Below are positions 1 through 64,000 of a DNA stretch of 64,000 nt, piece after piece. The position numbers and the translations under genes are program-made. The notes below the pieces were generated by a model. That model saw nothing but the letters and a program-made list of their open reading frames with translations. It did no database searches and was not told the DNA's origin. How positions within the stretch are numbered: the first letter of the stretch is position 1; the number at the start of each line of letters is the position of its first letter. The DNA comes from Rhodothermales bacterium (GTDB lineage Bacteria > Bacteroidota > Rhodothermia > Rhodothermales > JANQRZ01), in the NCBI GenBank assembly GCA_965215165.1, contig CBDCCX010000006.1, forward strand, positions 2,350,959 through 2,414,958, given 5' to 3'.

Positions 1-1
1 T

Positions 2-739
2 GCCGAACGCTTCTTCCCGAAGGTCCGCTTCTACGGCCGCGCCGAGGCGTACTACAAGTCGCTCTCGAACCTCATCACCTACGACGTCGAGAACGTCCGC
101 ACGGTCTACTCCGGCGAGAACGACGCCGACGGCTCGGTCTTCGGCTTCGACCTCCAGCTCCGGGGCGAGTTCGTGCCGGGCCTCGAGAGCTGGTTCAACT
201 ACGGCTTCCTCAAGACCAGCGAGAGCTTCTACCGCCCCGCCGGCTTCGACGACCCGCAGGACGCGGGGCAGTTCGCCGACTCGGTCCAGTTCGCCCGCAA
301 CGGGCTCGGGTCCGCCATCGCCCGGCCGACGGACCGGCGGCACAACTTCGCGCTCTTCGTGCAGGACTACGTCCCCAACAGCACGAGCTGGAAGGTGCAC
401 CTCCGCGCGCTCTTCGGCACCGGCACGCCCTACACCCCGCCCGCGCCGGGCGAGACCATCGGCGGCGTCCAGCTCCGCGAGCCGGGGCAGCGCAACACGG
501 CCCGCTACCCCGAGTACCGCCGGATCGACCTCGGCATCACGAAGGAGGCCACGCTCGCGCAGCAGAGTCCGACCGGCAACCCGGTTCGGCTCGAGCTCAC
601 CGGCGAGGTGCTCAACGTGTTCGACATGACCAACACGATCTCGTACTCCTACGTCGACGACGCGCAGGGCATCTGGCAGCGCGTCCCGCGCCGGCTCACG
701 CCGCGCACCGTCAACGTCCGGATGCGCCTGCGCTTCTGA
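2..739 (+). CDS. TonB-dependent receptor, C-terminal part (5' end outside the window)
   Basis: The reading frame is open from base 2. The translation is beta-barrel-like (YGFLKTSESFY, NVFDMTNTISYSYVDD) and ends in the typical terminal aromatic residue (...VRMRLRF). Stop codon is TGA. Confidence 0.8.
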   Translation, partial: AERFFPKVRFYGRAEAYYKSLSNLITYDVENVRTVYSGENDADGSVFGFDLQLRGEFVPGLESWFNYGFLKTSESFYRPAGFDDPQDAGQFADSVQFARNGLGSAIARPTDRRHNFALFVQDYVPNSTSWKVHLRALFGTGTPYTPPAPGETIGGVQLREPGQRNTARYPEYRRIDLGITKEATLAQQSPTGNPVRLELTGEVLNVFDMTNTISYSYVDDAQGIWQRVPRRLTPRTVNVRMRLRF

Positions 740-759
740 TACCCCAATCACGCCTCGCC

Positions 760-1257
760 ATGAAACCGATTGCCGCTCTCGTCTTCTTCGCCTTCGGGCT
801 TGCTGGCTGCTCCCTTTTCGGATCGGACGAAGAGGCCCGACTCGATCTCATGTTCCTCGCGCGGTCGGAGATGCAGGAGCACCCTGACTTCCGCATTAGC
901 TTCGTGGACGGGCCGCGCACTCGCACGCTAGGCCGTTCGGACTTCGCCTCTCACGAGGGCGTGCAGTTCGACGCCGGCCCCTTTGAGACGTCGACCTCTG
1001 GCACCCTCCGCCTCGCGTGCAGCATCCTCGACAGCAGCGGCCACTCGGTGGCGGCCGAGACCGTGCGGCTCCCGCTTCGCCCAGGCTGGCGCTACAGCGT
1101 GACCTGCGCCGTCGGGATGCACAACCCGGCGGATGCCTGCTTCGGGTGCCTAGGGTCCGAGGCGACTCCGCTCGGCCCGGCACTCGGGTTCGCACCGGGC
1201 GACTCCTTGTTCGTCGTCTGGGGCGGTACCTCGATCAGCAACCCCGTTCTATACTGA
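760..1257 (+). CDS. Hypothetical lipoprotein
   Basis: ATG start 20 nt after the receptor gene. Lipoprotein signal peptide MKPIAALVFFAFGLAGCS with a lipobox Cys. Confidence 0.6.
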   Translation: MKPIAALVFFAFGLAGCSLFGSDEEARLDLMFLARSEMQEHPDFRISFVDGPRTRTLGRSDFASHEGVQFDAGPFETSTSGTLRLACSILDSSGHSVAAETVRLPLRPGWRYSVTCAVGMHNPADACFGCLGSEATPLGPALGFAPGDSLFVVWGGTSISNPVLY

Positions 1258-1263
1258 CCCCGC

Positions 1264-1608
1264 CTAGAGCGCGCCGTGCTTGCTGAGGCGAGCGACGATA
1301 AGCTGGTTGAGGCTGACCCCTTCCTCTTCAGCTACACTAGCCAACGAAGCGTGCCGGCTCTTCGGCATACGGAGGTTGAGACGACCGCTGTAAGAGGCCG
1401 GAGCCTAGGCACCGGCATCGGGTTCCGGGAGCGGCCACCCGTCTTCCTGATAGCCTTCGATGAATCCCTCCAGCACGACCAGGGCTTCGCGAACGGCCTC
1501 GTCGGGCGTCTTGGCCAAAGCCGAGAGACTGGGGAAAGCCGGAGCCGTGACGACGAACTGCGCATTGTCTGCTGGGCGTTGTGGTACCGCATACGGTACT
1601 ATCTCCAA
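1264..1608 (-). pseudogene. hicB: HicB-family antitoxin interrupted by an in-frame TAG (orphan; no hicA seen)
   Basis: The N-terminal HicB-like fold (FVVTAPAFPSLSALAKTPDEAVREALVVLEGFIEGYQEDGWPLPEP) runs into a TAG at 1405..1407. The same frame continues into a ribbon-helix-helix tail (GRLNLRMPKSRHASLASVAEEEGVSLNQLIVARLS) that ends at 1264. The putative start is a TTG at 1608. Confidence 0.6.
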
Positions 1609-1627
1609 CCCGTGCCGACCTTCGTTC

Positions 1628-2290
1628 CTACAACGATCCGTGCTTGCTGAGGCGGTGGGCGAGGTGGGTCGGCATCGGGAGCTTGTAGCGCGTGGCGCAG
1701 CGGAGCGTGAGCGCGACCGCCGTCCGCAGCGAGGCCCGGTGCCCGACCGAGACGAACACCGGATGCACACCGTCGCGCGTCCGCACGACGGCTCCAATCG
1801 GCTCGCCCCGGTCGGTGAGCGGCGCAAGGTCGCCCTTCGTCAGCCCCGGCTCGTCGTGGCGGCCGGTGAGCCGCGTCTTCGCCACGCCGATGGCCGGCTT
1901 GTCGAGCAGCACCCCGAGGTGGCAGGCGAGCCCGAACCGGCGCGGGTGCGAATACCCGTGGGCGTCGAGTACGAATACGTCCGGCTCGACGGTCAGCGTA
2001 TCGAGCGCCGGGAGGATGGCCGGCATCTCGCGGAAGGAGAGCAGACCGGGAACGTAAGGAAACGCCGTCGGCCCCTCCCAGATCGCCTGGTCGACCACGC
2101 TGAGGTCGGAGAGCTGAAGGACGACGAGCGCCGCGCGCACCCGGTCGTCGCGCACGCTCACGTCGACCCCCGCGGCGGTTTCGAGGTCGTCCGGTAGCGG
2201 CTCGAAGCGGACGAGCCCGGCGAGGTCGCGCTGGATGGCGACGGCCTCTTTCGGGGTGACGTCCCACGGGTGCTCGTGGTGCAGATGCAT
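1628..2290 (-). CDS. nfi: Endonuclease V (deoxyinosine 3' endonuclease)
   Basis: 220 aa from the ATG at 2290. Family-typical blocks are present: GVDVS, AALVVL, PYVPGLLSFRE, DGHGYSHPRRFGLACHLGV, PIGAVVRT. The longer ORF in the track (to 3109) is a stop-free upstream extension. Confidence 0.9.
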   Translation of the reverse strand: MHLHHEHPWDVTPKEAVAIQRDLAGLVRFEPLPDDLETAAGVDVSVRDDRVRAALVVLQLSDLSVVDQAIWEGPTAFPYVPGLLSFREMPAILPALDTLTVEPDVFVLDAHGYSHPRRFGLACHLGVLLDKPAIGVAKTRLTGRHDEPGLTKGDLAPLTDRGEPIGAVVRTRDGVHPVFVSVGHRASLRTAVALTLRCATRYKLPMPTHLAHRLSKHGSL

Positions 2291-2382
2291 GGCGATGGAT
2301 GCGCGGGGCGGGAGATGAGAAAGCAAGTCGGAGGGAAGATCGGCTCTTTCGCCTGGGCTCTTCCCTTCTTTCCTCTCCTCGG

Positions 2383-2925
2383 CTACCCGCGCTCCGGGTG
2401 GCCGTACCACAGCACCCCGAGGATCTGCTCGGCGGCCTCGTCGATCTCGACCAGGCCGTGCACCCCGTCCTCTTCCGTGATCAGGTCCGTGACCCAGTTG
2501 GTCGGGACGTTGTCGCTCCACAGCGAGAGCGAGGCGCGCTGCACCGAGGTCAGACAGTCCTCGACGGCGCGCTCCATCGTCGCCGCGTCGGCGAACCGCG
2601 TGCAGGTGACGACGATCCAGCCGGGGACGGTCCGCCACTGCTCGTAGGCTGCCCGCGCGCCCTCCGGCCCGACCTCGGCTTCGAGGTGGTGGGCGTAGCG
2701 CCACGCCAGCGCCGAGACGGTCTCGGGGCCGAGCACGTAGTAGTGCCACGGCACCGGATCGACGATGCCCAGCGGATCGCGCGCGGCCTCGAACGCGCGC
2801 GTGAGCGCCGCCTGCTGCGCCGCCTGCGAAGGGCCTGTCGGCTCCGGAGAGCGAGGAGAGAGGGATAGAGGCATCGGAGGCAGAGCGGTCGGGCTGCGGC
2901 GAGTATCGGCGGAGAGGAAGGTCAT
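2383..2925 (-). CDS. Nitroreductase-family protein (YdjA-like)
   Basis: 180 aa. PWHYYVLGPE and the C-terminal ILGVLWYGHP resemble the small NAD(P)H nitroreductase family. It lies upstream of nfi on the same strand. The start could instead be the ATG at 2874. Confidence 0.6.
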   Translation of the reverse strand: MTFLSADTRRSPTALPPMPLSLSPRSPEPTGPSQAAQQAALTRAFEAARDPLGIVDPVPWHYYVLGPETVSALAWRYAHHLEAEVGPEGARAAYEQWRTVPGWIVVTCTRFADAATMERAVEDCLTSVQRASLSLWSDNVPTNWVTDLITEEDGVHGLVEIDEAAEQILGVLWYGHPERG

Positions 2926-3186
2926 CTTGAGGCGCAGACCGCGACACAGGCGTGGCGAGGACGCACAGGCGTGGTGAGGACGTTCCAAGGGGGAGAGACG
3001 AGCAGGGAACGGAAACCACACGCCTGATGGTACCGCACCCGCCGTGCGCCGGCATGAAGACTTCTGTGAAGGTCAGACTCGGCCAGGGGCGAATCGTAAC
3101 GCGGTGCACTATCCGTCCACCGAAGATTCACGGCGGAGCCAGGCCGCCGGCCGCGCCGCGTGTTGCCTGCCCTGTGCAGGCGAGAG

Positions 3187-3195
3187 TATATTTTG
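3187..3195 (+). promoter_or_regulatory. Candidate Bacteroidota-type -7 promoter box (TATATTTTG) upstream of tRNA-Val
   Basis: This AT-rich motif resembles TAnnTTTG and ends 15 nt before the tRNA 5' end, in an otherwise GC-rich context. Confidence 0.3.
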
Positions 3196-3209
3196 CGTCT
3201 GCCCCGCGC

Positions 3210-3283
3210 GGGCTCTTAGCTCAGTTGGTTAGAGCGCGTCGTTGACATCGACGAGGTCACTGGTTCGAATCCAGTAGAGCCCA
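3210..3283 (+). tRNA. tRNA-Val (anticodon GAC)
   Basis: 74-nt cloverleaf folded by hand. Acceptor stem GGGCTCT/AGAGCCC, D arm GCTC..GAGC, anticodon stem CGTCG/CGACG with loop TTGACAT, T arm ACTGG-TTCGAAT-CCAGT, discriminator A. CCA is not encoded. Confidence 0.95.
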
Positions 3284-3305
3284 CAGAAAGCCCATCGCCC
3301 GATTT

Positions 3306-3339
3306 GAATAGCGCTTCACCGTCCGGTGGGGCGCTATTC
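3306..3339 (+). terminator. Hairpin between tRNA-Val and thrS
   Basis: GAATAGCGC...GCGCTATTC stem with an inner CACC/GGTG pairing. There is no clear U-tract. Confidence 0.35.
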
Positions 3340-3376
3340 GTGTATCGTAGCCTCTCCTCTTCTACCCCGGCTTCCC

Positions 3377-5377
3377 ATGCAGATCACGCTTCCCGACGGC
3401 TCCGCCCGCGACCTCCCCGACGGGAGCAGCGGCCACGACCTCGCCCAGGCCATCTCGGCCGGCCTCGCCCGCAACGCCCTCGCCGTGACGGTCGACGGGG
3501 CCGTGCGCGATCTGCACCGACCCCTCCCCGACGGCGCGACCGTCAGCATCCTGACCTGGGACGACGCCGAGGGCAAGGCTGCGTTCTGGCACTCCTCGGC
3601 GCACCTCCTGGCCGAGGCGCTCGAAGCGCTCTACCCCGGCGTGCAGTTCGGCATCGGCCCGGCGATTGAGAACGGGTTCTACTACGACGTCGACCTCAGC
3701 CGGACCGACGTCGACACGCTCTCGCCCGACGACCTCGAGGCCATCGAGGCCAAGATGAAGGAGCTGGCGAAGCAGGACAACCGCTACGAGCGCCGCGAGG
3801 TCTCGAAGGCCGAGGCGCTCGCCTACTTCACCGAGAAGGGCGACGGCTACAAGATCGAGCTGATCGAGGAGCTTCAGGACGGGACCATCACGTTCTACCA
3901 GCAGGGCGACTTCGTAGACCTCTGCCGGGGACCGCACATCCCGAGCACCAAGCTGATCAAGTATCCCAAGCTCCTGAACATCGCCGGGGCGTACTGGCGC
4001 GGCGACGAGTCGCGGCCCCAGCTCACCCGCCTCTACGGCGTCAGCTTCCCCAAGCTCTCGATGCTCGAGGAGCACCTGGAGCGCCTAGAGCTGGCCCGGC
4101 AGCGCGACCACCGCAGGCTCGGGCGCGAGCTCGGCCTGTTCATGTTCTCGAACCGGGTCGGCCCCGGCCTGCCGATGTGGCTGCCGAAGGGAGCGGTCCT
4201 GCGCGAGACGCTCGTCGACTTCCTCAAGGAGGAGCAGCTTCGGCGCGGCTACCAGCCGGTCGTCACCCCGCACATCGGGCGGCTCGACCTGTACAAGACG
4301 AGCGGGCACTACCCGTACTACGCCGAGAGCCAGTTCCCGCCGATGTTCGAGCGCTCGGCCGGCGAGGCCCCGGTGCTCCGGCCCGAGGAGGCCAACGAGG
4401 GCATCGTCGGCGACGACCGCGAGGGCTACCTCCTCAAGCCGATGAACTGCCCGCACCATACGCAGATCTACGACCACGCGCCGCACTCGTACCGCGACCT
4501 CCCGGTGCGCCTGGCCGAGTTCGGGCAGGTCTACCGCTTCGAGCAGTCCGGCGAGCTCGGCGGGCTGACGCGCGTGCGCGGCTTCACCGTCGACGACGCC
4601 CACATCTTCTGCACGCCCGAGCAGGTCAAGGACGAGTTCAAGGACGCCATCGACCTCACGATGACGGTCCTGCGCGCGCTCGACTTCGCCGACTTCACCG
4701 CCCAGGTCTCGCTCCGCGACCCGGCCAACACGGCGAAGTACATCGGCAGCGACGCGCAGTGGGAGACCGCCGAGGCCGCCGTCCGCGAGGCCGCCGCCGA
4801 GATGGACCTCGAGACCGTCGAGGAGCTCGGCGAGGCGGCGTTCTACGGGCCGAAGCTGGACTTCATGGTCCGCGACGCCCTCGGGCGCGAGTGGCAGCTC
4901 GGCACCGTGCAGGTGGACTACAACCTCCCCGAGCGCTTCGACCTGACCTACACCGACGAGCACGACGAGCGCGTCCGCCCGGTGATGATCCACCGCGCGC
5001 CATTCGGCAGCCTGGAGCGGTTCATCGGGGTGATGATCGAGCACACCGGCGGCGACTTCCCGGTCTGGCTCGCGCCCGTGCAGGCTAAAGTCCTCCCCGT
5101 CTCGGACGCCTTCAACGGCTACGGGCGCGCCGTGCTCGATCAGCTCCGCGCCGCCGGGCTCCGTGTCGAGACCGACGAGCGGAGCGAGAAGGTCGGCCGC
5201 AAGATCCGCGACGCCGAGGTGCAGAAGACGCCCTACATGCTCGTCGTAGGCGCGAAGGAGGAAGAGGCCGGCTCGGTCGCCGTGCGCCGCCACGGCGAGG
5301 GCGACCGAGGGGCCGTTCCGACCGCCGAGTTCATCGAGCAGATTAAGGCCGAGATCGACGAGGAACTCGGCGGCTGA
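3377..5377 (+). CDS. thrS: Threonine--tRNA ligase
   Basis: 666 aa from the ATG at 3377. It opens with the canonical MQITLPDGS TGS-domain start and carries class II motifs and an anticodon-binding domain (FHSSAHLLA, MNCPHH, RVRGFTVDDAHIFC, HRAPFGSLERF). Confidence 0.95.
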   Translation: MQITLPDGSARDLPDGSSGHDLAQAISAGLARNALAVTVDGAVRDLHRPLPDGATVSILTWDDAEGKAAFWHSSAHLLAEALEALYPGVQFGIGPAIENGFYYDVDLSRTDVDTLSPDDLEAIEAKMKELAKQDNRYERREVSKAEALAYFTEKGDGYKIELIEELQDGTITFYQQGDFVDLCRGPHIPSTKLIKYPKLLNIAGAYWRGDESRPQLTRLYGVSFPKLSMLEEHLERLELARQRDHRRLGRELGLFMFSNRVGPGLPMWLPKGAVLRETLVDFLKEEQLRRGYQPVVTPHIGRLDLYKTSGHYPYYAESQFPPMFERSAGEAPVLRPEEANEGIVGDDREGYLLKPMNCPHHTQIYDHAPHSYRDLPVRLAEFGQVYRFEQSGELGGLTRVRGFTVDDAHIFCTPEQVKDEFKDAIDLTMTVLRALDFADFTAQVSLRDPANTAKYIGSDAQWETAEAAVREAAAEMDLETVEELGEAAFYGPKLDFMVRDALGREWQLGTVQVDYNLPERFDLTYTDEHDERVRPVMIHRAPFGSLERFIGVMIEHTGGDFPVWLAPVQAKVLPVSDAFNGYGRAVLDQLRAAGLRVETDERSEKVGRKIRDAEVQKTPYMLVVGAKEEEAGSVAVRRHGEGDRGAVPTAEFIEQIKAEIDEELGG

Positions 5378-5403
5378 CGGGCACCGCCGAGTCCGCTTAC
5401 GAG

Positions 5404-5955
5404 CTAGAACCGCAACGGGACGGCAACACCCACCTGCACCTGCTCAACGCCGCGCCGGCCGAGGACCCGCACGACGGTATGCACCGCATCCGTGCGCCCG
5501 AGCAGAGCGCCGGCTTGGAGGTGGGGGACCTGCACCCCGAACACCGGTCCCTCATCGGGCTGGTTAGCCGATGAGGCGAAGTCGTTTCCCTGTTGGAAGC
5601 GTACACCGAGGCCACCGAAGAGTGCGACACGTTCGGCCACTGGATGCACATAGCTCGCGTCGAAGACGACCCCATAGTCGAGGTCGGATTCGCGCCTATC
5701 CCTGATGCTGATCTCGCCCGTCACCGGGTCTTCGACCTGGCGACCGACAGTGACGCGGGTGTGGGTAAGCTCGGCGGCGTGGACTCCGACGAGTAGACGG
5801 CCCCACCTGACGTTCGCGGCGAAGTCTGCGGCGACGCCGTGCGAGTGGGCGAGCTGCGGGGAGACGTAAGCGGCCGACGCGCTCAGCGAGACGTGGGGCT
5901 GGGCGAGGGCGGGTGCCGCGATGAGAACAGCGGCGGCGGTGAGGATCGTTTTCAT
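5404..5955 (-). CDS. Small outer-membrane beta-barrel protein (porin-family-like)
   Basis: 183 aa. Signal peptide MKTILTAAAVLIAAPALAQ, an alternating beta-strand pattern, and a C-terminal ...VAVPLRF ending in Phe. Confidence 0.6.
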   Translation of the reverse strand: MKTILTAAAVLIAAPALAQPHVSLSASAAYVSPQLAHSHGVAADFAANVRWGRLLVGVHAAELTHTRVTVGRQVEDPVTGEISIRDRRESDLDYGVVFDASYVHPVAERVALFGGLGVRFQQGNDFASSANQPDEGPVFGVQVPHLQAGALLGRTDAVHTVVRVLGRRGVEQVQVGVAVPLRF

Positions 5956-5989
5956 GGTTCGTGACGAGGAAGCGTTGAGGGTGGCGCAG

Positions 5990-7144
5990 CTAGCGCGTCC
6001 ACCCGAGAGAGTCGGGATCAAAGTTGCGCACCGGCACCATCGCGCTGCGGGCGTAGCGGGCGGTGTAGCCACCGAAGATGCCGACGGCGTCGCTCTGCTC
6101 CTTCGGGAGCACCTGCCCGCTGGGAGAGACACGGAAGACGTTCGAGATGGACGGGAAGTACATTGTATCTCGGTCCGCGACGACAGCCGCCGTGTTCCAC
6201 TGCGCCTGCGCCCATGGGTCTCCGTCGACGATGCTGTACTCGTAGTCCTCGGGTGCGTAGTAGCGCGAGAGCTCCGGGCTGAGCTGGTAAAGTCGGAGGT
6301 AGAGATCATGGAAGTAGACGAGCGGGTCAACCGAAGATTCGTACCAAGCTAGCGCAGGACCGATATCACTAAAACTGGGTGTGAATACAAAATAGAGTGA
6401 TCCCATACGGAGATAGTCACCCCGGTCTTCATGCGGAAAACTCTCGTCAGACTGGAGACCGAAAATGGCTCGGTCGGCAGTAAGCGAGCGGTTGTACCCG
6501 AACACCGTCACGACAGCCTCTTCGTCTGCTTTCCATTCGATAGGCAAGATTCCACCTTCGCCACGATACCCGCTCCGGTCATCCGGCTCCAGTTCCACCG
6601 GCACCCGGAAGGTGTCCGGCACCGCCCACTCGGCAAGACCGGGCAGCGTCGTCTCCGCCGTATAGCGACGACCATCGGCGAGTGTCACGTCGAGCCGGTA
6701 GCTCCCGTGTGGAACGCGGACCAGTTCCTCGTCGAGGTCGCCGTAGACGCCGCGCCGTTCGTGTTGGAACCGGACGGTCTGCTCGCCGGCCTGTCCAAGC
6801 GGTCCGGTGATGCTCACCTCTGCCGTGTTATCCGGGTGCGGGCGAAGCTGAAGGTTCCGAAGCTTCATTCCCACCTGACACCACTGGATCGGCATCCACA
6901 TCTCTTCGTTCGGCTTGTGCTCGCGGTCGGCGAAGAGTTGGTAGTTGAAGTCAAGCGGATCGGAGAGTCGGCCGACGTAGACTTGGGTGTGGTGGAACGA
7001 AGTGTCGGGTGAAGCTTCGAGCGTGGAGACGATGAAGACCGTAGAGTCGGGGACGAGCTTCGTCGTCCAGGTTGGAATGGGGGCCGTGGTATCGCACCCC
7101 CCGAGAAGGAGGCCCAGCAAAGCGAGGGCGAGGGCAGTACGCAT
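5990..7144 (-). CDS. Lipoprotein, DUF4249-like
   Basis: 384 aa. Lipobox LLLGGCD. The C-terminal GIFGGYTARY motif is reminiscent of the Bacteroidota DUF4249 lipoproteins that accompany outer-membrane receptors. Confidence 0.5.
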   Translation of the reverse strand: MRTALALALLGLLLGGCDTTAPIPTWTTKLVPDSTVFIVSTLEASPDTSFHHTQVYVGRLSDPLDFNYQLFADREHKPNEEMWMPIQWCQVGMKLRNLQLRPHPDNTAEVSITGPLGQAGEQTVRFQHERRGVYGDLDEELVRVPHGSYRLDVTLADGRRYTAETTLPGLAEWAVPDTFRVPVELEPDDRSGYRGEGGILPIEWKADEEAVVTVFGYNRSLTADRAIFGLQSDESFPHEDRGDYLRMGSLYFVFTPSFSDIGPALAWYESSVDPLVYFHDLYLRLYQLSPELSRYYAPEDYEYSIVDGDPWAQAQWNTAAVVADRDTMYFPSISNVFRVSPSGQVLPKEQSDAVGIFGGYTARYARSAMVPVRNFDPDSLGWTR

Positions 7145-7232
7145 GGTAGGCAGCAGGCAACCGTGGGAAGGTGAACAGGCCAGCCGCTCGGTCGCTCATT
7201 CTGACCGAGCGGCTGGCTCCAGCAGTGAGAGG

Positions 7233-7848
7233 CTAGATCGTGATGCTCTGCTTCGTGAACGAGTACCGCAGCCCGTAGCTGTCGGTTGCATAGACGATGG
7301 TCCCGTTAATCGTGCGGCTGTTCACCGTCGTGGTGTTCACCCGCCGGATGCCTGACTGGGTGAACACGTCATCGCTCGAGACGAAGGCGTGGTTGTTAGC
7401 GTCGAGCTTGGTGTAGCGCGTCTCGAACCCACCGGTGCTGAAGTTGATCGTGCGGATGTTGCCGCGCCAGTCGCCGCTGCGCCGGCTGAGGTGGTTCACG
7501 CCCCAATCATCTTCGTTCATATACGCACGGTAGTAGGTATTCGAAGACGTGAGTTGAACGACAGGGAAGTCGTGTGATTGATATACCGGTCGGCACCGTG
7601 TTGGACCTTGGACGTAGTAGTCACAGTCGTAAAACAACCCAGCTCCGAAAGGATAGTCTGTGCCAGCATAGTTCACGTCTGCCGCACGGAACCAGAGCAC
7701 TTGGTTGTACGCCCACGTGTGCGGATTCAGCGTGTTCGCACTACCATTCTCGGGGTTGTGTCCAGAAACAGTCCAAGCGGCGTTGTCGACCGGCGAGAAG
7801 AATGAGGCCGGCGCAGAGACTGGCGACAGATGCTTTGATGTACGACAT
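7233..7848 (-). pseudogene. Secreted protein of unknown function; signal peptide and mature part are in different frames
   Basis: The ATG at 7848 encodes MSYIKASVASLCAGLILL, and that frame then stops after 35 codons. The 155+ aa body (7233..) is open upstream with no ATG, and it becomes contiguous with the signal peptide after a single-nucleotide shift near 7790-7800. Confidence 0.4.
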
Positions 7849-7974
7849 GGATGTTTGACCCCGGAGGGCCCGAAATAGTGGAGTGATTCCCCGAAGGGCG
7901 GGGCGTCACACCAAGAGTAGCCACGCCGCTAATGGTGGCATAGTGACAGGTGTAACGACCTGCCATGACACCTG

Positions 7975-8637
7975 TCACGAATTGTCGGCGTGCTCGTCCT
8001 TCGGCCCTAGCCCATGCTGCCACGCCCATAGAATCGCTTCCCCCCTGCTCTTGACGCAAATCCTCTCGTACAGTGCTGACACCCGGTTCCGCACGGTTCC
8101 TTCTGCGAGGTGGAGGCGCTCGGCGATGCGCTTGTTGCTGTAGCCCCGCGCGAGCAAACTTATGGTTTCGGATTCCCCCGGGCTCAATGGAAGCTCCAAC
8201 GGCCGTGCCTCTAGCACCTTCCTGACAGCCTTGAAGAGGTCAGACCGGCTTCGCCGCCAGTCCCCTTCGGCTACGGCCTGCACTTTTTCCATGAGCGACT
8301 CGGGCGCTTCACTCGCTCCCACGCATCCGGCGACGTTGAGCGCCAGCAGATCGGCAGCCTCCGATACGCTACGGACCGTCTGAACGACGAGCACTTTGTT
8401 AGGGGGCAGTCCGGCTCGCTCCAGCCTTGCCAGCATCCCTGCCCAGTCTTCTCCGAGCATATCGACGATAGCGAGACTGCATGGACTGCCCCCGAGGGCT
8501 GGCAGGTCTCGTCCTTCCCCAGTCATTTCCTCAAGTAGCTCCACTGGGCGCGTGCCGTCCGCGTCCTCCAGCACCTTGAACAAACCGACTTGGAGGACGG
8601 AGGGCCGAACAGCTACTCCGACTAGAATCTCGCTCAC
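7975..8637 (-). CDS. LuxR/FixJ-family transcriptional regulator with a degenerate receiver domain
   Basis: 220 aa with a GTG start. The C-terminal HTH (LSPGESETISLLARGYSNKRIAERLHLAEGTVRNRVSALYERI) is present. The N-terminal domain aligns to NarL-type receivers, but the acidic DD pocket is replaced (ILVGVAVRP). Confidence 0.75.
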   Translation of the reverse strand: MSEILVGVAVRPSVLQVGLFKVLEDADGTRPVELLEEMTGEGRDLPALGGSPCSLAIVDMLGEDWAGMLARLERAGLPPNKVLVVQTVRSVSEAADLLALNVAGCVGASEAPESLMEKVQAVAEGDWRRSRSDLFKAVRKVLEARPLELPLSPGESETISLLARGYSNKRIAERLHLAEGTVRNRVSALYERICVKSRGEAILWAWQHGLGPKDEHADNS

Positions 8638-8710
8638 TTCTTTACCCCCCCGAGCCCCACTCGGCTTGAAGCTCTTGGATTGAACGTTCCTGTTCCATCT
8701 CTAACACACT

Positions 8711-8743
8711 CTGGTTTCTAATATCTGGTTTCTAATATACCAG
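8711..8743. promoter_or_regulatory. Perfect tandem 14-mer (CTGGTTTCTAATAT x2) followed by ACCAG, upstream of the LuxR gene
   Basis: Read directly from the sequence in an AT-rich stretch 74-106 nt upstream of the GTG at 8637. The final ACCAG is complementary to the repeat's CTGGT. Confidence 0.4.
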
Positions 8744-8775
8744 ACGCGAACCCTACCCGAATATAACCCTTCCGC

Positions 8776-9054
8776 GTTTCAGACGCTTTCAACGCCTACG
8801 CCCGGTCGGTCGCCGAGACGCTCCGCGCCGCCGGGCTGCGGGCCGAGCTGGACGAGCGGAGCGAGAAGGTGGGCCGCAAGATCCGGGACGCCGAGGTGCA
8901 GAAGACGCCCTACATGCTCATCGTCGGGGCGAAGGAGGCCGAGGCCGATTCCGTCGGCGTCCGTCGGCGGAGCGAGGGCGACCGGGGAGCCGTCCCGACC
9001 GCCGCCTTCGTCGAGCAGATCAAGGCCGAGATCGACGAGGCGTTAGGGCGGTGA
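8776..9054 (+). pseudogene. Displaced 3' remnant of thrS (codons 575-666 only)
   Basis: 92 codons plus a stop, colinear with thrS 5099..5377. By hand alignment, 74 of 92 residues are identical. There is no 5' part, and an in-frame TAA lies at 8764..8766. Confidence 0.85.
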
Positions 9055-9101
9055 GTACCCCCCGTTTCGCTTGCGGTCACTACGCTCCCTGCTACGCGAA
9101 A

Positions 9102-9126
9102 CTGTCCCCCTCGCCGAGGGGGACAG
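9102..9126. terminator. Perfect 11-bp-stem hairpin between the thrS remnant and the convergent fabF
   Basis: CTGTCCCCCTC-gcc-GAGGGGGACAG. Confidence 0.5.
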
Positions 9127-9180
9127 CCCGTTGCACCCTGAGCGAGGGGGAGCCGAGCGATGGTGCGATGGGCAGGGGGT

Positions 9181-10446
9181 TCACGCCTCGAACTTGCGGA
9201 AGACGAGCGTCGTGTTGTGGCCGCCGAAGCCGAAGGCGTTGGACATCGCCACGTTGACCTCGCGCTCGGCGGGCTCGTTGAACGTGTAGTTCAGGTCGCA
9301 GCGCTCGTCGGGCGTCTCGAAGTTGATCGTCGGCGGGATGCGGTCGCGCCGGACGGCGAGGATCGAGGCGATGGCCTCGATGGCCCCGGCCGCGCCGAGG
9401 AGGTGGCCGGTCATGCTCTTGGTCGACGACAGGTTCATCTCGTAGGCGTGCGCGCCGAAGACCTTCTTGATGGCCTCGGTCTCGGCCACGTCGCCGAGCG
9501 GGGTCGCGGTGCCGTGCATGTTGAGGTAGTCCACGTCCTCGGCCTCGAGCCCGCTCGTGTCGAGCGACATCTGCATGGCGAGGCGCGCGCCCGCGCCCTC
9601 GGGGTGCGGGGCCGTCAGGTGGTAGGCGTCGGCGCTCATGCCGAAGCCGGTCAGCTCGGCGTAGACCGTCGCGCCGCGCGCCTCGGCGCGCTCGAGGCTC
9701 TCGAGCACGAGGGCCCCGGCCCCCTCGCCCATCACGAAGCCGTCGCGCGTGGCGTCGAACGGGCGGCTGGCCGTGGCCGGCTCGTCGTTGCGGGTCGAGA
9801 GCGCGCGCATGGCGCCGAAGCCGCCGACGCCGATCTTGGTGATCGGGGCCTCGGTGCCGCCGCAGACGACGGTGTGGGCCATGCCGTTGCGGATCAGCAT
9901 GAAGGCGTCGCCGATGGCGTTGTTGGAGGTCGCGCAGGCGCTGACGGTCGCGTAGTTCGGCCCCTGGAAGCCGTGGCGCATCGCGATCAGGCCGGGCGCG
10001 ATGTCGAGGATCATGTAGGGCACGAAGAACGGCGAGAGGCGGCGCGGGCCTTGCTCGTGGAAGACGATGGTCTGGTCCTGGAAGAGCTTCATGCCGCCGA
10101 TGCCCGAGCCGAAGACGACCCCGACGCGCTGCTTCTGCTCCTGCGACATCGCCGCGCTGTCGAGGCCGGCGTCGGCGAGGGCCTGGTCGGCGGCCACGAG
10201 GGCGTACTGCGTGAAGGCGTCCATCCGGCGGGCCTCCTTGTGGTCGAGGTAGTCGGCCGGGTCGAAGCCCTTGAGCTCGCAGGCGAACGTCGTGGCGAAG
10301 TCCTCGGTGTCGAAGTAGGAGATCGGGGCGGCCCCGCTCTCGCCACGCATCATGCCCTCCCAGAAGGCCTCGGTGGTGAGGCCGAGCGGGGTGAGGGCAC
10401 CGAGGCCGGTGACGACGACGCGGCGGCCGGGGGGGAAAGCGTCCAT
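9181..10446 (-). CDS. fabF: Beta-ketoacyl-ACP synthase II
   Basis: 421 aa. [15 protein letters not shown], an active-site context with ATVSACATS, and HGTATPLGD...GHLLGAAG. It lies directly downstream of acpP. Confidence 0.95.
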
Positions 10447-10606
10447 GGCGAGCGGGGGTGAGCCGGGGCCGGGCGGCTCCGACGGGGGCTACAAACACGG
10501 GGACGGGGAGAGGCGGCGAGGCGAACCCTCGTGCTCCGCTCTCCACGCCCCCTCTGAAGCGCGAGGCCTCTGAGACGCGAGGTGCCGGCGCGCGGCCGGC
10601 GCTCGC

Positions 10607-10846
10607 TCAGGCCGTGCGGTTGGCCTCGACGTAGGAGACGGCGTCGCCGACGGTGGCAATCTTCTCGGCGTCCTCGTCGGGGATCGTCATGTCGAACTCC
10701 TTCTCGAACTCCATGATCAGCTCCACGGTGTCGAGCGAGTCGGCCCCGAGGTCGTCCTGGAAGGAGGCGTCGTCGCGGATCTCGCTCTCGTCGACGCCGA
10801 GCTTCTCGACGATGATGGAAGTGACGCGTTCTTTGGTATCAGCCAT
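10607..10846 (-). CDS. acpP: Acyl carrier protein
   Basis: 79 aa with the phosphopantetheine attachment motif [17 protein letters not shown]. Confidence 0.95.
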
Positions 10847-11094
10847 GTCTGGGAGGGGGTGAGCGGGAGAGGCGGGCGGCGCGGGCGGCAGGGGCGCACG
10901 CCGTGGGTGAAGGGGAAAAGCTACGGTGGAGGCCCTTCGAAAGCAATCCGCTGCCGCCACCGGCGGGCGCTCAGGCCGCGAAGTTCCGGTTAGAACGGGA
11001 CCCGCGCGGCTGGGTTGCAGCCTCGCAGTTGGCGTGGCCTGCAGCATGGGCTATTTTCGACCTCTTCTTTCTCGCCGCTCCCACCGCTACGCGC

Positions 11095-12264
11095 ATGGCC
11101 TACCTCTTCACCTCCGAATCCGTCTCCGAAGGCCACCCGGACAAGGTCTCCGACCAGATCTCCGACGCCCTGCTCGACGCCTTCCTCACCGACGATCCCC
11201 ACAGCCGCTGCGCCATCGAGACGCTCTGCACGACGGGCCTCGTCGTCGTCTCGGGCGAGGTCACGAGCGAGACCTACGTCGACGTGCAGGAGGTCGCCCG
11301 GCGGACCATCGAGGAGATCGGCTACACCGACCCGGCGCTGCGCTTCGACGCCCGCTCCTGCGGCGTGCTCGTCACCATCCACGAGCAGAGCAGCGACATC
11401 GCCCAGGGCGTCGACGAGAACGCGGGCCTGGACCCGGACCAGGGCGCGGGCGACCAGGGCATGATGTTCGGCTACGCCACGAACGAGACCGACGAGCGGA
11501 TGCCGCTCGCGCTCGTCTGCGCCCACGGCCTGGTCAAGAAACTGGCCGAGATCCGCAAGGCCGGCGAGGCGATGCCCTACCTCCGGCCCGACGCCAAGAG
11601 CCAGGTCACGGTCGAGTACGGTGACGACCGCCGCACTATCCGCCGCATCCACACCGTCGTCGTCTCGACGCAACACGGCGAGGACGTGAGCCTGGCGCAG
11701 ATCGAGGCCGATGTCCGCGAGCACATCCTCCCGGCCGTCCTGCCTGCTCACCTGCTCGATGACGACCTGATCCTGCACGTCAACCCGACCGGCCGGTTCG
11801 TGGTCGGCGGCCCGCACGGCGACACCGGCCTGACCGGGCGCAAGATCATCGTCGACACCTACGGCGGCAAGGGCGCGCACGGCGGCGGCGCGTTCTCCGG
11901 CAAGGACCCCTCGAAGGTGGACCGCTCGGCGGCCTACGCCGCCCGCCACGTAGCCAAGAACCTGGTCGCGGCGGAGCTCGCCGAGGAGGTGCTCGTCCAG
12001 GTGGCCTACGCCATCGGCGTCGCTCAGCCGGTGAGCATCGACGTGACGACTTACGGCACCGGCGCGGTCCCGGACGCGGCGCTCGTCGCCGCCGTGCGCG
12101 ACACGTTCGACCTCCGCCCGAGCGCCCTCATCGAGCGGCTCGGCCTGCTCCGCCCCGTCTACCGCCCGACCGCCGCCTACGGCCACTTCGGCCGCGACGA
12201 GTTCGCGTGGGAGCAGCTCGACGCCGTCGACGCCCTGCGCGACGCCATCAGCGCGCACGCCTGA
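11095..12264 (+). CDS. metK: S-adenosylmethionine synthase
   Basis: 389 aa from the ATG at 11095. [52 protein letters not shown]. Confidence 0.95.
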
Positions 12265-12968
12265 TGGAACGCGCCTCGCTCCTGCCGGCCGCCATCCTCG
12301 CGCTCGGCCTCGTCGTAGCGGCGCTCGTCTTCGGGACGTTCTTCTACAACGCGCGTGACACGGGCGACACCGTGCAGACCGTCGGCGCGGCGACCGAGCT
12401 GTTCACCGCGGACGTGGCGAAGTGGCGGCTCGTGCTGATGCGCCCGACCGACCTCGACGGACAGCAGGCCGGCTACCGCGCGCTCGCCACCGACGTGCAG
12501 TCGCTCCGCGCCCAGCTTCGCGGCCTCGGCCTGCCCGACACCAGCGTCACTGTCCAGCCGCCGAGCGCGAACCCGACCTACGGCTACAACGGCACCCCGA
12601 CCGGCTACCAGGTCCAGCAGACCCTGTTCGTGGTCTCGGAGAACGTGGACGAGGTTGAGCGGCTCGCGCTCGACCCGGCGTCGCTCCAGACCGGCGGGGC
12701 CTCGCTCCAGTCGTCCTCGCTCGAGTATTTCTACTCCGACCTCGACCGGCTCAAGCGCAGCCTGCTCGCTCGGGCCACGGACGACGCCCGGGCGCGAGCC
12801 GCCGAGATCGTCGGGGCCGAGGTCGAGCACATGACGGCGGCGCGGGCGGGCGTCTTCCAAATCACCGAGCCGTACTCGACCGAGGTCAGCAGCTACGGGA
12901 TGCACAACACCGCGACCCGCCGGCAGGAGATCACCGTGACGGTCCACACGACGTTCGAGGTGGACTGA
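12264..12968 (+). CDS. SIMPL/DUF541-like membrane-anchored protein
   Basis: 234 aa. Its ATG overlaps the metK stop (TGATG). It has an N-terminal TM helix, and the overall composition resembles SIMPL-domain proteins. Confidence 0.55.
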   Translation: MERASLLPAAILALGLVVAALVFGTFFYNARDTGDTVQTVGAATELFTADVAKWRLVLMRPTDLDGQQAGYRALATDVQSLRAQLRGLGLPDTSVTVQPPSANPTYGYNGTPTGYQVQQTLFVVSENVDEVERLALDPASLQTGGASLQSSSLEYFYSDLDRLKRSLLARATDDARARAAEIVGAEVEHMTAARAGVFQITEPYSTEVSSYGMHNTATRRQEITVTVHTTFEVD

Positions 12969-13067
12969 CGGGACACGTTAAGAAGTCAACAATGCCGAAC
13001 CTGATGCTACCGGTCGCGTTTTTCCCATCTGACTCCGAAACCCCCGACCCAGAACCCCCGACCCGAC

Positions 13068-14363
13068 ATGGACCACAAAGAAGGACGCTACAAAGTCAAA
13101 GACCTGAGCCTCGCCGACGCCGGCCGGATGCGGATCGAGTGGGCCGAGAGCCGGATGCCGGTGCTGATGCGGATCCGCGACGAGTTCTCGAAGACCAAGC
13201 CGTTTGAGGGCTACAAGATCACCGGCTGCCTCCACGTCACCAAGGAGACCGCAGTCCTGATCGAGACCCTCGCCGCGTGCGGGGCCGAGGTCGCCTGGAG
13301 CGGCTGCAACCCGCTCTCGACGAACGACGAGGTCGCCGCCGCCCTCGCCGCCGGGCCGAAGGGCGACGGCAACGGGGTCGAGATCTACGCCTGGTACGGC
13401 CAGGACACCGACGGCTTCTACTGGTCCATCGACCGCACCATCGACACCACGCCCGACACGACGCTCGACGACGGGGCCGACCTCATCTTCCGCGTCCACA
13501 GCCAGTTCCCCGAGAAGGCCGAGGACATCATCGGCGGCTCCGAGGAGACCACCACCGGCGTCCACCGCCTCCGCGCGATGGCCGACGACGGCAAGCTGCT
13601 CTACCCCGTCTACGCCGTCAACGACGCCGAGACGAAGTGGGACTTCGACAACGTCTACGGCACCGGGCAGTCCACGCTCGACGGCGTGCTCCGCGCCTCG
13701 TCCGTGCTGATTGCCGGCAAGAACTTCGTCGTCGCCGGCTACGGCCACTGCGGGCGCGGCGTCGCGATGCGCGCCAAGGGCATGGGCGCGAACGTCATCG
13801 TCACCGAGATCAAGCCGACCGCCGCGCTCAAGGCCACGCTCGACGGGATGCGCGTGATGACGATGGAGGAGGCCGCCCAGGTCGGCGACATCTTCGTCAC
13901 CGCCACCGGCATGAAGGACGTCATCCGCGGCGAGCACTTCGTCAGCATGAAGGAGGGCGCGATCGTCTGCAACACCGGGCACTACGACGTGGAGCTGAAC
14001 CTGAAGGAGCTCGCCGAACTGTCGCAGGACACCCGCATGATCCGCACCGACAACCGCGAGTACACCCTCGACAACGGCAAGAAGGTCTACGTCCTCGCCG
14101 ACGGCCGGCTCGTGAACCTCGCCGCCGCCGAGGGGCACCCCTCCGAGGTGATGGACATGAGCTTCGCCAACCAGTTCCAGGCGCACCTCGCGCTGATCCG
14201 GGCGCACGAGGCGGGGGAAGAGATGCCCAACACGGTCCTCGACCTGCCCGAGGAGCTCGACCAGCAGATCGCGCGCGTGAAGCTCGAGACGATGGGGCTC
14301 GCCATCGACGCGCTCACCGACGAGCAAGTCGCCTACGCCACCGACTACTCGGCCGGCACCTGA
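13068..14363 (+). CDS. ahcY: Adenosylhomocysteinase
   Basis: 431 aa. KVKDLSLADAGRMRIEWAE, GCLHVTKETAVLIETL, VAGYGHCGRGVA, HPSEVMDMSFANQ. Confidence 0.95.
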   Translation: MDHKEGRYKVKDLSLADAGRMRIEWAESRMPVLMRIRDEFSKTKPFEGYKITGCLHVTKETAVLIETLAACGAEVAWSGCNPLSTNDEVAAALAAGPKGDGNGVEIYAWYGQDTDGFYWSIDRTIDTTPDTTLDDGADLIFRVHSQFPEKAEDIIGGSEETTTGVHRLRAMADDGKLLYPVYAVNDAETKWDFDNVYGTGQSTLDGVLRASSVLIAGKNFVVAGYGHCGRGVAMRAKGMGANVIVTEIKPTAALKATLDGMRVMTMEEAAQVGDIFVTATGMKDVIRGEHFVSMKEGAIVCNTGHYDVELNLKELAELSQDTRMIRTDNREYTLDNGKKVYVLADGRLVNLAAAEGHPSEVMDMSFANQFQAHLALIRAHEAGEEMPNTVLDLPEELDQQIARVKLETMGLAIDALTDEQVAYATDYSAGT

Positions 14364-14417
14364 GCCGATTTTAGATTGGCGACTGCGGAGTCTAGCTTGT
14401 CCGAGGTCCACAGACCG

Positions 14418-14452
14418 AGAGGGCCGTCTCGCACCGCGCGGGGCGGCCCTCT
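14418..14452 (+). terminator. Hairpin downstream of ahcY
   Basis: AGAGGGCCG ... CGGCCCTCT, a 9-bp stem with a 17-nt loop. Confidence 0.35.
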
Positions 14453-14857
14453 ATCGAGGCCCCGGAGCATCAGGCGACGGACTCCCGGTCGGTCCTCACC
14501 CTCTACTTCGCGGAGCCGATCGGGCAGAGGTGCCTTTCGCTTGCGCGCGTACGCGCTCGCAACAGCCGCCGGCGCGATCACCTCCTTGAAGAGATTCGCA
14601 AGCAGAGAGTGTTCACGGCCTCATCGACGTGGGGTGGGAGTTCGAGCGTGGGCATGGCGCGGGGGAAATGGAGAGGAGGCGTCAACGCTGCACCGCGCCG
14701 AAGGTACCGAGCGCGGAGAGAAGACCGGCTCGCACTGCGCGGAGCGGCTCTTCACCTCTTCGGGCAGATTCGGGCCGGCGCGCCGCGGGCGTATCTTCGG
14801 CGTCCGCCGCCACACGCCGACTGCGTGGATCAGAAAACCGTCCAGCGAGACCCTGAA

Positions 14858-16249
14858 GTGAGCCCGACGCTCGACGAGGCGCGAACCGACGACAGGGTGG
14901 AGCGGAGGAAGGTGAGGTCGTTCGCGCCGGCGGTTCTGCTCGTCGTGACGGGCTTGGCGCTGCTGCCGGGCTACCGCTACCACATCGGGATCGACGGCAT
15001 CTCGTACGTCTCGCTGGCCCGGTACTACGCCGAGGGAGAGCTGGGGCTGGCCGTCAGCGCGTACTGGTCGCCCCTGTTGCCGTGGCTCACGGCCCCGCTC
15101 GCCTGGCTGGGGGTGCCGCTGATCCCGGCGGCTAAGGTGGTGGCGCTGGCGTCGGGCGCGCTCGCGCTGGAGGCGCTCCGCCGGCTGCACCGGGCGGCCG
15201 GCACCCGGCCGGGGTCGGCGCTGGTCGTGAACATGGCCCTCGTGCCGTTTCTGCTGAACGCCGTCTTCCTGGGCGTCTTCGCAGACCTCGTGCTGGCGGC
15301 GGTCCTCGCGGGCTACCTCGTGGTCGTGCTCGGCGAGATGCCGGACGGGGTGCGGCGCGCGGGCGCGCGGGCGGGGCTGCTGGGAGGCGTAGCGTTTCTC
15401 TCCAAAGCCATCGCGCTCCCCTTCGTGCTGGCGCACCAGACGGCGCGCCTCGCGTGGCGCGTGCTCCGACGGCAACCGCTCCGGCCCGCGTTTGCGTTGG
15501 CCTGCCTCGGGGGGCTGGCCCTCGTCGTGGGCGTTTGGGTCGGCGTGTTGAGCGCGCACGAGGGACGCCCGACGTGGAGCACCGCCGCCTCGCACAACCT
15601 CGCGCTGGTGGCCCCGGAGTCGAAAGGCAACCCGATCCAGTTCGGCGGCCTCTTCGCGCCGCCGCACGAGGAGGCGGTGAGCGTCTGGGAGGACCCCAGC
15701 CGGCTCCCCGTCGTGGAGCAGCCGTGGCTGGACCACAGCCTGCCGGCCATTCTGCGCCGCGTCGGACAGAACGCGAGGCGGAACGCCCTCGAGACGTGGC
15801 GGACCCTCGCCGCCGAGGTGCCCGCGCTGGCGCTGTTGGGGCTGGGCGCGCTGTGGCTCCCCGCGCGCGTCGAGGCAGGATCGCGGCGGCGTGTGGCCGA
15901 GCGGGCCGCGCTGGCGGGCGCGCTCTTCGCGGCGGGCCACCTCGTGCTGTGGGTCGAGCCGCGCTATCTGTGGTTTCCGGTCCTGTGCCTCGCCCCGCTC
16001 GCCGGGGTAGCGCTCGACGCCGCGCGCAGGAGGCGGGGCGCGTTCCCTGCCGTGGCCCTCCTCCTCGTCCTGGGCACCGGGTGGCCCGCGGCCGAGGGGC
16101 TGGCGCTGCGGTGGCGCTCCGGCGAGCGCCTCCACGCGACGGGCGAGGCCGTCGCCGCCGTGCTCCCGCTGGACGGCCGGCGCGTAGCCTCTGCGGACTA
16201 TTGGCAGCGCTCGGCGATCCTGTGCCTCCAACTGGGTTGCCGGTACTAG
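14858..16249 (+). CDS. Polytopic membrane glycosyltransferase (GT-C / ArnT-PMT-like)
   Basis: More than 10 predicted TM helices, and an N-terminal region (DGISYVSLARYY...YWSPLLPWL) typical of GT39/GT83-type enzymes. The start is uncertain (GTG at 14858 or 14912). The upstream part of the track ORF (from 14609) is not membrane-like. Confidence 0.55.
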   Translation: MSPTLDEARTDDRVERRKVRSFAPAVLLVVTGLALLPGYRYHIGIDGISYVSLARYYAEGELGLAVSAYWSPLLPWLTAPLAWLGVPLIPAAKVVALASGALALEALRRLHRAAGTRPGSALVVNMALVPFLLNAVFLGVFADLVLAAVLAGYLVVVLGEMPDGVRRAGARAGLLGGVAFLSKAIALPFVLAHQTARLAWRVLRRQPLRPAFALACLGGLALVVGVWVGVLSAHEGRPTWSTAASHNLALVAPESKGNPIQFGGLFAPPHEEAVSVWEDPSRLPVVEQPWLDHSLPAILRRVGQNARRNALETWRTLAAEVPALALLGLGALWLPARVEAGSRRRVAERAALAGALFAAGHLVLWVEPRYLWFPVLCLAPLAGVALDAARRRRGAFPAVALLLVLGTGWPAAEGLALRWRSGERLHATGEAVAAVLPLDGRRVASADYWQRSAILCLQLGCRY

Positions 16250-16486
16250 GGCCTCCCGACGTCGGCGAGGCCGGGGCCGCTCCGTGACGAGCTGGTCGCC
16301 GAGGACATCGAGATGTTCGTGTCCTGGAGGGAGCCTCCTGCGGAGATCGTTGTCGCCTTCGGCTCGCCCCGGCACGTCGGCGAGGCCTACGTCTTCGATC
16401 TCACCGCTGGCGGCTCGGCGAGCGCGTCGCCGCCGTGATATACTCCACGACCGGCTTACCTCGTGCGCGCTCGTAGCCTCTCCCTC

Positions 16487-16723
16487 ATGGCATCCCCTAT
16501 TCCGGTTCCGATCCCTGCTATGGTCGCCGCCGTCGCCGAGGCGGTGCGGCCCCGGCGCGTCGTGCTCTTCGGCTCCCACGCCACGGGTGAGGCCGGGCCG
16601 GGGTCGGACGTAGATTTGCTCATCGTGGAGGACCGCCCCTTTCAGGACGAGCGCGCCTGCGCCGACGAGCTCGTGCGGGCCTGGGCGCTGATCGAGCATG
16701 TCAGCGCCCTGCTCCGAGATTGA
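16487..16723 (+). CDS. Nucleotidyltransferase (MNT-type) domain protein, short/truncated, no HEPN partner
   Basis: VVLFGSHATGEAGPGSDVDLLIVE is the minimal nucleotidyltransferase motif. The protein ends about 40 aa after it, and no HEPN-like ORF follows. Confidence 0.5.
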   Translation: MASPIPVPIPAMVAAVAEAVRPRRVVLFGSHATGEAGPGSDVDLLIVEDRPFQDERACADELVRAWALIEHVSALLRD

Positions 16724-16865
16724 AACCAAGAGCCGGGGCGCACACCGACGGCCAACAGGGTCAGCACGAGGGGTGCACCGATTCGCTCGTTGTGGCCCCC
16801 AGTCGAAAGTGGAGCGCCCGCTTCAGTCCTCGGTCGTTTCGGCGCTTAGCAGCGGTTGCCTACGT

Positions 16866-17348
16866 CTAGCGTTGCGGCGGGGCGGGGAAGCTGGCGCGGA
16901 GGGCGCGCATCGCTTCGATGTAGGCGTCGAGTCCGTCCACTTCCTTGCCGGCCTCGAACGTGACGCGCTTTTCCTCGTCCTCGCCTAGCTGCGCTCCGAC
17001 CCACTCGGCCCCGCCGTCGGCGCAGTCGGGGCAGCCGTACTGGGCCTCGGCACGGCGGAGAGCTTGGCGGTCGAGGGCGCGGTCGAGTTCAGCGCGCTCT
17101 GCCGCGCTGAGCGTACGGGTGTGGCGGACGTCCGGGACGGTCTCGCCGAAGCTCCAGCCGAAGTAGACCAGCGTCGCCGTTCGGCCGGCGACGGCCAACT
17201 CAGTGACGCAGTAGCCCAAGCACTCGCCGAAGCTGGTGCCGCTGAAAAGCTCGGGGCTCTCTACGGGGGCAGGCTCGTTTCGCTCGTCGCTCAGGAGCGA
17301 GCACCCGGCGAGCGAGAGGAGCAGGAGGACGAGCAGAAGGCGGTTCAT
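16866..17348 (-). CDS. Hypothetical lipoprotein
   Basis: 160 aa. Lipobox LLLLSLAGCS. Several paired Cys residues (CLGYC, CPDC). Confidence 0.55.
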   Translation of the reverse strand: MNRLLLVLLLLSLAGCSLLSDERNEPAPVESPELFSGTSFGECLGYCVTELAVAGRTATLVYFGWSFGETVPDVRHTRTLSAAERAELDRALDRQALRRAEAQYGCPDCADGGAEWVGAQLGEDEEKRVTFEAGKEVDGLDAYIEAMRALRASFPAPPQR

Positions 17349-17442
17349 GGGGCGCAGAGGGCAAGGTGAAATCGCGAATCTACTTTGACCCGAACGTCCG
17401 ACTCAAGGCATCTCGCGCTTCCATCTCGCTCCCGATGCTGCC

Positions 17443-19131
17443 TCAGCCTTCGATCGTCTCGCCGTCCATCGGCTCGGGGGCGGGGGGGATGGCCTCGTTC
17501 AGCACGGCGTCGGTGTAGACCAGCCCCGCCGGTCCGGCCCCGTCGCCGCCTACGCCGTCGCCCGTCGCGCCGGTCGTCGTCATCGAGGGCGAGACCGGGT
17601 CGACGCCGCTGTTCTTCAAGACCTCGCGGAAGTCCGGGACCTCACTCTTGTCGATGCCCAAGCCGTCGGCGACGCCCTGGCCGAAGTCTTCGTGGACGAG
17701 GTAGAACTGCGGGAGCATCGCGAGCTGGATCCGCTTCGGGCTGCCGGTCATCGAGCCGACGATGTTGTCGACGAGCCGCTGCCGCGCGCCGTCGTCGAAC
17801 ACCTTGGTCCACATCAGATTCGGCTGGCCGAAGTAGTCCTTGTCCGTGCAGTCGTACCAGTCCCAGCGCTTGCCGTCGCCGTTGGCCGGCATCGCGGGCT
17901 CGTCGTAGCGGGCGCGGTTGGCCTGGGGTCCGCCGAACGAGTTCGGCTCGTAGTCCACTTGATTTCCCCCATTCCCGTCGACGCGCATGAAGCCGTCGCG
18001 GTGATAGGTGTTGTGGAAGGGGCAGCCGCGCGGCTGGTTGACCGGCACCTGGTGGAAGTTGACCCCGATGCGGTAGAGGTGCGCGTCGGCGTAGGAAAGC
18101 ACCCGGTTCTGGAGGACTTTGTCCGGCGAGATGCCGATGCCGGGGACGAGGTTCGACGGCTGGAACGCCGCCTGCTCGACCTCGGCGAAGTAGTTCACCG
18201 GGTTGCGGTTCAGCTCGAGCGTGCCGACCTCGATGAGCGGAAAGTCGTCGTGCAGCCAGACCTTGGTCAGGTCGAACGGGTGCCAGGCGTAGGCCTCGGC
18301 CTGGGCCTCGGTCATGACCTGGATGAAGACGGACCACGTCGGGAAGTCGCCGTCGTCGATAGCCTTCCACAGGTCGTGGGTCGAGTAGTCGGGGTCCTCG
18401 CCGGCCATCCGGGTGGCGGCGTCGTCGGTGAAGTTCTTGATGCCCTGGTCGGTCTTGAAGTGCCACTTGACCCAGACGCGCTCGCCGGCGTCGTTCCACA
18501 TCGACATCGTGTGGGACGAGTAGCCGTTCATGAAGCGCGCCGAGACGGGCGTGCCGCGGTCGGAGTAGAGGATCATCACCTGGTGGAGGGCCTCGGGGGA
18601 CAGGCTCCAGTAGTCCCAGCGCCGCCAGTGGGGCTTGAGGTGGCTGCCGGGCTCGCGCTTCTGGGTGTGGATGAAGTCGGAGAACTTCATCGGGTCGCGC
18701 AGAAAGAAGATCGGCGTGTTGTTGCCGACCATGTCCCAGTTGCCCTCCTCGGTGTAGAACTTCAGCGAGAAGCCGCGCGGGTCGCGCGCGGTGTCGGCCG
18801 AGCCGCTCTCGCCGCCGACGGTCGAGAAGCGGGCGAGCATCGCGGTCTCTTTGCCGACCTCGGAGAGGAAGGCGGCCTTGGTGTACCGCGTCACGTCGTT
18901 GGTGACGGTGAAGGTGCCGTGCGCGCCGTAGCCCTTGGCGTGGACCACCCGCTCGGGGACGCGCTCCCGGTTGAAGTGGTGCATCTTCTCGACGAGCCAG
19001 ACGTCCTGCATCAGCACCGGCCCGCGGTTGCCGGCGGTCTCCGAGTTCTGGTTGTCGGCGACGGGCCGGCCGAAGGCGGTCGTCAGGGTCGGTGCGTTTG
19101 GGTCTTGGTGGTCGGCTTTGTGCTGGCTCAT
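17443..19131 (-). CDS. Monofunctional heme catalase with a Gly/Pro-rich C-terminal tail
   Basis: 562 aa from the ATG at 19131. FNRERVPERVVHAKGYGAHG, RFSTVGGE, RDPRGFSLKFYTEEGNWD, and the proximal Tyr region RVLSYADAHLYRIG. Confidence 0.9.
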   Translation of the reverse strand: MSQHKADHQDPNAPTLTTAFGRPVADNQNSETAGNRGPVLMQDVWLVEKMHHFNRERVPERVVHAKGYGAHGTFTVTNDVTRYTKAAFLSEVGKETAMLARFSTVGGESGSADTARDPRGFSLKFYTEEGNWDMVGNNTPIFFLRDPMKFSDFIHTQKREPGSHLKPHWRRWDYWSLSPEALHQVMILYSDRGTPVSARFMNGYSSHTMSMWNDAGERVWVKWHFKTDQGIKNFTDDAATRMAGEDPDYSTHDLWKAIDDGDFPTWSVFIQVMTEAQAEAYAWHPFDLTKVWLHDDFPLIEVGTLELNRNPVNYFAEVEQAAFQPSNLVPGIGISPDKVLQNRVLSYADAHLYRIGVNFHQVPVNQPRGCPFHNTYHRDGFMRVDGNGGNQVDYEPNSFGGPQANRARYDEPAMPANGDGKRWDWYDCTDKDYFGQPNLMWTKVFDDGARQRLVDNIVGSMTGSPKRIQLAMLPQFYLVHEDFGQGVADGLGIDKSEVPDFREVLKNSGVDPVSPSMTTTGATGDGVGGDGAGPAGLVYTDAVLNEAIPPAPEPMDGETIEG

Positions 19132-19458
19132 GGCGGGCGAGAGTTGGTGCGACGAAAGGGGGTGGAAGATAGCGTCGCCCACCGTCGGGAGCGCGGCCCG
19201 GAGATCACGTTTCAGTGACACTATGTTCCACCGCCTAGTGCGGTGCGAGGCAGGGAGGCGTTCTCCGTTTTACACATAAACATGTTAGAGCACGCTGTCC
19301 AGGAATCCACTACATCTGTTTCAGGCTCGCCCCTATACACATATCACCGGCCGGGACCTACCTTCCCTTCCTCTCTGCTTTGCGCCACGCCTCCTGCTGT
19401 CCTTTTCTGAGGCCTCCGCGACGAGCATCACCCGAGGCTGCTTTCCTTTCCGTTTGGA

Positions 19459-20688
19459 GTGCGCACCGGACACTCCAACTGGCGACGGCGTGTGACGGCC
19501 CCTCTCCACCCTGGCATTGCCGTGCCCCGTCCCCTCGTCGTCTTTTCCCACCTCCGGTGGGACTTCGTCTACCAACGCCCGCAGCATCTGCTCACCCGCC
19601 TCGCTCGCACCTGGCCCGTCCTGTTCATCGAGGAGCCGGTCCGCGACGAGACCGAGCCGCACTGGGAGCGGTCGGAGCCAGAGGAGGGCGTCACCGTTTT
19701 GCGGCCGCACACGCCGGTCGAGCCGTGGGGCTTCAACGACGAGCAAGCCCCGGTCCTCGAGGTGCTCCTCGACGAGCTGGCCGAGGCGCAGTCTCTGCGC
19801 GGGGCCGTCGCGTGGCTCTACACGCCGATGGCGCTCGACCTGGCCCGCCGGCTCGACCCCACCGCCCTGGTCTACGACCGGATGGACGCGCTCGCGCAGT
19901 TCGCCCACGCGCCGCCCGAGATGCGACGCAACGAGAGCAGGCTGCTGGACGCGGCCGACGTGGTCTTCACCGGCGGCCCGAGCCTGCACCGCAGCGTCGA
20001 GGACCGGCACCCGAACGTGCACCTGTTCCCGTCGTCGGTCGAGGCCGAGCACTTCGCCAAGGCGAAAGACGGGTATAGCGCGCAGGCGAAAGATGGGATG
20101 TCCGAGCCGGAGGATCAGCGCGGCATTCCGCGTCCGCGGCTGGGCTACTTCGGCGTGATCGACGAGCGGATGGACCTGGACGTCGTCCGCGCCCTCGCCG
20201 AGACGCACGCTGAGTGGCAGGTCGTGATGGTCGGGCCGGTGGTCAAGATCGACCCGGCGTCGCTGCCCCAAGCGCCCAACCTCCACTGGCTCGGGCAGAA
20301 GGCCTACGCCGACCTCCCGGCCTACCTCGCCGGGTGGGACCTAGCGCTGCTGCCGTTCGCCCGCAACGAGTCGACCGAGTTCATCAGCCCGACCAAGACG
20401 CTCGAGTACTTCGCAGCCGAGGTGCCTGTCGTCTCGACCCCGATCACGGACGTGGCCGATCTCTACGGCGAGACGGTCTACCTCGGCGACACGCCCGGCG
20501 CGTTCGTCGCCGCCTGCGAATCGGCCCTCGCCTCGGACCCAGCCGAGCGGGCGGAGCGCGCCGGACGGATGCGGGCCGTCTTGGCCGCGACCTCGTGGGA
20601 CCGGACGGCGGCGGCGATGGAGCGGCTGCTCGGCGAGGTGCTAAAGGACAGAGCCCTCGAGGAAGAGGAGCCTATCGGCATCACGTGA
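19459..20688 (+). CDS. Glycosyltransferase (GT1-like family that typically accompanies glf)
   Basis: FSHLRWDFVYQRPQHLLTRLA N-terminal signature and a C-terminal GT-B-like region (NESTEFISPTKTLEYFAAEVPVVSTPI). The start may instead be the GTG at 19522. Confidence 0.7.
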   Translation: MRTGHSNWRRRVTAPLHPGIAVPRPLVVFSHLRWDFVYQRPQHLLTRLARTWPVLFIEEPVRDETEPHWERSEPEEGVTVLRPHTPVEPWGFNDEQAPVLEVLLDELAEAQSLRGAVAWLYTPMALDLARRLDPTALVYDRMDALAQFAHAPPEMRRNESRLLDAADVVFTGGPSLHRSVEDRHPNVHLFPSSVEAEHFAKAKDGYSAQAKDGMSEPEDQRGIPRPRLGYFGVIDERMDLDVVRALAETHAEWQVVMVGPVVKIDPASLPQAPNLHWLGQKAYADLPAYLAGWDLALLPFARNESTEFISPTKTLEYFAAEVPVVSTPITDVADLYGETVYLGDTPGAFVAACESALASDPAERAERAGRMRAVLAATSWDRTAAAMERLLGEVLKDRALEEEEPIGIT

Positions 20689-20754
20689 TGGGCTGACAGG
20701 CCTTTGGCACCGCGCCGCCCGATCTTGCCCTCTCCTCTCTTCACCTCTCCCCTC

Positions 20755-22024
<1,270 letters not shown>

Positions 22025-22038
<14 letters not shown>

Positions 22039-23182
22039 CACCCATAAACAGCTAGACCGAACTCCTCCCTTCCCGACGTTTTTCGGGGCCGGGTTCGAGT
22101 GCTCCACGCACCGCCGCGCCGACGGTCTCCGGCTCGACCTGCTCGCCGCCACGGGGCATGACCGCTGGGCGCAGCAGGACTATGCCGCCGCGCGCCGGCA
22201 TGGGCTGGGCTGGGCGCGCGACGGCCTGCGCTGGCACCGCATCGAGACCGCGCAGGGCTACGACTGGAGCGGGTGGCTGCCGCGACTGGGTGCCGCGCGC
22301 GACGCGGGCGTAACCGTCGCCTGGGACCTGTGCCACTACGGCTGGCCCGACGGGCTCGACATCTGGACGCCCGCGTTCGTCGACCGCTTCGCGGCCTTCG
22401 CCCGCGCCGCCGCCGAGGTCTTTCAGAGCGAGACCGACGCCGTGCCGGTCTGGTGCCCGGTCAACGAGCCAAGCTACTGGTCGTGGGCCGGCGGCGACCA
22501 AGCCCACTTCAACCCCGGCACGACCGGCCGCGGCTTCGAGCTCAAGGTTCAACTCGCCCGCGCCACGATTGCGGCCGCCGGCGCGCTCCGCAGCGTCGAC
22601 CCGCGCGCGCGCCTGCTCGCGGCGGACCCTGTGATCCACATCGCCCCGGCCCGGCCCGACGATGCGGCCGAGGCCGAGGCCCGCCGCCTGGCGCAGTTCC
22701 AGTCGTGGGACCTGCTCTCGGGCCGCCTCTGGCCTCAGATCGGCGGCCGGCCAGCGCTCCTCGACCTGATCGGGGTCAACTACTACGACCACAATCAGTG
22801 GACGCACGGCGGGCCGCACTTCGGCGACGAGCACCCGGCGTACCGCCCGCTTCGCCACATCCTCGGCGAGGTGTGGGACCGTTACGGCTGCCCGCTCGTG
22901 ATCGCCGAGACCGGCACCGAGGGCCCCGCGCGTCCGGCGTGGCTCGCCAAGATTGGGCGCGAGGCGCGGGCGGCGCGCGAGGCGGGCGTGCCGCTCGAAG
23001 GCTTGTGCCTCTACCCCGTCACCGATTACCCTGGCTGGGACGACGGGCGTGTCTGCACCTCCGGGCTGTTCGGCCTCGCCGGTGTGACGGGCGAGCGGCC
23101 GGTCTACGCGCCCCTCGCCGAGGAGCTGGCCCGGCAGCAGGTCCTCGTGGGCGAGCGCGCACGTGCGGAGGCGATGGCATGA
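22025..23182 (+). CDS. TIM-barrel glycoside-hydrolase-like protein (GH1-like)
   Basis: 385 aa. The ATG at 22025 overlaps the glf end by 14 nt. FGAGFECSTH, NEPSYWSW and VIAETG resemble the acid/base and nucleophile Glu contexts of GH1-type enzymes. Confidence 0.55.
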
Positions 23183-24303
23183 GCCGGCCTTCAGTCTGCC
23201 TCTACACCGAAAGCCCTGCGCCCTCGGGCGTCGGCTGCCACATGCTCGCGCTCGCCGAGCGGCTGCGCGACCGGTTCGCGCTCTCGTTCGCCTGCCCCCC
23301 CGGCCCCGGCGGGACGGCGCTGCTCGGCCAAGCCCACGCCCTCGGCCTGCCGACGCTCGCGCTCGACCGACTCGGTGCCCTCGTCCCGTTTCTCGATGCC
23401 CACGCGCCGGCGCTCGTCCACCTCCACGCCGGGATCGGGTGGGAAGGGCACGCCGGGGCGCGGCTCGCCGGGGCGTGGGGCGCGCGCGTGCTCCGCACCG
23501 AGCACCTGCCCTACCTCCTGACCGACCGCGTGCAGCAGGGCGACTACCACCTCGCGCTTGACGCCGTGGACCGCGTGCTGTGCGTCTCCGAGGGCGCGCG
23601 CCGGAGCTATGCCGAGGCTGGAGTTCCCGACGAGAAGTTGTGCGTCGTCCGCAACGGCATCCCCGAGCCGGTCGCTGGCTCCGACGGCCTGGGCGTCCGG
23701 CACCGACTCGGACTTGCACCCGACGCGCTCGTCGCGCTCACCGTCGGGCGCTTCACCGAGCAGAAGGGCTATGACGTGCTCTTGGACTCGGTCCCGGCCG
23801 TGCTCGATCATGTCCCCGAGACGCGGTTCCTCTGGGTCGGCGACGGGCCGCTCTGGGCCGAGACCAGCTACGAGGTCGCGCGTCGCGGGCTGGGAGAGCA
23901 GGTGTTGCTGCCCGGCCGCCGGAGCGACGTGCCGGACCTGATGGCGGCGGCCGACCTGTTCGTGCTGCCGTCGCGGTTCGAGGGGTTGCCGCTGGCCGTG
24001 CTCGAGGCGCTTGCGGCGCGACTGCCGGTCGTCGCCACGCGCGTGGTCGGGACCAAGGAGGCCGTGCTGGACGGCGAGACCGGATGGCTCGTCCCGCCCG
24101 AGAACGCGGTGGCCCTCGCCGTCACCGTCATCACGGCGCTTCAGGACGCTGGGCTCCGGCACCGCCGCGCCGAGGCAGCGCGCGCCGACTTCGAGGCCCG
24201 CTGGACCGCCCGCCGGATGGCCGACGACACCGCCGCCGTCTACGATGACCTCTTGGCTACGCCGCCGCGCCGCTCGCGCGCCACCTTCCTCTCCCTTCTA
24301 TGA
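23179..24303 (+). CDS. Glycosyltransferase family 4
   Basis: 374 aa with an ATGA overlap to the previous gene. GT-B C-terminal motif: LPSRFEGLPLAVLEALAARLPVVATRVVGTKEAVLDGETGWLVPP. Confidence 0.85.
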   Translation: MSRPSVCLYTESPAPSGVGCHMLALAERLRDRFALSFACPPGPGGTALLGQAHALGLPTLALDRLGALVPFLDAHAPALVHLHAGIGWEGHAGARLAGAWGARVLRTEHLPYLLTDRVQQGDYHLALDAVDRVLCVSEGARRSYAEAGVPDEKLCVVRNGIPEPVAGSDGLGVRHRLGLAPDALVALTVGRFTEQKGYDVLLDSVPAVLDHVPETRFLWVGDGPLWAETSYEVARRGLGEQVLLPGRRSDVPDLMAAADLFVLPSRFEGLPLAVLEALAARLPVVATRVVGTKEAVLDGETGWLVPPENAVALAVTVITALQDAGLRHRRAEAARADFEARWTARRMADDTAAVYDDLLATPPRRSRATFLSLL

Positions 24304-24812
24304 ACGGGGACCGCCCTATGAACACGGACCGCACCCTCGGCTCGCTCCGCACCGCCGCGCTTCTGCTCGGGGCCGGCATGGGCGGCTTCGTCGACGGCTT
24401 CGCGCTGCACCAGATCGCGCAGTGGCACAACATGCTCTCGGCCGTGCTCCCGCCGACGACGATGGAGGCGATGAGCACGAACATGGTCGCCGACGGGTGG
24501 TTCCACGCGGGCGTCTGGGGGATCACCCTGGGCGGCCTGCTGCTGCTCTACAGCACCGCCCGGCGGCTGCCGGCGCTCCCGCCGATGCGGTGGTTTGTCG
24601 GGATGCTGCTCGTCGGCTGCGGGCTGTTCAACCTGGTCGAGGGCGCGACCAATCACCACCTGCTGGAGCTGCACCACGTCCGCGACGTGCCGTACCACAT
24701 GCCCGTCTACGACTGGCTGTTCCTGCTTATCGGCGGCGTCGGCGTCGGCGCGCTGGGGTGGTCCATCGCCCGGTCCGCGAGCGCGCCAGCCATCCCAAAC
24801 GCGGAGCCCTAA
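24300..24812 (+). CDS. DUF2243-like integral membrane protein
   Basis: 170 aa with an ATGA overlap to the GT4 gene. GGFVDGFALHQIAQWHNMLS and four TM helices. Confidence 0.65.
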   Translation: MNGDRPMNTDRTLGSLRTAALLLGAGMGGFVDGFALHQIAQWHNMLSAVLPPTTMEAMSTNMVADGWFHAGVWGITLGGLLLLYSTARRLPALPPMRWFVGMLLVGCGLFNLVEGATNHHLLELHHVRDVPYHMPVYDWLFLLIGGVGVGALGWSIARSASAPAIPNAEP

Positions 24813-24836
24813 CCCCGCCTCACAGAGTCGCCTGCC

Positions 24837-25787
24837 ATGACCGACCACCCCGACATGCTCCCAGCGCTGACCGAGCCGCTGAGCCCGGTTCATCCCGTCA
24901 CCGACGACCTCGCCTACCTCCGCACGGTCATGGTGAACGTCTACCTCTACGGGCCGCCCCGGGCTGGCGACGGCGCGTGGGTCCTGGTCGATGCCGGGCT
25001 CTACGGCGCGGCGGGGCACATCCGCGAGGCGGCGGCCGAGCGGTTCGGCGAGGGCGCGCCCCCCGCCGCGATTGTCCTCACGCACGGACACTTCGACCAC
25101 GTCGGCGCGCTCAGCGCGCTCGCCGCCGCGTGGGACGTGCCCGTCTACGCCCACGCCTTCGAGCTACCCTACCTCACTGGCCGCTCGGCCTATCCCCCAC
25201 CCGACCCGACCGTCGGCGGCGGTGCCCTCGCAGCGCTCTCGTTCGCCTACCCGAAGGGGCCCATAGACCTCGGCTGGCGCGTGCGCGCGCTCCCGGAGGA
25301 CGGGACGGTGCCGGGGATGCCCGGCTGGCGGTGGATTCACACGCCGGGCCATACGCCGGGCCACGTCGCGCTCTGGCGCGAGGCCGACCGCACGCTCATC
25401 GCGGGCGACGCCTTTGTGACCGTGAAGCAGGAGTCGGCGCTCGCCGTGCTCCGGCAGCGGCCGGAGGTGCACGGGCCGCCGGCCTACTTCACCCCGGACT
25501 GGCAGGCTGCCGCAGCCTCCGCGCGGGCGCTGGCGGCCCTCGAACCGGAGGTCGCGGCGACGGGCCACGGCGTCCCGCTCCGGGGGCCGGCGATGCGCAT
25601 GGCCCTCGGCCGGCTGGCCGACGACTTCGAGCGCGCCGCCGTGCCAGAGCGCGGGCGCTACGTGGGACACCCGGCCGTGGCCGACGAGCGCGGCGTCGTG
25701 GCCGTGCCGCCGCCGGACCCGCGCCTCGCCGCGTGGCTCGTCGCCGGGGCCGCCGCTGTCGGGCTCACCCTCGCACTCCGCCGCTAA
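24837..25787 (+). CDS. MBL-fold metallo-hydrolase
   Basis: 316 aa. THGHFDHVGA metal-binding motif, then HTPGHTPGH. Confidence 0.8.
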   Translation: MTDHPDMLPALTEPLSPVHPVTDDLAYLRTVMVNVYLYGPPRAGDGAWVLVDAGLYGAAGHIREAAAERFGEGAPPAAIVLTHGHFDHVGALSALAAAWDVPVYAHAFELPYLTGRSAYPPPDPTVGGGALAALSFAYPKGPIDLGWRVRALPEDGTVPGMPGWRWIHTPGHTPGHVALWREADRTLIAGDAFVTVKQESALAVLRQRPEVHGPPAYFTPDWQAAAASARALAALEPEVAATGHGVPLRGPAMRMALGRLADDFERAAVPERGRYVGHPAVADERGVVAVPPPDPRLAAWLVAGAAAVGLTLALRR

Positions 25788-25812
25788 CGGCGCGCCCCCG
25801 CGCGCTTCTCCG

Positions 25813-26703
25813 ATGCCTGCCCTCTCTCCCTCTTCTCTTCGCACCGCGTTCCGGGCGCTCGTCGGCGACGGCGACTACCCCTGCGTGATGGCGAAGTCCG
25901 CGCTCCGGCGCGGCGAGGTGGCCTTCCACGCCTACCCGACCTTCGACGCGTCCGCGGCCGATGCGCTCGCGCGCGACCTCGCCCTGTTTGCGCACGCGCC
26001 CGAGCCGGAGCGGGGGGTACGCTCGTTCGTGGCCGTCTTCGGCGGCGACGCGCCCGCCTCGGAACGCGCGTTCGAGGAGCGGCTGTGGGCCATGCTCTCC
26101 GCCCTTCACGCTCGCGACGGCGCAGGTTGGGATCCGGCCGTCTCCGCCGACCCCGCCGATCCCGAGTTCTCGTTTTCGTTCGCCGGGCGGGCGTTCTACG
26201 TCGTCGGGATGCACCCGCGCGCGTCGCGGCCGGCTCGCCGGCTGGGGCACCCGGCGCTCGTGTTCAACCCGCACGAGCAGTTCGAGCAGCTGCGGCGCGA
26301 GGGGCGCTACGCGAAGGTCCGCAGCCTCATCCGCGAGCGCGACCGCGCGCTCGCCGGTTCGGTGAACCCGATGCTCGACGACTTCGGCGTGCGGAGCGAG
26401 GCGCGGCAGTACGCCGGCCGGGCCGTGGGGGAGGGCTGGCAGTGCCCGTTCGCGGCGGAAGCCGAGGCGGAAGCCGAGGCGGAAGCCGAGGCGGAAGCCG
26501 AGGCGGAAGCCGAGGCGGAAGCCGACGCCGAGACGCCGCCCCGTCCCTCCACTTTTGACGTGCGGCTACGCGCCGGCCGCATCCACCCTCCCTCTCCTCA
26601 TCCCCCCTCGTCATGTCCCGCCTCCGCGCCGTCAACCCCTCGCTCTGGATCGCCGACACCCCCCGCACCGACTACGACACGCTCGGAGCCGGCGAGCGAA
26701 TAG
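25813..26703 (+). CDS. YqcI/YcgG-family protein (family of the heme N-oxygenase GntA) with an (AE)n repeat and a Pro/Ser-rich tail
   Basis: PCVMAKSAL, SFVAVF, FSFSFAGRAFYVVGMHP, ALVFNPHEQF and RYAGRAVGEGWQCPF are family-typical blocks. The last 91 nt overlap the next gene, so the true 3' end is uncertain. Confidence 0.7.
   Translation: MPALSPSSLRTAFRALVGDGDYPCVMAKSALRRGEVAFHAYPTFDASAADALARDLALFAHAPEPERGVRSFVAVFGGDAPASERAFEERLWAMLSALHARDGAGWDPAVSADPADPEFSFSFAGRAFYVVGMHPRASRPARRLGHPALVFNPHEQFEQLRREGRYAKVRSLIRERDRALAGSVNPMLDDFGVRSEARQYAGRAVGEGWQCPFAAEAEAEAEAEAEAEAEAEAEAEADAETPPRPSTFDVRLRAGRIHPPSPHPPSSCPASAPSTPRSGSPTPPAPTTTRSEPASE
26452..26532 (+). repeat. 12-bp tandem repeat GCCGAGGCGGAA (5 perfect copies at 26461..26520, plus degenerate flanking copies)
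   Basis: Read directly from the sequence. It encodes AEAEAE... inside the YqcI/YcgG gene, and the period is a multiple of 3. Confidence 0.95.
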
Positions 26704-28157
26704 CGGCGGACGTGGTCGTCGTCGGGGCCGGGATCACCGGGCTCACGACGGCTCTCCTCCTCCAGCAGGACGGCGCGCGCGTGGCGCTCGTCGAGGCAGG
26801 GCGCGTGTGCGCCGGCGTCACGGCCTTCACGACGGGCAAGGTCACCTCGCTCCACGGCCTCATCTACGGCCCCTTGCAGGAGAAATTCGGCGAGGAGACC
26901 GCCCGCGTCTACGGCGAGGCGAACGAGGCGGCCGTCGCCCAGGTCGCCGCGCTCGTCGAGGAGCTGGGACTCGACTGCGGCTGGGAGCGGCGGCCGAACT
27001 ACACCTACACCACCGACGAAAAGACGCTGCCCGCCGTCGAGCGCGAGGTCGAGGCGGCCCAGCAGGCGGGGCTGGCGGCCTCGTTCACGACTGAGACCGA
27101 GCTGCCCTTCCCCGTCCTCGGGGCCGTCCGCGTCGAGGACCAAGCGCAGTTCCACGCGCGGAGGTACGGGCTCGGGCTGGCCGAGGCGTTCCGCGCGCGG
27201 GGCGGGCAGATTTTCGAGGAGAGCCGCGTCGTGGACGTGGACACCGCCGAGGGGCGATGCATGACCGAGAGCGGCGGCACGGTCGAGGCGGAGCACGTCG
27301 TCCTCGCCACGCACCTCCCGATCCTCGACCGCGGCGGCTTTTTCGCCAAGACGCACCCGCAGCGGACCTACCTCATGGCGTTCGAGACGCCCGAGCCCGC
27401 CCTCCAGAACATGTACCTCAGCAAGGGCGGCGGGCCGTCGTGGACGCTCCGCAGCGCCGAGGGCGGGCGCTACCTGGTCGCCGGCGGCCAGAGCCACAAG
27501 ACGGGCGAGGAGGCCGACACCCCGGCCCGCTACGCCGCGGTGGAGCGCTGGGCGCGCGAGCACTTCGGCGTCGGGCCGGCCGCCCACCGCTGGAGCGCGC
27601 ACGACTACGTGCCCGTCGACGAGATGCCGTACATCGGGAAGCTCCCGTTCGGGAACGGCCGCGTCTTCGTTGCCACCGGCTACAACAAGTGGGGGCTCTC
27701 GAACGGCACCGTCGCCGCGCTCATCCTCGCCGACGCCGTGGCCGGGCGGCCGAACCCGTGGGCCGAGACGTTCGACGCGAACCGGGCCGACCTCGCGGCC
27801 TCGGCGAAGGAGTTCGTCAAGGAGAACCTCGACGTGGCCGCCCGCTTCGCCGGCGACCGCATCCGCCACCTGGTCGGCCGCGACCCGGCCGAGCTGGGAC
27901 CGGACGAGGGCGCCGTCGTCGAGGCCGGCGGGCGGCGCGTCGGTGCCTACCGCGACGCGGAGGGACGGCTCCACGCCGTCTCCCTGACGTGTACCCACCT
28001 CGGCTGCCACGTGAACTGGAACCCCGCCGAGCGCTCGTGGGACTGCCCCTGCCACGGCTCGCGCTACGACGTGGACGGCCGCATCCTCCACGGCCCCGCC
28101 GTCCGCCCCCTCGACCGCGTTTCCCTCGACGACGAGCCCCTCGACGACGATGCCTGA
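26613..28157 (+). CDS. FAD-dependent oxidoreductase fused to a C-terminal Rieske [2Fe-2S] domain
   Basis: 514 aa. DVVVVGAGITGLTTALLL dinucleotide-binding motif. Rieske ligand motifs CTHLGCHV ... CPCHGSRY. Confidence 0.85.
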   Translation: MSRLRAVNPSLWIADTPRTDYDTLGAGERIAADVVVVGAGITGLTTALLLQQDGARVALVEAGRVCAGVTAFTTGKVTSLHGLIYGPLQEKFGEETARVYGEANEAAVAQVAALVEELGLDCGWERRPNYTYTTDEKTLPAVEREVEAAQQAGLAASFTTETELPFPVLGAVRVEDQAQFHARRYGLGLAEAFRARGGQIFEESRVVDVDTAEGRCMTESGGTVEAEHVVLATHLPILDRGGFFAKTHPQRTYLMAFETPEPALQNMYLSKGGGPSWTLRSAEGGRYLVAGGQSHKTGEEADTPARYAAVERWAREHFGVGPAAHRWSAHDYVPVDEMPYIGKLPFGNGRVFVATGYNKWGLSNGTVAALILADAVAGRPNPWAETFDANRADLAASAKEFVKENLDVAARFAGDRIRHLVGRDPAELGPDEGAVVEAGGRRVGAYRDAEGRLHAVSLTCTHLGCHVNWNPAERSWDCPCHGSRYDVDGRILHGPAVRPLDRVSLDDEPLDDDA

Positions 28158-28839
28158 CCTCGAGCCCGAACCCGCCCTCACGCCCCTCGCCGGCCGCTGC
28201 CGGATCGCGCCCTCCAGCGGGACCGCCTTCCGCCTCCGCCGCGGGCAGCGCTTGCGCGTGACCGACCCGGAGGGTCAGCAGGTCTCGGACCTGATGGTTT
28301 TCGCCGACCCGCCCGACGGGCCGGACCCCGGCCACTGGCTCAGCTCCGGCCGCACGTTCGACTACGAGGAGACGATCCGGCTCACGACGGGCCACCGGCT
28401 CTGGAGCAACCGGAGCGAGCCCATGCTCACCATCACCGAGGACACGTGCGGCGTCCACGACTTCCTCCTCACGCCCTGCTCGCCCGAGATGTACACGCTC
28501 CTCTACGGCCTCCCGCCGGGCCACGAGCATGCGAGCTGCCTGATGAACCTCGCCCGTCACCTCGGCCCGTTCGGGATGGGCCGCGACCGCGTGCCGACCA
28601 CGTTCAACATCTTCATGAACGTGCCAGTCCGTCCCGACGGCTCGCTCTCCGTCGAGCCGCCGACGAGCCGGCCGGGGGATTACGTCGTGTTCCGGGCCGA
28701 GATGGACCTGGTCGTCGGGCTCACGGCGTGCGCGGCCGAGGGCACCAACAACGGCGCGCTCAAGCCCATCGACTTCGAGGTGCTCCCGCCCGAGGCGGAG
28801 GCCGAACCCGAGACGGCTGCGGCCGAGGTAGCGCGATGA
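28150..28839 (+). CDS. DUF1989 protein (urea-carboxylase-associated / carboxyguanidine-deiminase-type family)
   Basis: 229 aa with an 8-nt overlap (ATGCCTGA) to the previous gene. GQQVSDLMVF, GVHDFLLTPCS, NIFMNVPV, PGDYVVFRAEMDLVVGLTAC. Confidence 0.75.
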   Translation: MPDLEPEPALTPLAGRCRIAPSSGTAFRLRRGQRLRVTDPEGQQVSDLMVFADPPDGPDPGHWLSSGRTFDYEETIRLTTGHRLWSNRSEPMLTITEDTCGVHDFLLTPCSPEMYTLLYGLPPGHEHASCLMNLARHLGPFGMGRDRVPTTFNIFMNVPVRPDGSLSVEPPTSRPGDYVVFRAEMDLVVGLTACAAEGTNNGALKPIDFEVLPPEAEAEPETAAAEVAR

Positions 28840-29288
28840 GGCGCGGGCTCAACCCCAAGCTCGGCGGCGGCGGGCTCCACCACGTCGCCGTCGAGGCGGC
28901 CGACTTCGAGGCCAGCCTCCGGTTCTACGTCGAGGGGCTGGGCTTCGTCGAACGCCTTCGGTTCCCCGAGGAGACGCCGGAGGGCGTCCTGCGCGTCGCC
29001 ATGCTCGACGCCGGCGACGGCACCTACGTCGAGCTCTTCGAGCCGACCGAGCGCGGCCCGAGCACGGCCGGCGGCCCCGTGCCCGGCGGCCCGGCCCTTT
29101 TCCACTTCGCCTTGCGCGTGGCCGACTGCGACGCGGCAACCGAACGCGCTCGCGCCGCCGGGGCCGCCGTCGAGGAAGGCCCGGCGACGATGACGCTCGA
29201 AGGCGACCCGCCGGTCGAATGCCGGTACAGCTTCGTCCGCGGGCCGGGCGGCGAGTCCGTCGAGCTCATCGCCATCGACGCGCTCTAG
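28836..29288 (+). CDS. VOC (glyoxalase/bleomycin-resistance/dioxygenase) family protein
   Basis: 150 aa with an ATGA overlap. LHHVAVEAADFEASLRFYVEGLGF ... YVELFE ... HFALRV. Confidence 0.8.
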   Translation: MRRGLNPKLGGGGLHHVAVEAADFEASLRFYVEGLGFVERLRFPEETPEGVLRVAMLDAGDGTYVELFEPTERGPSTAGGPVPGGPALFHFALRVADCDAATERARAAGAAVEEGPATMTLEGDPPVECRYSFVRGPGGESVELIAIDAL

Positions 29289-29329
29289 CTCCGCCTCCAG
29301 GCTCTATCACGCCCGTCTGGGTCACGGTC

Positions 29330-29398
29330 GTCCGCCCCTTCGGCCGCGTGCCTCTCGACGACGAGCCCCCGACGATGCCTGACCTCCCGCCCGAGCCC
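29330..29398 (+). repeat. Relic copy of the junction between the Rieske gene 3' end and the DUF1989 gene 5' end
   Basis: About 70 bp closely similar to 28101..28172. Both the ...VRPxxRVxLDDEP end and the MPDLxPEP start are recognisable. Confidence 0.75.
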
Positions 29399-29520
29399 TA
29401 CCTCCTCTACCTCGCCTGCTTCCAGACTGGACGGTCGTCCTCTCGTCGTGGGCGTAACCCGTACATCGGGAACCGGTCGGGTGTCGTCCCCGTGCCTCCG
29501 TAGGACCGGCCGACGCCCTC

Positions 29521-29550
29521 ACGAAGGGGCCGGATACGAAGGGGCCGGAT
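29521..29550. repeat. Perfect 15-bp tandem duplication (ACGAAGGGGCCGGAT x2)
   Basis: Read directly from the sequence, 47 nt upstream of the small ORF at 29597. Confidence 0.9.
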
Positions 29551-29596
29551 CGCCCGCGCCTGACGTTCGCTTTCTCCACCGCCGCTCGCAAGGCCC

Positions 29597-29821
29597 ATGA
29601 AGACCACCCCGCCCCGCCAGGACCCGGCCGACATCCGAGAAACCATCGACCCCGAAAGCGTCGTGGAAGAGGCGTCGCTGGAGTCGTTCCCCGCGAGCGA
29701 CCCGCCCGGTTACACCGGCGGCAAGGCCACGCCCGGCAGGTCCGCATCGTACTCTGCCGCGGACGCCAAAGACGCGCGCACCCGTGCCGAGCGGCGAGCG
29801 TCCGAGGGCGACGCTCGGTAG
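29597..29821 (+). CDS. Small conserved hypothetical protein with an ESFPASDPP motif
   Basis: 74 aa with an ATG start. The SLESFPASDPPGYTGG motif recurs in small hypothetical proteins of many GC-rich bacteria (from memory). Confidence 0.45.
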   Translation: MKTTPPRQDPADIRETIDPESVVEEASLESFPASDPPGYTGGKATPGRSASYSAADAKDARTRAERRASEGDAR

Positions 29822-29879
29822 CCCCGCTCCGGCAGCCCCGACCGAAAGCCGTTCCACCTGACACCTCCGCGCGTACGCG

Positions 29880-30253
29880 GTGGCCTGGATCGCCGGCGGG
29901 GAGGGGGACGCCGCTCCAGCCGAGCGCCGCCCACCCCGACCACGGGATCGCCAGGCCGAGGAGCGCGAAGACGGGGACCGAGAAAAAGCGGTTCACCGCC
30001 TCCTGCCTGTGCTCCTCTCCCTCCGGCTCGTCCTCGCCGACGACCTGGACGAACGCCGCCCCGGCCGCGAAGACGACGAGGAGCTCCCGACGAGCCGCCC
30101 GCCGATGGCCCCAATGAGCGCCGCGAGCCAGAACTCCACCCCGAGCGTGGCCCAGACGACGAGCGTGCTCGCGGCCCACATCAGCGGCATCCCCAGCCCG
30201 AGGATGAGCACGAGCCCCCCGAGGGCTGCCAGTACGAGGTTGTACGGGTCCAT
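29880..30253 (-). pseudogene. Decayed cation:proton antiporter remnant
   Basis: The ATG at 30253 gives MDPYNLVLAALGGLVLILGLG..., an antiporter-like N-terminus. After about 55 codons the sense continues in another frame as ...AVNRFFSVPVFALLGLAIPWSGWAALGWSG, a C-terminal-type segment. Most of the gene is missing. Confidence 0.4.
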
Positions 30254-30509
30254 GGTCGGCGCTGGAGCGCACGAGGTCGGCGAGCTGAACCCCGGAGGCA
30301 AGATCCGTATCGCGGGGTGCCGACCCGCCCGCCCCCTTACTCGGAGCCGCGAGAGGTCGCGCGGCGCCCCCAGAAGTACAGCTTCCGGCTTTTCGGAGAG
30401 CCCACAAGCTACGCCAGCAGGCGGCTCTGCTAGAGCGCCGAGGCTCCGTTGCCGGAGTGTCAAGCCTCCGTACGATCCGGTGCTGAAGGCGGGGGCAGCG
30501 CCTTCGCAC

Positions 30510-30902
30510 TCATGCCAAGCCCGGACGGTGGGACCCGGCGCTGCGCACGTCGCTGGGGACCCGCTGCGTCACGAGCGCGGCACCGACTTCGAGCAGCCCG
30601 AAGAGGACGTGAGGGACCCAGACCTCGTCGGCAAACCCGAACAGCCACGGGGAGACGAGCAGGAGGAGGCCGCCGCCGAGGTCGAGCATGAGGTGGACCG
30701 GCATCGAGAGCTTCCGGACGAGGCCGAGCTCGTAGTCGGTGAAGAGGCTGTAGAGAAGGACGCCGGCACCGAGGACGACAAAGAGCCACGTGGCGATGCC
30801 GTCGGCCTCGCCGGCGAAGCCAAAGAGCCAGGGGGCGACGAGGAAGAGTGCGCCTGTGAGGTAGTCGAGGGCACCGTGGATGCGGGTAGGAAGAAAGCGC
30901 AT
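30510..30902 (-). CDS. Four-TM membrane protein with a duplicated (A/S)PWLFGF motif (SPW-repeat-like)
   Basis: 130 aa. LFLVAPWLFGFAGE and LLLVSPWLFGFADE form an internal duplication. Confidence 0.5.
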   Translation of the reverse strand: MRFLPTRIHGALDYLTGALFLVAPWLFGFAGEADGIATWLFVVLGAGVLLYSLFTDYELGLVRKLSMPVHLMLDLGGGLLLLVSPWLFGFADEVWVPHVLFGLLEVGAALVTQRVPSDVRSAGSHRPGLA

Positions 30903-31116
30903 GGCGGGAGCAGAGATAGGTGAGAGGACGGGGTTAACTAGCGGCGGAGCTGGCCGGTTCTACTGCGCGCCCGGAGCCCGGAGAATTAGGGATTCTCCCA
31001 GCCCAGCCTCCTGCTCTCCCCGGCATCCCCCTTCGGACGGCCCTGAGGCAACCCAACCCGGAGGTTCCGTCGTAAACTTCCCGCCCCTCTCCCGTCCGCT
31101 CCTCTCTCCCCTCTCC

Positions 31117-32100
31117 ATGACCCGAATCGGATTCGTCGGCGGCGGCGGCATCGCCCACCGCCACCTCCACGTCCTCAGCGACTTCAACGACGTCGTGCTC
31201 GCAGCCGTTGCCGACCCTGCCTGCGCCGAGGAGGCCGCCGCCGCCTTCGGCATGACGGCCTACCCTAGCCACGCGGCGATGCTCGACGCCGAAGACCTCG
31301 ACGCCGTCTACGTGTGCGTCCCGCCCTTCGCACACGGCGAGCCCGAGCAGGCGCTCATCGAACGTGGCCTCCCGTTCTTCGTCGAGAAGCCGCTCGCGCT
31401 CGACCTCGATACCGCCGAGGAGGTTGCCGAGGCGGTCGAAGAGGCGGGCTTGGTGACGGCTGTCGGCTACCACTGGCGCTACATGCGGCACGTCGAAGCG
31501 GCGAAGGCAACGCTCGACGGCCGGCCCGCCCGCCTCGCGCTCGGCACCTGGCTCGGCGACACGCCGCCGGCAATGTGGTGGCGCAAGCAAGATGGTTCGG
31601 GCGGGCAGATGCTCGAGCAGACGACCCACCTCTTCGACCTGGCCCGCCACCTGGTCGGCGAGGCGACGAGCGTCGCTGCCGTCGGCGGGCGCACGGACCG
31701 CGCCGCCTTCCCCCACCTCGACGTGCACGACGCGACGGCCGCGCTCGTGACCTTCGAGAGCGGGGCCGTCGGGACCTTCGCCTCGACGTGCCTGCTCGGC
31801 TGGACGCACCGCGTCGGGCTGCATCTCTTCGGCGACCGGCTGGCCGTCGAGGTCGGCGAGCACGAGGTGATGATCGACGTCGGCGAGGGCCGGCCGGTCA
31901 CGCCGGGCGAGGGCGACCCCGTGGTCTTCGAAGACCGCGACTTCGTCGACGCCGTGCAGGGCAAGGCCAATGCGATCCGCGTGCCCTACGCCGAGGCCCT
32001 CAAGACGCAGCGCCTCAGCGTCGCGGCTCAGCAGGCGCTCGAGACCGGCGAGACCGTCGAGATCGGGACCCACTCCGTCGGGGAGGGTGCCCATGCCTGA
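31117..32100 (+). CDS. Gfo/Idh/MocA-family NAD(P)-dependent oxidoreductase
   Basis: 327 aa. MTRIGFVGGGGIAHRH Rossmann start, and VEKPLA motif. Confidence 0.85.
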   Translation: MTRIGFVGGGGIAHRHLHVLSDFNDVVLAAVADPACAEEAAAAFGMTAYPSHAAMLDAEDLDAVYVCVPPFAHGEPEQALIERGLPFFVEKPLALDLDTAEEVAEAVEEAGLVTAVGYHWRYMRHVEAAKATLDGRPARLALGTWLGDTPPAMWWRKQDGSGGQMLEQTTHLFDLARHLVGEATSVAAVGGRTDRAAFPHLDVHDATAALVTFESGAVGTFASTCLLGWTHRVGLHLFGDRLAVEVGEHEVMIDVGEGRPVTPGEGDPVVFEDRDFVDAVQGKANAIRVPYAEALKTQRLSVAAQQALETGETVEIGTHSVGEGAHA

Positions 32101-33250
32101 ACAGCAGACCCCCGAGAGCGGGACCCGCCCCGTCCAGAGCCTCGGCGTCGAGCGGGAGGGCGCGGCCTACATCTGGGGCTACGACGAGGGGCCGCTCGAG
32201 GACGGCCGCTTCCGCGTCGAGACCCTCTACACCGGCCTCTCGGCAGGCACCGAGCTGACGTTCTTCAAGGGCACCAATCCGTACCTCCACAGCCGCTACG
32301 ACGGCGCGTGGGGCGTCTTCCGCGACGGCGAGCCGAGCGCTGCCTACCCTGTTCCGTTTCTGGGCTACATGGAGGTCGGCCGCGTCACCGAGAGCCGCAC
32401 CGACGCCGTGCGCCCCGGCCAGATCGTCGGGATGACCTACGGCCACAAGACCGGCCACACCGCCGACCCGGCGCACGAGCAGTTCGCCGTCCTCCCCGAC
32501 GGCCTCGACCCGGTGCTCGGCATCTACGCCGCGCAGATGGGGCCGATCTGCGCCAATGGCCTGCTCCACGCCGCCGCCGACCTCCACGGCGCGAGCGCCT
32601 CCGACCTCGGGGACGGCGTGCGCGGCCGGCTCGTGCTGGTCATGGGCGGTGGGACGATCGGCCTGCTGCTTGGGCGGTGGGCGAAGTGGCTCGGCGCGGC
32701 CGAGGTCGTGCTCGCCGACCCGACTCCGGCGCGGCGCGCCGCCGCCGAGGCGCTCGGCCTGCGCGCGCTCCCCGGCTTCGAGGAGGCCGCCGCGTGGTGC
32801 AAGCAGCACTGGCATTTCGGCGACGGCGACCGCGGGGCCGAGGTCGTCTTCCAGTGCCGAGGCCAGGACGCCGCGCTCGAGGCGGCGCTCAAGGCGCTCC
32901 GCCCCCAGGGCACCGTCATCGACCTGGCGTTCTACCAGGGCGGCAGCCCGAACGTCCGCCTCGGCGAGGCCTTTCACCACAACGGCCTCCGCCTCCAATG
33001 CGCCCAGATCGGCCGCGTCCCGCGCGAGCTGACGTCGAACTGGACCCGGCGACGGCTGATGCACGAAACCGTCCGGTTCCTCGTCGCCAATGGCGAGGCG
33101 ATCCGGGAGCACGTCGTCACCGACATCGTCCCGTTCGAGGACGCGCCCGAGCTGATGCGCGCCCTGGCCGAGCGCGAGCGGCACGTGGTCCAGGCCGTCT
33201 TCGCCGTGAGCGGAGCCCCTACGGGTAGCCCCAGCGGGGAGGTGTCGTGA
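32093..33250 (+). CDS. MDR-superfamily (zinc-type alcohol dehydrogenase-like) oxidoreductase
   Basis: 385 aa with an 8-nt overlap (ATGCCTGA) to the previous gene. GLSAGTELTFFKG, VLVMGGGTIGLLLG nucleotide-binding motif. Confidence 0.7.
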   Translation: MPEQQTPESGTRPVQSLGVEREGAAYIWGYDEGPLEDGRFRVETLYTGLSAGTELTFFKGTNPYLHSRYDGAWGVFRDGEPSAAYPVPFLGYMEVGRVTESRTDAVRPGQIVGMTYGHKTGHTADPAHEQFAVLPDGLDPVLGIYAAQMGPICANGLLHAAADLHGASASDLGDGVRGRLVLVMGGGTIGLLLGRWAKWLGAAEVVLADPTPARRAAAEALGLRALPGFEEAAAWCKQHWHFGDGDRGAEVVFQCRGQDAALEAALKALRPQGTVIDLAFYQGGSPNVRLGEAFHHNGLRLQCAQIGRVPRELTSNWTRRRLMHETVRFLVANGEAIREHVVTDIVPFEDAPELMRALAERERHVVQAVFAVSGAPTGSPSGEVS

Positions 33251-34386
33251 TGGAGACGCCCCACCCGCGCCGCGTGCTCTTCGTCTTCGGCTGGCTCGTC
33301 GTCGGCGGTGAGGAGACTGAGGTCCGCCACCTCACCCGTCATCTCCCTGCGCGCTGGCAGATCGACGTGGTTGCCTGCTTTCGCAAGGACGGGATGCCGG
33401 AGCAGACGCACGATCAGCTCGAAGCGCTCGGCGTCGACATCGACCGGACGCCCTACGGCCTCTCGCTCGAGGAGACGGTCGCGTACCTCGCCGACGAGAA
33501 GATTCCGGGCTACGACCTGATCGTCGCCTGCCAGGCGGTGCGCGACATCGTCCCGGCGCTCGACCGCCTCGCGGCACGTGGCGAGGTCCCGCCGCCGCTC
33601 ATCGAGCACGGCGGCTTGGTCGTCGAGGCGGGGCAGACGCCGAAGCACCGGACCGCGCGCTACGTCGGCGTCTGCGACACGATCCGGCAGGCGGCGGCCG
33701 AGGCGATGCCGGACCGGCCCGAGGCGGCCTGCGCCATTCCGTCGATGGTGGATCTGGACGAGTTCGACCCGGCCCCCCGAGCCAACGTCCGCGCCGAGCT
33801 AGGCGTCCTCGGCGAGGCACCGCTCGTCGGGTGGGTCGGCCGGCTCGACCGGAAGAAGCGGGTCGAGGACTTCGTCCGTGCCGCCGCGCTCTTAGCCGAG
33901 GACCGACCCGAAGCCCGGTTCGTCGTGGTCGGCGGGCCGGACGCGTTCATGCCCGAGTACGCCGACGAGCTGCGGGCGCTCGCCGACGGCCTCGGCCTGG
34001 CCGAGCGGCTGACCTGGACCGGCGACCGGCCGGACGTGCCGCGCCTGCTGGCCGGCCTCGACGTGTTCGTGTGGCTGGCGCAGGGCGAGGGGATGCCGCA
34101 CGTGATCGCCGAGGCGGGGGCCGCCGGGCTGCCGGTCGTCGCCACGCGCGACAACGGCACGCTGGAGCAGATCACCGACGGCGAGACCGGCCTGTTCGTC
34201 CCGCACCGAAACCCCGAAGCCGTCGCGGCTGCCGTCGCCCGACTCCTCGACGACACTGGGCTTCGCCAGAAGCTCGGGCGCGCGCTCCGGCGTAAGGTCG
34301 AGCGCGAGTACGCCGTCCCCGTCGTCGTCCGTCAGTGGGAGGCGCTCTTCGACGGGGTCCTCGCCGAGCGCGCCACCTTCGTCTAG
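33247..34386 (+). CDS. Glycosyltransferase family 4
   Basis: 379 aa. Its start overlaps the previous stop (GTGATG). GWVGRLDRKKR, EGMPHVIAEAGAAGLPVVATRDNGTLEQITDGETGLFVP. Confidence 0.85.
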   Translation: MMETPHPRRVLFVFGWLVVGGEETEVRHLTRHLPARWQIDVVACFRKDGMPEQTHDQLEALGVDIDRTPYGLSLEETVAYLADEKIPGYDLIVACQAVRDIVPALDRLAARGEVPPPLIEHGGLVVEAGQTPKHRTARYVGVCDTIRQAAAEAMPDRPEAACAIPSMVDLDEFDPAPRANVRAELGVLGEAPLVGWVGRLDRKKRVEDFVRAAALLAEDRPEARFVVVGGPDAFMPEYADELRALADGLGLAERLTWTGDRPDVPRLLAGLDVFVWLAQGEGMPHVIAEAGAAGLPVVATRDNGTLEQITDGETGLFVPHRNPEAVAAAVARLLDDTGLRQKLGRALRRKVEREYAVPVVVRQWEALFDGVLAERATFV

Positions 34387-35570
34387 ACGCCAATCTCTTG
34401 GTCCTCCCCCAGCCCACTCTCTCTGGTCTGCCGCCGCCGCACCCGGCGTTGGAGGCGTGCGTCGTCATCCCGGCGAAGGACGAGGAGGCGCTCCTGCCCC
34501 ACGCCCTCGCCGCGCTCGCAGGACAGTGTGACCTCGAGGGCCGCCCGCTCGGCCCGGACCGCTACGAGGTGATCGTGTTGGCGAACAACTGCACCGATGC
34601 CACGGCCGAGGTGGCGCGGCAGGTCGGCCAGGCGCACGACCTCCGGCTCTGGGTTGCCGAGTGCCTCTTCGCGCCCGGCGAGGCCAGCGTTGGCCGCGCG
34701 CGCCGGCTCCTGATGAACACGGCCTGCTACCGCCTGATCGCCACGGGTCGCCTCGGCGGCGCGATCCTCTCGACCGACGCCGACTCCGAGGTCGCGCCGG
34801 ACTGGGTCGCGGCCACGCTTGCGGAGCTCGGGGACGGCGTGGACGGGGTTGGGGGCCGGATCCTGCTGCGGGACCGGGCGGCGCTCGACGCTCGCATCCG
34901 GCGCTCGGTCCTGCTCGACGTCGGGTACCACCGGTGGGTGCAGGAGCTCCACACCCTGCTCGACCCCGACGCGCACGACCCGTTCCCCCGGCACCACCAG
35001 CACCTCGGGGCCTCGCTCGCGGTCACGGCGGCGGCCTACGCCCGGTGCGGCGGGATGCCGCTGGTGACGCACGCCGAGGACGTCGCGCTCTTCGACGCCG
35101 TCGAGGCGGTCGGGGGTCGGTTCCGTCACAGCCCGCGCGTCCAGGTCTACACCTCGGCGCGGCGCGGCGGGCGCGCCCCGCACGGGCTGAGCGCTGCCCT
35201 GGGGGCCTGGACGGCCGAAGTGCAGGAGCGCGGGACACACACGTTCCGAGTCGAGGCCGCAGCCGTCACCGAGCGGAGACTGGCGCTGCGGGGCCGCGTC
35301 CGCCGGCTCTGGCACGCGCAGCCCCACCCCGACCCCGACGAGGCCGCGTCACTCGCGCGCGAGCTAGGTCTCTCGGCGCGCGCCTTGCTCGGCACGCTCG
35401 CCGGTGCTCCGACGGCCACCGCCGCCGCCGCCCTCACCGAGGATCAGCGACGCCGGCACGACGCAGTGCTCCCACCCGAGCCTATCGAGCAAGCGACCCG
35501 AACGCTTCGGGAGCGCGTCGGGGTGCTCCGCGTGTACTCCGCCGTCCCGCCCCTCGCCCTCTGCCCGTAG
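34335..35570 (+). CDS. Glycosyltransferase family 2
   Basis: CVVIPAKDEE ... VIVLANNCTDAT ... LSTDADS (DxD-type motif). The start is uncertain: ATG at 34335 (52-nt overlap), or TTG at 34398 or 34449. Confidence 0.7.
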   Translation: MGGALRRGPRRARHLRLDANLLVLPQPTLSGLPPPHPALEACVVIPAKDEEALLPHALAALAGQCDLEGRPLGPDRYEVIVLANNCTDATAEVARQVGQAHDLRLWVAECLFAPGEASVGRARRLLMNTACYRLIATGRLGGAILSTDADSEVAPDWVAATLAELGDGVDGVGGRILLRDRAALDARIRRSVLLDVGYHRWVQELHTLLDPDAHDPFPRHHQHLGASLAVTAAAYARCGGMPLVTHAEDVALFDAVEAVGGRFRHSPRVQVYTSARRGGRAPHGLSAALGAWTAEVQERGTHTFRVEAAAVTERRLALRGRVRRLWHAQPHPDPDEAASLARELGLSARALLGTLAGAPTATAAAALTEDQRRRHDAVLPPEPIEQATRTLRERVGVLRVYSAVPPLALCP

Positions 35571-35573
35571 CGT

Positions 35574-36764
35574 ATGCCTCTTCCCTATCCCCTCTCCGCA
35601 GACCGGGCGACGCGCGGCGGCTCTGCACCCACCGACGCTGGCACGCCGTCGCCCGCTGCGAAGCTGCTGCGCGCAGCCGAGGCCCTCGCCCCCCGGCTCG
35701 CGGTGTCGGCTGCGTCCGACCGGCGCGATTTTCCAGAGCAGGACATCGAGGCGCTGCGGGCCGCCGGTCTCCTAGCCGCGTCCGTACCAACCGCCGCAGG
35801 GGGGGCCGGCTTAGGGCAGGAGCCGGGCACGCTCCACCCGCTCTACGCCGTCCTGCGCGCCGTCGGCCGGGGCAGCCTGCCGGTGGGCCGGATCTACGAA
35901 GGACACCTCGGGGCACTCGATCTCATCAACGCGTACGGGGATGCTCGGCAGCGCGCCGCGGCCTTTGCCGACGCCCGCGCCGGGCACCTCTTTGGGGTCT
36001 GGCACACCGATGGAACTCGCGGCCTCCGCCTGGTGCCGGAGCGGGGCCGGGTGCGGATCGAGGGCGACAAGGTGTTCTGCTCCGGGGCCGGCGGTGTGAC
36101 GCGCGCGCTCATCAACGGCCGGCCTCCGAGGGCAAAAGGCGACTGGCAGCTCGCGCTCGTCCCGCTCGACGAAACGGCGGTGACGGTCGAGCCGGGCTGG
36201 TGGCAGGCCGAGGGGATGCGGGCCTCCGTCAGCGGGCGCGCTGACTTTACAGGCGTCACGCTCGGTCCCGGAGCGCTCATCGGCGGGCCGGGCGACTGCG
36301 TGCGCGAGCCGCTCTTCACGGCCGGGGCCGTCCGGTTCTGCGCCGTCTGGCTCGGCGGGGCTGAGGCGCTCTTCGACGCCGCCGCCGCCACGCTCCGCCG
36401 CCTCGACCGGCTCGGCGATCCGCTCCAGCAGGCCCGGCTCGGCGAGGCCGCGACGGCGCTGGAGACGGGCGCGCTGTGGCTCCTCGGCGCGGCACGGCTC
36501 TTCGAGCGCGGGGCGGACGCGGCCTCCCAAATCGCCTACGCCCGGATGGCGCGGACGGCCACCGAGCGCGTCTGCCTCGACGTGCTCGAGCTCGTCGACC
36601 GGTGCCTCGGAGCGCGCGGCTTGCTCCCCCCCTCCCCGGTGGAGCGGATCGGGCGGGACCTCCGGCTCTTCCTCCGCCAGCCCGGCCCCGACGCGATGCT
36701 GACGGCCGCCGGCCACTTCGCCGCCGCGAGGCCAGGGCGGGCGCTCGGCTCCGAGGTCCGCTGA
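35574..36764 (+). CDS. Acyl-CoA dehydrogenase-fold protein
   Basis: 396 aa, starting 4 nt after the GT2 stop. The middle beta-domain and C-terminal helical domain pattern is present (KVFCSGAG..., IGRDLRLFLRQP). Confidence 0.65.
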   Translation: MPLPYPLSADRATRGGSAPTDAGTPSPAAKLLRAAEALAPRLAVSAASDRRDFPEQDIEALRAAGLLAASVPTAAGGAGLGQEPGTLHPLYAVLRAVGRGSLPVGRIYEGHLGALDLINAYGDARQRAAAFADARAGHLFGVWHTDGTRGLRLVPERGRVRIEGDKVFCSGAGGVTRALINGRPPRAKGDWQLALVPLDETAVTVEPGWWQAEGMRASVSGRADFTGVTLGPGALIGGPGDCVREPLFTAGAVRFCAVWLGGAEALFDAAAATLRRLDRLGDPLQQARLGEAATALETGALWLLGAARLFERGADAASQIAYARMARTATERVCLDVLELVDRCLGARGLLPPSPVERIGRDLRLFLRQPGPDAMLTAAGHFAAARPGRALGSEVR

Positions 36765-37504
36765 TGCCGGCCCGGCCCTCGGTCCTCGGCGCGCTAGCGA
36801 GCGCGCCCCTTCGCCCGCCCGAGACCGTCGCCGCGCTCGGCCGGACGCTCGTCGTAGCCCCGCACCCGGACGACGAATCGCTCGGCTGCGGCGGCCTGCT
36901 CGCGCTCCTGGCTCAGCGCGGGCAGCCCGCCTGCGTCGTCGTCGTCAGCGACGGGACCGGCTCGCACCCCGGCTCGGTTGCCTGGCCCCCGCCTCGCCTT
37001 CGGGCGCTCCGGGAGCAGGAAACGCAGCGCGCCCTCGAGGCCCTCGGGCTCACCGGCGCGGCGCGCTTCCTGCGTCTCCCTGATGGAGCCGTGCCGCACC
37101 CCGGCGAGGCGCGCTTCGAGCAGGCTGCCGCTGCCCTCGGGTCCACCTTCCGCACCTTCGGCCCCGACACCGTCCTCGTCCCGTGGCGGCGCGACTCGCA
37201 CCCGGACCACCGCGCGGCGTGGCACCTCACGCAGGCCGCCGCGCCGCCGTGCCGGACCCTGGAATACCCCGTCTGGATGTGGGAGCGGGAGCACGACGGC
37301 GCACCGCAGCCGGGCGAGGTCGCGCCGTGGCGGCTCGACATCCGCACGGCCCTCGGGGCCAAGCGCCGCGCCGTCGCCGCCCACCGCTCGCAGACCACCG
37401 GCCTCATCGCCGACAGCACCGCCCCGTTCTGCCTTCCGCCCGAGATGCTCGCGCGCGCCTTCCGCCCGTGGGAGCTGTACCTCGACCCCGCCGCCCGTGC
37501 CTGA
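36764..37504 (+). CDS. PIG-L/LmbE-family N-acetylglucosaminyl deacetylase
   Basis: 246 aa with a TGATG overlap. VVAPHPDDESLGCGG and HPDHRAA metal-site motifs. Confidence 0.85.
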   Translation: MPARPSVLGALASAPLRPPETVAALGRTLVVAPHPDDESLGCGGLLALLAQRGQPACVVVVSDGTGSHPGSVAWPPPRLRALREQETQRALEALGLTGAARFLRLPDGAVPHPGEARFEQAAAALGSTFRTFGPDTVLVPWRRDSHPDHRAAWHLTQAAAPPCRTLEYPVWMWEREHDGAPQPGEVAPWRLDIRTALGAKRRAVAAHRSQTTGLIADSTAPFCLPPEMLARAFRPWELYLDPAARA

Positions 37505-38102
37505 GCACACCCTCTCCGAAGACTATTTCGAGCGGCTCTACGCCGAGCGCGACGACCCGTGGGCGTACGAGACGAGTCCCTACGAGGAGGCGAAGTACGA
37601 CGCCACGCTCGGCGCGCTGCCCCGCCCCCGCTACGCCTCAGCCCTCGAGATCGGGTGCTCGATCGGCGTGCTGACCGAGCGCCTCGCCGCGCGGTGCGGC
37701 CGGCTCCTGGCGCTCGACGGAGCCGCCCGCGCCCTGGAGCACGCCCGCGCCCGGTGCCGCGCCCTCGGGCACGTCCGCTTCCAGGAGCGCACCGTCCCGG
37801 CCTCCTTCCCGGACGGCCTCTTCGACCTCGTCCTCCTCTCCGAAGTCGGGTATTACCTCTCCCCGCCCGACCTCAACCGGCTCCGCGAGCGCCTCGTGCA
37901 GCACCTCGGACCGGGTGGGCACCTCGTCCTCGTCCACTGGCTCGCGCCCGTCCCCGGCTGCGCGCTCACCGGCGACGAGGTCCACGCCTCCTTTCTGGCC
38001 GACGCTCGGTTCCGCCCGCTCGCCGCGCACCGGCAGCCGCAGTACCGGCTCGACGTGCTCGAGGCCGTCTCGCGGCAGGTGGCCGACGGGCAGCGGTCGT
38101 AG
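37497..38102 (+). CDS. Class I SAM-dependent methyltransferase, NodS-like
   Basis: 201 aa. GTG start with an 8-nt overlap (GTGCCTGA). DDPWAYETSPYEEAKY ... ALEIGCSIGVLTERLA matches the NodS-family layout. Confidence 0.8.
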   Translation: MPEHTLSEDYFERLYAERDDPWAYETSPYEEAKYDATLGALPRPRYASALEIGCSIGVLTERLAARCGRLLALDGAARALEHARARCRALGHVRFQERTVPASFPDGLFDLVLLSEVGYYLSPPDLNRLRERLVQHLGPGGHLVLVHWLAPVPGCALTGDEVHASFLADARFRPLAAHRQPQYRLDVLEAVSRQVADGQRS

Positions 38103-38138
38103 CTTGGACCCTCGGCCTGCCTCCTCTCCCCCGCTCGC

Positions 38139-39290
38139 GTGCGTATTTCAGACCTTCGGGGCTTGGCCGGACTGGCGACGCAGGCGGCGGCGGGGGTGAC
38201 GCGCATCGCCGAGGGTGTGCATCAGGCGGTGTGGAGCACGCTCGGGTTTCGCGGCGCGGCCCCCGGACGCGCGCGCGGGCTGACCGGCTTCGTCTACCAG
38301 CGCGTCCACGGCCTGACGCTCTCGACGGGGCGAGGCGTGGACGCCGTCCTGGCCCGGTTGGAGTCGGAAGATGCGCTGCCCGATACGCCCCGGCGCGAGA
38401 CGCTGGTCGCCGTCCTCAACGGCGTGCTGGGCGACCGGCTTGCCGAGGACGACAATCCGCTCGCGCTCCCGATGACGCTGCGCCTCCGAGGTGCCCCGCT
38501 CGACGCCGAGACACCGGTGCCGGAGGCGACGGGCAAGATCGCCGTCCTGATCCACGGCCTGTGCATGAGCGACGGGCACTGGCCGCGCGACGGCTACCAA
38601 GCGGCGCTCACCGCGCTCGGCTACACGCCGGTCTACGTCCGCTACAACTCCGGCCTCCACATCTCGCAGAACGGGCGCGCCCTCGCCGCCCAGCTAGACC
38701 GCCTGGTCGCCGACTGGCCCGTGGCGGTCACCGACCTGACGGTCGTGGCGCACAGCATGGGCGGCCTGCTGGCGCGGAGTGCGCTCCACTACGCCGGGCG
38801 CGAGGCCCAGGGCTGGCCGGCGGCCCTTCGGCACATCGTCTTCCTCGGCACCCCGCACCACGGCGCGCCGCTCGAGCGCGCCGGCAACTGGGTCGATACC
38901 ATCCTCGCCCGCACCGCCTTCACCGCGCCGTTCGCCGCGCTCGGCAAGGTCCGCAGCGCCGGCATCACCGACCTCCGCCACGGCTTCCTCCTCGACGCCG
39001 ACTGGCAGGGCCACGACCGCTTCCGACGACGCCCCGACGCCCGGCACATCGTCCCGCTGCCGGCCGGGGTCGCGTGCTACGCGGTCGCTGCCACCCGCTC
39101 GGCCGACCCCAGGGCGAGGCGGCTGCTCGGCGACGGCCTCGTCCCCTTGCCCAGTGCCCTGGACGACGACCGGCACCGGCTGGGCTTCGCGGCGCAGTGG
39201 ATCGCCTACGGCACGAGCCACTTCGACCTCCTGAGCGACCCCGCCGTGATCGACCAGGTCGCGGAGTGGCTGATGCCAGCGCCTGGCTGA
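38139..39290 (+). CDS. Alpha/beta-fold hydrolase (lipase/esterase-like)
   Basis: 383 aa with a GTG start. VLIHGL, nucleophile elbow VAHSMGG, GTPHHGAPLE. Confidence 0.7.
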   Translation: MRISDLRGLAGLATQAAAGVTRIAEGVHQAVWSTLGFRGAAPGRARGLTGFVYQRVHGLTLSTGRGVDAVLARLESEDALPDTPRRETLVAVLNGVLGDRLAEDDNPLALPMTLRLRGAPLDAETPVPEATGKIAVLIHGLCMSDGHWPRDGYQAALTALGYTPVYVRYNSGLHISQNGRALAAQLDRLVADWPVAVTDLTVVAHSMGGLLARSALHYAGREAQGWPAALRHIVFLGTPHHGAPLERAGNWVDTILARTAFTAPFAALGKVRSAGITDLRHGFLLDADWQGHDRFRRRPDARHIVPLPAGVACYAVAATRSADPRARRLLGDGLVPLPSALDDDRHRLGFAAQWIAYGTSHFDLLSDPAVIDQVAEWLMPAPG

Positions 39291-39347
39291 GGGGGCGCGC
39301 TCCTGTATCTTTCCCGCAGCTCCCCCTTCCCCATCCCCATTCTCGCC

Positions 39348-40859
39348 ATGCCGGTTTTCCGTCTGTCCCTCCTCGCCCTGCTGCTCGTCCTCGCCGCTTC
39401 GGCGATGGCCCAGCCCGCCCAGCCCATCGAGGCCGACGGGCCGTTCGCTGTCGGACGCACCGATGTCGTGTTCGACGACGCCGTCTTCGGCCAGGGCACG
39501 ATTCGGGGGCGCATCTACTACCCGGCGACGGCGGCCGGCGTGGAGACGCGGCCGAACCGGGGTGCCGGGCCGTTCCCGCTCGTCGCCTTCCAGCACGGCT
39601 TCCTCGGCCGGCCGAGCAACTACGACGACCTGTGCGAGCACATCGCGAGCTGGGGCTTCGTCGTCGCCTCGACCGGCACCCAGACCGGGTTCTTCCCGAA
39701 CCAGCAGCAGTACGCCCGCGACACGCGCTCGCTGCTCTACTACGTCGAGGACCAGTCGGACGCCGCCGGGTCGTTCTCCGGCATGGTCGACGACGGGCCG
39801 TGGGCGGCGGCGGGGCACTCGCTCGGCGGCGGCGTGCTGCCGCTGCTGATCGGGATCGAGCCGCGGGTACGGACGATCATCGGGCTGCAGTCGGCGTACG
39901 TGGGCGACGGGCGGATCGACAACCTCGAAGCGTTCACCGGCACGCATGTCCAGGTCGCCGGCTCGGTCGACCGCATCGTGCCCGCGTCCCAGGTCGTGCG
40001 CTACTTCCGGGTCGCCGACGACGCCCGGCGCGACATCTACTTCGAGGTCCAGGGCATGGGCCACAGCGGCCCGACCGACACCGTGCCGACGAACGAACCG
40101 CTCTCCGCCGCGGACCAGAAGCGCCTCCACCGCCGCCTCGTCACGGGCCTCCTGCGCGCCGAAGTAAAAGGCGAGGAAAACCTCTACGCCGAGATTCTGG
40201 GCGCAGGCATCGCCGACGAACCCGTCGAGTTCGAGGCGGTCTGCACCGACCCGCCGCTGTGGGTCCGCCCGAGCGTCAGCGACGCCGCCCTCGTCGTCGG
40301 CACCGCCGGTGAACCTGGGGCCGAGGCCGTCCTGGCGTGGTCCGACGCGCGCGCCGCCCGCCCGTCGCCGTTCGGCCAGGTCGGCATCGCCCTCGCGCCG
40401 GAGCGTGTCCTCTTCCGCGGCTCCGCCAATGCCGACGGCGTCGCCGAAACGCTCCTGCCCCTCGCCGATCTCGGCGCTGCCGACAGCGTCTTCGTCCAGG
40501 GCCTAGCGGTCGGGCGGGTCACGCGCGTCGATGCCCGCAACAACCTCGAGGCCGGAGCCGCGTCGCGCAGTGGCGAAGGGACCGGCACGCGCCTGCTCGG
40601 TGCGTTCCCCAACCCGTTCCGCGACGGCCTCACCGTGGGGTACACCCTCGCGGAGACCGGCTCGGTCGCGCTGACGGTGTACGACGTGCTCGGGCGCGAG
40701 GTGGCGGTGCTCGTAGCCGGCGAGCAGGCTGGCGGGCCGCACGAGGCGCGGTGGGATGGCCGCGACCAAACGGGCCGAGCCACTGCGGCGGGGCTGTATG
40801 TCGTGCGCCTCCGTGCCGGCAGCACGGTGCACGCCGAGACCCTCGTGCGGATACGCTAG
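39348..40859 (+). CDS. Secreted chlorophyllase/cutinase-like serine hydrolase with a T9SS C-terminal sorting domain
   Basis: Signal peptide MPVFRLSLLALLLVLAASAMAQ. PLVAFQHGFLG...HIASWGFVVAS, GHSLGGG, SVDRIVP, GMGHSG (putative Ser-Asp-His triad). The C-terminal ~80 aa (FPNPFRDGLTVGYTL...GLYVVRLRAG...) is a Por/T9SS CTD. Confidence 0.75.
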   Translation: MPVFRLSLLALLLVLAASAMAQPAQPIEADGPFAVGRTDVVFDDAVFGQGTIRGRIYYPATAAGVETRPNRGAGPFPLVAFQHGFLGRPSNYDDLCEHIASWGFVVASTGTQTGFFPNQQQYARDTRSLLYYVEDQSDAAGSFSGMVDDGPWAAAGHSLGGGVLPLLIGIEPRVRTIIGLQSAYVGDGRIDNLEAFTGTHVQVAGSVDRIVPASQVVRYFRVADDARRDIYFEVQGMGHSGPTDTVPTNEPLSAADQKRLHRRLVTGLLRAEVKGEENLYAEILGAGIADEPVEFEAVCTDPPLWVRPSVSDAALVVGTAGEPGAEAVLAWSDARAARPSPFGQVGIALAPERVLFRGSANADGVAETLLPLADLGAADSVFVQGLAVGRVTRVDARNNLEAGAASRSGEGTGTRLLGAFPNPFRDGLTVGYTLAETGSVALTVYDVLGREVAVLVAGEQAGGPHEARWDGRDQTGRATAAGLYVVRLRAGSTVHAETLVRIR

Positions 40860-41018
40860 GCCTTGTTCGGAAACTCGGATGTGGAGGCGAGCGGGAGCCG
40901 GCCGGCGATGCAGCCAGGAGCGCGAAGCAGGCGTAGCGGGGCTACGCCGATGGAGCGCGACGCCGCAGCGTCGTCCGACCGGCCCCGCGCAGCCCGCAGA
41001 AGCGTTTCCGAACAGGCC
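40860..41018. repeat. Intergenic element bracketed by 11-14-bp inverted repeats (GCCTTGTTCGGAAAC / GTTTCCGAACAGGCC)
   Basis: It fills the whole gap between two convergent genes. An internal GCGTAGC-ggg-GCTACGC hairpin is present. Confidence 0.5.
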
Positions 41019-41615
41019 CTAGACGCCCGTCCCCAGGTGGGCTGTGACCTCGCGCGCGAGCGCCTCGACGCGGTTGCGGTCGTCGGCGAGTACGCGGAGC
41101 GGGCCGTCGACGAGGAGCGCAGCGAGGCCGTGGACCACGCTCCACGCCGCGATGGCGAGCGGCACCTGACGCGACGGATCGGGGTTGAGGTCGGCTACGA
41201 CGCGGACGAGGTGGCGGAAGCCGGGCAGGTCGGTCGGCAGCGCCGCCGCGTCCGCGCCGAGCGCAGCGAACGGGTCGCCGATCTCGGGGCGGAAGGCGAC
41301 GCGGAACCGCTCGGGGTGGTCGACGGCGAAGAGGACGTAGGCGACGCCCTGCGCGCGGAGCCGGTCCAGCGGATCGGGGTGCGCGGCGTCGGCGTCGGCG
41401 AGCGCTCGGTCGAGGTGGTCGAGCGCGTCCTCGGCGAGGGCGCAAACGAGATCAGCCTTGCCCTTGAAGTGGTGGTACGGCGCAGTGGGGCTGACGTCGG
41501 CGCGGCGGGCGAGGTCGCGCAGCGAGAGCGCGCCAATGCCGCGCTCGGCGAGGACGGCGTGGGCGTGGTCGAGCAGGGCGCGGCGGAGGTCGCCGTGGTG
41601 GTAGGCGTCAGACAT
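41019..41615 (-). CDS. TetR/AcrR-family transcriptional regulator
   Basis: 198 aa from the ATG at 41615. HTH region: GALSLRDLARRADVSPTAPYHHFKGK. Confidence 0.85.
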   Translation of the reverse strand: MSDAYHHGDLRRALLDHAHAVLAERGIGALSLRDLARRADVSPTAPYHHFKGKADLVCALAEDALDHLDRALADADAAHPDPLDRLRAQGVAYVLFAVDHPERFRVAFRPEIGDPFAALGADAAALPTDLPGFRHLVRVVADLNPDPSRQVPLAIAAWSVVHGLAALLVDGPLRVLADDRNRVEALAREVTAHLGTGV

Positions 41616-41646
41616 TTTTCGCAGATGGCGCAACTTGGCAGCGCTC

Positions 41647-41662
41647 AGATAGTAGTCTATCT
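41647..41662. promoter_or_regulatory. Candidate TetR operator palindrome AGATAG-tagt-CTATCT
   Basis: Perfect 6-bp half-sites in the 84-bp divergent intergenic region between the tetR gene and the small membrane-protein gene. Confidence 0.35.
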
Positions 41663-41699
41663 TAGCACCCGTCAATTCGACCCACTAACCCCCGCGCCC

Positions 41700-41942
41700 A
41701 TGCGCCGTTCTCAGGCTGTGCTCGTCCTCGTCCTTGCGACCCTCGCGACTATCGTGTTTGGCCGTATCGTGTGGGCGACCCTCGCCCCAACCGTCGCGGC
41801 TCTGCCCGCGCTCGTCGGTTCCGTCCCGGCATGGGCGTGGTGGACGGTCTTCGGCGTCGGCATGGGCGTCCTGAAGCTGACCGTCTTCCACCGCTTCGGC
41901 TGGTCCTGCGGCTCGTGCGCGCCGCGTCCCTCCGCCTCGTAG
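41700..41942 (+). CDS. Small two-TM membrane protein
   Basis: 80 aa with an ATG start, divergent from tetR. It has two hydrophobic helices and a C-terminal CGSC. Confidence 0.4.
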   Translation: MRRSQAVLVLVLATLATIVFGRIVWATLAPTVAALPALVGSVPAWAWWTVFGVGMGVLKLTVFHRFGWSCGSCAPRPSAS

Positions 41943-41951
41943 CCTCCGCCT

Positions 41952-42785
41952 TCATGAGGCGAGCAGCGCCCGGTCGAGGACGAGGCGGAGAACCCGGCCG
42001 TACCGGACCGGGAGGAGACGCTGGAGCAGCGCGCCCGAGCGCGACCCGCTTGCCACGAGCAGGCGCGGCGTCCGGCGCTCTACGGCCCGGGCGATGGCCT
42101 CGCCGACGCGCTCAGGCGGCGTGGTGAGGAAGTACTGCTCGAAGGCGGCGCTCCGGTGCCGCTCGGCGTCGGCGTCGGCCGCTGCCGCGACGCGGGCGTT
42201 GCGCGAGATGCCCGTTCGCACGCCGCCAGGGTGCACCGTCGTCACGCCGACCGTCGTCCCGGCCAGCTCGTGGCGAAGCGCTTCGCTGAAGCCGCGCACA
42301 GCGAACTTTGACGCGGCGTAGGCCGCCTGCTCCGGCGGGGCGATGAGCCCGAACAGGCTCGACACGTTGACGAGCTGTGCTGCCGGCGCGCGTTTGAGAT
42401 GCGGGAGAAACGCCTTGGCAAGGCCAACGACGGCGAAGAAGTTGATTTCGAAGAGCCACCGGACTTCGTCCACCGACACGTCCTCGACCCGGCCGAGCAG
42501 CGAGACGCCGGCGCAGTTGACGAGGACAGTCACCCGGCCGTGCGCGGCGAGGACCGTGTCGGGGAGCGCCGCGACGGCTCGGGCGTCGGCCACGTCGAAG
42601 ACGTGCTGCGTGGTGGGCACCCAGGCGCTCGTCTGGCGCGCGGTCTCGGCCAAGCCGTCAGCGTCGCGGTCGGCCAGGGCGAGGGCGCAGCCGCGCCGGG
42701 CGAGGGCGAGCGCCGTGGCCCGGCCGATGCCCGAGGCCGCGCCGGTGACAACGGCAACACCACGTGTGAGGTCGAGACGACGCAT
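41952..42785 (-). CDS. Short-chain dehydrogenase/reductase
   Basis: 277 aa. VVTGAASGIGRA, NCAG, YAASKFAV catalytic motif. Confidence 0.85.
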   Translation of the reverse strand: MRRLDLTRGVAVVTGAASGIGRATALALARRGCALALADRDADGLAETARQTSAWVPTTQHVFDVADARAVAALPDTVLAAHGRVTVLVNCAGVSLLGRVEDVSVDEVRWLFEINFFAVVGLAKAFLPHLKRAPAAQLVNVSSLFGLIAPPEQAAYAASKFAVRGFSEALRHELAGTTVGVTTVHPGGVRTGISRNARVAAAADADAERHRSAAFEQYFLTTPPERVGEAIARAVERRTPRLLVASGSRSGALLQRLLPVRYGRVLRLVLDRALLAS

Positions 42786-42800
42786 GACTGGGCGAGTATG

Positions 42801-43895
42801 CTAGGCGTGGTCGGCGGCGAAGGCACGCCAGCGGTGGGCGAGCCCGACGACGGCGCGCCGCGCGGTGCGGCTGATCCCTGTCATGTGGATGAACCCGTGG
42901 GGCAGCGCGTCCTCCCGGTATGCCTCGACGGGCGTCCCGGCCTCAGCTAGCGCAGCGGCGTAGGCCTCGCCCTCGTCGCGGAGCACGTCGAACCCGGCCG
43001 TGACGACGAGCGCGGGCGCGAGGCCCCCGAGCCGACCGTAGATCGGCGAGACACGGGGGTCGTCGTCGGCCGTGCCGGTGCCGGCGGTCCAGGTGTGGTG
43101 GAACGTGCGACGCTCGGCGTCAGCCAGAAAAAACCCGTCGAAGAGGTGGCGCGAGGGGCGGTCGGTCGGCGTGTCGGTGGCGGGGTAGACGAGGAGTTGG
43201 GCAGCGGGCGGGCGCTCGGAGCCGGCGGCTTGGGCGACGCCGGCGGCGAGGGTACCACCGGCGCTGTCGCCGCCGACGCTCACGCGCGCGTCGTCGGCCC
43301 CAAGGGCGAGGGCATGGCGCTGCGCCCAGCGGAAGGCGGCCAGGGTGTCATTGGGCGAGGCCGGGAACGGGTCCTCGGGCGCGAGCCTGTAGGCGACGCT
43401 GAGAACGGCGTGCCCAGCCTCGCAGCACAGCACGCGCGCCAGGTCGTCGACCGTGTCGAGGTCACCGTACACGAAGCCGCCGCCGTGGAAGTAGACCAGA
43501 AGTGGCGGGCGACCTCCGCCGGGCGGGGTGTAGAGCCGCGCGCCGAGCGGACCGGCTGCTCCCTCGACGGTGAGGTCCCGAACGCCGGCGACAGACGTCA
43601 GCGCCGGGCGCGTCGCCAGAATCTCGCGGCGGAACCGGGCGCGGCCGGCGGCAGGCTGCTCCTGCGTGAGCCGCTCCTGGTCGGGCCGAGGGTTGAGCGC
43701 AAGCGCAGCCTGGAGCGTCGGGTCGAACGTCTGCCCGTCGACCTGAGTCGGCACGCCGCCAGCAAGGACGAGGCGGAGCGCGACCGGGAGGCGGTCCAAG
43801 AGCGCGGCAGCCTGCCCGCGCAGCCGCTCCGTGAGTGTCGGTTCGGTGAGCATCGGCTCGGCGAGCAGAGAGTCCGGGTAGACGGCGTTAGGCAT
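42801..43895 (-). CDS. Alpha/beta hydrolase, hormone-sensitive-lipase-type esterase
   Basis: 364 aa from the ATG at 43895 (8-nt overlap with the upstream monooxygenase). HGGGF oxyanion motif, GDSAGG nucleophile elbow, DVLRDEG, HGF. Confidence 0.8.
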   Translation of the reverse strand: MPNAVYPDSLLAEPMLTEPTLTERLRGQAAALLDRLPVALRLVLAGGVPTQVDGQTFDPTLQAALALNPRPDQERLTQEQPAAGRARFRREILATRPALTSVAGVRDLTVEGAAGPLGARLYTPPGGGRPPLLVYFHGGGFVYGDLDTVDDLARVLCCEAGHAVLSVAYRLAPEDPFPASPNDTLAAFRWAQRHALALGADDARVSVGGDSAGGTLAAGVAQAAGSERPPAAQLLVYPATDTPTDRPSRHLFDGFFLADAERRTFHHTWTAGTGTADDDPRVSPIYGRLGGLAPALVVTAGFDVLRDEGEAYAAALAEAGTPVEAYREDALPHGFIHMTGISRTARRAVVGLAHRWRAFAADHA

Positions 43896-45429
43896 CGACA
43901 GGCTCAGCGCCGGTAGGCGAGGAATTGGCAGGCTCGGGATTAGCCGACTCAGCGGCGGCAGCGCGGAGGTGATACTCGGCGAGGCGGAACGGCTCGACAC
44001 GGCGGCGGAACGACGCCACAGAGCCGGGCCAGAGCGCGGCGTTGCGCCCGGCATCGTCGAGGTACCAACTCGCGCACCCGCCGGCGGTCCACACCGTCCC
44101 CTCGGCGCGGCGGTCGACCTCAGCGAGAAACGCCGCCTGCGCCTCGGCCGTTGGCTCGATCGCCGCCAGTCCGCGCGCCTCCATCGCCCCGAGCGCGGCC
44201 ACGATGTGCTCGGTCTGAGCCTCGACCATCAGCAGCACCGACGAGTGCCCGAGTCCCGTGTTCGGCCCCGAGAGCAGGAAGAAGTTGGGGAAGCCTGCGA
44301 CGGTCGTGCCCAGGTGGGCGGCCGGGCTGGTCCCCCAGACGTCGCTCAGCCGCCGCCCCTCGCGCCCGACGACGCGGCGGCCGAACGGGATTTCGGTGAC
44401 GTAAAACCCTGTGGCGAAGACGATCACGTCGGCGGCGTGCTCGCGCCCGTCCGGCCCGACGACACCGCGCGGCCGGACCTCGCTCGCAGCCCCGTCGACG
44501 ACCGTAACATTGGGCTGGGTGAGGGCCGGGTAGTAATCGTCCGAGAGCAGAACGCGCTTACAGCCGAAAAGGTAGTCCGGCGTAAGCACGCGGCGCAGGT
44601 CGGGGTCGCGGACTTGCCGCCGGAGGTGGAGCCTCGTCACGGCCTCGACGGCGCGGGCGATCAGCGGATGACGGAAGGCGAGCCCGAACGTCTCGCGGTA
44701 GCGGTAGAGCGCGCCGTGCACCAGGCGGTGGAGCCACGGCCACCGCTGGAGCCGGCGGCGCGCGGCCTCGCCAACGGCTCGGTCGCGGCGCGGCATTACC
44801 CACGGAGCCGTCCGCTGGAACAGCGTCAGGTGCGCCACCTGCGGCTGGATCGCCGGGACCACCTGAATCGCCGACGCCCCGGTGCCGATGACGGCGACGC
44901 GCCGGCCGGAGAGGTCGAGGTCCGGGTCCCACTGCGCGGTGTGCATGGCGACGCCCTCGAACTGCTCCAGTCCACGAAGCGGCGGCAGCCGGGGCTCGGC
45001 CAGCGAGCCGGGCGCGGCCACGAGCACGTCCGCCGTCCACGCGCCTTGGCTGGTCTCGATATGCCACCGCGCCGCCGCGTCGTCCCACCGAGCCGCCGTC
45101 ACCTCGTGCCGGAACCGCACGCGCTCGGTCACGCCGAACTGCTCGGCGACACGGCGGAGGTAATCTCGGATCTCGGGTTGGGGCGAGAACCTCCGGCTCC
45201 AGCCGGGGTTGGGCGCGAACGAGAACTCGTAGAGGTGGGAGTGGACATCGCACGCCGCGCCGGGGTAGACGTTGTCGCGCCAGACGCCGCCGACCTCATC
45301 GGAACGCTCGAACACGACCAGGTCCTCGACGCCGTCGACGAGCAACCGGGCCGCAAGGCCGACCCCGGCGAAACCGGTCCCGACGACGGCCAAGCGAGCG
45401 TGGGGAGGCGTGGAGCTAGAGGACGGCAC
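43888..45429 (-). CDS. Flavin-dependent (Baeyer-Villiger-type) monooxygenase
   Basis: VVGTGFAGVG FAD motif, GGVWRDNVYPGAACDV, a second Rossmann motif VIGTGASAIQ. I prefer the start at GTG 45429 (or TTG 45441), because the track start at 45570 lies inside the SRP RNA. Confidence 0.8.
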   Translation of the reverse strand: MPSSSSTPPHARLAVVGTGFAGVGLAARLLVDGVEDLVVFERSDEVGGVWRDNVYPGAACDVHSHLYEFSFAPNPGWSRRFSPQPEIRDYLRRVAEQFGVTERVRFRHEVTAARWDDAAARWHIETSQGAWTADVLVAAPGSLAEPRLPPLRGLEQFEGVAMHTAQWDPDLDLSGRRVAVIGTGASAIQVVPAIQPQVAHLTLFQRTAPWVMPRRDRAVGEAARRRLQRWPWLHRLVHGALYRYRETFGLAFRHPLIARAVEAVTRLHLRRQVRDPDLRRVLTPDYLFGCKRVLLSDDYYPALTQPNVTVVDGAASEVRPRGVVGPDGREHAADVIVFATGFYVTEIPFGRRVVGREGRRLSDVWGTSPAAHLGTTVAGFPNFFLLSGPNTGLGHSSVLLMVEAQTEHIVAALGAMEARGLAAIEPTAEAQAAFLAEVDRRAEGTVWTAGGCASWYLDDAGRNAALWPGSVASFRRRVEPFRLAEYHLRAAAAESANPEPANSSPTGAEPVDA

Positions 45430-45560
45430 GGCGTGCGGCAAAGCGAGTAGAGGTCGCCTTCTATACGCGCGTGCCGTGCGTCGGATCGGCTGACCTCCCA
45501 ACAAAGCGATGCCGTCAGCTCTCGCCGAGCGCCTCCACGCCAGGGGCTTCTGGAAACGAA

Positions 45561-45665
45561 ATAAGGGCAAGCGACCCGCATCGCGCCGCTACGACCTCCT
45601 ACCGCTGCTGCCTTCCGGCCCTGACGGAGTTCAGAGGGAGCTGGCCGTACGGGACTTGCCCTTAT
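45561..45665 (-). ncRNA. ffs: Signal recognition particle RNA (small/4.5S type)
   Basis: The minus strand reads ...CCGUCAGGGCCGGAAGGCAGCAGCGG..., which is the conserved domain IV with a GGAA tetraloop and flanking symmetric-loop residues. The molecule is closed by an 11-bp terminal stem (AUAAGGGCAAG/CUUGCCCUUAU). Confidence 0.8.
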
Positions 45666-45772
45666 GCCGCCGGCAGGCCCACACGCTCGGGCGGCCGGAC
45701 TCCAGTGATGCCAATATACACAGACGCCGTAGGCCGGATCCGCGTCACGCGATTTTCAACGGCTGCGCTGTT

Positions 45773-48211
<2,439 letters not shown>

Positions 48212-48249
48212 GGCGCGGCTTCGGCGGGGCCGGAAGCTACGACGCGCCC

Positions 48250-48702
48250 TCAGGCAGACGCGGCCTGCCGGGGAAGACGGACGACAGTCAACCAGAAGCC
48301 CTCGATCGCCCGGACGACGGCCATCAGCTCGTCGAGGTCGGCGGGCTTGGTGATGTAGCAGTTGGCGTAGCGCGCGTAGGCTTGGTCGATGTCTTCGCGC
48401 GCCGCCGACGAGGTGAAGATGACGACCGGGATCTTGCGGAGCGCGGGGTCGGCTTTCATTTCGGCCAGCACCTCGTGCCCGCTCTTCCTCGGCATGTTGA
48501 GGTCCAGCAGGACCAGGTCCGGGGTGACGGCCTCCTCGTGACCCTCCTCGCGTCGCAGAAAGGCCATCGCCTCCTCGCCGTCGCCCGCGATGTGCAGGTG
48601 GAGCGGGAACGAGGTCTCGGCGAGCGCCTGCTTCGCCAGCTCCACGTCGCCGGGGTTGTCCTCGACGATCAGGACTTCGATTGGTGTACCACTCATCCCC
48701 AT
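48250..48702 (-). CDS. Single-domain response regulator (CheY-like)
   Basis: About 150 aa. VLIVEDNPGD, LVLLDLNMPRKSG, VVIFTSS, YITKP. Confidence 0.85.
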   Translation of the reverse strand: MGMSGTPIEVLIVEDNPGDVELAKQALAETSFPLHLHIAGDGEEAMAFLRREEGHEEAVTPDLVLLDLNMPRKSGHEVLAEMKADPALRKIPVVIFTSSAAREDIDQAYARYANCYITKPADLDELMAVVRAIEGFWLTVVRLPRQAASA

Positions 48703-48846
48703 TTCTCGGCAGCGAAGTGAGGGAGATTCCGAACACGGCGTGTCGGAACGTAGACATGCTGCGCCAGCCGATCCTCTCCCATGCCTCGGCGGAGGCACGG
48801 CCCAGAAAGTGCCAATACTGTGCCGGCCTCGCCCCGCATCGACGGG

Positions 48847-49518
48847 CTAGGCCGTCCGGGTCACGGCTTGCTGGAACGCGCCGACGTTCTCCGCTATCGT
48901 CCCCTCGCCCCGGAAGATGGCGCTCGCCGCGACGAGCACGTCCGCCCCCGCGTCCACGAGCCGGCGCGCATTGGAGGGCTTGACGCCGCCGTCGACCTCG
49001 ACGAGCGCGCCTGCGCCGAGCGTGTCGATCAGCCCCCGGACCCGCCCGACCTTTCGGACCGACGACTCGATGAACGCCTGCCCCGAGAAGCCGGGGTTGA
49101 CGGACATCACGAGCGCCAGGTCGAGGTCCGACAGCACCTCCTCGAGGAGGTACGGCGGCGTCGCCGGGTTGAGCGCGACGCCCGCCTGCGCGCCGGCCTC
49201 TTTGATCTGCTGCACGACGCGGTGCAGGTGCGGCGTCGCCTCCTGATGCACCGTGATGACGGACGCCCCGGCCTCGGCGAACGCCTCGACGTAGCGCTCC
49301 GGCTCGGCGATCATCAGGTGGACGTCGAGCCGCACGCCGGTCTCGTCGGCGAGCGCCCGCAGCCCGCGTATCACCGGCACGCCGAGCGAGAGGTTCGGCA
49401 CGAAGTGCCCGTCCATCACGTCGATGTGCAGCCATTCGCAGCCGGCCTCGACGGCCGCGCGGGCGTCGCGCTCCAGGTGGCCGAAGTCGGCGGAGAGGAT
49501 CGAGGCGGAGAGCGTCAT
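48847..49518 (-). CDS. rpe: Ribulose-phosphate 3-epimerase
   Basis: 223 aa from the ATG at 49518. SILSADFGHL, HIDVMDGHFVPN, DVHLM, MSVNPGFSGQ, VDGG. Confidence 0.9.
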   Translation of the reverse strand: MTLSASILSADFGHLERDARAAVEAGCEWLHIDVMDGHFVPNLSLGVPVIRGLRALADETGVRLDVHLMIAEPERYVEAFAEAGASVITVHQEATPHLHRVVQQIKEAGAQAGVALNPATPPYLLEEVLSDLDLALVMSVNPGFSGQAFIESSVRKVGRVRGLIDTLGAGALVEVDGGVKPSNARRLVDAGADVLVAASAIFRGEGTIAENVGAFQQAVTRTA

Positions 49519-49595
49519 TGGGGAGGCGGAGTCGGTGAGCGGGGCGCGGTGGGCTCGGTATGCCTCACCGTCCGAACGGTTCACCGCCTCCAGCC

Positions 49596-50018
49596 TCACC
49601 CGCTCACTTCGTCCTGCCGCGCGCAGTTGCGGTAGGCCCTCGCGCGGTCGAGGACGAGGCTCACCCGGTCGCCGTTCACCTCGGCCGTGGCCGTGCCGGC
49701 GGTGTCGCGGTAGGCGGTCTCGCCGGTGCGGACCATCAGCAGCGGTTCCTGACTGTCGCCGACGACGGCGGCGGCGGTGCTGCGGTCGGGCGAAAGGCTC
49801 AGGAGGAAGGTCTCGCCCCCGGCGCAGGCGTAGCGGACGACGGGCGTGCTGAAGGCCTCGCCCTCGTCCTCATCGTCGGGCTTGTCCGGCACCTCGGGGA
49901 GGTCGGCGTCGCCGAGCGGGGCCTCGTCCAGGACGGGGTCGTAGGTCTGGCTGTCGGGCGACTCGCAGGCACCGAGGGCGAGGGTGCACAGGGCGAGCAG
50001 GCAGAGGAGGGAGCGCAT
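49596..50018 (-). CDS. Lipoprotein, possibly MliC-type lysozyme-inhibitor fold
   Basis: Lipobox LALGAC. It has an acidic linker, then a Y.C ... RNC pattern with two Cys residues framing a ~75-aa beta domain. Confidence 0.4.
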   Translation of the reverse strand: MRSLLCLLALCTLALGACESPDSQTYDPVLDEAPLGDADLPEVPDKPDDEDEGEAFSTPVVRYACAGGETFLLSLSPDRSTAAAVVGDSQEPLLMVRTGETAYRDTAGTATAEVNGDRVSLVLDRARAYRNCARQDEVSG

Positions 50019-50078
50019 CGGGCTGGGGCGTGGGTGAGCGGCAGGGTAGGCCGGGACTATCGGCGGATCGGCGTCTGC

Positions 50079-50108
50079 TGTTTAGCCGGGCTAGTGTTTA
50101 GCCGGGCT
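50079..50108. repeat. Direct repeat TGTTTAGCCGGGCT x2 (16-bp period)
   Basis: Read directly from the sequence, in the gap between the tkt stop and the lipoprotein gene start. Confidence 0.85.
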
Positions 50109-50113
50109 CGCTG

Positions 50114-52159
50114 TCAACCGGGCTTGCGGGCCACGAGCGCCCGCGCCGCCTCGGCGACGGCCTCGGCCGTGAAGCCGAGCTTGCGGAGCACCTCGTCGCC
50201 GGGGGCGGACGAGCCGAAGCGCCACAGCCCGATCACGGTCCCGTCGAGGCCGACCCACTCGCCCCACCCGAGCGGGCTCGCCGCCTCGACGCCGACGCGG
50301 GCGCGGACGCTCGGCGGGAGCACGTGGTCGCGGTAGGCCTGGTCCTGGTCGCGGAAGATTTCCCAGCACGGCATCGAGACCACGCGCGCGGCGATGCCCT
50401 CGCCGTCGAGCGTTTTCTTCGCCTCCAGGGCGAGGTGGACCTCGGAGCCGGTGGCGAGCAGCAGCACGTCCGGCTCGCCGTCCCCCGCCAGGACGTAGGC
50501 CCCGCGCCGGGTGCCGTCGGCCGGGGCGTAGGCCGAGCGGTCGAGCGTCGGGAGGGCCTGCCGGGAGAAGGCGAAGGCGGTCGGCCCGTCGGTGCGGTCG
50601 AGCGCGAGCCGCCACGCCTCGGCGGTCTCGTTCGCGTCGGCGGGGCGGAGGGTGTGGAGGTGCGGGATCGAGCGCAGCGCGGCGAGGTGCTCGATGGGCT
50701 GGTGCGTCGGCCCGTCCTCCCCCAGCCCGACCGAGTCGTGGGTGTAGACCCAGATCACCGGGGCCTCCATCAGCGCCGAGAGGCGGACGGCGGGCTTCAT
50801 GTAGTCGGAGAACGTGAGGAACGTGCCGCCGAAGCCGCGCAGCCCGCCGTGGAGGGTGAGGCCGTTGAGGACCGCGCCCATCCCGTGCTCGCGGACGCCG
50901 AAGCGGAGGTACCGGCCCTCGGGGTTCTCGTGGGAGAAGTTCTGCGCCTCCTTGGTCTTGGTCTTGTTCGAGGGCGTCAGGTCGGCCGAGCCGCCCATGA
51001 GCGCGGGGACTTTCTCAAAGATGGCTTCCAAGACCTTGCCGCTAGCGGCCCGTGTCGCCATGCCTTTCGCGTCGGGCTCGAAGGTGGGGAGGTTCTTCTC
51101 CCAGCCGCTCGGCGGTGCCGGGTCGTGCATCGCGTCCCACTTCTGGGCGAGGTCGGGGTTGGCCTCGCGCCATGCGTCCCACCGGATCTTCCACTCGCTG
51201 TGGGCCTCGGCGCTCGCGCAGGCGGCGCGGCCCATGAACTGCTTCGCCTCGTCGGGGACGTGGAACGCCGGCTCCAGCGGGATGCCGAGGTTCTCCTTCG
51301 TCAGCCTGACCTCGTCTGGGCCGAGCGCGTCGGAGTGGATGGACGAGGTGCCGGCCTTCGACGGGCTGCCGAAGCCGATGGTCGTGCGGACGGCGAGGAG
51401 CGTGGGCCGGTCGAGGACGCCCTGCGCGGTGCGGAGCGCGTCGCGGACGGCGGCCTTGTCGTGCCCGTCCACGCCGCGGATCGTGTGCCAGCCGAGGGCC
51501 TCGTAACGGGCGACGGGGTCCTCGGTGAAGGCGAGGTCGGTCGAGCCGTCGATGGTGATCTCGTTGTCGTCGTAGAGCACGACCAGCTTGCCGAGCTTGA
51601 GGTGCCCGGCGAGCGAGCACGCCTCGTTCGAGACGCCCTCCATCAGGTCGCCGTCGGAGGCGATGACCCAGGTCCAGTGGTCGACGACCGGGTGCGCGTC
51701 GGTGTTGAAGGTGGCCGCGAGGTGCTTCTCGGCGATCGCCAGCCCGACGGCCGTCGCGATGCCCTGCCCGAGCGGGCCGGTCGTGGTCTCGATGCCTTTG
51801 GCGAGGAAGTTCTCGGGGTGCCCGGCGGTCTTGCTCCCCCACTGCCGGAAGCGCTTCAGCTCGCCCAGCGTCATGTCCTCGAAGCCCGCGAGGTGGAGCA
51901 GGCTGTAGAGCAGCATCGAGCCGTGCCCGGCCGAGAGCACGAAGCGGTCGCGGTCGGCCCACGCCGGCTCGGCGGGGTTGTAGCGGAGGAACTCGGTCCA
52001 GAGGACGGTCGCGGCGTCGGCCATGCCGAGCGGCAGGCCGGCGTGCCCGGAGTCGGCGGCCTCGACGGCGTCGATGGTGAGGCCGCGGATGGTGGTGGCG
52101 ACGAGGTCCTGGAGGCGGGCGCGGTCGGCGTCGGTTTCGGCGATGGCAGGGGCAGACAT
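50114..52159 (-). CDS. tkt: Transketolase
   Basis: 681 aa from the ATG at 52159. SGHAGLPLGMAD, RDRFVLSAGHGSMLLY, GPLGQGI, SDGDLMEGV, THDSVGLGEDGPTHQPIEHL. Confidence 0.95.
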   Translation of the reverse strand: MSAPAIAETDADRARLQDLVATTIRGLTIDAVEAADSGHAGLPLGMADAATVLWTEFLRYNPAEPAWADRDRFVLSAGHGSMLLYSLLHLAGFEDMTLGELKRFRQWGSKTAGHPENFLAKGIETTTGPLGQGIATAVGLAIAEKHLAATFNTDAHPVVDHWTWVIASDGDLMEGVSNEACSLAGHLKLGKLVVLYDDNEITIDGSTDLAFTEDPVARYEALGWHTIRGVDGHDKAAVRDALRTAQGVLDRPTLLAVRTTIGFGSPSKAGTSSIHSDALGPDEVRLTKENLGIPLEPAFHVPDEAKQFMGRAACASAEAHSEWKIRWDAWREANPDLAQKWDAMHDPAPPSGWEKNLPTFEPDAKGMATRAASGKVLEAIFEKVPALMGGSADLTPSNKTKTKEAQNFSHENPEGRYLRFGVREHGMGAVLNGLTLHGGLRGFGGTFLTFSDYMKPAVRLSALMEAPVIWVYTHDSVGLGEDGPTHQPIEHLAALRSIPHLHTLRPADANETAEAWRLALDRTDGPTAFAFSRQALPTLDRSAYAPADGTRRGAYVLAGDGEPDVLLLATGSEVHLALEAKKTLDGEGIAARVVSMPCWEIFRDQDQAYRDHVLPPSVRARVGVEAASPLGWGEWVGLDGTVIGLWRFGSSAPGDEVLRKLGFTAEAVAEAARALVARKPG

Positions 52160-52295
52160 GGCGGCGGGGACGGGATGAGAAGGGAGACCGAAAGGTAACG
52201 CGCTCGCCGCGCCCCGTTGGCCGCACCCGGCATAAACAAACGGAGGGGCGACCGACCGGTCGCCCCTCCGCAAAACGAATCGTAGCGCTCCTCCG

Positions 52296-53591
52296 CTAGC
52301 GCCGGCCGCGCTTGCGCGAGGACGGGCGGCCGGCACCATCTGGTTTGGAGCCGCTCGACCTCGAGCGGTTCGCCCCCTGGCCCGGCCCGCGCTGGCGCGA
52401 CGGCTTGCCCGAGCGGCCCTGCTTCTTCGGCGCGGCCGTCGGCTCGGCGCGGGCGTCGTAGCTGAAGTCGGCGTAGGTGCTGCGCTCGAAGCGCTGCCCG
52501 GTGTGGCGCTCGATCTGCCGGAGGTAGGCCTCCTCGTCGGTGGCGACGAACGTCAGCGCGTCCCCAGTCGCCTCGGCGCGGCCCGTGCGGCCGATGCGGT
52601 GGATGTAGTCCTCGGCCTGGTTCGGCGTGTCGAAGTTGACCACGTGCGAGATGCCGTCCACGTCGATCCCGCGCGCGGCGATGTCGGTGGCGACGAGCAC
52701 CTGGACCGTGCCGCGCTTGAAGTCGGCCAGGGCGCGCTGGCGCTGGTTCTGCGAGCGGTTCGAGTGGATGGCCGCCGCCGCGATCCCGCGCTGCCCGAGC
52801 TTCTTGGCGATCCGGTCGGCGCGGTACTTGGTCCGCGAGAAGACGAGCACGTTCTCGACCGCCTCGGTCTCGAGGACGTGGAAGAGCAGGTCCATCTTCT
52901 GGGTCTGGGCGACGGGGTAGACGTACTGCGTCACCGAGGCGGCCGGGTTGCGCCGCTCGCCGACCTCGATGCGCTCAGGCCGGCGCTGGATGCTGGCCGC
53001 TAGCTCCTCGATGGCGCGCGGCATGGTCGCCGAGAACAGCAGCGTCTGCCGCTCCTCCGGGAGCCGGGCGACGATCTTGCGGATGTCGTTGACGAACCCC
53101 ATGTCGAGCATCCGGTCGGCCTCGTCGAGCACGAGCACCTCGACGTGCGACAGGTCGAGGTTGCCCCGGTCCAGGTGGTCGAGCAGGCGGCCCGGCGTGG
53201 CGCTCACCAGGTCGATCCCGCGTCGGAACGCGCTGATCTGCCCGCCCATCCCGACCCCGCCGAAGACGGCCGTGGTGCGGAGGCCGGTGTGCTTGCCGTA
53301 GGCTCGGGCGGCGACCTCCACCTGGAGCGCAAGCTCGCGCGTCGGCGCGACGACGAGCGCCCGGACCGGACGCCGTTTCGCCTGCGACGGGCGCTGGGCG
53401 AGGCGGTCGAGGAGCGGGAGGACGAAGGCGGCGGTCTTGCCGGTGCCGGTCTGGGCGCAGCCCGTGAGGTCGGCCCCCGAGAGGGCGAGGGGGATGGCCG
53501 CAGCCTGGATCGGCGTCGGCGTGGTGTAGCCGGCCTCGACGACCCCACGAAGGATGGGCGTGGAGAGGCCGAGCGATTGGAACGTGGTCAT
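52296..53591 (-). CDS. DEAD-box ATP-dependent RNA helicase with an Arg/Gly/Ser-rich tail
   Basis: 431 aa from the ATG at 53591. Q-motif TPIQ, AQTGTGKT, PTRELA, DEAD, SAT, HRIGRTGR. Confidence 0.9.
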   Translation of the reverse strand: MTTFQSLGLSTPILRGVVEAGYTTPTPIQAAAIPLALSGADLTGCAQTGTGKTAAFVLPLLDRLAQRPSQAKRRPVRALVVAPTRELALQVEVAARAYGKHTGLRTTAVFGGVGMGGQISAFRRGIDLVSATPGRLLDHLDRGNLDLSHVEVLVLDEADRMLDMGFVNDIRKIVARLPEERQTLLFSATMPRAIEELAASIQRRPERIEVGERRNPAASVTQYVYPVAQTQKMDLLFHVLETEAVENVLVFSRTKYRADRIAKKLGQRGIAAAAIHSNRSQNQRQRALADFKRGTVQVLVATDIAARGIDVDGISHVVNFDTPNQAEDYIHRIGRTGRAEATGDALTFVATDEEAYLRQIERHTGQRFERSTYADFSYDARAEPTAAPKKQGRSGKPSRQRGPGQGANRSRSSGSKPDGAGRPSSRKRGRR

Positions 53592-54131
53592 GCGAAGAAG
53601 GCTTGCCGGCGCGGCGGCCGTGTGGCCGCACGCGAAGCGATGGGTCGAGCGCTGTCGGGCACATCGGAGCCTGGAGCAGCGGCGCGGGCAAAGCCTTCTG
53701 ATCGGGACGTTCAGATCAGATCGCCGCAGGTGCCGGCCGTAGGGCGCGGGCACGGAGCCAGAAGAGACGGTCTCGAGGAGCGAGTCGGGAAGTCCGCTTC
53801 CGAGACGATGGGTTGAACCGGGAACGGTGTATCAGAATGATGACCCAAGCTACGCGGCAGTCCGTCTCCCGATTTCTCAGACGCACCGAAGAGCAGAAGA
53901 ACTCTCCGCGCGGTCGGCTCGCTGCACCGTCACCCCATCCTCCTGCATTGCGGCCGAACATAGCGCAGACCTGCGATATAGCTCTCGGATACTCACCTAC
54001 ATGACCTGCCGTGCCTGCGCGATGGCTCGCCGGGCGTCTTCCGGGGTCAACTCGGGCAGGCGGAGGCCTAGCAAGTTAAGACGGATCCGTCGGAAGGGGA
54101 AAAAGGGCACGAGCCGTGGTTGGCCGTTGTC

Positions 54132-56945
54132 TCACCCCGTGCTCTGCATCGCGGCGGCGATGCCGTTGAGCGAGACGAAGAGCGCCTCTTGCAATGCCTC
54201 AGCGTCCTCGCCCTCGTTGCCCCCGCTGCGCCACCGCTGCATCAGCTCGAGCTGCACCAGGTTGAGTACGTCGGTGTACGGGTTGCGCAGCCGGATCGAC
54301 TTCGCGATGACGGGGCTGTGCGCCAGCAGCCGGTCCTGCCCGGTGATGCCGAGGAGGGCGCGCTCCGCCCGGTCGAACTCGGCGGCGATGCGCTCGTGCT
54401 GATTCCCGTCGGCCAGGTCGGCGTAGCGCTCGGCGATCGCAAAGCGTGCCCTCGCCATCTCCCGGAGCGCGTTGCCGACGACAGCCTGGAAGAACGGCCA
54501 GTCGGCGTACATCTGCCGGAGACGGTCGGCGTGCTCTGGGCGGGTCATCGCCTGGGCGAGGGCCGTGCCGACGCCGTACCAGCCGGGCACGGTGTAGCGC
54601 GGCTGCGTCCAGGCGAAGACCCACGGGATCGCCCGTAGCCCGTCGAAGTCGACCTCGCTCGCGGCCTTGCGGGAGATCGGGCGCGAGGCCATCGGGATGC
54701 CGGCGATGTGCTCGATGGGTGTGGCGGCGAGGTACCACGGCCAGAACGCCGGATCGTCGATGAGCGCGCGGTACGCCTCCATCGAGGTGTCGGCGAGCTG
54801 CTGCATCAGGCCGTGGTCGGCATCCTCCCCCGGCCCTTCGAAGCCGGCCGTGCGCTCGGCCTCCCCGGCGTCGGCGAGGGCCCCGAGCTGGGCGTGGACG
54901 ATCTGCTCGAGGTGCCGCCGGGCGATGCCGGGGTGGGCGTAGCGGAACGAGATGACCTCGCCCTGCTCGGTGAACCGGATGCGCCCCGTCTGCGATTCCG
55001 GCGGCATCGCCCGGATGGCCTGGCCCGCCCGGCCGCCGCCGCGCCCGACGGTCCCACCGCGCCCGTGGAACAGCCGGAGGTCGAGCCCGAACCGGCGGCA
55101 GACCCTCGCGATTGCGCCCTGCGCCTTGTGGAGCGACCAGTTGGCCTGCCAGTAGCCGCCGTCCTTGTTCGAGTCCGAGTAGCCGAGCATGACCTCTTGC
55201 ACGCGGCCGCGCGCGACGAGCTGCCGGACGTAGACCGGGTGGCTGAACAGCTTCTCGAGTAGGGCCTCGGCGCGGTCGAGGTCGGCGATGGTCTCGAGCA
55301 GCGGGACGACGTCGAGCGGGCACGCCACCGCGCCGTCGCGCGCGCGGTGCCACAGCCCGGCCTCCTTGAGCAGGAGCAGGACCTCGAGCACGTCGCTGAC
55401 GGCGTCGGTCATCGAGATGATGTAGGACCCGATGCTCTCCGGCTCGGCCTCGACGGCGCGCCGCACGACGGCCAGCACGCTCAGCACGCGCTCGGTGTCC
55501 TCCCCAAGTGGGGCGCCCGGCGCGCGGAGCGGGCGCGGGTTCCGAAGCTCAGCACTCAAAACCTCTAGCCGCTCGGCCTCGCCGAGCGCGGCGTAGTCGC
55601 CGGTGACCCCGGCGAGGCGGAGCAGGTCGGCGACGGCGGCTTCGTGGACGCGGCTGTGCTGCCGGACGTCGAGCGCGGCGAGGTGGAACCCGAACGCCTC
55701 GGCCTGCACCCGGAGGTCGGCGAGCGGACCGCTTCGGACGAGGGTTTCCAGGCCAGCGGCTTCCAGACTTCCGGCGATGAGCGCGAGGTCGGCCCGGAAG
55801 GTTGCCGCGTCGTAGCCGGCGGCCTCGCCGCCGAGCAGCCGGTCCAGCTCGGCCTGCATGAGCGACAGCTTGAGGCGGACCGGCTCGTGCGCGTTCTGCT
55901 GCCGTCGGCGCTCGGGCAGGGTGTCGAGGAGCGGGTCGGCCTCGATGGATTCGCGGAGGGCGGCGAAGGGGTCGCCCGGCGTCTGCCGCTCGGAGACCGA
56001 GAGCGTGAGGCGGAGCTCATCGAGCGCGCGGCGGTAGAGCCGGAGCGCGTCCTCGCGGTGGACGCCGAGCGTCCAGGCCGTCACCTCGGCCGTCACGCGC
56101 GGATTGCCGTCGCGGTCGCCGCCGATCCACGAGCGGTAGCGGAGAACCGGCGGGAGGCTCGGGGCTTCAGCATCGTAGTAGGCGGTGAGGGCGCGGCGGA
56201 GGTCGGCGTGGATGCGGGGGACGGTCTGCCAGATGGTGGTCGCGACGAAGTAGAGCCCGTGGCGGACCTCGTCCTCGACCGTCACGGCCGTCGACCGGAT
56301 CTCGTCGGTGGCGAGCAGCAGCCGGATCGAGTCCTCGATCTCGCCGACGAGGGCGTCGTCCTCGGCCGGCGTCGTGTCGCGGTCGCGGAGGGTACCGAGC
56401 AGGTCGGCGAGGCGCTGCTGGTGGAACAGGATCGAGCGGCGGCGGGCCTCGGTCGGGTGCGCCGTCAGCGTCGGCTGGATGTCGAGCTGGGCGACCAGGC
56501 CGAGCACCTCGTCGAGCGAGCGGCCGTCCTCCTTGAGCGCGCCGATGGCGGCCATGACCGACTCGGCGCGCGGCTCCTCCGGCGATGCGTCGCGCGCCCG
56601 CTCCCGGTTGATGCGCAGGATTTCCAACTGCTCGGCCTTGTTGACGAGGTGGAAGAACGTCGTGAACGCCCGCAGGAGCGCCACCAAGCTGGGGAGCGGT
56701 TGGTCGGCGAGGAGGCGGGCGGCCTGCTCGTGCTCGCCCTCGCGGCAGAGCCGGCGGAGCGTCTCGACCAACTCGAAGGCGTCGTCGCCGTAGCGCGCCC
56801 GCACCGCGCGGCCGAGGAGCGAGCCGAGCAGATTGACGGTGCGCGAGAGCGGGGCCGAGATGCCGGAGCCTTCGGACTCCAGGTCGAGGCCGCCGGGCAG
56901 CGAGGTGGGGATGGGCACGGGCGCAGGTGGTGGGTGAGCGCCCAA
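54132..56945 (-). CDS. ppc: Phosphoenolpyruvate carboxylase
   Basis: About 930 aa. TAHPTE, VMLGYSDSNKDGG, FHGRGGTVGRGG, and a C-terminal ...NGIAAAMQSTG. The start is non-ATG (TTG 56945 or GTG 56918). Confidence 0.9.
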   Translation of the reverse strand: MGAHPPPAPVPIPTSLPGGLDLESEGSGISAPLSRTVNLLGSLLGRAVRARYGDDAFELVETLRRLCREGEHEQAARLLADQPLPSLVALLRAFTTFFHLVNKAEQLEILRINRERARDASPEEPRAESVMAAIGALKEDGRSLDEVLGLVAQLDIQPTLTAHPTEARRRSILFHQQRLADLLGTLRDRDTTPAEDDALVGEIEDSIRLLLATDEIRSTAVTVEDEVRHGLYFVATTIWQTVPRIHADLRRALTAYYDAEAPSLPPVLRYRSWIGGDRDGNPRVTAEVTAWTLGVHREDALRLYRRALDELRLTLSVSERQTPGDPFAALRESIEADPLLDTLPERRRQQNAHEPVRLKLSLMQAELDRLLGGEAAGYDAATFRADLALIAGSLEAAGLETLVRSGPLADLRVQAEAFGFHLAALDVRQHSRVHEAAVADLLRLAGVTGDYAALGEAERLEVLSAELRNPRPLRAPGAPLGEDTERVLSVLAVVRRAVEAEPESIGSYIISMTDAVSDVLEVLLLLKEAGLWHRARDGAVACPLDVVPLLETIADLDRAEALLEKLFSHPVYVRQLVARGRVQEVMLGYSDSNKDGGYWQANWSLHKAQGAIARVCRRFGLDLRLFHGRGGTVGRGGGRAGQAIRAMPPESQTGRIRFTEQGEVISFRYAHPGIARRHLEQIVHAQLGALADAGEAERTAGFEGPGEDADHGLMQQLADTSMEAYRALIDDPAFWPWYLAATPIEHIAGIPMASRPISRKAASEVDFDGLRAIPWVFAWTQPRYTVPGWYGVGTALAQAMTRPEHADRLRQMYADWPFFQAVVGNALREMARARFAIAERYADLADGNQHERIAAEFDRAERALLGITGQDRLLAHSPVIAKSIRLRNPYTDVLNLVQLELMQRWRSGGNEGEDAEALQEALFVSLNGIAAAMQSTG

Positions 56946-57020
56946 GATACCCGCCGCTAGGCGAGCGGCCCGGCCTCTCGCACGGAGAAGCCGGGCCGCT
57001 GAGCCTGGACGGGCCGAGGC

Positions 57021-59939
57021 CTAGCGCACGAGTGTGACGCGCTGCACCGCCGTCGCGCCCACACCCGTCGCCCGAACGAGGTAGAGCCCGCTCGGCAGCG
57101 CCGAGGCGTCCCACAGCAGCCGGTGCGTGCCGGCCTCGACCTCGGCGTCGACGAGCACCGCCACCCGGCGGCCGAGCGCGTCGTAGACGGACACCGCCAC
57201 GCGCCCACTCTTCGGCACGTCGAGCGCGAAGGTGGTGCTCGACCGGAACGGGTTCGGGTAGGCTGCGGCCAAGCCAAACGCCTCCGGTACGGCCGACACG
57301 GCGGCCTCGGCCGTCTCTACTGCGGCGTCCGACGTGGCGGCCATCAGTACCGACCCGTCAGCGGCGAGCCACGGCGTCGCCTCGCGCACGGCCCAGGTCT
57401 CCCCGCCTGCTATCGGGCGCGCCGCCGAGGTAACCTCGACCGTGAAGTCCACCTGGTCGACGACCACGCCGGGGAATTGCCCGATCTTGATCGAGTAGGT
57501 GTAGGTCCCGTTCGGCGCAAAGCCCGGCACCGGCTGCGTGAAGCTCAGCACCGGCGAGGAGGCATTCGGCGGGAGCGTCCCCGAGAGGATGCGGCCCTGG
57601 GCCAGCGTCGTCGAGCCGAGCTGGGCGGTGAAGAACACGTCGCCGGTGATCGGGGCGTTCGTGTTGTTGGTGACCGCGTAGGCAAACTGGATCGTGCCGG
57701 GCTTCGCCACGACGACCGGCGAGCCGGCCGGGTCGCCGTTGACCGCAACGAGGTCGAAGTTGGGCACGGTCAGCACCTCGACTGTCACCTCGTCGGCGCC
57801 CTCATCCACGGTCACGTCGAAGGTGTAGCCGAAGGGCCCCTCGACCGTGTCGAAGCTGCCGCTCAGCTCGCCGCCGGCGGTGAGGACAGTGAACATGTCG
57901 CCGATGCCGGGGGCGTCGCCGACGGCGATCTCGATGCGGAGCGTGCCGTTGAGGGTGGCGTCGCCGGTGACGGCGAGCTGGTCGTAGTCGTCGCCGGGCG
58001 TGTCGCCGCCGATCTCGACGACGAGCGCGGCGTCGTCCGAGGGCGTCCAGTCGTTTTGCCACGTCAGGATGCCGGGCGAGGTGCCGGGGGCGGTGTCGCC
58101 GTCGTGGGCGAAGGTGGCGTTCGTGATGTCGAACGTGCCGGTGCCCTGGATGCGCGCCTCGTCGGCGTGGTTGAACGCCGCGTTGACGTCGATCTCCCCG
58201 CTGACTACGGAGACCGTGCCGTTGTTGTCGAAGACCAGGCCGGAGGCGACGGACGAGGTGCCGGTTCCGCCGGACTTGCGCAGCACGCCATCGTTGACGA
58301 ACGCCTTCGTGCCGGTGCCGCCGCCGCTAGCGAAGTCGGCGTCCGTCTGAATGTCGAACGTGCCGCCGGCGGCGTTGACGAACGTCGCGCCGAAGATGAA
58401 GCGCAGCCCGGTCGCGCCGACGACCTCGGTGAGCCCCTCATTCGTCACAGTCGCGCCGCTGAGGTCCTTGAAGCTGCTCCCCGTCAAACGCAACAGGCCG
58501 ACGTTCGTGATGTCCTGGAGCACATTGCCGGAGCGCCACTCCAGCCCGGTGCCGCCGAAGTCGAGCGCGTCGCCGGTGAGCGTGCCGGCCTCGGCGGCGA
58601 CCGCGCCGGCGGGCTCGCCCGAGATGCGCCCGACGACGGTGTGGGTGCCGTTGCTGAACCGGACCTCGGCCCCGGCAGCGGCGGTGAACGTCGCGTCGGT
58701 GTGGGTGCCGCCGGTGTTGAGGCGCAGCATGCCGACCTCAGCGCGAACCGTGCCGTTGTTGTTGAAGACCAAGCCGGAGTTGACAGACGAGAGGCCCGTG
58801 CCGCCGGACTTGCGCAGCACGCCGTTGTTGACGAAGGTGCTGGCGGGGCTGCCGCCGCCGAAGCTGAAGCCGGCGTCGGTCTGGAGGTCGAAGAGCGCGT
58901 TGTTTACGAAGGTGCCGCCGCTGAACAGCCGCAGCCCGGTGTTGCCGACGACCTCGACCACGCCGGCGTTCGTCACCGTCGTGTTCGAGACGTCCTTGAA
59001 GCTGCTCCCCGTCAGGCGCAGCAGCCCGACATTCGTGAGGTCGACGAACCGGCCGAACTGCCACTCCAGACCCGTTCCGCCGAAGCCGAGTTGCTCGCCG
59101 GTGAGCATAGCACCGGTGACGGTGACGGCGCCGGCCGGGTTGCCCGAGAGCGTGCCGACGACGGTGTGAGTGCCGCTAGTGAACTGCACCGTCGCACCGG
59201 CATTCGCCGTAAAGGTGGCGTCGGTGTGGGTGCCAGAACTGGCGAGGCGGATCGTGCCGGTCTCGGCGCGGACGGTGGCGCTGTTGTCGACGGCGACGCT
59301 GCCGAGCGTCGAGATGCCAGTGCCGCCAGACTTGCGCACGAGCCCGTTGTTGACGAACGCCCTGGTGCCGGACCCGCCGCCATTGGCAAAGTGGCTCGCG
59401 TCACCCTGGAGGTCGAGGACGCCGCTGGCGGCGTTGACGAACGTCGCCTCGCTGATGAAGCGAATACCCGCCGTGCTGCCCATCGTCACGAGCGCCCGGT
59501 TGTCGAGCGTGCCGTCTCGGAGGTCTTTGAAGCTGCCCCCGGAGATCGCTACCAGGCCGCTGTTGACGAGCGTGCCGGTGAGTTGGCCGCCCTGCCAGTC
59601 ATACACGCCGCGAGAGAGGACCGCGCCAGGGCTGTTGAGGGTGAGGACGCGGTTCGTGTTCAGGAGCGTCTGCCTGCCGCCGGACGGCCGCCCGAGCGTG
59701 AGGCTCCGGATCGTCGGGCTAACGTCGAGCGTGACGGTGTAGGTGCCGGCGAGCGTGATGCAGGCGTCGTCGCTCGCGCCCGGCACGCCGGCCGACCAGT
59801 TGGCGGCGTCGGACCAGACGCCGCCCCCAGCGTCCGTCCAGTTCGTGGTGCAGGATTGCGCTTGGGCCGGGCTGAAGCCGACGAGCGCGAGGGCGAGGGC
59901 GAGCAGGCCGAGGCGGCAGAGGGTAGAGAGACCGGTCAT
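57021..59939 (-). CDS. Large T9SS-secreted repeat protein (beta-helix/adhesin-like)
   Basis: 972 aa. Signal peptide, about 2.6 tandem units of ~176 aa (starting at aa 133, 310 and 486, each opening (S/T)G(G/S)SFKD), then an ...EIGGDTPGDDYDQLAVTGDATLNGTL... segment, and a C-terminal Por/T9SS sorting domain (AYPNPFRSSTTFALDV...GLYLVRATG...). Confidence 0.8.
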   Translation of the reverse strand: MTGLSTLCRLGLLALALALVGFSPAQAQSCTTNWTDAGGGVWSDAANWSAGVPGASDDACITLAGTYTVTLDVSPTIRSLTLGRPSGGRQTLLNTNRVLTLNSPGAVLSRGVYDWQGGQLTGTLVNSGLVAISGGSFKDLRDGTLDNRALVTMGSTAGIRFISEATFVNAASGVLDLQGDASHFANGGGSGTRAFVNNGLVRKSGGTGISTLGSVAVDNSATVRAETGTIRLASSGTHTDATFTANAGATVQFTSGTHTVVGTLSGNPAGAVTVTGAMLTGEQLGFGGTGLEWQFGRFVDLTNVGLLRLTGSSFKDVSNTTVTNAGVVEVVGNTGLRLFSGGTFVNNALFDLQTDAGFSFGGGSPASTFVNNGVLRKSGGTGLSSVNSGLVFNNNGTVRAEVGMLRLNTGGTHTDATFTAAAGAEVRFSNGTHTVVGRISGEPAGAVAAEAGTLTGDALDFGGTGLEWRSGNVLQDITNVGLLRLTGSSFKDLSGATVTNEGLTEVVGATGLRFIFGATFVNAAGGTFDIQTDADFASGGGTGTKAFVNDGVLRKSGGTGTSSVASGLVFDNNGTVSVVSGEIDVNAAFNHADEARIQGTGTFDITNATFAHDGDTAPGTSPGILTWQNDWTPSDDAALVVEIGGDTPGDDYDQLAVTGDATLNGTLRIEIAVGDAPGIGDMFTVLTAGGELSGSFDTVEGPFGYTFDVTVDEGADEVTVEVLTVPNFDLVAVNGDPAGSPVVVAKPGTIQFAYAVTNNTNAPITGDVFFTAQLGSTTLAQGRILSGTLPPNASSPVLSFTQPVPGFAPNGTYTYSIKIGQFPGVVVDQVDFTVEVTSAARPIAGGETWAVREATPWLAADGSVLMAATSDAAVETAEAAVSAVPEAFGLAAAYPNPFRSSTTFALDVPKSGRVAVSVYDALGRRVAVLVDAEVEAGTHRLLWDASALPSGLYLVRATGVGATAVQRVTLVR

Positions 59940-60219
59940 GGAATACCTCGCGGTACTGGTGGTTGTGGACGTTCAACGGAGGAGCGGAGGCGGCTGCGTC
60001 GCTGACTCGGTGGAGCAGCCGGTTGGCAGACCGCTCCGCCGGTAGGAAACATACCAAACCGGCCTACGACCTTTGGATATTTGCACATGCGTCACAGGCG
60101 TAACGCCTCACCCACCAAGACACCCCCTCGCACTCACCATCCGGGTATCCCGGACGTGGCGCGCGTCCGCCTCCTGAAACCCGGCCTCCGAGGGGATGCG
60201 CGAGCACCAGAGGACAGCG

Positions 60220-60227
60220 TACCTTTG
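60220..60227 (+). promoter_or_regulatory. Candidate -7 promoter box TACCTTTG (TAnnTTTG) upstream of ptrB
   Basis: Exact match to the Bacteroidota sigma-A -7 consensus, 25 nt upstream of the ATG at 60252. Confidence 0.3.
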
Positions 60228-60251
60228 CGTCCCCTCGTCCTTCACACCGCT

Positions 60252-62390
60252 ATGCGCCTGCTCCACGCTCTGCTCTTCCTCGCCGCCATGCCCGCCCTTG
60301 CCCAGACCGCCCCGCCCGTCGCTGACGTCCGCCCGACCGAGCTGACGATGCACAGCGACACCCGCACCGACAACTACTTCTGGCTGAAGGAGCGCGACGA
60401 CCCCGAGGTGATCGCCTACCTCGACGCCGAGAACGCCTACTTCGAGGCCGAGACCGCCCACCTCGACGCCTTTGAGGACGCGCTCTTCGAGGAGATCAAG
60501 GGCCGCATCAAGGAGGACGATGCCGGCGTCCCCTACCGCCTCGGCGACTGGCTCTACAGCTACCGCTTCGAGACCGGCGAGCAGTACCCCGTCTACACCC
60601 GCCGCCCGCTCGGCGAGTTGGAGGCCGAGGTCGTCACCCTCGACGTGAACGCCCTCGCCCGGAACCACGAGTTCTACAGCGCCCGCGTCTCCGAAGCCTC
60701 GGTCAGCCCCGACGGCCGGACTCTGGCCTGGGCCGCCGACACGACGGGTCGCCGGCTCTACACGATCCGCTTCAAAGACTTGGAGACGGGCGAAATCCTG
60801 GGCGACGAGATATCCGCCGTGACAGGCAACTTCGCGTGGGCGAACGATAGCCAGACGTTCTTCTACAGCCGGCAGGACCCCGAGACGCTCCGCTCGGACC
60901 GCATCTTCCGCCACACGCTCGGCACCGACCCGGCCGATGACGTGCTGGTGTACGAGGAGACCGACGACACCTTCATCACGTATGTCGGCAAGACGACCTC
61001 GGACGCCTACCTCGTGATCGGCTCCAGCCAGACGCTCGCCACCGAGTACCGCATCATCCCAGCCGACGAACCCGCGACGGCCCCGCGCGTGCTCGTCCCC
61101 CGCGAGCGCGACCACGAGTACCACGTCGACCACCTCGGCGACCACTTCTACATCCGCACCAACCGGGGCGAGGGCGGCGGCAAAGCCGACAACTACCGCT
61201 TGGTCCGCGCGCCCGAGGACATGCCGGGCGTCGAGTATTGGGAGGAGGTCGTCCCCCACCGCGCCGACGTGCTCCTCGAAGACATCACGCTCTTCGACGA
61301 CTTCCTCGTGCTGAGCGAGCGCCAGGACGGCCTGACCCGGCTCCGCGTCCGCCCGTGGAACGAGCCGAGCGCCGAGCACTACGTCGCCTTCGACGACCCG
61401 GCCTACGTCGTCTACCCCGGCCAGAACCCGAACCCCGACACCGGCACGCTCCGCTTCGTCTACCAGGCGCCGACGACGCCCGCGACGACCTACGACTACG
61501 ACATGGCGACGCGCGAGCGGACCCTCCTCAAGCAGGAGCCGGTCCTCGGCGGGTTCGACTCCGGTGCCTACCGCGCCGAGCGGCTGTGGGCACCGGCCCG
61601 CGACGGCAAGCGGGTCCCGGTCTCGCTCGTCTACCGGAAAGACCGCTTCCAGAGAGACGGCTCGAACCCGCTGCTGCTCTACGGCTACGGCTCCTACGGC
61701 CACAGCATCGACCCCGGCTTCTCCTCGACGCGGCTCTCGCTGCTGGACCGCGGGTTCGTCTTCGCCATCGCCCACATCCGCGGCAGCCAGACGCTCGGGC
61801 GGGCGTGGTACGAGGACGGCAAGCTGCTCACCAAGAAGAACACCTTCACCGACTTCATCGACGCCGCCGAGCACCTCAAGGCCGAGGGCTACGCCGACCC
61901 CGCGCGCATGTACGCGATGGGCGGCTCAGCCGGCGGCCTCCTCGTGGGGGCGGTCATGAACATGCGGCCCGACCTCTTCGACGGCGTCGTGGCCCAGGTG
62001 CCCTTCGTGGACGTGATGACGACGATGCTCGACGACACGATCCCGCTCACCACGAGCGAGTACGACGAGTGGGGCAACCCCAACGACAAAGCGTACTACG
62101 ACTACATGCGCTCGTACTCGCCCTATGACAACGTGACCGCGCAGCCCTACCCGAACCTCCTCATCACGACCGGCCTGCACGACTCCCAAGTGCAGTACTG
62201 GGAGCCGGCGAAGTGGGCCGCCAAGCTCCGCGCGCTCAGGACCGACCAGAACCGGCTCTACCTCCACACCGACATGGGGGCCGGGCATGGCGGCGCGTCG
62301 GGCCGCTTCGACCGCTACCGCGAGGTCGCCCGCGACTACACCTTCCTCCTCGACCTCGCCGGGCTGACGGATACTGAATTCGGAAACTAA
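60252..62390 (+). CDS. ptrB: Oligopeptidase B / S9A prolyl-oligopeptidase-family serine peptidase
   Basis: 712 aa with a signal peptide. DNYFWLKERDDPEVIAYLDAENAY, catalytic GGSAGGLL, HDSQVQYWEPAKW, and GAGHGG near the C-terminus. Confidence 0.9.
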   Translation: MRLLHALLFLAAMPALAQTAPPVADVRPTELTMHSDTRTDNYFWLKERDDPEVIAYLDAENAYFEAETAHLDAFEDALFEEIKGRIKEDDAGVPYRLGDWLYSYRFETGEQYPVYTRRPLGELEAEVVTLDVNALARNHEFYSARVSEASVSPDGRTLAWAADTTGRRLYTIRFKDLETGEILGDEISAVTGNFAWANDSQTFFYSRQDPETLRSDRIFRHTLGTDPADDVLVYEETDDTFITYVGKTTSDAYLVIGSSQTLATEYRIIPADEPATAPRVLVPRERDHEYHVDHLGDHFYIRTNRGEGGGKADNYRLVRAPEDMPGVEYWEEVVPHRADVLLEDITLFDDFLVLSERQDGLTRLRVRPWNEPSAEHYVAFDDPAYVVYPGQNPNPDTGTLRFVYQAPTTPATTYDYDMATRERTLLKQEPVLGGFDSGAYRAERLWAPARDGKRVPVSLVYRKDRFQRDGSNPLLLYGYGSYGHSIDPGFSSTRLSLLDRGFVFAIAHIRGSQTLGRAWYEDGKLLTKKNTFTDFIDAAEHLKAEGYADPARMYAMGGSAGGLLVGAVMNMRPDLFDGVVAQVPFVDVMTTMLDDTIPLTTSEYDEWGNPNDKAYYDYMRSYSPYDNVTAQPYPNLLITTGLHDSQVQYWEPAKWAAKLRALRTDQNRLYLHTDMGAGHGGASGRFDRYREVARDYTFLLDLAGLTDTEFGN

Positions 62391-62468
62391 ACAAGAAACA
62401 TACCTCCTAATTTGTATATTCTCTAGCAAGAATGCGACTCTTTGACTGACCGATTCGTATAAAATAAA

Positions 62469-62498
62469 CGCCGCCACTCGCAAGAGCGAGCGGCGGCG
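62469..62498 (+). terminator. GC-rich hairpin inside the AT-rich tract downstream of ptrB
   Basis: CGCCGCCACTCGC-aaga-GCGAGCGGCGGCG, a 13-bp stem with one mismatch, flanked by A/T-rich sequence. Confidence 0.5.
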
Positions 62499-62799
62499 GA
62501 CACATTTAAAATATATACTGTATCTTCTCGAGTACCCACTCCACATTACGGGGAATGCTCATTGTTATTGATGTTCTTTTGAGCCATTTCCAGAAACGGA
62601 AGTCTTTGTATTTTTTCATAACTTTAATAGTTATGAACAGCCTGTTGCTTGCCTCAATTTTGCATTATTTTAACTCTCGTATTAATATCACCTGAACATC
62701 AGGCTACGCTTGGTTAATTGAATCGCCTGCCCGTACTGTGGGGTGTGGGGCAGGTTCCCCTTGTTGCTCAAATCCACTAGCAAGCGAATTCAGCAGCGG

Positions 62800-63063
62800 C
62801 TATCGGTACACGTCCCGGCGGTTGCCCACCTTCACCACTTCCACGACGAGCACATCGTCCGATATGGTGTAGACGATTCGGTAGCTCCCCTGTCGGACGC
62901 GGTAGGCCTCTCGTCCCGCGAGTTTCGTGCAGCCTGGCGGACGCGGGTCGTCCGCGAGCGCTGCGATCCGTGCCACGACGCGCTGCCGGTCCTTCTTCCG
63001 GCTGATCGCTCGAATCTCCTTTGCCGCGCTCCTCTTGATCTCGACCCGGTACCGCTCCGGCAT
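62800..63063 (-). CDS. RelE/ParE-family type II toxin
   Basis: 87 aa. Layout typical of RelE/ParE: YRVEIKRSAAKEI...L.DDPRPPGCTKL...YRVRQGSYRIVYTI.D..LVVEVVKVGNRRDVY. Confidence 0.8.
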   Translation of the reverse strand: MPERYRVEIKRSAAKEIRAISRKKDRQRVVARIAALADDPRPPGCTKLAGREAYRVRQGSYRIVYTISDDVLVVEVVKVGNRRDVYR

Positions 63064-63299
63064 CAGATCGTGCCCTCGGCCTTCAGCTCCCGGACGAACG
63101 CCTCGAAGGAAACCGTAGGTTCGTCTGCACGCTCTTCGAGCGCCGCGAGATCGTCGGCGTCCTCGGCTAGCAGCACGCGGACGGCCTCGTTGACGACATC
63201 CGAAATGGACCGCTCGGCAGCGGCGGCCTTGAGGCGGAGGGCCTTGTGGAGCGCCGAGTCGAAGTAGACCGTAGCGCGCTTCGGGGGAGGCGTAGGCAT
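63063..63299 (-). CDS. Cognate antitoxin (RHH/CopG-like N-terminus)
   Basis: 78 aa. Its stop overlaps the toxin ATG by 1 nt. The N-terminal KRATVYFDSALHKALRLKAAAAERSISDVVNEAVR resembles a ribbon-helix-helix. Confidence 0.65.
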   Translation of the reverse strand: MPTPPPKRATVYFDSALHKALRLKAAAAERSISDVVNEAVRVLLAEDADDLAALEERADEPTVSFEAFVRELKAEGTI

Positions 63300-63434
63300 C
63301 GAAAGGGTGTGGGTCGTAGAAACGCTACGACGTCAAAACGTCTTGGTCAGCTAGTGGTTTCGTGGCCTCCTACGCCGCTACGGGCTTGAGGCGGTCGAGG
63401 TAGTGGCGGTGGAGCTTGGAGACCTTCGGCGCGC

Positions 63435-63623
63435 TCACGGCCTGTGCTCTCGAGAGGCGAGCGCGTTCGCCGTTCGGATGACGCTGCCTCCTTCTGGTCG
63501 GCGGACCTTGCCGTTGTAGAAGGCGATCCGTTCCTCTCGCGTCGCCCCTTTCAATTCCTCGTAGTGGGCGTCCCGGATGCGTCGGACCATTCGCACGGCG
63601 TCAATCTGCTTCGGCTTCTCCAT
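63435..63623 (-). CDS. Small protein partner of the upstream PIN-like gene
   Basis: 62 aa with an ATG start that overlaps the PIN-like gene by 23 nt. From memory, the pattern KxxDAVRMVRRIRDxxYEELKG is the usual small neighbour of this PIN-like family. Confidence 0.4.
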   Translation of the reverse strand: MEKPKQIDAVRMVRRIRDAHYEELKGATREERIAFYNGKVRRPEGGSVIRTANALASREHRP

Positions 63624-64000
63624 AGTGGGTCACCTCCCGAGGCGAGTAGATCTGAATCGGCTTGTAGCCGCGTTCGAGGTTCACCGCATTGAACACGCGG
63701 ATTTTGTCGTAGTGTACGATGTGGCGGAAGTTCCAGCTTACGAGGAGGTCCACCTCGGCCAGCGTCGCCAGGGCGATGTGGCTCGCATCGTCGTAGTACT
63801 TCGGCGTGAGCACGCCGCGCGCGAGGTAGGCGTCGGCGAGGTCGAGCGCCTCGGCGCTTACGAGCAGAACCTCTGCGCCGAGCGCTACCAGTTCGTCGTA
63901 GGCCGCGCGGGCGCGCTCCGGTGCGTCCTCGATCTCCGCCGTGACGACGGCCGATACGACGGGCACGAAGCGGCCGAGGCGGAAGTCGTCGAACAGCCCG
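63601..64000 (-). CDS. PIN-like domain protein (VapC-like), 5' end outside the window
   Basis: The frame is open to the window edge (...LFDDFRLGRFVPVVSAVV...). YYDDASHIALATLAEVDLLVSWNFRHIV is the C-terminal acidic-residue block of PIN-like nucleases. Confidence 0.6.
   Translation of the reverse strand, partial: GLFDDFRLGRFVPVVSAVVTAEIEDAPERARAAYDELVALGAEVLLVSAEALDLADAYLARGVLTPKYYDDASHIALATLAEVDLLVSWNFRHIVHYDKIRVFNAVNLERGYKPIQIYSPREVTHYGEAEAD

Follow-up and report, generated by a model that had tools for sequence, protein, structure and literature searches.

An island without a recombinase gene in the 3' end of thrS in a Rhodothermales bacterium

Genomic islands with a tyrosine integrase target the 3' ends of tRNA, tmRNA or protein genes, for example trmE in the case of SGI1/MGI. 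Between the crossover point and the gene's end, attP and attB are identical, and therefore the target gene stays intact. Some islands repeatedly target the 3' terminus of a single-copy essential gene, are bordered by direct repeats of that end, and occur several in tandem. These islands encode an integrase of their own, and their repeats are short, about 20 bp. Elements related to ICESt1 and ICESt3 occupy the 3' end of fda in Streptococcus thermophilus. Cis-mobilizable elements (CIMEs) accrete in tandem at the 3' ends of housekeeping genes (reviewed in PMC5704250). The wzy locus of Salmonella Typhimurium is a 2.5-kb integrase-less island with 113-bp direct repeats that adjoins thrS, that was shown experimentally to excise as a circle, and that can re-integrate (PMC12074656). 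Here we describe a small island of about 3.7 kb that sits within the last 30 codons of thrS, the essential threonyl-tRNA synthetase gene, in a 64,000-nucleotide stretch of genomic DNA (the window).

Duplication of the thrS 3' end

The working thrS (3377..5377, plus strand) begins with the ATG at 3377 and comprises 666 codons plus stop. Its product contains the Pfam domains TGS, tRNA_SAD, tRNA-synt_2b and HGTP_anticodon, and is 100% identical to P0146. The 3' end of the gene recurs downstream in the same orientation as a direct repeat of 270 nt (5094-5363 and 8771-9040; 83% identity, spacing 3677 in a repeat search), the onset of which is sharp at 5094-5099 and 8771-8776. Aligned as thrS codons 575-666, copy A (5099..5377) and copy B (8776..9054) are of equal length and share 74 of 92 residues, as the first-pass annotation had counted by hand, and 227 of 279 nucleotides; depending on the alignment, their nucleotide identity is 81-83%. 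Copy B can be read without interruption for 92 codons up to its stop. It lacks the 5' part of thrS and is preceded by an in-frame TAA at 8764-8766, both of which had been described before and were confirmed in an open-frame check. By itself it matches Pfam HGTP_anticodon with E=2.3e-23.

The right flank of copy B is native. The hairpin at 9102..9126, located between the convergent thrS and fabF, has a folding energy of -27.2 kcal/mol (z -5.0; 0 of 200 shuffles as good). It is now separated from the working thrS, and the sequence 3' of the working stop folds no better than its own shuffles, which agrees with the earlier observation that the strong hairpin follows the remnant. The fabF gene (9181..10446, minus strand) is 88% identical to the gene directly after thrS in L081, the closest relative. 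L081 represents the empty site, in which thrS is followed by the same hairpin and then by fabF-acpP-metK; its ThrS, FabF and MetK are 94%, 88% and 89% identical to those of the window. The sole tRNA gene in the window, tRNA-Val(GAC) (3210..3284, plus strand, ARAGORN), lies just upstream of thrS; it was rejected as an attachment site and provides context only.

The segment 5403-8775 has a GC content of 0.613, the lowest among all 3.4-kb segments of the window (median 0.714), and the third-position GC (GC3) of the genes within it is 0.70-0.79, compared to 0.95-0.99 in thrS, fabF and metK. The GC3 of copy B is 0.91. The empty site in L081 and the foreign composition support the view that the block at the thrS 3' end is an acquired insert. 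The first-pass annotation had noted the A+T richness by eye and had proposed a search for an empty site and a profile of windowed GC and codon usage; L081 provides the former, and the island is foreign in both measures of the latter. No relative has the intact second thrS paralogue that would have pointed to paralogue decay, and the four genes of the insert are neither universally syntenic nor compositionally normal.

Position of the switch in thrS history

Comparison with L081 places the switch in thrS history at about 5273-5285, at codon 637, not at codon 575. The acquired DNA therefore spans approximately 5285..8961 rather than 5099..8775, so that of the earlier proposal the insertion at the thrS 3' end stands and its boundaries do not. 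The part of copy A that covers codons 575-636 (5099..5284, plus strand) had been assigned to the element. It is instead native, as close to L081 as the remaining thrS (92-93% identity), and its synonymous divergence (dS) from L081 is 0.17, compared to 0.21 for the body of the gene and 0.59 for the same codons of copy B. Mismatches between thrS and L081 make up 6.9% of positions before 5273 and 22.9% after it (support interval of the change 5254-5308, LLR 12.6). Where the copies differ, L081 shares the letters of copy A as far as about 5272; from position 5333 on, and into the flank, it shares those of copy B. A mosaic test on these copy-informative sites gave a max-chi2 of 22.6, which none of 20,000 permutations equalled. 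The position of the crossover is derived from one close relative, L081. Within the crossover zone, the two copies are nowhere identical over more than 13 consecutive nucleotides. The longest run that they share, 33 nt at 5210-5242, did not serve for the crossover, because the informative sites beyond it are still native.

The remnant had been regarded as the displaced original end of the gene. However, its first 186 nt (8776..8961, plus strand, codons 575-636) are foreign and of a functional type, and would have been brought by the island from the thrS of another lineage. The segment shows 80% identity with L081 and 82% with copy A, its dS is 0.5-0.6 with an omega of 0.24, and it contains no stops or frameshifts. 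It includes a YARSVAE(T)L motif common to P0002, P0007, P0009 and P0011. The stretch of codons 575-636 is missing from all other remnants of the island family.

The two tails, each consisting of codons 637-666, the stop, and about 25 nt, have different affinities. The tail of the working gene (5285..5402, plus strand; attL side) would be an island-borne replacement, and its distal part is nearest to the island-side tails of L184/L186 (81-82%). The copy B tail (8962..9078, plus strand; attR side) would be the end that thrS possessed before the insertion. After the stop, copy A matches L081 at 12 of 22 positions and copy B at 22 of 24, and the homology beyond copy B runs on through the hairpin to fabF. 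The coding parts of the tails do not separate the copies in this way, with 79% identity to L081 for copy B and 77% for copy A; only the flank after the stop clearly identifies copy B as native. The general principle invoked in the first-pass annotation holds: the element provides a new 3' end for the gene, and the former one is moved to the far junction.

Cargo genes, attachment core and related islands

The four genes between the copies are all on the minus strand and are predicted to encode two lipoproteins, an outer-membrane barrel and a NarL/FixJ-like regulator. The first (5404..5955) encodes a small exported protein with a signal peptide and a C-terminal VPLRF, which was read by eye as an outer-membrane beta-barrel; it has no match in Pfam, and homologues 49-56% identical occupy the same position in L087, L091 and L184. 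The second (5990..7144) encodes a lipoprotein with an LGGC lipobox and tandem beta-sandwich domains. Its own match to Pfam DUF4249 is weak (E=0.34), but several of its 24 homologues contain PF14054, and the protein is regarded as DUF4249-related. Its AlphaFold2 model (pLDDT 90.6) is dominated by beta strand and matches only generic FN3/Ig-like structures in the PDB. A perfect 15-nt inverted repeat (7179..7217), found in the repeat search, separates the second gene from the third.

The third gene (7233..7850), previously described as encoding a secreted protein, is a remnant that retains only the C-terminal third of a lipoprotein, here called X, whose versions in related islands are 482-508 aa long and include one of 484 aa. 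Residues 300-485 of the L087 X protein match 7787-7233 at 69% in tblastn, and the signal-peptide-like start at 7850 is out of frame with the remnant in a three-frame translation. The gene is probably a pseudogene. The fourth (7975..8637) encodes the LuxR-type regulator recognized earlier, with a GerE helix-turn-helix (Pfam E=2.4e-11) and a degenerate, receiver-like N-terminal half of the NarL/FixJ type. Its remote homologues, with coverage of up to 94%, are NarL/FixJ response regulators with PF00072, and homologues 53-71% identical adjoin the remnant in L087, L091, L094 and L184. The AT-rich spacer that follows (8638..8775, GC 0.49) contains two tandem copies of TCTGGTTTCTAATA at 8710-8737; the half-site GGTTTCTAA is also present at the corresponding position of L184/L186, where it forms the palindrome GGTTAGAAACC. 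The spacer is likely the promoter/operator region of the regulator.

In agreement with the earlier reading, Pfam and remote-homology searches of the cargo identified no integrase or recombinase. None was found in any of the eight or so island copies of the family, nor a recombinase domain in the 30 other open reading frames across the window. Two IMG/VR scans and searches of phage and plasmid collections returned nothing relevant for an attP-carrying element or a circular form.

The proposed att core (5285..5306, plus strand) has the sequence CGCCGCCACGGCGAGGGCGACC, which occurs as an exact 22-mer once in the window. It lies within an imperfect palindrome (5272-5309) that folds at -31.4 kcal/mol (z -4.0). 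The thrS remnants of at least six related islands in other genomes begin at the same junction, within about 3 nt of the left edge of the core. The remnants of L087/L125 and both remnants of L094 start with CCGCCGCCAYGGCGAGGGCGACC after a T, those of L184/L186 start with GCCGCCACGG after TCT, and the decayed remnant of L093 starts at about the same motif. These related remnants comprise just 30 codons. Each related locus has different DNA on the left side of the junction, and the right-hand neighbour is fabF in the window, phoU in L125 and L094, and a Na/Pi cotransporter in L184. L094 has a tandem arrangement of two islands, each with its remnant: thrS is followed by island 1, remnant 1, a DUF433/DUF5615 pair that resembles a toxin-antitoxin system, a frameshifted remnant 2, and phoU. 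L103 and L125 are contigs from the same metagenome; their two att copies, each of about 125 bp and about 95% identical to one another, extend to about 27 nt beyond the stop. In L083, different genes occupy the thrS-adjacent spot, and there is no remnant. Most of the related loci are short metagenomic contigs with hosts that are not placeable.

Origin of the island and comparison with known systems

We propose, with a probability of about 0.6, that the block is a small, horizontally acquired, non-autonomous CIME-like island whose attachment segment in the thrS tail is about 120 bp long and whose recombinase acts in trans. The label CIME-like refers to the apparent retention of att sites together with the absence of recombination genes. 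The attachment segment would extend from codon 637 to about 25 nt beyond the stop, with the palindromic core marking its left edge. A circular form of the island would recombine with the chromosomal thrS by a single reciprocal crossover at or near the core, probably by site-specific chemistry rather than through RecA. The tail carried by the island would then complete the ThrS reading frame, followed by the four cargo genes, and the previous tail, hairpin and fabF would be shifted 3.68 kb downstream, from 8962 onward. The enzyme would have to be supplied in trans, because the island does not encode one. The incoming island would also have borne 186 nt of the thrS of its former host, in register with the core, which would explain why the repeat is 279 nt rather than about 120 nt. 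This piece may have been taken by an aberrant excision that included the attL-side flank of the donor. It demands one extra, unobserved event, which weighs against the proposal.

Spread by homologous recombination only is the strongest competitor, although we consider it unlikely. One ancient insertion would have been followed by RecA-mediated transfer of the cassette between related species through the uptake of chromosomal DNA, in which thrS and the tail remnant would provide the left and the right homology arm, respectively. The common junction would be inherited rather than re-created, with no site-specific recombinase at work today. The absence of an integrase from every copy is also expected under such spread, the highly conserved thrS offers long homology, and the att copies extend over about 120 bp, or 279 bp in the window. 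For the Salmonella wzy island, the choice between RecA and an integrase was left open (PMC12074656). However, a double crossover would not put both switch points in the same last 100 bp or so, and the 33-nt run played no part in the exchange, which fell in a zone with no more than 13 nt of uninterrupted identity. Furthermore, the toxin-antitoxin islet of L094 has the same junction beside unrelated DNA, and the foreign thrS codons to the right of the island are left unexplained.

It is improbable that the island is ancestral to the clade and vertically inherited, with L081 having lost it by deletion between the thrS repeats. Such a deletion would leave the same mosaic pattern, and the informative sites cannot separate it from an insertion here. 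Divergence is also roughly in step, 73-80% identity for host ThrS and 67-78% for cargo 2, in the little host sequence there is. However, in none of the hosts has the GC3 of the island genes moved closer to the host value of 0.96, and the first 62 codons of copy B are foreign and intact, with a GC3 of 0.91 and an omega of 0.24. A neutral relic as old as this would be degraded by now, like those of L093 and remnant 2 of L094. The islands adjoin thrS whichever gene lies downstream, and the different content of the same spot in L083 also speaks against vertical descent. Integration at codon 575, with 5099..5377 entirely element-borne and 8776..9054 entirely the displaced native end, is less probable still: it accounts for the sharp onset of the repeat and for the native hairpin after copy B, but it is contradicted by the dS values of the two segments and by the start of all other family remnants at codon 637. 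It could describe an earlier event in a donor lineage. The reading of copy B as what is left of a second, decayed thrS, paralogous or element-borne, is scarcely credible. Copy B does have functional-looking codon usage and spans nearly the whole anticodon-binding domain, but no relative has a second thrS, the 3' flank of copy B is the native thrS-fabF spacer, and the related remnants are just 30 codons in length.

The proposed trans-mobilized island most closely resembles the CIMEs. As in CIMEs, the element has no integration or transfer genes and is bordered by attL and attR, each a copy of a conserved gene's 3' end; the target reading frame is restored by element-borne sequence, and tandem arrays with internal att copies occur, as in L094. 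Unlike for CIMEs, no ICE or IME that could have been the parent and that has an integrase for the thrS-tail site was found, which makes an origin by decay conjectural, and all eight or so copies of the family lack an integrase. The copy in the window also carries extra target-gene sequence upstream of the core. Compared to the elements related to ICESt1 and ICESt3, the target is the thrS tail and the hosts are Rubricoccaceae-like Rhodothermales. The thrS islands share the apparently site-specific reuse of one essential single-copy gene end with other known islands; however, their repeats are 120-279 bp long and lie within the coding frame, and there is no integrase. As in tyrosine-integrase islands, the displaced old gene end is kept at the far junction, but the defining integrase gene beside one att site is absent. 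The Salmonella wzy island is similar in its small cell-surface cargo, long direct repeats, lack of its own recombinase, and compatibility with either RecA or a trans-acting integrase. Its repeats are, in contrast, identical, intergenic and upstream of thrS, and no gene end is rebuilt; excision has been shown experimentally for wzy only. The island in the window is thus of a known kind at a new site, and its scar is unusually informative.

Two copies of the thrS 3′ end

The island between thrS and fabF was acquired horizontally, is recombinase-less, and occupies a recurrent site in the thrS tail. The window has an overall GC content of 0.705, as befits a high-GC genome, and its ThrS is 72–77% identical to those of Rubrivirga and Rubricoccus; uncultured relatives are closer. 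The working thrS extends from 3377 to 5377, and its product is identical to protein P0146, encoded on a 3.5-Mb contig. Exact look-ups of ThrS and of FabF gave no record, this identity notwithstanding. The last 92 codons of the gene (copy A, codons 575–666, 5099–5377) occur again 3,677 nt downstream in the same orientation (copy B, 8776–9054). The repeat search aligned 5094–5363 with 8771–9040 at 83% identity, and by our own count the copies share 74 of 92 residues and 227 of 279 nucleotides. Copy B has no thrS 5′ part and is preceded by an in-frame TAA; its remaining frame is uninterrupted and still matches the anticodon-binding domain in Pfam. The strong hairpin at 9102–9126 (−27.2 kcal/mol, z −5.0) is positioned 3′ of copy B and not of the working gene. 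The first-pass annotation had described this duplication, the truncated repeat, and the hairpin, and its observation as a whole was confirmed. The insert is thus bracketed by direct repeats of the 3′ end of its target gene, the arrangement that marks attachment (att) sites, as are the inserts of the related loci L184 and L103 together with L125.

An empty site, which had been proposed as a check, is present in a close relative. On L081, a 129-kb contig that encodes the closest ThrS (P0001, 94% identity), thrS leads directly into the same hairpin, with fabF-acpP-metK beyond it. Two other relatives have different genes at this spot and no thrS remnant: a glyoxalase gene and an Imm32 gene precede fabF in L083 (12007–12661), and a peptidase M23 gene and others follow thrS in L082. 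Judging from L083, more than one route leads to variation in the thrS–fabF spacer. The best relatives among the species-representative genomes searched with ThrS are 72–74% identical, without synteny or remnants, and therefore too distant to help. Immediately upstream of thrS, where the window has a tRNA-Val gene, L081 (8119–9825) contains a 74-aa Arm-DNA-bind_5 fragment (integrase N-terminal domain) and an AAA_14/DUF4143 ATPase gene, which look like traces of another element upstream of thrS.

Comparison with L081 resolves the two copies into parts of different origin. At sites that differ between the copies, L081 sides with copy A up to about 5272; from 5333 onward, the post-stop flank included, it sides with copy B (maximum chi-square 22.6, reached by 0 of 20,000 permutations). 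Along the whole thrS, the mismatch rate to L081 rises from 6.9% to 22.9% at 5273 (2-log-likelihood support 5254–5308, LLR 12.6). In codons 575–636, the dS to L081 is 0.17 for copy A, compared to 0.21 for the gene body, and 0.59 for copy B. These codons of copy B have an omega of 0.24, a GC3 of 0.91, no disruption, and a nearest sampled relative that is just 85% identical; copy B also has the YARSVAE(T)L motif, which it shares with other lineages in the clade. Past the stop codon, 22 of 24 positions are shared by copy B and L081, and the match continues through the hairpin, whereas copy A agrees with L081 at 12 of 22. The dS values, site pattern, and post-stop matches identify 5099–5284 and the flank from about 9055 onward as native, and the dS, motif, and intact frame identify 8776–8961 as a functional thrS fragment of another lineage. 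It follows from the mosaic that the exchange lies in the last ~30 thrS codons. The earlier interpretation of a horizontally acquired insert at the thrS 3′ end therefore stands, but its map of the two copies, with the element at 5099–8775, had to be redrawn, since 5099–5284 is native and the foreign thrS sequence is at 8776–8961.

The last 30 thrS codons (5285–5377; 11909–12001 in L081) have a dS of 0.8–1.1, as opposed to 0.2 in the body of the gene. The high value holds for every pairing of copy A, copy B, and L081, including that of copy B with L081. Because the flank of copy B is native and yet the tails are far apart, at least one further tail replacement in one lineage is suggested, and the comparison of the pre-insertion tail, retained in copy B, with the empty-site relative hints at repeated tail replacement at thrS. 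Polarizing the coding tails with more relatives gave no resolution, all tails being 71–82% alike. The scar records two hosts, in that the native gene, the incoming tail, and the thrS fragment of the former host can be told apart. This distinction narrows the exchange point down to within a few tens of bases and is direct evidence of between-species transfer.

Composition and cargo of the island

The A+T-richness of the insert noted in the first reading was borne out: the island GC content of 0.613 is the minimum among all 3.4-kb windows (median 0.714). The GC3 of the island genes is 0.70–0.79, in comparison with 0.95–0.99 for thrS, fabF, and metK. The island is foreign in composition. A second low-GC stretch (0.60–0.63) extends from 61000 to 64000, after a gene (60081–62390) read by eye as prolyl-oligopeptidase-like. 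It contains a ParE-family toxin gene (62800–63063, Pfam E = 6e-10) and an ORF without a Pfam match (63601–63966), and is probably another accessory islet cut by the window edge.

The four minus-strand genes between the copies encode a small protein read as an outer membrane beta-barrel, a DUF4249-like lipoprotein, a remnant of lipoprotein X, and a LuxR/GerE regulator. Their number and strand were read correctly in the first pass, but the third gene (7233–7850), taken there for that of a secreted protein, is a stump. It holds only the C-terminal third of a 482–508-aa lipoprotein that is intact in related islands, equivalent to residues 300–485 of the 484-aa form, and its signal-peptide-like start (ATG at 7850) is one frame off. 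The out-of-frame start and the stump indicate that the island is already decaying here, or that the assembly contains an indel. Lipoboxes are present in X and in the DUF4249-like protein, and a signal peptide in the barrel protein.

The DUF4249-like protein scores 10.9 bits against DUF4249 (PF14054; E = 0.34), below the 28.5-bit gathering cut-off, and its homologues at 47–51% identity carry PF14054; on sequence grounds we regard it as a divergent relative of this family and not as a scored member. Its predicted structure (pLDDT 90.6) is largely beta-strand, the PDB matches are generic FN3/Ig-like folds alone, and from this model we read the protein as tandem beta-sandwich domains. The regulator matches GerE (Pfam, E = 2.4e-11), and Pfam matches no receiver domain in the protein itself; its remote homologues (29–38% identity, coverage up to 94%) carry PF00072 and are NarL/FixJ response regulators. 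PADLOC found no defence system in the cargo, and a weak helix-turn-helix match for the regulator alone.

Several short repeats lie between the genes. A tandem of two TCTGGTTTCTAATA units is located just upstream of the regulator gene (8710–8737), and the related islands L184 and L186 have the half-site GGTTTCTAA at the corresponding position, in the form of the palindrome GGTTAGAAACC (about 4100–4195 in L184). A second conserved motif, CAAGCTAAYGAYYYGTAAC, is found ~50 nt from the junction in L087, L094, L184, and L186. These elements are likely parts of an operator or promoter, or possibly arm-type sites. A perfect 15-nt inverted repeat (GCCAGCCGCTCGGTC / GACCGAGCGGCTGGC, 7179–7217) between the DUF4249-like gene and the X stump is probably an internal terminator of the island. 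A consensus promoter and terminator scan gave no match, and such a scan says little for this phylum.

A shared junction in related genomes

The DUF4249-like cargo lipoprotein has only 24 homologues, and all of those with at least 56% identity belong to the same four-gene module of regulator, lipoprotein X, DUF4249-like lipoprotein, and small barrel (loci L087–L093, L103, L125, L164, and L184–L187). Every module contig that shows a flank has the module directly after a thrS tail, a thrS-tail remnant on the regulator side, or both. Five remnants in four kinds of locus begin within ~3 nt of CGCCGCCAC at codon 637, and the DNA to their left is unrelated; we infer that they represent independent insertion events. 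The remnants start as ...TTTCCT|CCGCCGCCATGGCGAGGGCGACC in L087 and L125, as ...TATCT|GCCGCCACGG in L184 and L186, and as ...T|CCGCCGCCACGGCGAGGGCGACC in both remnants of L094. The decayed remnant of L093 begins at about the same motif and differs from the working tail of its own genome by stop codons and G:C-to-A:T changes. In window coordinates the family junction is 5284/5285. The exact 22-mer core occurs once in the window (5285–5306), within an imperfect palindrome at 5272–5309 (−31.4 kcal/mol, z −4.0).

The att copies of L103 and L125 are ~125 bp long, ~95% identical, and extend ~27 nt past the stop codon. In L184 the first 58 nt of the copies are almost identical, and beyond them the working tail is richer in A/T-ending codons than the remnant. 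The window has a single island, whereas tandem accretion has produced two islands and two remnants in L094, the genome of protein P0007, where the order (12066–17252) is thrS, island, remnant 1, toxin–antitoxin-like pair, remnant 2, phoU. The first L094 island encodes a different outer membrane barrel, a glycine-zipper protein, a T9SS-secreted alpha/beta hydrolase, and a frameshifted regulator homologue. The second is a 0.65-kb DUF433/DUF5615 (PIN-like) toxin–antitoxin-like pair, and remnant 2 contains a 1-nt deletion. The right-hand neighbour is fabF in the window, phoU in L125 and L094, and a Na/Pi cotransporter in L184, which indicates that the position of the islands is tied to the thrS tail, whatever the local gene order.

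Other matches were set aside. Of 89 metagenome matches to the 22-mer, L103, L125, and L164 alone were informative, and most others were either chance matches or the thrS of unrelated high-GC bacteria. Matches to the 13-mer GGCGAGGGCGACC in L085 and L086 have no thrS similarity and were taken as chance. These two contigs of one sample (L085 9458–9919, L086 2–1279) carry an identical DUF4249-like paralogue, P0127, preceded by a gene whose product measures 153 aa in one contig and at least 425 aa in the second; gene X shows this short/long dimorphism too, between the window and L087. Paralogous modules (48–52% identity) occupy non-thrS loci in L084 and L085 and have a GC3 near that of the host. 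The unrelated high-GC metagenomic contig L176 (GC 0.72) contains a thrS 3′ fragment (216–428, codons ~590–660, 59% identical) with no thrS 5′ part upstream, so thrS-end remnants may occur outside the clade. REP-like palindromes GTAGGGGCG...CGCCCCTAC follow thrS tails and remnants in several relatives (L091 about 4150–4310; L094 11995–12030 and 17260–17300; L103 about 1960–2040), and there are none anywhere in the window.

Mechanism of insertion and relation to known elements

The island lacks an integrase, as the first-pass annotation had noticed: Pfam assigns no recombinase domain to its four products, to those of the related islands, or to 30 other ORFs screened across the window. An integrase-bearing element at the thrS tail was absent from the 187 loci and the collections searched. 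Viral contigs (IMG/VR) searched with the ThrS C-terminus and the 22-bp core gave nothing related, a phage collection searched with copy B returned only unrelated thrS genes in prophage-region records, and a plasmid collection searched with the island DNA gave no match; none of the three yielded an attP-bearing contig. The regulator was considered as a hidden small serine recombinase and rejected, its remote homologues being NarL/FixJ response regulators, and the lipoproteins were likewise rejected as recombination enzymes because of their lipoboxes and all-beta, Ig-like model.

The simplest account would be a single reciprocal exchange in which the chromosomal thrS recombined with a 3.68-kb circle carrying, in continuous register, foreign thrS codons 575–636, the core, a replacement tail with a ~25-nt trailer, and the four genes. 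The exchange would create attL from native thrS and the incoming tail, and attR from the foreign thrS fragment, the previous tail, and the native flank. What is unusual is the 186-nt piece of foreign thrS, which is absent from every other remnant. It may derive from an aberrant excision that took attL-side flank from the donor, or from a different insertion at codon 575 in the donor, followed by transfer.

We consider a trans-acting, site-specific enzyme more likely than RecA, because the switch coincides with the family junction, because the longest identical run of the copies (33 nt, 5210–5242) was left unused and uninterrupted identity in the crossover zone does not exceed 13 bases, and because the toxin–antitoxin islet, with unrelated flanking DNA, has the same junction. 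A purely homologous route is less favoured; it would likewise leave recombinase-less islands with long repeats, and the searches revealed neither the enzyme, nor the circle, nor a parent element. It is also conceivable, if unlikely, that the last 30 thrS codons serve in this clade as a dedicated capture site run by a host-encoded recombinase absent from the islands. The tail would then be an integron-like platform inside an essential gene, where small recombinase-less cassettes (envelope-protein modules and toxin–antitoxin pairs) are taken up and stacked in tandem, each capture rewriting the C-terminus of threonyl-tRNA synthetase, and the divergent thrS tails (dS 0.8–1.1 versus 0.2) would have arisen through repeated capture and loss.

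The thrS tail, from codon 637 to just past the stop, is a recurrent insertion hot spot in the poorly studied Rubricoccaceae-like Rhodothermales, and the islands found there make up a family of very small elements that move with no recombinase of their own. The repeated replacement of the C-terminus of an essential synthetase by mobile DNA matters for thrS phylogeny and recombination scans. More islands, and the missing recombinase if it exists, can be sought directly with the 22-bp core and the tail repeats; a recombinase-bearing parent should be marked by CGCCGCCACGGCGAGGGCGACC or a thrS-tail fragment. In our literature search, no paper presented the thrS 3′ end as an attachment site.

The island lies at the 3′ end of an essential gene and itself restores that end, in keeping with the logic of tRNA-, tmRNA-, and trmE-targeting islands. 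The absent integrase distinguishes it from integrase-bearing integrative elements. With att copies and no recombination or transfer genes, it corresponds to the definition of a cis-mobilizable element, CIME (PMC5704250). CIMEs arise when an ICE or IME of matching site specificity decays, and the island may have had such an origin; one window cargo gene is truncated, so some decay has occurred, and the loci and collections searched contained no integrase-bearing parent. The tandem accretion typical of CIME-type sites (PMC5704250) is seen in the relative L094. Two systems come closest in behaviour: the ssrA islands of Dehalococcoides (PMC3146451) and, in Salmonella, the integrase-less wzy island with its 113-bp repeats (PMC12074656).

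Follow-up and report, generated by a model that had tools for sequence, protein, structure and literature searches.

A YcgG-DUF1989 gene pair conserved across phyla, with lineage-specific additions in a Rhodothermales bacterium, and its possible role in guanidino group breakdown

The window analyzed here (the whole stretch of 64,000 nucleotides of DNA from a Rhodothermales bacterium) carries at 24837-29288 an array of five plus-strand genes, read from its ORFs as encoding an MBL-fold hydrolase, a YqcI/YcgG protein (YcgG), a FAD (DAO) oxidoreductase with a Rieske domain (FAD-Rieske), a DUF1989 protein and a VOC protein. The conserved unit consists of two of these genes, YcgG and DUF1989, and not of all five. 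Although we propose this tentatively, the locus may well represent a module of two genes that is widely conserved and has received additions in particular lineages, and that would serve an oxidise-then-hydrolyse guanidino pathway: the retention of the pair across at least eleven bacterial phyla, sometimes in a fused form, points to an uncharacterised two-step route of guanidino oxidation followed by breakdown.

Conservation of the YcgG-DUF1989 pair

The scan of species-representative genomes for YcgG identified an adjoining DUF1989 gene in 80 of 80 loci from 10 phyla; the two genes almost invariably share a strand and either overlap or are separated by less than 130 nt. A plasmid record adds an 11th phylum, Deinococcota. 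When the search was started from DUF1989 instead, YcgG was adjacent in 74 of 80 metagenome loci, and in each of the 6 remaining loci the contig ends within 300 nt upstream; where at least 1.5 kb of flank is available on each side, YcgG stands beside DUF1989 in 26/26 metagenome loci. Two natural proteins (P0367 and P0499) are in-frame YcgG-DUF1989 fusions, and the pair is present on annotated plasmids of Comamonas, Deinococcus, Novosphingobium, Chryseobacterium and Skermanella, where its other neighbours are unrelated. An earlier note on this DNA had connected DUF1989 with a family of guanidine N-hydroxylases; these counts uphold that connection and make it much stronger, but they do not bear out the note's view of the five genes as one unit or a co-occurrence of YcgG with FAD-Rieske, which it had proposed to test: both MBL and FAD-Rieske are found beside the pair in 0/80 loci of the unbiased genome set and 0/80 metagenome loci, and VOC in 2/80 and 1/80, respectively. 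The literature search returned no paper connecting the YcgG and DUF1989 families, in agreement with the same note, which knew of no characterised pathway of such composition.

In 21 loci, all from Flavobacteriia, YcgG and DUF1989 are separated by a PF04299 gene; since this is the family of KtzT, which takes an N-hydroxylated substrate, the arrangement provides a hint in support of N-hydroxylation. Other recurrent partners of the pair, namely a GT2-like membrane protein, a PLP decarboxylase and a PLD-like protein, suggest that the pathway may be more elaborate, with a possible connection to the cell envelope or to biosynthesis. No dedicated reductase, transporter or regulator accompanies the pair in the loci examined, and a search for the guanidine riboswitch, suggested earlier as a check, was negative for the window and for 23 related loci; a catabolic pathway would not usually lack reductase, transporter, regulator and riboswitch alike.

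The YcgG protein

The YcgG gene (25813-26703, + strand; ORF of 296 aa) matches Pfam PF08892 (E 9.7e-60), the family shared with AglA, GntA, DcsA, ChmN, AmbT and Mhr24, and these six characterised YqcI/YcgG members are all heme-dependent guanidine N-hydroxylases (PMC12866846; bioRxiv 10.1101/2024.01.24.577118). The YcgG domain comprises residues 13-213, followed by an (Ala-Glu)n repeat and a read-through tail (residues 214-296). AglA was identified as the best PDB match (about 25% identity; Foldseek TM-score of the predicted structure: 0.70), and the GntA-based NCBIfam model NF041366 gave 255.9 bits against a cut-off of 145. Like the AglA group, the window protein exhibits an N-terminal cysteine as the predicted heme thiolate ligand in an intact (F/Y)PC motif (here YPC, with Cys24 at 25882-25884 aligned to Cys44 of AglA) and a heme-propionate arginine (Arg142, aligned to Arg166); AglA Phe152 is replaced by Tyr129 in the alignment. 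It keeps every invariant residue of its clade, which, unlike the AglA group, possesses invariant C-terminal motifs of its own, SEARQY.GR and W.CPF (CPF at 26443-26451, intact in the window). Thus, of the GntA-type residues that the earlier note had proposed to look for, the heme ligand is kept, whereas the C-terminal, substrate-binding half cannot be aligned by sequence with AglA. The window YcgG is a putative heme-thiolate N-hydroxylase homologue of the 'FPC/CPF motif' YcgG clade. Unlike the AglA group, it has no cognate PDR/VanB-type reductase nearby, and while the six characterised members lie in natural-product gene clusters, its clade is paired with DUF1989 in unrelated contexts.

The DUF1989 protein

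The DUF1989 gene (28150-28839, + strand; ORF of 229 aa; PF09347, E 5.7e-60) encodes a member of the YcgI clade with intact HDFLLTPC, HASC and TAC motifs. Its PDB matches are 3ORU, 3DI4 and the TMAO demethylase TDM (9Q59), and the Foldseek comparison of the predicted structure with 3SIY gave a TM-score of 0.77. The predicted 3-Cys zinc site is composed of Cys110 (28477-28479), Cys130 (28537-28539) and Cys194 (28729-28731), which together with Asp47 (28288-28290) map onto C285, C301, C365 and D220 of TDM; all four residues are invariant across the YcgI clade. In TDM, the N-oxide oxygen of the substrate binds the 3-Cys zinc, and Asp220 helps to hold the substrate bound in this way (PMC13619132). 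A hydroxyguanidine would offer an N-O oxygen to the shared DUF1989 core of the window protein, but the analogy is structural only and does not extend to the chemical mechanism of TDM. Unlike TDM, the window protein has neither a GcvT/THF domain nor an N-terminal DUF1989-like domain, and exhibits Met156 and Ala196 at the positions of Phe327 and Asp367. Because it scores under the NCBIfam cut-offs for UAAP1, UAAP2 and TMAO demethylase (93 against 1100 for the latter), it is placed outside the characterised subfamilies.

A possible oxidise-then-hydrolyse pathway

In the proposed pathway, YcgG would use O2, together with electrons from a general ferredoxin or flavodoxin system, to N-hydroxylate a small molecule at its guanidino group; the substrate could be free L-arginine, an amino acid resembling arginine, or guanidine itself. 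The product would then be bound to the DUF1989 zinc through its N-OH oxygen, in the way that TMAO demethylase binds TMAO through the N-oxide oxygen, and DUF1989 would hydrolytically cleave the weakly basic, electrophilic hydroxyguanidine, releasing either ammonia, with an N-hydroxyurea-type product left, or hydroxylamine, with a urea- or citrulline-type product left. The physiological role of the pair could be nitrogen salvage or a stress-linked function. Against the pathway, its expected products, hydroxyurea or hydroxylamine, are toxic, and there is no evident conserved enzyme to process them further.

Such a route would be the O2-driven counterpart of guanidine carboxylase and CgdAB, with oxidative activation in place of ATP-dependent carboxylation. 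CgdAB, a characterised DUF1989 enzyme, is cited in PMC11271267 as acting on carboxyguanidine; in both systems a DUF1989 enzyme would act on a guanidine made less basic and more electrophilic by prior N-substitution ('activate, then deiminate'). However, CgdAB is a heteromer of two DUF1989 paralogues, whereas the window module has a single DUF1989 gene, and neither a carboxylase nor an allophanate hydrolase nor a guanidine riboswitch occurs here. Two-enzyme logic of the same kind, N-hydroxylation and then hydrolysis, is established for DcsA, a YqcI/YcgG heme protein that makes N-hydroxyarginine, and the hydrolase DcsB, which splits the hydroxyguanidino group to give hydroxyurea and ornithine; DcsB, however, belongs to the arginase family and not to DUF1989, and the dcs genes form a dedicated antibiotic cluster. 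The NOS oxygenase domain likewise uses a heme-thiolate centre to N-hydroxylate free arginine at its guanidino group, but its fold is unrelated to YcgG (Foldseek identified only partial, non-significant matches, with E >1), its pterin site is absent in YcgG, and NOS itself performs the second oxidation.

Alternative functions of the pair

Alternatively, the pair could be a non-catabolic stress or dormancy module that converts arginine into a reactive nitrogen compound (hydroxyurea, hydroxylamine, HNO or NO). YcgG would then carry out a NOS-like first N-hydroxylation and DUF1989 would release the effector, by analogy to the established release of hydroxyurea by DcsA/DcsB, although DUF1989 is unrelated to the arginase family of DcsB. 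The pair mostly occurs alone, without transporters or nitrogen regulators, and its neighbours are frequently of a stress type, such as a KGG protein (Deinococcus), a PRC-barrel protein (Novosphingobium), LigD (Chryseobacterium) and, in Flavobacteriia, YetF/DUF421, SDR and TerC, while the window has a catalase 5.6 kb upstream and an SPW gene downstream. These associations are anecdotal, however, and the Flavobacteriia cases represent one synteny block rather than independent events. The motif GGAAC-N16-17-CGTT, which we take to be the EcfG general-stress promoter consensus, occurs just 5' of YcgG in 5/138 loci against 0.3 expected, yet in only two or three independent lineages. Neither a sensor nor a target of the effector is linked to the pair, and we regard this function as unlikely.

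Since the C-terminal half of YcgG is not alignable to AglA, its substrate may be other than a guanidine: the clade could oxygenate another nitrogen (amine, amidine or N-methyl) or act as a heme sensor or carrier, with a TMAO-demethylase-like DUF1989 acting on the N-oxide or N-hydroxy product. The replacement of Phe152 by Tyr129 and the presence of an N-oxide demethylase in the DUF1989 family are consistent with this idea, as are the varied fusion partners of YcgG (B3_4, cyclase, ATP-grasp and LuxR HTH), which show that the family is functionally diverse. Nevertheless, all characterised YqcI/YcgG members hydroxylate a guanidine, the window YcgG scores far above the cut-off of the GntA-based model, and the other characterised DUF1989 enzyme, as cited above, also acts on a guanidine derivative, and we find a non-guanidine role quite improbable.

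Accessory genes and genomic neighborhood

In the window lineage, probably Rhodothermales/Rubricoccaceae, the pair would have gained the MBL hydrolase, the FAD-Rieske dehydrogenase and the small VOC protein as co-transcribed accessories. The ORFs and Pfam matches bear out the families that the earlier note had assigned to the five consecutive genes, and the junctions read as it described: ATGCCTGA between FAD-Rieske and DUF1989 (28150-28157), an ATGA overlap that couples VOC translationally to DUF1989 (28836-28839), and a 91-nt overlap in which the YcgG ORF, with its TAG stop ending at 26703, runs past the FAD-Rieske ATG at 26613. The MBL gene (24837-25787, + strand; ORF of 316 aa; Lactamase_B, E 2.9e-40) has an intact HGHFDH motif (25083-25100), exceeds the cut-off of no NCBIfam model, and adjoins YcgG only in L001, L002, L084 and L085. 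The FAD-Rieske gene (26613-28157, + strand; ORF of 514 aa; DAO, E 6.8e-50; Rieske, E 3.4e-13) exhibits the motifs GAGITG (26724-26741), CTHLGC (27990-28007) and CPCHGS (28044-28061); its N-terminus from 26613 is conserved in L002, and its C-terminal [2Fe-2S] domain is of the bc1/b6f type, nearest to b6f and bc1 subunits. The VOC gene (28836-29288, + strand; 150 aa counted from ATG; Glyoxalase, E 4.8e-14) follows DUF1989 in L001, L003/L004, L006, L084, L085 (truncated) and L086. Its best PDB matches, a glyoxalase and methylmalonyl-CoA epimerase, indicate a probable small glyoxalase I/methylmalonyl-CoA-epimerase-like protein and not an extradiol enzyme, contrary to the 'ring-cleaving' fold suggested before. 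The three genes occur together with the pair solely in four or five close relatives of the window; MBL and FAD-Rieske are lineage-specific accessory genes, and VOC is an accessory of a few lineages.

A single dedicated pathway of all five proteins for an N-rich small molecule, with FAD-Rieske sharing the substrate or supplying electrons to the heme enzyme, is suggested by the tight co-directional packing with overlapping start and stop codons, by the gene order common to the four related genomes that share the MBL gene, and by the requirement of a heme monooxygenase for an electron donor, FAD-Rieske being the sole redox protein nearby. It appears still more doubtful, given the counts for MBL, FAD-Rieske and VOC reported above. 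Moreover, homologues that share 52-72% identity with FAD-Rieske occur as single genes in unrelated contexts, and a frameshift splits the FAD-Rieske gene in L001. Rieske centres of the bc1/b6f type, indicated here by CTHLGC...CPCHGS, are generally high-potential and therefore poor reductants for a thiolate heme, and DAO-family flavoproteins oxidise amines, not NAD(P)H.

The co-directional array exceeds the five genes, extending from about 19459 to 29288 and including upstream a glycosyltransferase, UDP-galactopyranose mutase, a GT4 glycosyltransferase and a DUF2243 membrane protein (24300-24812, + strand; PF10002, E 3.7e-39). An ATGA overlap joins the DUF2243 start to the stop of the GT4 gene before it, and the DUF2243 gene lies upstream of the unit only in the close relatives L001 and L084; it is context outside the core. 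Gfo/Idh/MocA and ADH-type oxidoreductases and an acyl-CoA-dehydrogenase-like protein are also among the window neighbours. A genuine GntA function of YcgG, with the locus producing guanitoxin or a near analogue, is implied by the name of the NF041366 'equivalog' model and by PGAP, which names 15 of 18 plasmid-borne homologues thus, but is hardly credible and is contradicted by these neighbours, since the cyclase, hydroxylase, kinase and methyltransferase genes that the gnt cluster includes are all absent nearby. Wherever there is a DUF1989 partner, in about eleven phyla, the homologue bears the 'gntA' label, and the model is therefore simply broad; with neither a guanidine riboswitch nor guanitoxin gene context, the NCBIfam name is over-specific. 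The 'GntA-family' assignment of the earlier note thus holds for PF08892 and for the broad NCBIfam model, but does not extend to the guanitoxin pathway.

Traces of rearrangement

Just 3' of VOC, a relic of about 90 nt (29329-29419, + strand; direct repeat families D5 and D6) copies the junction of the FAD-Rieske end and the DUF1989 start (28100-28194) with 78-88% identity at a spacing of about 1227 nt, and is a trace of an earlier rearrangement around the DUF1989-VOC segment. Within the YcgG ORF, TRF identified a 12-bp tandem repeat coding for (Ala-Glu)n (26454-26525, + strand; 6 perfect copies, score 144, 100% matches). In L084 and L085, YcgG is fused to a GT2-like domain of about 330 aa, the type of domain that recurs elsewhere as the third partner of the YcgG-DUF1989 pair; the alignment revealed that this domain is absent from the window and L001, both of which keep the C-terminal tail. 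As the repeat occupies the site of the GT2-like domain of the relatives, it is a deletion scar: the window has recently lost the GT2-like membrane domain, with the (Ala-Glu)n repeat in its place. The final 83 residues of the YcgG ORF do not represent conserved coding sequence, and GC3, at 0.92 in the YcgG domain, drops to 0.76 in the (Ala-Glu)n repeat and to 0.67 in the tail.

The gene array and its surroundings

ORF listing and profile searches of the window bore out the five consecutive plus-strand genes described in the earlier note, i.e. those of an MBL-fold hydrolase (24837-25787), a YqcI/YcgG protein (YcgG, 25813-26703), a DAO-type FAD oxidoreductase with a C-terminal Rieske domain (FAD-Rieske, 26613-28157), a DUF1989 protein (28150-28839) and a VOC protein of 150 aa (28836-29288). 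The overlaps described there were likewise found, namely ATGCCTGA at 28150-28157 and ATGA at 28836-28839, as was the run of the YcgG ORF into the FAD gene, where it overlaps the FAD-Rieske start by 91 nt. The motifs for catalysis and cofactors are intact in all five genes. The same-strand array exceeds these five, with a DUF2243 membrane protein, three GT4-type glycosyltransferases and a UDP-galactopyranose mutase upstream; Gfo/Idh/MocA, ADH-type, GT4, GT2 and ACAD-like genes lie farther downstream, and together with a catalase and SPW these are the genes at 17.4-36.8 kb of the window besides the core and accessory ones. About 73% of the region is G+C. Its nearest named relatives belong to the Rubricoccaceae, which, together with a Bacteroidales-type small SRP RNA at 45561-45668, suggests a Rhodothermales-like source. 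Scanning of window 19-31 kb for sigma-70 promoters and intrinsic terminators revealed none above chance.

Conservation of the YcgG-DUF1989 pair

Fourteen YcgG-clade proteins were aligned (alignment A1) and searched against one genome per GTDB species, and the six-frame ORFs of the best 80 loci were in turn searched with the window proteins to count neighbours. These best 80 YcgG loci span 10 phyla (Bacteroidota, Rhodothermota, Gemmatimonadota, Acidobacteriota, Verrucomicrobiota, Proteobacteria with Alpha-, Beta- and Gamma- counted once, Bdellovibrionota, Chloroflexota, Actinomycetota and WPS-2), and DUF1989 adjoins YcgG in all 80, almost always on the same strand and either overlapping or no more than about 130 nt apart. 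The reverse scan, with the DUF1989 alignment (A2) against metagenome contigs, gave 80 loci, 74 of them with YcgG immediately upstream of DUF1989; each of the 6 exceptions has less than 300 nt of upstream sequence, and YcgG is present in each of the 26 loci whose flanks reach 1.5 kb or more on both sides. The co-occurrence that the earlier note proposed to look for is thus real for these two genes, but it does not extend to the five genes as one conserved unit, since among the best 80 genome loci a real FAD-Rieske gene occurs in none, an MBL gene in none and a VOC gene in 2.

On annotated plasmids of Comamonas, Deinococcus, Novosphingobium, Chryseobacterium and Skermanella, the YcgG-DUF1989 pair lies amid otherwise unrelated genes. 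The DUF1989 partner is missing from two more distant YcgG homologues, one on a Streptomyces plasmid (41% identity) and one on a Rahnella plasmid, which reside in different, cluster-like contexts; in the Rahnella cluster YcgG is accompanied by a B3_4 protein, a 2Fe-2S protein, LysE and a MOSC protein. When 1.84 billion representative proteins were searched exhaustively with HMMER, 955 clusters were obtained at E ≤1e-3 (214 at E ≤1e-30), among them two in-frame YqcI_YcgG+DUF1989 fusions (P0367 and P0499), both of which retain the key cysteines in both halves. Other fusions of the YcgG domain (among proteins P0377, P0400, P0504 and P0435) involve B3_4, a 'putative cyclase', an ATP-grasp ligase and a LuxR-type HTH. 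In COG the two proteins go under the names 'FPC/CPF motif-containing protein YcgG' and 'uncharacterized protein YcgI (DUF1989 family)', and ycgG and ycgI presumably lie close together in the B. subtilis genome. We regard the existence of a conserved, functionally coupled YcgG-DUF1989 pair as close to certain; the window holds a locally embellished, partly eroded form of this very widespread two-enzyme system. The literature searched contained no paper connecting the YqcI/YcgG and DUF1989 families.

The YcgG protein

YcgG matches PF08892 with an E-value of 9.7e-60 across the whole domain (residues 13-213 versus profile positions 1-210 of 211), in keeping with its earlier assignment to the YqcI/YcgG family. 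The name GntA holds only at the level of broad profiles: the protein scores 255.9 bits with the NCBIfam GntA model NF041366 (cut-off 145), but no guanitoxin-type cluster of enduracididine-forming and tailoring genes surrounds it among the window genes at 17.4-36.8 kb. This gene context excludes a strict GntA, or a five-gene guanitoxin natural-product cluster. The PGAP/RefSeq name 'gntA, guanitoxin biosynthesis heme-dependent pre-guanitoxin N-hydroxylase' is carried by 15 of 18 plasmid-borne homologues, ranging from Comamonas to Deinococcus (e.g. NZ_CP054841.1 and NZ_CP021082.1), and the label thus recurs in many phyla; the NF041366 'equivalog' model covers far more than it is named for. Recognition of the pair would correct this spreading database name in bacteria that have no toxin cluster.

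Six members of the YqcI/YcgG family have been characterised, each of which hydroxylates a guanidine nitrogen and requires an external reductase, and all of which come from natural-product pathways (PMC12866846, 2025). In the AglA structures, the only solved relatives of YcgG, Cys44 serves as the axial ligand of the heme and its propionates are partnered by Arg166, Lys196 and Arg200, while the heme-ligand cysteine of ChmN is Cys47 (PMC12866846). Cys24 of the window protein, located in a YPC motif, aligns with AglA Cys44 and is the predicted heme ligand, so that the GntA-type ligand called for earlier appears to be in place; it is kept in 13 of the 14 clade sequences of A1, the exception being N-terminally truncated. 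Arg142 aligns with AglA Arg166 and is invariant in the clade, and the region of Lys196 and Arg200 falls outside the HMMER alignment. For the AglA substrate residues Arg179, Phe182, Lys196, Arg200 and Lys225, the phmmer/clade-profile alignment stops at about AglA residue 187; the C-terminal half of YcgG cannot be aligned by sequence to that of AglA, where this half forms the substrate gate, and it exhibits the clade-specific motifs SEARQY.GR and W.CPF.

The AlphaFold2 model of YcgG (pLDDT 74, with the last 30 residues of low confidence) is predicted to adopt the AglA-type alpha/beta 'sandwich' fold, the top five Foldseek matches in the PDB all being AglA entries (TM-score 0.66-0.70, probability 1.00). 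Ranks 11-50 are mostly partial matches of about 80 residues, not significant (E >1), to the oxygenase domains of nitric oxide synthases, which are likewise heme-thiolate arginine N-hydroxylases.

The DUF1989 protein

Membership of the DUF1989 family was confirmed by the match to PF09347 (E-value 5.7e-60), and the predicted structure superimposes on 3SIY and 3ORU with a Foldseek TM-score of 0.77. In the PDB the protein is closest to 3ORU/3SIY, 3DI4 and the new structures of TMAO demethylase. In the Paracoccus enzyme (TDM) the DUF1989 core carries a zinc site of three cysteines, C285, C301 and C365, in which the TMAO oxygen coordinates the zinc, Asp220 is important and iron is absent (PMC13619132); the model of M. 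silvestris Tdm agrees on the cysteines (C263, C279 and C343; PMC12560246). Cys110, Cys130 and Cys194 of the window protein align with the TDM zinc cysteines and would form the corresponding site; they are invariant in the YcgI clade (A2), as is Asp47, the equivalent of TDM Asp220. TDM Phe327 and Asp367 are replaced by Met156 and Ala196, respectively.

The window protein belongs to an uncharacterised subfamily, as it scores well below the cut-offs of UAAP1 (TIGR03424, 112.6 bits versus 284.7), UAAP2 (TIGR03425, 86.6 versus 205.95) and Tdm (NF053776, 93.1 versus 1100). It differs from TMAO demethylase in consisting of the DUF1989 domain alone (229 aa), whereas TDM is fused to a GcvT/THF-binding part, and from CgdAB (UAAP1/UAAP2) in being encoded by a single gene rather than by two adjacent paralogues. 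Moreover, CgdAB loci have a urea/guanidine carboxylase adjacent and often lie behind a guanidine riboswitch, whereas no recurrent carboxylase-like neighbour occurs in our locus set, and the guanidine riboswitch envisaged in the earlier note was absent from the window and 23 related loci, in which the Rfam search at gathering thresholds identified only tRNAs and one SRP RNA, and no riboswitch of any kind.

Possible function of the pair

Since the characterised members of the YcgG family are guanidine N-hydroxylases and those of the DUF1989 family are CgdAB and TDM, the simplest joint function of the two proteins is a sequential one. YcgG would make an N-hydroxyguanidine, the zinc of DUF1989 would take its N-OH oxygen, and the guanidine carbon would then be hydrolysed. 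N-hydroxylation reduces the basicity and resonance stabilisation of a guanidinium group, as carboxylation does in the known pathway, and in this respect the pair would parallel guanidine carboxylase plus CgdAB in an oxidative form that requires no ATP. The leaving group could be ammonia, giving a hydroxyurea-type product, or hydroxylamine, giving urea or citrulline, and candidate substrates include free arginine, guanidine and other guanidino compounds. The DcsA/DcsB step of D-cycloserine biosynthesis is a precedent resembling the loss of ammonia, with a hydroxyurea-type product. CgdAB, itself a DUF1989 enzyme, deiminates an N-substituted guanidine, carboxyguanidine (PMC11271267). Canavanine-utilising bacteria excrete hydroxyguanidine rather than degrade it (2022; PMC9533460), and no description of a hydroxyguanidine-degrading enzyme was found in the literature searched. 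We consider the scheme as a whole, with YcgG acting before DUF1989, to be plausible, though somewhat doubtful. The fuller proposal, that YcgG and YcgI (DUF1989) constitute an unrecognised, very widespread and O2-dependent pathway that takes guanidino groups apart by heme-thiolate N-hydroxylation of arginine, guanidine or a relative followed by hydrolysis at a three-cysteine zinc site, is put forward as a speculative one that may well prove incorrect.

Or perhaps the pair serves in stress, or produces an effector? The pair is accompanied by no transporter, regulator, reductase or riboswitch (locus set; Rfam searches of the window and 23 loci), and its predicted products are toxic, two points that suit such a role no less than a nutritional one. 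Stress-type neighbours are frequent (KGG protein, PRC-barrel protein, LigD and YetF/DUF421, with catalase and SPW in the window). In 5 of 138 loci (L030, L041, L066, L158 and L161), with 0.3 expected, GGAAC-N16-17-CGTT, which we take to be the consensus of the alphaproteobacterial EcfG general-stress promoter, is found 19-128 nt ahead of YcgG, although these five represent only two or three independent lineages.

If correct, guanidine dismantling by the pair would join guanidine carboxylase/CgdAB and the nickel-dependent guanidine hydrolases as a third strategy of guanidine degradation, and would provide a first function for B. subtilis ycgG and ycgI, the name-givers of both families. The emerging view of how soil and marine bacteria turn over guanidine and arginine would gain a pathway that needs no ATP. 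The pair could also supply hydroxyurea or hydroxylamine in stressed bacteria, and biocatalysis would have at its disposal two enzymes that by themselves N-oxygenate and cleave guanidines. The known activities are recent in both families (six guanidine N-hydroxylases of antibiotic and toxin clusters in YqcI/YcgG, carboxyguanidine deiminase and TMAO demethylase in DUF1989), and most members of each still have no assigned function; from two families of 'unknown function', the strict pairing and the fusions yield a single precise hypothesis open to bench tests.

Accessory genes and other recurrent partners

The five-gene order is restricted to the close relatives L001, L002, L084 and L085. YcgG of L001 (the closest relative found for this gene) and L002 is 93% and 76% identical to that of the window, respectively, and the DUF1989 proteins of L084 and L085 are 86% identical to the window's. 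In L001 a frameshift divides the FAD-Rieske gene between two frames (L001 10693-12283), which reflects either decay of an accessory gene or an assembly error (8x coverage). The window protein comprises the Pfam DAO and Rieske domains with GAGITG, CTHLGC and CPCHGS all found, and with both Cys-His boxes it has the features that define the uncharacterised FAD(DAO)-Rieske fusion architecture. It is part of a large, well-conserved family, whose members of 52-72% identity are solitary in unrelated neighbourhoods; no characterised relative of the fusion was found in the PDB, where the matches are separate Rieske subunits and, weakly, glycine oxidase. The Rieske boxes CTHLGC and CPCHGS and the best matches are those of bc1 and b6f subunits, and because Rieske centres of this type are high-potential, FAD-Rieske is unlikely to be the reductase of a thiolate heme. 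Its distribution and the bc1/b6f-type motif led us to reject it, as the main reading, as the redox partner of YcgG. The ring-cleaving role suggested earlier for the VOC protein did not hold either: it most resembles methylmalonyl-CoA epimerase and glyoxalase, whereas dioxygenase models match it only at E-values of about 1e-3, and its 150 aa compare with about 290 aa in the two-domain extradiol dioxygenases.

Several other partners recur in other lineages. Near the pair, 21 of the 80 genome loci and 31 of the 80 metagenome loci encode a GT2-like membrane protein; it has no Pfam match, no PDB sequence match at E ≤1, and only 16 bits to HpnI in NCBIfam. Group II PLP decarboxylase and a PLD-like protein are partners in 16 and 10 loci, respectively. 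Together with the GT2-like protein they point to something more elaborate that the pair may feed or modify in some phyla. In 21 Flavobacteriia loci a gene of the PF04299 (PaiB/KtzT) family is placed between YcgG and DUF1989; KtzT, a member of PF04299, is a heme-dependent piperazate synthase that forms an N-N bond from an N-hydroxylated amine. The insertion starts about 10-620 nt past YcgG (L007, L014, L015, L017-L019, L022, L023 and others). UDP-galactopyranose mutase and glycosyltransferases occur near the pair in the window (20704-22038), in L085 (1-494) and in L087, a plasmid of the betaproteobacterium Comamonas antarctica, and along with the GT2-like partner they hint at a glycoconjugate connection.

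Deletion scar and copied junction

In L084 and L085 YcgG is fused to a GT2-like domain (575 and 586 aa), and L002 has a separate GT2-like gene between YcgG and FAD-Rieske. Alignment over this region (A3) revealed that about 330 residues, corresponding to the GT2-like domain, are cleanly gone from the window and L001, whereas the final ~40 residues of YcgG are retained, since their DNA also encodes, in a different frame, the start of FAD-Rieske. A perfect tandem repeat of six 12-bp units (26454-26525, + strand), encoding (Ala-Glu)n, bridges the deletion in the window. GC3 is 0.92 over the YcgG domain but 0.76 over the repeat and a non-coding-like 0.67 over the tail (26527-26703), while the FAD-Rieske frame keeps 0.90 across the overlap; the YcgG/FAD overlap is therefore the footprint of a recent deletion and not a designed coupling. 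Farther along, the junction of the FAD-Rieske end and DUF1989 start (28100-28194) is copied downstream of VOC (29329-29419) as a direct repeat of about 90 nt with 78-88% identity, which suggests that the DUF1989-VOC segment was duplicated or inserted long ago.

Elsewhere in the window, G+C content drops to about 0.60 at 6001-8000 and 62001-64000, compared with 0.67-0.76 in the remainder, and these two stretches may be foreign or non-coding islands. The SRP RNA, on the minus strand at 45561-45668, was recognised by the 'Bacteroidales small SRP' model with 97.6 bits.

Follow-up and report, generated by a model that had tools for sequence, protein, structure and literature searches.

The window, a stretch of 64,000 nucleotides from a Rhodothermales bacterium, carries seven genes on the forward strand between positions 31117 and 38102 whose stop and start codons overlap or nearly abut. 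In order, they encode a Gfo/Idh/MocA oxidoreductase (31117..32100), an MDR-type dehydrogenase (32093..33250), a GT4 glycosyltransferase designated GT4b (33247..34386), a GT2 glycosyltransferase with a GT-A fold (34398..35570), a flavoprotein of the acyl-CoA dehydrogenase (ACAD) fold (35574..36764), a de-N-acetylase of the PIG-L/LmbE family (36764..37504) and a NodS-like class I SAM methyltransferase (37497..38102). Profile-HMM searches placed all seven Pfam assignments (GFO_IDH_MocA, ADH_zinc_N, Glycos_transf_1, Glycos_transf_2, Acyl-CoA_dh_N/1/2, PIG-L, and NodS) above the gathering thresholds. All six junctions described in a first-pass annotation of this DNA were also borne out. The Gfo and MDR genes overlap by 8 nt in ATGCCTGA, with the MDR start at 32093 and the Gfo stop at 32098-32100, and a GTGA overlap joins the MDR stop (33248-33250) to the GT4b start at 33247. 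The GT4b stop occupies 34384-34386, and GT2 begins either at a GTG at 34335, giving a 52-nt overlap, or at a TTG at 34398, giving an 11-nt gap; the database protein P0121 starts at 34398. The GT2 and ACAD-fold genes are separated by 3 nt (35570/35574). The TGATG at 36762-36766, where the ACAD-fold and PIG-L genes overlap by 1 nt, was confirmed, but the PIG-L ATG lies at 36764, not 36762. The PIG-L and methyltransferase genes overlap by 8 nt in GTGCCTGA (37497/37504). Such packing does not by itself define a unit, because an upstream array on the same strand (19459-28839) is packed in like manner; its genes share, for instance, an ATGA at 23179-23182 and 4 nt at 24300-24303.

Two alpha/beta hydrolase genes follow on the forward strand after gaps of 36 and 57 nt, as first described. 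One is PGAP1-like (38139-39290), and the other is PETase-like with a FlgD_ig domain and a T9SS sorting tail (39348-40859); a weak, terminator-like hairpin lies at 39290-39304. Both were absent from all 62 loci retrieved with GT2 alone as the anchor, including the closest relatives, L011 and L091, which rules them out as members of the system. The first-pass annotation had overlooked related genes at 19.4-24.3 kb, which encode a GT-B glycosyltransferase, a UDP-galactopyranose mutase (Glf), a GH1-like protein and a second GT4 (GT4a).

By comparison of gene neighborhoods, the last four of the seven genes, here termed module B, are a widely conserved unit. When neighbors were counted within 6 kb of GT2 in the 62 loci, a methyltransferase gene was found in 58, an ACAD-fold gene in 52 and a deacetylase gene in 54 (36 PIG-L and 18 CE4), with all three partners present in 48. 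The quartet genes lie together in members of at least eight bacterial phyla, Acinetobacter baumannii among them, and they differ in order and strand between Rhodothermales, Bacteroidota, Cyanobacteriota, Deinococcota, Armatimonadota, Acidobacteriota, Actinomycetota and Pseudomonadota. Co-conservation across phyla, which the first-pass annotation had proposed to check, holds for the quartet. In about 18-24 loci of Actinomycetota, among them Rubrobacter, Solirubrobacterales and Thermoleophilia, a NodB-type CE4 gene (Polysacc_deac_1) takes the place of PIG-L, which indicates that de-N-acetylation is integral to the quartet. The actinobacterial cassette also contains an inserted gene for a flavoprotein reductase (Pyr_redox_2/Reductase_C). 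Moreover, GT2 and the ACAD-fold protein are fused in Rubrivirga (WP_420455145.1). Together, the shuffled gene order, the GT2::ACAD fusions and the CE4 replacement argue that the genes of module B belong together. Nevertheless, no deacetylase was detected in some loci (L015, L023, L043 and L056), and the Acidobacteriota loci lack an ACAD-fold gene within 6 kb of GT2. Hence, coupling of the four steps is not obligatory, and the substrate of the methyltransferase may be something other than a freed amine.

The anchor of module B, GT2, possesses the conserved motifs IPA(R/K)DE, TDAD and ED and belongs to a family of 392 clusters at E<=1e-30. Its AlphaFold model (pLDDT 89) is that of a soluble protein with a charged, helical C-terminal domain, and its structural matches are generic GT-A enzymes, namely K4CP, WrtF, RmlT, PcManGT, ArnC and TarS. 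The deacetylase (Pfam 1.5e-28) retains the motifs APHPDDE and HPDH, and its best matches in the PDB are TT1542, diacetylchitobiose deacetylase and BshB1. The methyltransferase (Pfam NodS, 3.4e-17) matches the uncharacterized methyltransferase 4isc (3.8e-30), NodS 3ofj (2.8e-19) and phosphoethanolamine N-methyltransferases; it is 30-45% identical to NodS or 4isc, a level of identity that does not tell N- from O-methylation. The catalytic motifs are intact.

These enzymes recall the core of Nod factor synthesis, in which the GT2 enzyme NodC, the CE4 enzyme NodB and NodS represent the same three classes in the same logical order, and the CE4 variant of the actinobacterial cassette adds to the resemblance. 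However, the GT2 of the window is soluble rather than a processive membrane synthase of the NodC type, the cassette lacks the acyltransferase NodA, the methyltransferase scores 76 bits against the NodS model NF041650 with a cut-off of 300, and the cassette is spread through non-symbiotic bacteria. Mycothiol and bacillithiol synthesis (MshA/MshB, BshA/BshB) is also similar in that GlcNAc is transferred to a small cytoplasmic acceptor and then acted upon by a de-N-acetylase of the PIG-L/LmbE family; the best solved relatives of the GT4s of the window are MshA and BshA. By analogy, the cluster may also resemble these pathways in yielding a stress or redox metabolite. In contrast, the cluster of the window lacks a cysteine ligase (MshC or BshC), adds a methyltransferase and a flavin monooxygenase-like protein, and scores far below the equivalog cut-offs. 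In addition, the deacetylase here has GT2 as its conserved partner rather than a GT4, so the initial proposal of a GT4 and LmbE pair as the core was not upheld. The accompanying proposal of GlcNAc transfer, de-N-acetylation and N-methylation fared better: for GT2, PIG-L and the NodS-like protein it has strong backing from comparative genomics in the spread over at least eight phyla and the CE4 swap. The view that the genes belong to none of the named pathways also stood, as no protein reaches the curated cut-offs for MshA/B, BshA/B, NodS, IolG or SfnB, and a literature search found no paper assigning a function to these genes.

Rather than an acyl-modifying dehydrogenase, the ACAD-fold protein is probably a flavin monooxygenase of the two-component (group D) class, similar to DszC and KijD3. 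Its best NCBIfam matches are SfnB (TIGR04022, 65 bits with a cut-off of 431) and DszC, its profile matches DszC in the PDB at 3e-31, and the top Foldseek ranks are 5gj7, DszC, TdsC, KijD3, MsuC and DnmZ. The monooxygenases precede the true ACADs by a small margin. A QPG motif aligns with the catalytic YEG of SCAD, placing a Pro at the position that the catalytic Glu occupies in enzymes of the SCAD type. The C-terminal motif matches that of DszC, and the reductase found in the actinobacterial lineage fits a two-component system. KijD3 and DnmZ oxidize sugar amines, the kind of group that the deacetylase would expose. Identity to the group D enzymes (DszC/TdsC/MsuC/SfnB; KijD3, DnmZ, ORF36) is only about 22%, however, and genes for sulfur metabolism or dTDP-sugars are absent nearby in the window. 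It is highly improbable, and the least probable of the readings considered, that the protein is a true acyl-CoA/acyl-ACP dehydrogenase supplying an unsaturated acyl group to the freed amine of a Nod-factor-like lipo-glycoside. The Acyl-CoA_dh Pfam domains, the RefSeq name of the Acinetobacter and Sulfitobacter homologs ('acyl-CoA/acyl-ACP dehydrogenase') and the parallel with NodC/NodB/NodS would accord with such a role, but the cassette has no conserved companion gene for an N-acyltransferase, NodA-like or other, an acyl carrier protein or a ligase.

The first three genes of the row have a different distribution, and by gene content the Gfo-MDR-GT4 trio is part of a separate cassette, GT4a-Gfo-MDR-GT4b (module A). 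The closest relatives of the Gfo protein are inositol 2-dehydrogenases (4hkt, 1.4e-21; TIGR04380 IolG, 107 bits with a cut-off of 355). The MDR protein, in which ADH_zinc_N is the sole detected domain, has homologs of 58-64% identity in Deinococcus, Caldilineaceae and Sphingomonadaceae, always beside Gfo and GT4 genes. GT4b matches MshA (3c4q, 3e-17), sucrose-phosphate synthase and BshA. GT4a (23179..24303, forward strand) is set apart from its usual partners, 6.8 kb upstream of them. Three phyla, represented by Deinococcus, Chloroflexota and Sphingomonadaceae (L094-L096), have GT4a-Gfo-MDR(-GT4b) cassettes that lack the quartet, at identities of 44-66%; specifically, GT4a shares 44-50% identity with the first GT4 of these cassettes, Gfo is 55-60% identical to its counterparts in all three, and GT4b is 65-66% identical to those of L095 and L096. 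The trio adjoins the quartet only in the Rhodothermales lineage of the window, and among the 62 loci it does so in one (L011). L091 also possesses both, with a gene for a GH1-like::cupin fusion inserted between GT4b and GT2. The full septet is therefore not a conserved unit. For these reasons it is unlikely that the seven genes form one self-contained pathway, in which GT4 would place GlcNAc on a cyclitol or lipid that the Gfo and MDR enzymes had modified, PIG-L would deacetylate it, and the NodS-like and ACAD-fold proteins would modify the nitrogen. The tight coupling of all seven, their recurrence in L011 and L091 and the MshA/BshA and inositol dehydrogenase relationships would be expected of such a pathway, and proteins of modules A and B are indirectly tied through GH1-like fusions. 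However, the deacetylase co-varies with GT2 and not with GT4, and GT4a lies outside the seven.

The GH1-like fusions involve the genes of module C, which are also on the forward strand. These encode a GT-B glycosyltransferase whose best NCBIfam match is TuaH (19459..20688), Glf (20704..22038; Pfam GLF, 6e-81) and a GH1-like (beta/alpha)8 protein (22025..23182), which has no Pfam match but resembles GH1 beta-glucosidases by profile (7e-18) and whose family has invariant NE and ETG. In 10-12 loci, spread over six higher taxa, a GT-B and Glf lie next to GT2. The GT-B of the window is 43-62% identical to these proteins, and its Glf is 62-73% identical to the GT2-adjacent Glf of Deinococcus, Acidobacteriota, Rubrivirga, Burkholderiales and Epilithonimonas. 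The GH1-like protein is fused to the ACAD-fold protein in two Deinococcaceae genomes, to GT4a in Caldilineaceae and to GT-B in Bryobacteraceae and Burkholderiales. With fusion partners from every module in other genomes, it links modules A, B and C. It is accordingly quite doubtful, even more so than a single pathway, that the modules are functionally unrelated and merely collected in an accessory 'stress island', the row having no common product. Each module is found alone, neighbors differ widely across lineages, and about 7 kb of unrelated genes (DUF2243, MBL, YqcI/YcgG, DAO-Rieske, DUF1989, SPW) interrupt the cluster, all as such an island would predict, but the fusions, the recurrent GT-B and Glf, and the coupled or nearly coupled GT4b and GT2 genes of the window argue against it.

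With five glycosyltransferases and Glf in the region, GT4s that best match PEP-CTERM/EPS families and a T9SS-tailed hydrolase downstream, a locus for a surface glycan, such as an O-antigen, capsule, S-layer glycan or teichuronic-acid-like polymer, might be considered. This is very unlikely, since 17-42 kb holds no Wzx, Wzy, ABC exporter, polyprenyl-phosphate priming transferase or chain-length regulator, GT2 is modeled as soluble, the matches to polysaccharide families are all far below their cut-offs, and the quartet stands alone among cytoplasmic genes in most genomes. In the hopanoid BHT-glucosamine branch, the GT2 enzyme HpnI places GlcNAc on a non-sugar acceptor before de-N-acetylation by HpnK, which is of a different, YdjC-like family; HpnB and HpnI scores are negligible for the proteins of the window, and squalene-hopene cyclase and HpnJ are absent nearby. 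The mycobacterial MMP clusters (ManT, MeT1, MeT3, MmpH) are likewise compact and cytoplasmic, combine glycosyltransferases, SAM methyltransferases and a dedicated glycoside hydrolase, and are not known to include export genes. They differ in their enzyme families, in the O-methylation of mannose, and in having no known deacetylase or flavoenzyme.

Stress-related genes recur beside the quartet. A catalase gene (17443..19221, reverse strand, assigned by Pfam) is divergent from module C and adjoins the quartet in four other loci, as a recurring neighbor rather than a core gene. Four Acidobacteriota loci have the ergothioneine genes EgtD and EgtB alongside, and in Bradyrhizobium the neighbors are Ku and LigD. 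In A. baumannii ATCC 17978, blsA is flanked by the quartet, whose four genes rose 1.7-2.1-fold in FPKM under blue light, at low expression and without replicate statistics (PMC6240043; PMC9948694 Data Set S1). These neighbors vary by lineage and may be a sign that accessory genes tend to cluster in general.

Overall, the seven-gene row is best explained, with about an even chance of being correct, as two independent cassettes that were joined in this lineage alone, both of them within a larger modular glycoside cluster (19.4-38.1 kb). Judging from family membership, GT2 would transfer an N-acetylhexosamine, probably GlcNAc from UDP-GlcNAc, to a cytoplasmic acceptor. The deacetylase would then expose the 2-amine for methylation by the NodS-like enzyme, and the ACAD-fold protein, as a reduced-flavin-dependent monooxygenase, would oxidize the product, perhaps at that very nitrogen. 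Module A may supply and transfer a sugar or cyclitol remodeled by oxidation and reduction, module C may add galactofuranose, and the GH1-like protein may trim or transglycosylate the product. Given the lack of genes for export or polymerization and the recurring stress neighbors, this product is most likely a small intracellular glycoside for oxidative, light or desiccation stress.

The seven genes between 31117 and 38102, all on the plus strand, encode Gfo, MDR and GT4 proteins (the trio, 31117-34386), followed by a GT2 glycosyltransferase, a protein of the acyl-CoA dehydrogenase (ACAD) fold, a PIG-L deacetylase and a NodS-like methyltransferase (the quartet, or cassette, 34398-38102). The first-pass annotation took them for one operon with a GT4 and an LmbE deacetylase as the key pair. 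As an arrangement, the row is as it was described: the junctions overlap or abut, apart from two small corrections, and every Pfam assignment for the seven genes is above threshold. The PIG-L ATG lies at 36764, not 36762, and either 34335 or 34398 may be the GT2 start. The upstream plus-strand array at 19459-28839 is packed equally tightly; close spacing marks this part of the genome in general and does not set the seven genes apart.

What is conserved across genomes is a set of four genes rather than seven. When one genome per species was scanned with a five-sequence GT2 alignment (a nine-sequence alignment was too divergent for a genome scan), 80 loci were obtained, from Rhodothermales, Bacteroidota, Cyanobacteriota, Deinococcota, Acidobacteriota, Chloroflexota, Armatimonadota, Actinomycetota and Pseudomonadota. 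The window proteins were then compared by tblastn with the 62 loci in which GT2 matched solidly and was flanked by 5 kb or more in both directions. A NodS-like methyltransferase lies within 6 kb of GT2 in 58 of these 62 loci, an ACAD-fold gene is nearby in 52, and a deacetylase in 54 (36 PIG-L and 18 CE4); all three partners occur together in 48. The Gfo-MDR-GT4 trio, by comparison, is near GT2 in a single locus, L011, one of the two closest relatives. Rubrivirga marina and Hymenobacter carry ACAD-fold homologues beside GT2, PIG-L and NodS-like genes without Gfo, MDR or GT4, and a search of plasmid proteins with GT2 recovered the quartet, in shuffled order, in Bradyrhizobium, Sulfitobacter, Sphingobium, Acinetobacter soli and Deinococcus gobiensis. 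The GT2 family as a whole comprises 392 representative clusters (50% identity, E<=1e-30).

The cassette is not invariant. A deacetylase was not detected nearby in four loci (L015, L023, L043, L056), and the ACAD-fold gene is not nearby in the Acidobacteriota loci; these variants warn against a rigid four-step scheme. In Deinococcus radiodurans (L004, a record labelled plasmid 3) the GT2 homologue stands alone, with no methyltransferase, deacetylase or ACAD-fold gene within 6 kb, whereas D. gobiensis and other Deinococcus genomes have partners near GT2. The closest relative by ACAD-fold protein (L092 3957-5507, 79% identical) has a GT-B fragment directly upstream of the ACAD-fold gene, and neither GT2 nor Glf was called there; the cluster seems to have decayed or been rearranged.

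The trio is part of a different cassette, independent of the quartet. Its fourth member, a second GT4 (GT4a), lies in the window at 23179-24303 and is masked by a spurious open reading frame of 676 codons. That reading frame (22273-24303) is a frame artefact of high G+C and runs across two real genes, covering GT4a and the 3' portion of a GH1-like gene that is read in a different frame (22025-23182); an ATGA overlap joins the two genes. Deinococcus metallilatus (L094) has the order GT4a-Gfo-MDR, and a Caldilineaceae genome (L095) and a Sphingomonadaceae genome (L096) have GT4a-Gfo-MDR-GT4b, where GT4b corresponds to the GT4 of the trio; none of the three has the quartet near these genes. Between the window trio and its counterparts there, identity is 55-66%, and MDR homologues in distant phyla are 58-66% identical. 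The trio is absent from both closer and more distant Rhodothermales relatives (L092, L093, L001, L028). The full septet is found only in L011 and, with a gene inserted between GT4b and GT2, in L091, the other close relative. The seven genes are no conserved unit, and GT4 with the LmbE deacetylase is the wrong key pair.

The same annotation noted two downstream hydrolases (38139-40859) close behind the seven genes. They do follow after gaps of 36 and 57 nt, but neither occurs in any of the 62 GT2-anchored loci, and they are ruled out as members of the system. The PETase-like hydrolase (39348-40859), which has both a FlgD_ig domain and a tail for T9SS type A sorting, is probably a secreted protein with no relation to the cytoplasmic cluster.

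The deacetylase of the cassette is exchanged in some Actinomycetota. In Rubrobacter, Solirubrobacterales and Thermoleophilia the gene order is CE4 Polysacc_deac_1 (NodB-type), ACAD-fold protein, NodS-like methyltransferase, Pyr_redox_2/Reductase_C and GT2. PIG-L and CE4 deacetylases are unrelated folds whose common, well-known substrate class is N-acetylhexosamine. The exchange of one for the other is the strongest evidence for HexNAc de-N-acetylation as an integral step. The catalytic motifs are intact. PIG-L (PF02585, 100.3 bits against a threshold of 28.2) has its metal and catalytic motifs VVAPHPDDE and SHPDH, the methyltransferase has the SAM-binding motif E-x-G-C-S-x-G, and GT2 (PF00535, 40.3 bits against 23.3) has an invariant T-D-A-D and an ED motif, with a Foldseek probability of 1.0 to many GT2 structures.

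By its profile and model, the ACAD-fold protein would fit a monooxygenase better than an acyl-CoA dehydrogenase. Against solved structures, the top match of the family profile is DszC (3e-31), and the 'type 2' ACAD-fold monooxygenase, TdsC, MsuC, KijD3, DnmZ and nitrososynthase also score high. Foldseek with the AlphaFold model (pLDDT 91) gives the same ranking, with true ACADs close behind. The C-terminal RDLRL(F/Y)LRQP aligns with RNVRTHSLHDP of DszC. At the position of the SCAD/MCAD-type catalytic Glu, YEG of rat SCAD (1jqi) is aligned with QPG of the window protein, placing Pro for Glu; the same QPG is also aligned with GEG of the Thermus thermophilus ACAD. Among 53 family members Q369 is invariant and P370 nearly so. 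From the profile, the fold ranking and the SCAD-type residue alignment, the protein is read as monooxygenase-like. The flavoprotein reductase inserted in the actinobacterial cassette would fit a two-component flavin monooxygenase. Against membership in that group, SfnB scores 65 bits where 431 is required, and the window cassette has no flavin reductase gene. The monooxygenase reading would correct a likely widespread mis-annotation, in which a flavin monooxygenase-like protein is called 'acyl-CoA dehydrogenase'.

No named pathway fits, as the first-pass annotation had supposed, and every protein scores far under the cut-offs of the characterized NCBIfam equivalogs. For mycothiol, GT4b and GT4a reach 91.6 and 67.4 bits against 462.5 for MshA (TIGR03449), PIG-L reaches 20.4 bits against 224 for MshB (TIGR03445), and no ligase-type family that could represent the Cys ligase MshC occurs among the genes of window 17-42 kb. 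For bacillithiol, GT4b and GT4a reach 74.1 and 96.6 bits against 273.7 for BshA (TIGR03999), and PIG-L 65.5 bits against 182.5 for BshB1 (TIGR04001). Neither of the 2-deoxystreptamine markers, 2-deoxy-scyllo-inosose synthase and aminotransferase, is in the Pfam results for the genes of window 17-42 kb, and Gfo reaches 107 bits against 355 for IolG. The methyltransferase passes Pfam NodS (63 bits against a threshold of 24) but fails the NodS equivalog (NF041650, 76.1 bits against 300), and is thus a member of the broad family and not NodS itself. Nod-factor synthesis differs further in that NodC is a processive membrane GT2, while the window GT2 is modelled as soluble with generic GT-A neighbours, and in its NodA N-acyltransferase, as no acyltransferase is conserved with the cassette. 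The N-methyl-bacillithiol synthase NmbA was rejected as a model for the methyltransferase because the paper on it makes no link to the NodS family and it methylates the cysteine nitrogen.

The system has a third module. A TuaH-like GT-B and a UDP-galactopyranose mutase (Glf) adjoin GT2 in 10-12 loci, from Deinococcus, Acidobacteriota, Rubrivirga, another Rhodothermales genome, Burkholderiales and Epilithonimonas, and the window counterpart of the pair lies at 19459-22038. Beside it, at 22025-23182, is the GH1-like protein of about 385 residues. Neither this protein nor the relatives tested have a Pfam match, and it reaches only 25 bits against 478 for TIGR03356. The family profile matches GH1 beta-glucosidase structures (7e-18), NE and ETG are invariant in nine sequences, and the proteins of one Acidobacteriaceae and one Rhodothermales genome are 46% identical; the protein is thus predicted to be a distant, shortened GH1 relative. 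It is fused to the ACAD-fold protein in D. gobiensis and a Deinococcaceae MAG, to GT4a in Caldilineaceae, to GT-B in Bryobacteraceae and Burkholderiales, and to a cupin in L091, where this fusion is the gene inserted into the septet. In addition, GT2 is fused to ACAD in Rubrivirga (WP_420455145.1). These fusions tie the three modules functionally, though each can occur alone, and the GH1-like hub is a newly recognized protein without a family whose fusions connect three glyco-modules.

All three modules lie within 19.4-38.1 kb of the window, broken up by lineage-specific genes (DUF2243, MBL, YqcI/YcgG, DAO-Rieske, DUF1989 and two minus-strand genes). The YqcI/YcgG-family gene, the DAO plus Rieske oxidoreductase and the DUF1989 gene (window 25813-28839; L011 613-3524; L091 1-2825) form a conserved trio of their own, about 90% identical in L011 and L091, and in L091 they stand directly upstream of Gfo on the same strand. 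Two open reading frames have coding-like GC3: one of 546 residues (14609-16249, plus strand) has no Pfam family, and one of 395 residues (29322-30509, minus strand) has no Pfam or NCBIfam match and is 73% identical in L011. The window has a G+C of about 72%, and its nearest relatives are Rhodothermales, such as Rubrivirga. Its sole Rfam and tRNA matches are an SRP RNA of the 'Bacteroidales small SRP' type (45561-45668, minus strand, 97.6 bits), which agrees with this placement, and a tRNA-Val(GAC) (3210-3284, plus strand). A scan of window 17-42 kb gave no convincing sigma-70 promoter and no Rfam element, and the region upstream of Gfo, aligned in three relatives, has no robust common motif. 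A CCGT(C)GTAAACT-like string precedes the Gfo start at 31058-31075 and, at a different distance of about 150 nt, in L011; it is absent in L091, and the significance of its sharing between the window and L011 is not established. SAM synthetase (10825-12264) and S-adenosylhomocysteine hydrolase (13068-14363) are encoded a few kb upstream of the cluster, a proximity that may be coincidental housekeeping or a tie to methyl supply.

The neighbours of the cassette recurrently include stress genes. In the window a divergent catalase gene adjoins the system (17443-19221, minus strand), and a catalase also lies beside the cassette in Sulfitobacter, Sphingobium, Fulvimarina and a Solirubrobacterales MAG (L007, L010, L046, L068). 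EgtD (Methyltransf_33) and EgtB (FGE-sulfatase domain), the products of ergothioneine synthesis genes, are encoded immediately beside the NodS-like methyltransferase and GT2 in four loci of two Acidobacteriota families (L018, L026, L030 and L031, the last at 11686-13902 on the minus strand). In Bradyrhizobium, Ku and LigD adjoin the cassette, and in A. soli trehalose-6-phosphate synthase is near it.

No assigned function for the cassette was found in the literature, where the only mentions found place the quartet next to blsA, which encodes the blue-light receptor of Acinetobacter baumannii (PMC6240043, PMC9948694). The gene A1S_2230, found there by its locus tag, is a DUF2171 neighbour and no cassette gene. 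In an RNA-seq table, the four putative cassette genes are up under blue light together with katE, otsA and otsB (PMC9948694). These four, AUO97_RS00035-00050, were equated with the cassette by annotation, lengths and order, which agree with those of the A. soli cassette. As ratios computed here from the published FPKM values, without accompanying statistics, the glycosyltransferase (AUO97_RS00035) rises 1.9-fold (7.7 in the dark to 14.4 in blue light), the class I SAM methyltransferase (AUO97_RS00040) 2.1-fold (8.1 to 17.1), the PIG-L deacetylase (AUO97_RS00045) 2.0-fold (15.6 to 30.9) and the hypothetical protein in the ACAD-fold position (AUO97_RS00050) 1.7-fold (12.4 to 20.7; PMC9948694). 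The induction is modest.

The feature is an uncharacterized, widely distributed and modular glycoside system, of which the familiar aspect is the scheme of GlcNAc transfer followed by de-N-acetylation. In the proposed route, GT2 would transfer a HexNAc, the product would be deacetylated and then N-methylated, and a flavin-dependent oxidation would follow. This retains the enzymatic logic of the first-pass annotation, while its unit, its glycosyltransferase-deacetylase pair and its role for the ACAD-fold protein are revised and the hydrolases are left out. The product would be a cytoplasmic small molecule, and export, flippase and polymerase genes are absent among the genes of window 17-42 kb. 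We infer a stress-related role for the system. A tentative reading, which we consider possible but rather unlikely, is that the three modules jointly make an undescribed intracellular glycoside or pseudo-oligosaccharide, consisting of an N-methylated and possibly N-oxygenated glucosamine with, in some lineages, galactofuranose and a redox-remodelled sugar or cyclitol. Such a compound would belong to a new class of protectants against stress or of redox buffers, and would be common among bacteria that tolerate desiccation and radiation (Deinococcus, Hymenobacter, Rubrobacter, terrestrial cyanobacteria and Acidobacteriota) and present in A. baumannii, whose copy lies beside the blue-light sensor.

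At least eight phyla share the compact four-gene cassette of uncharacterized function, whose GT2 marker family has about 390 clusters. Its presence in a priority pathogen, A. baumannii, next to blsA and with expression that increases in blue light together with that of katE and otsAB, offers a tractable model. A new small-molecule protectant, if that is what the product is, would be a further stress metabolite that spans lineages, alongside mycothiol, bacillithiol and ergothioneine, and could help explain desiccation and photo-oxidative tolerance.
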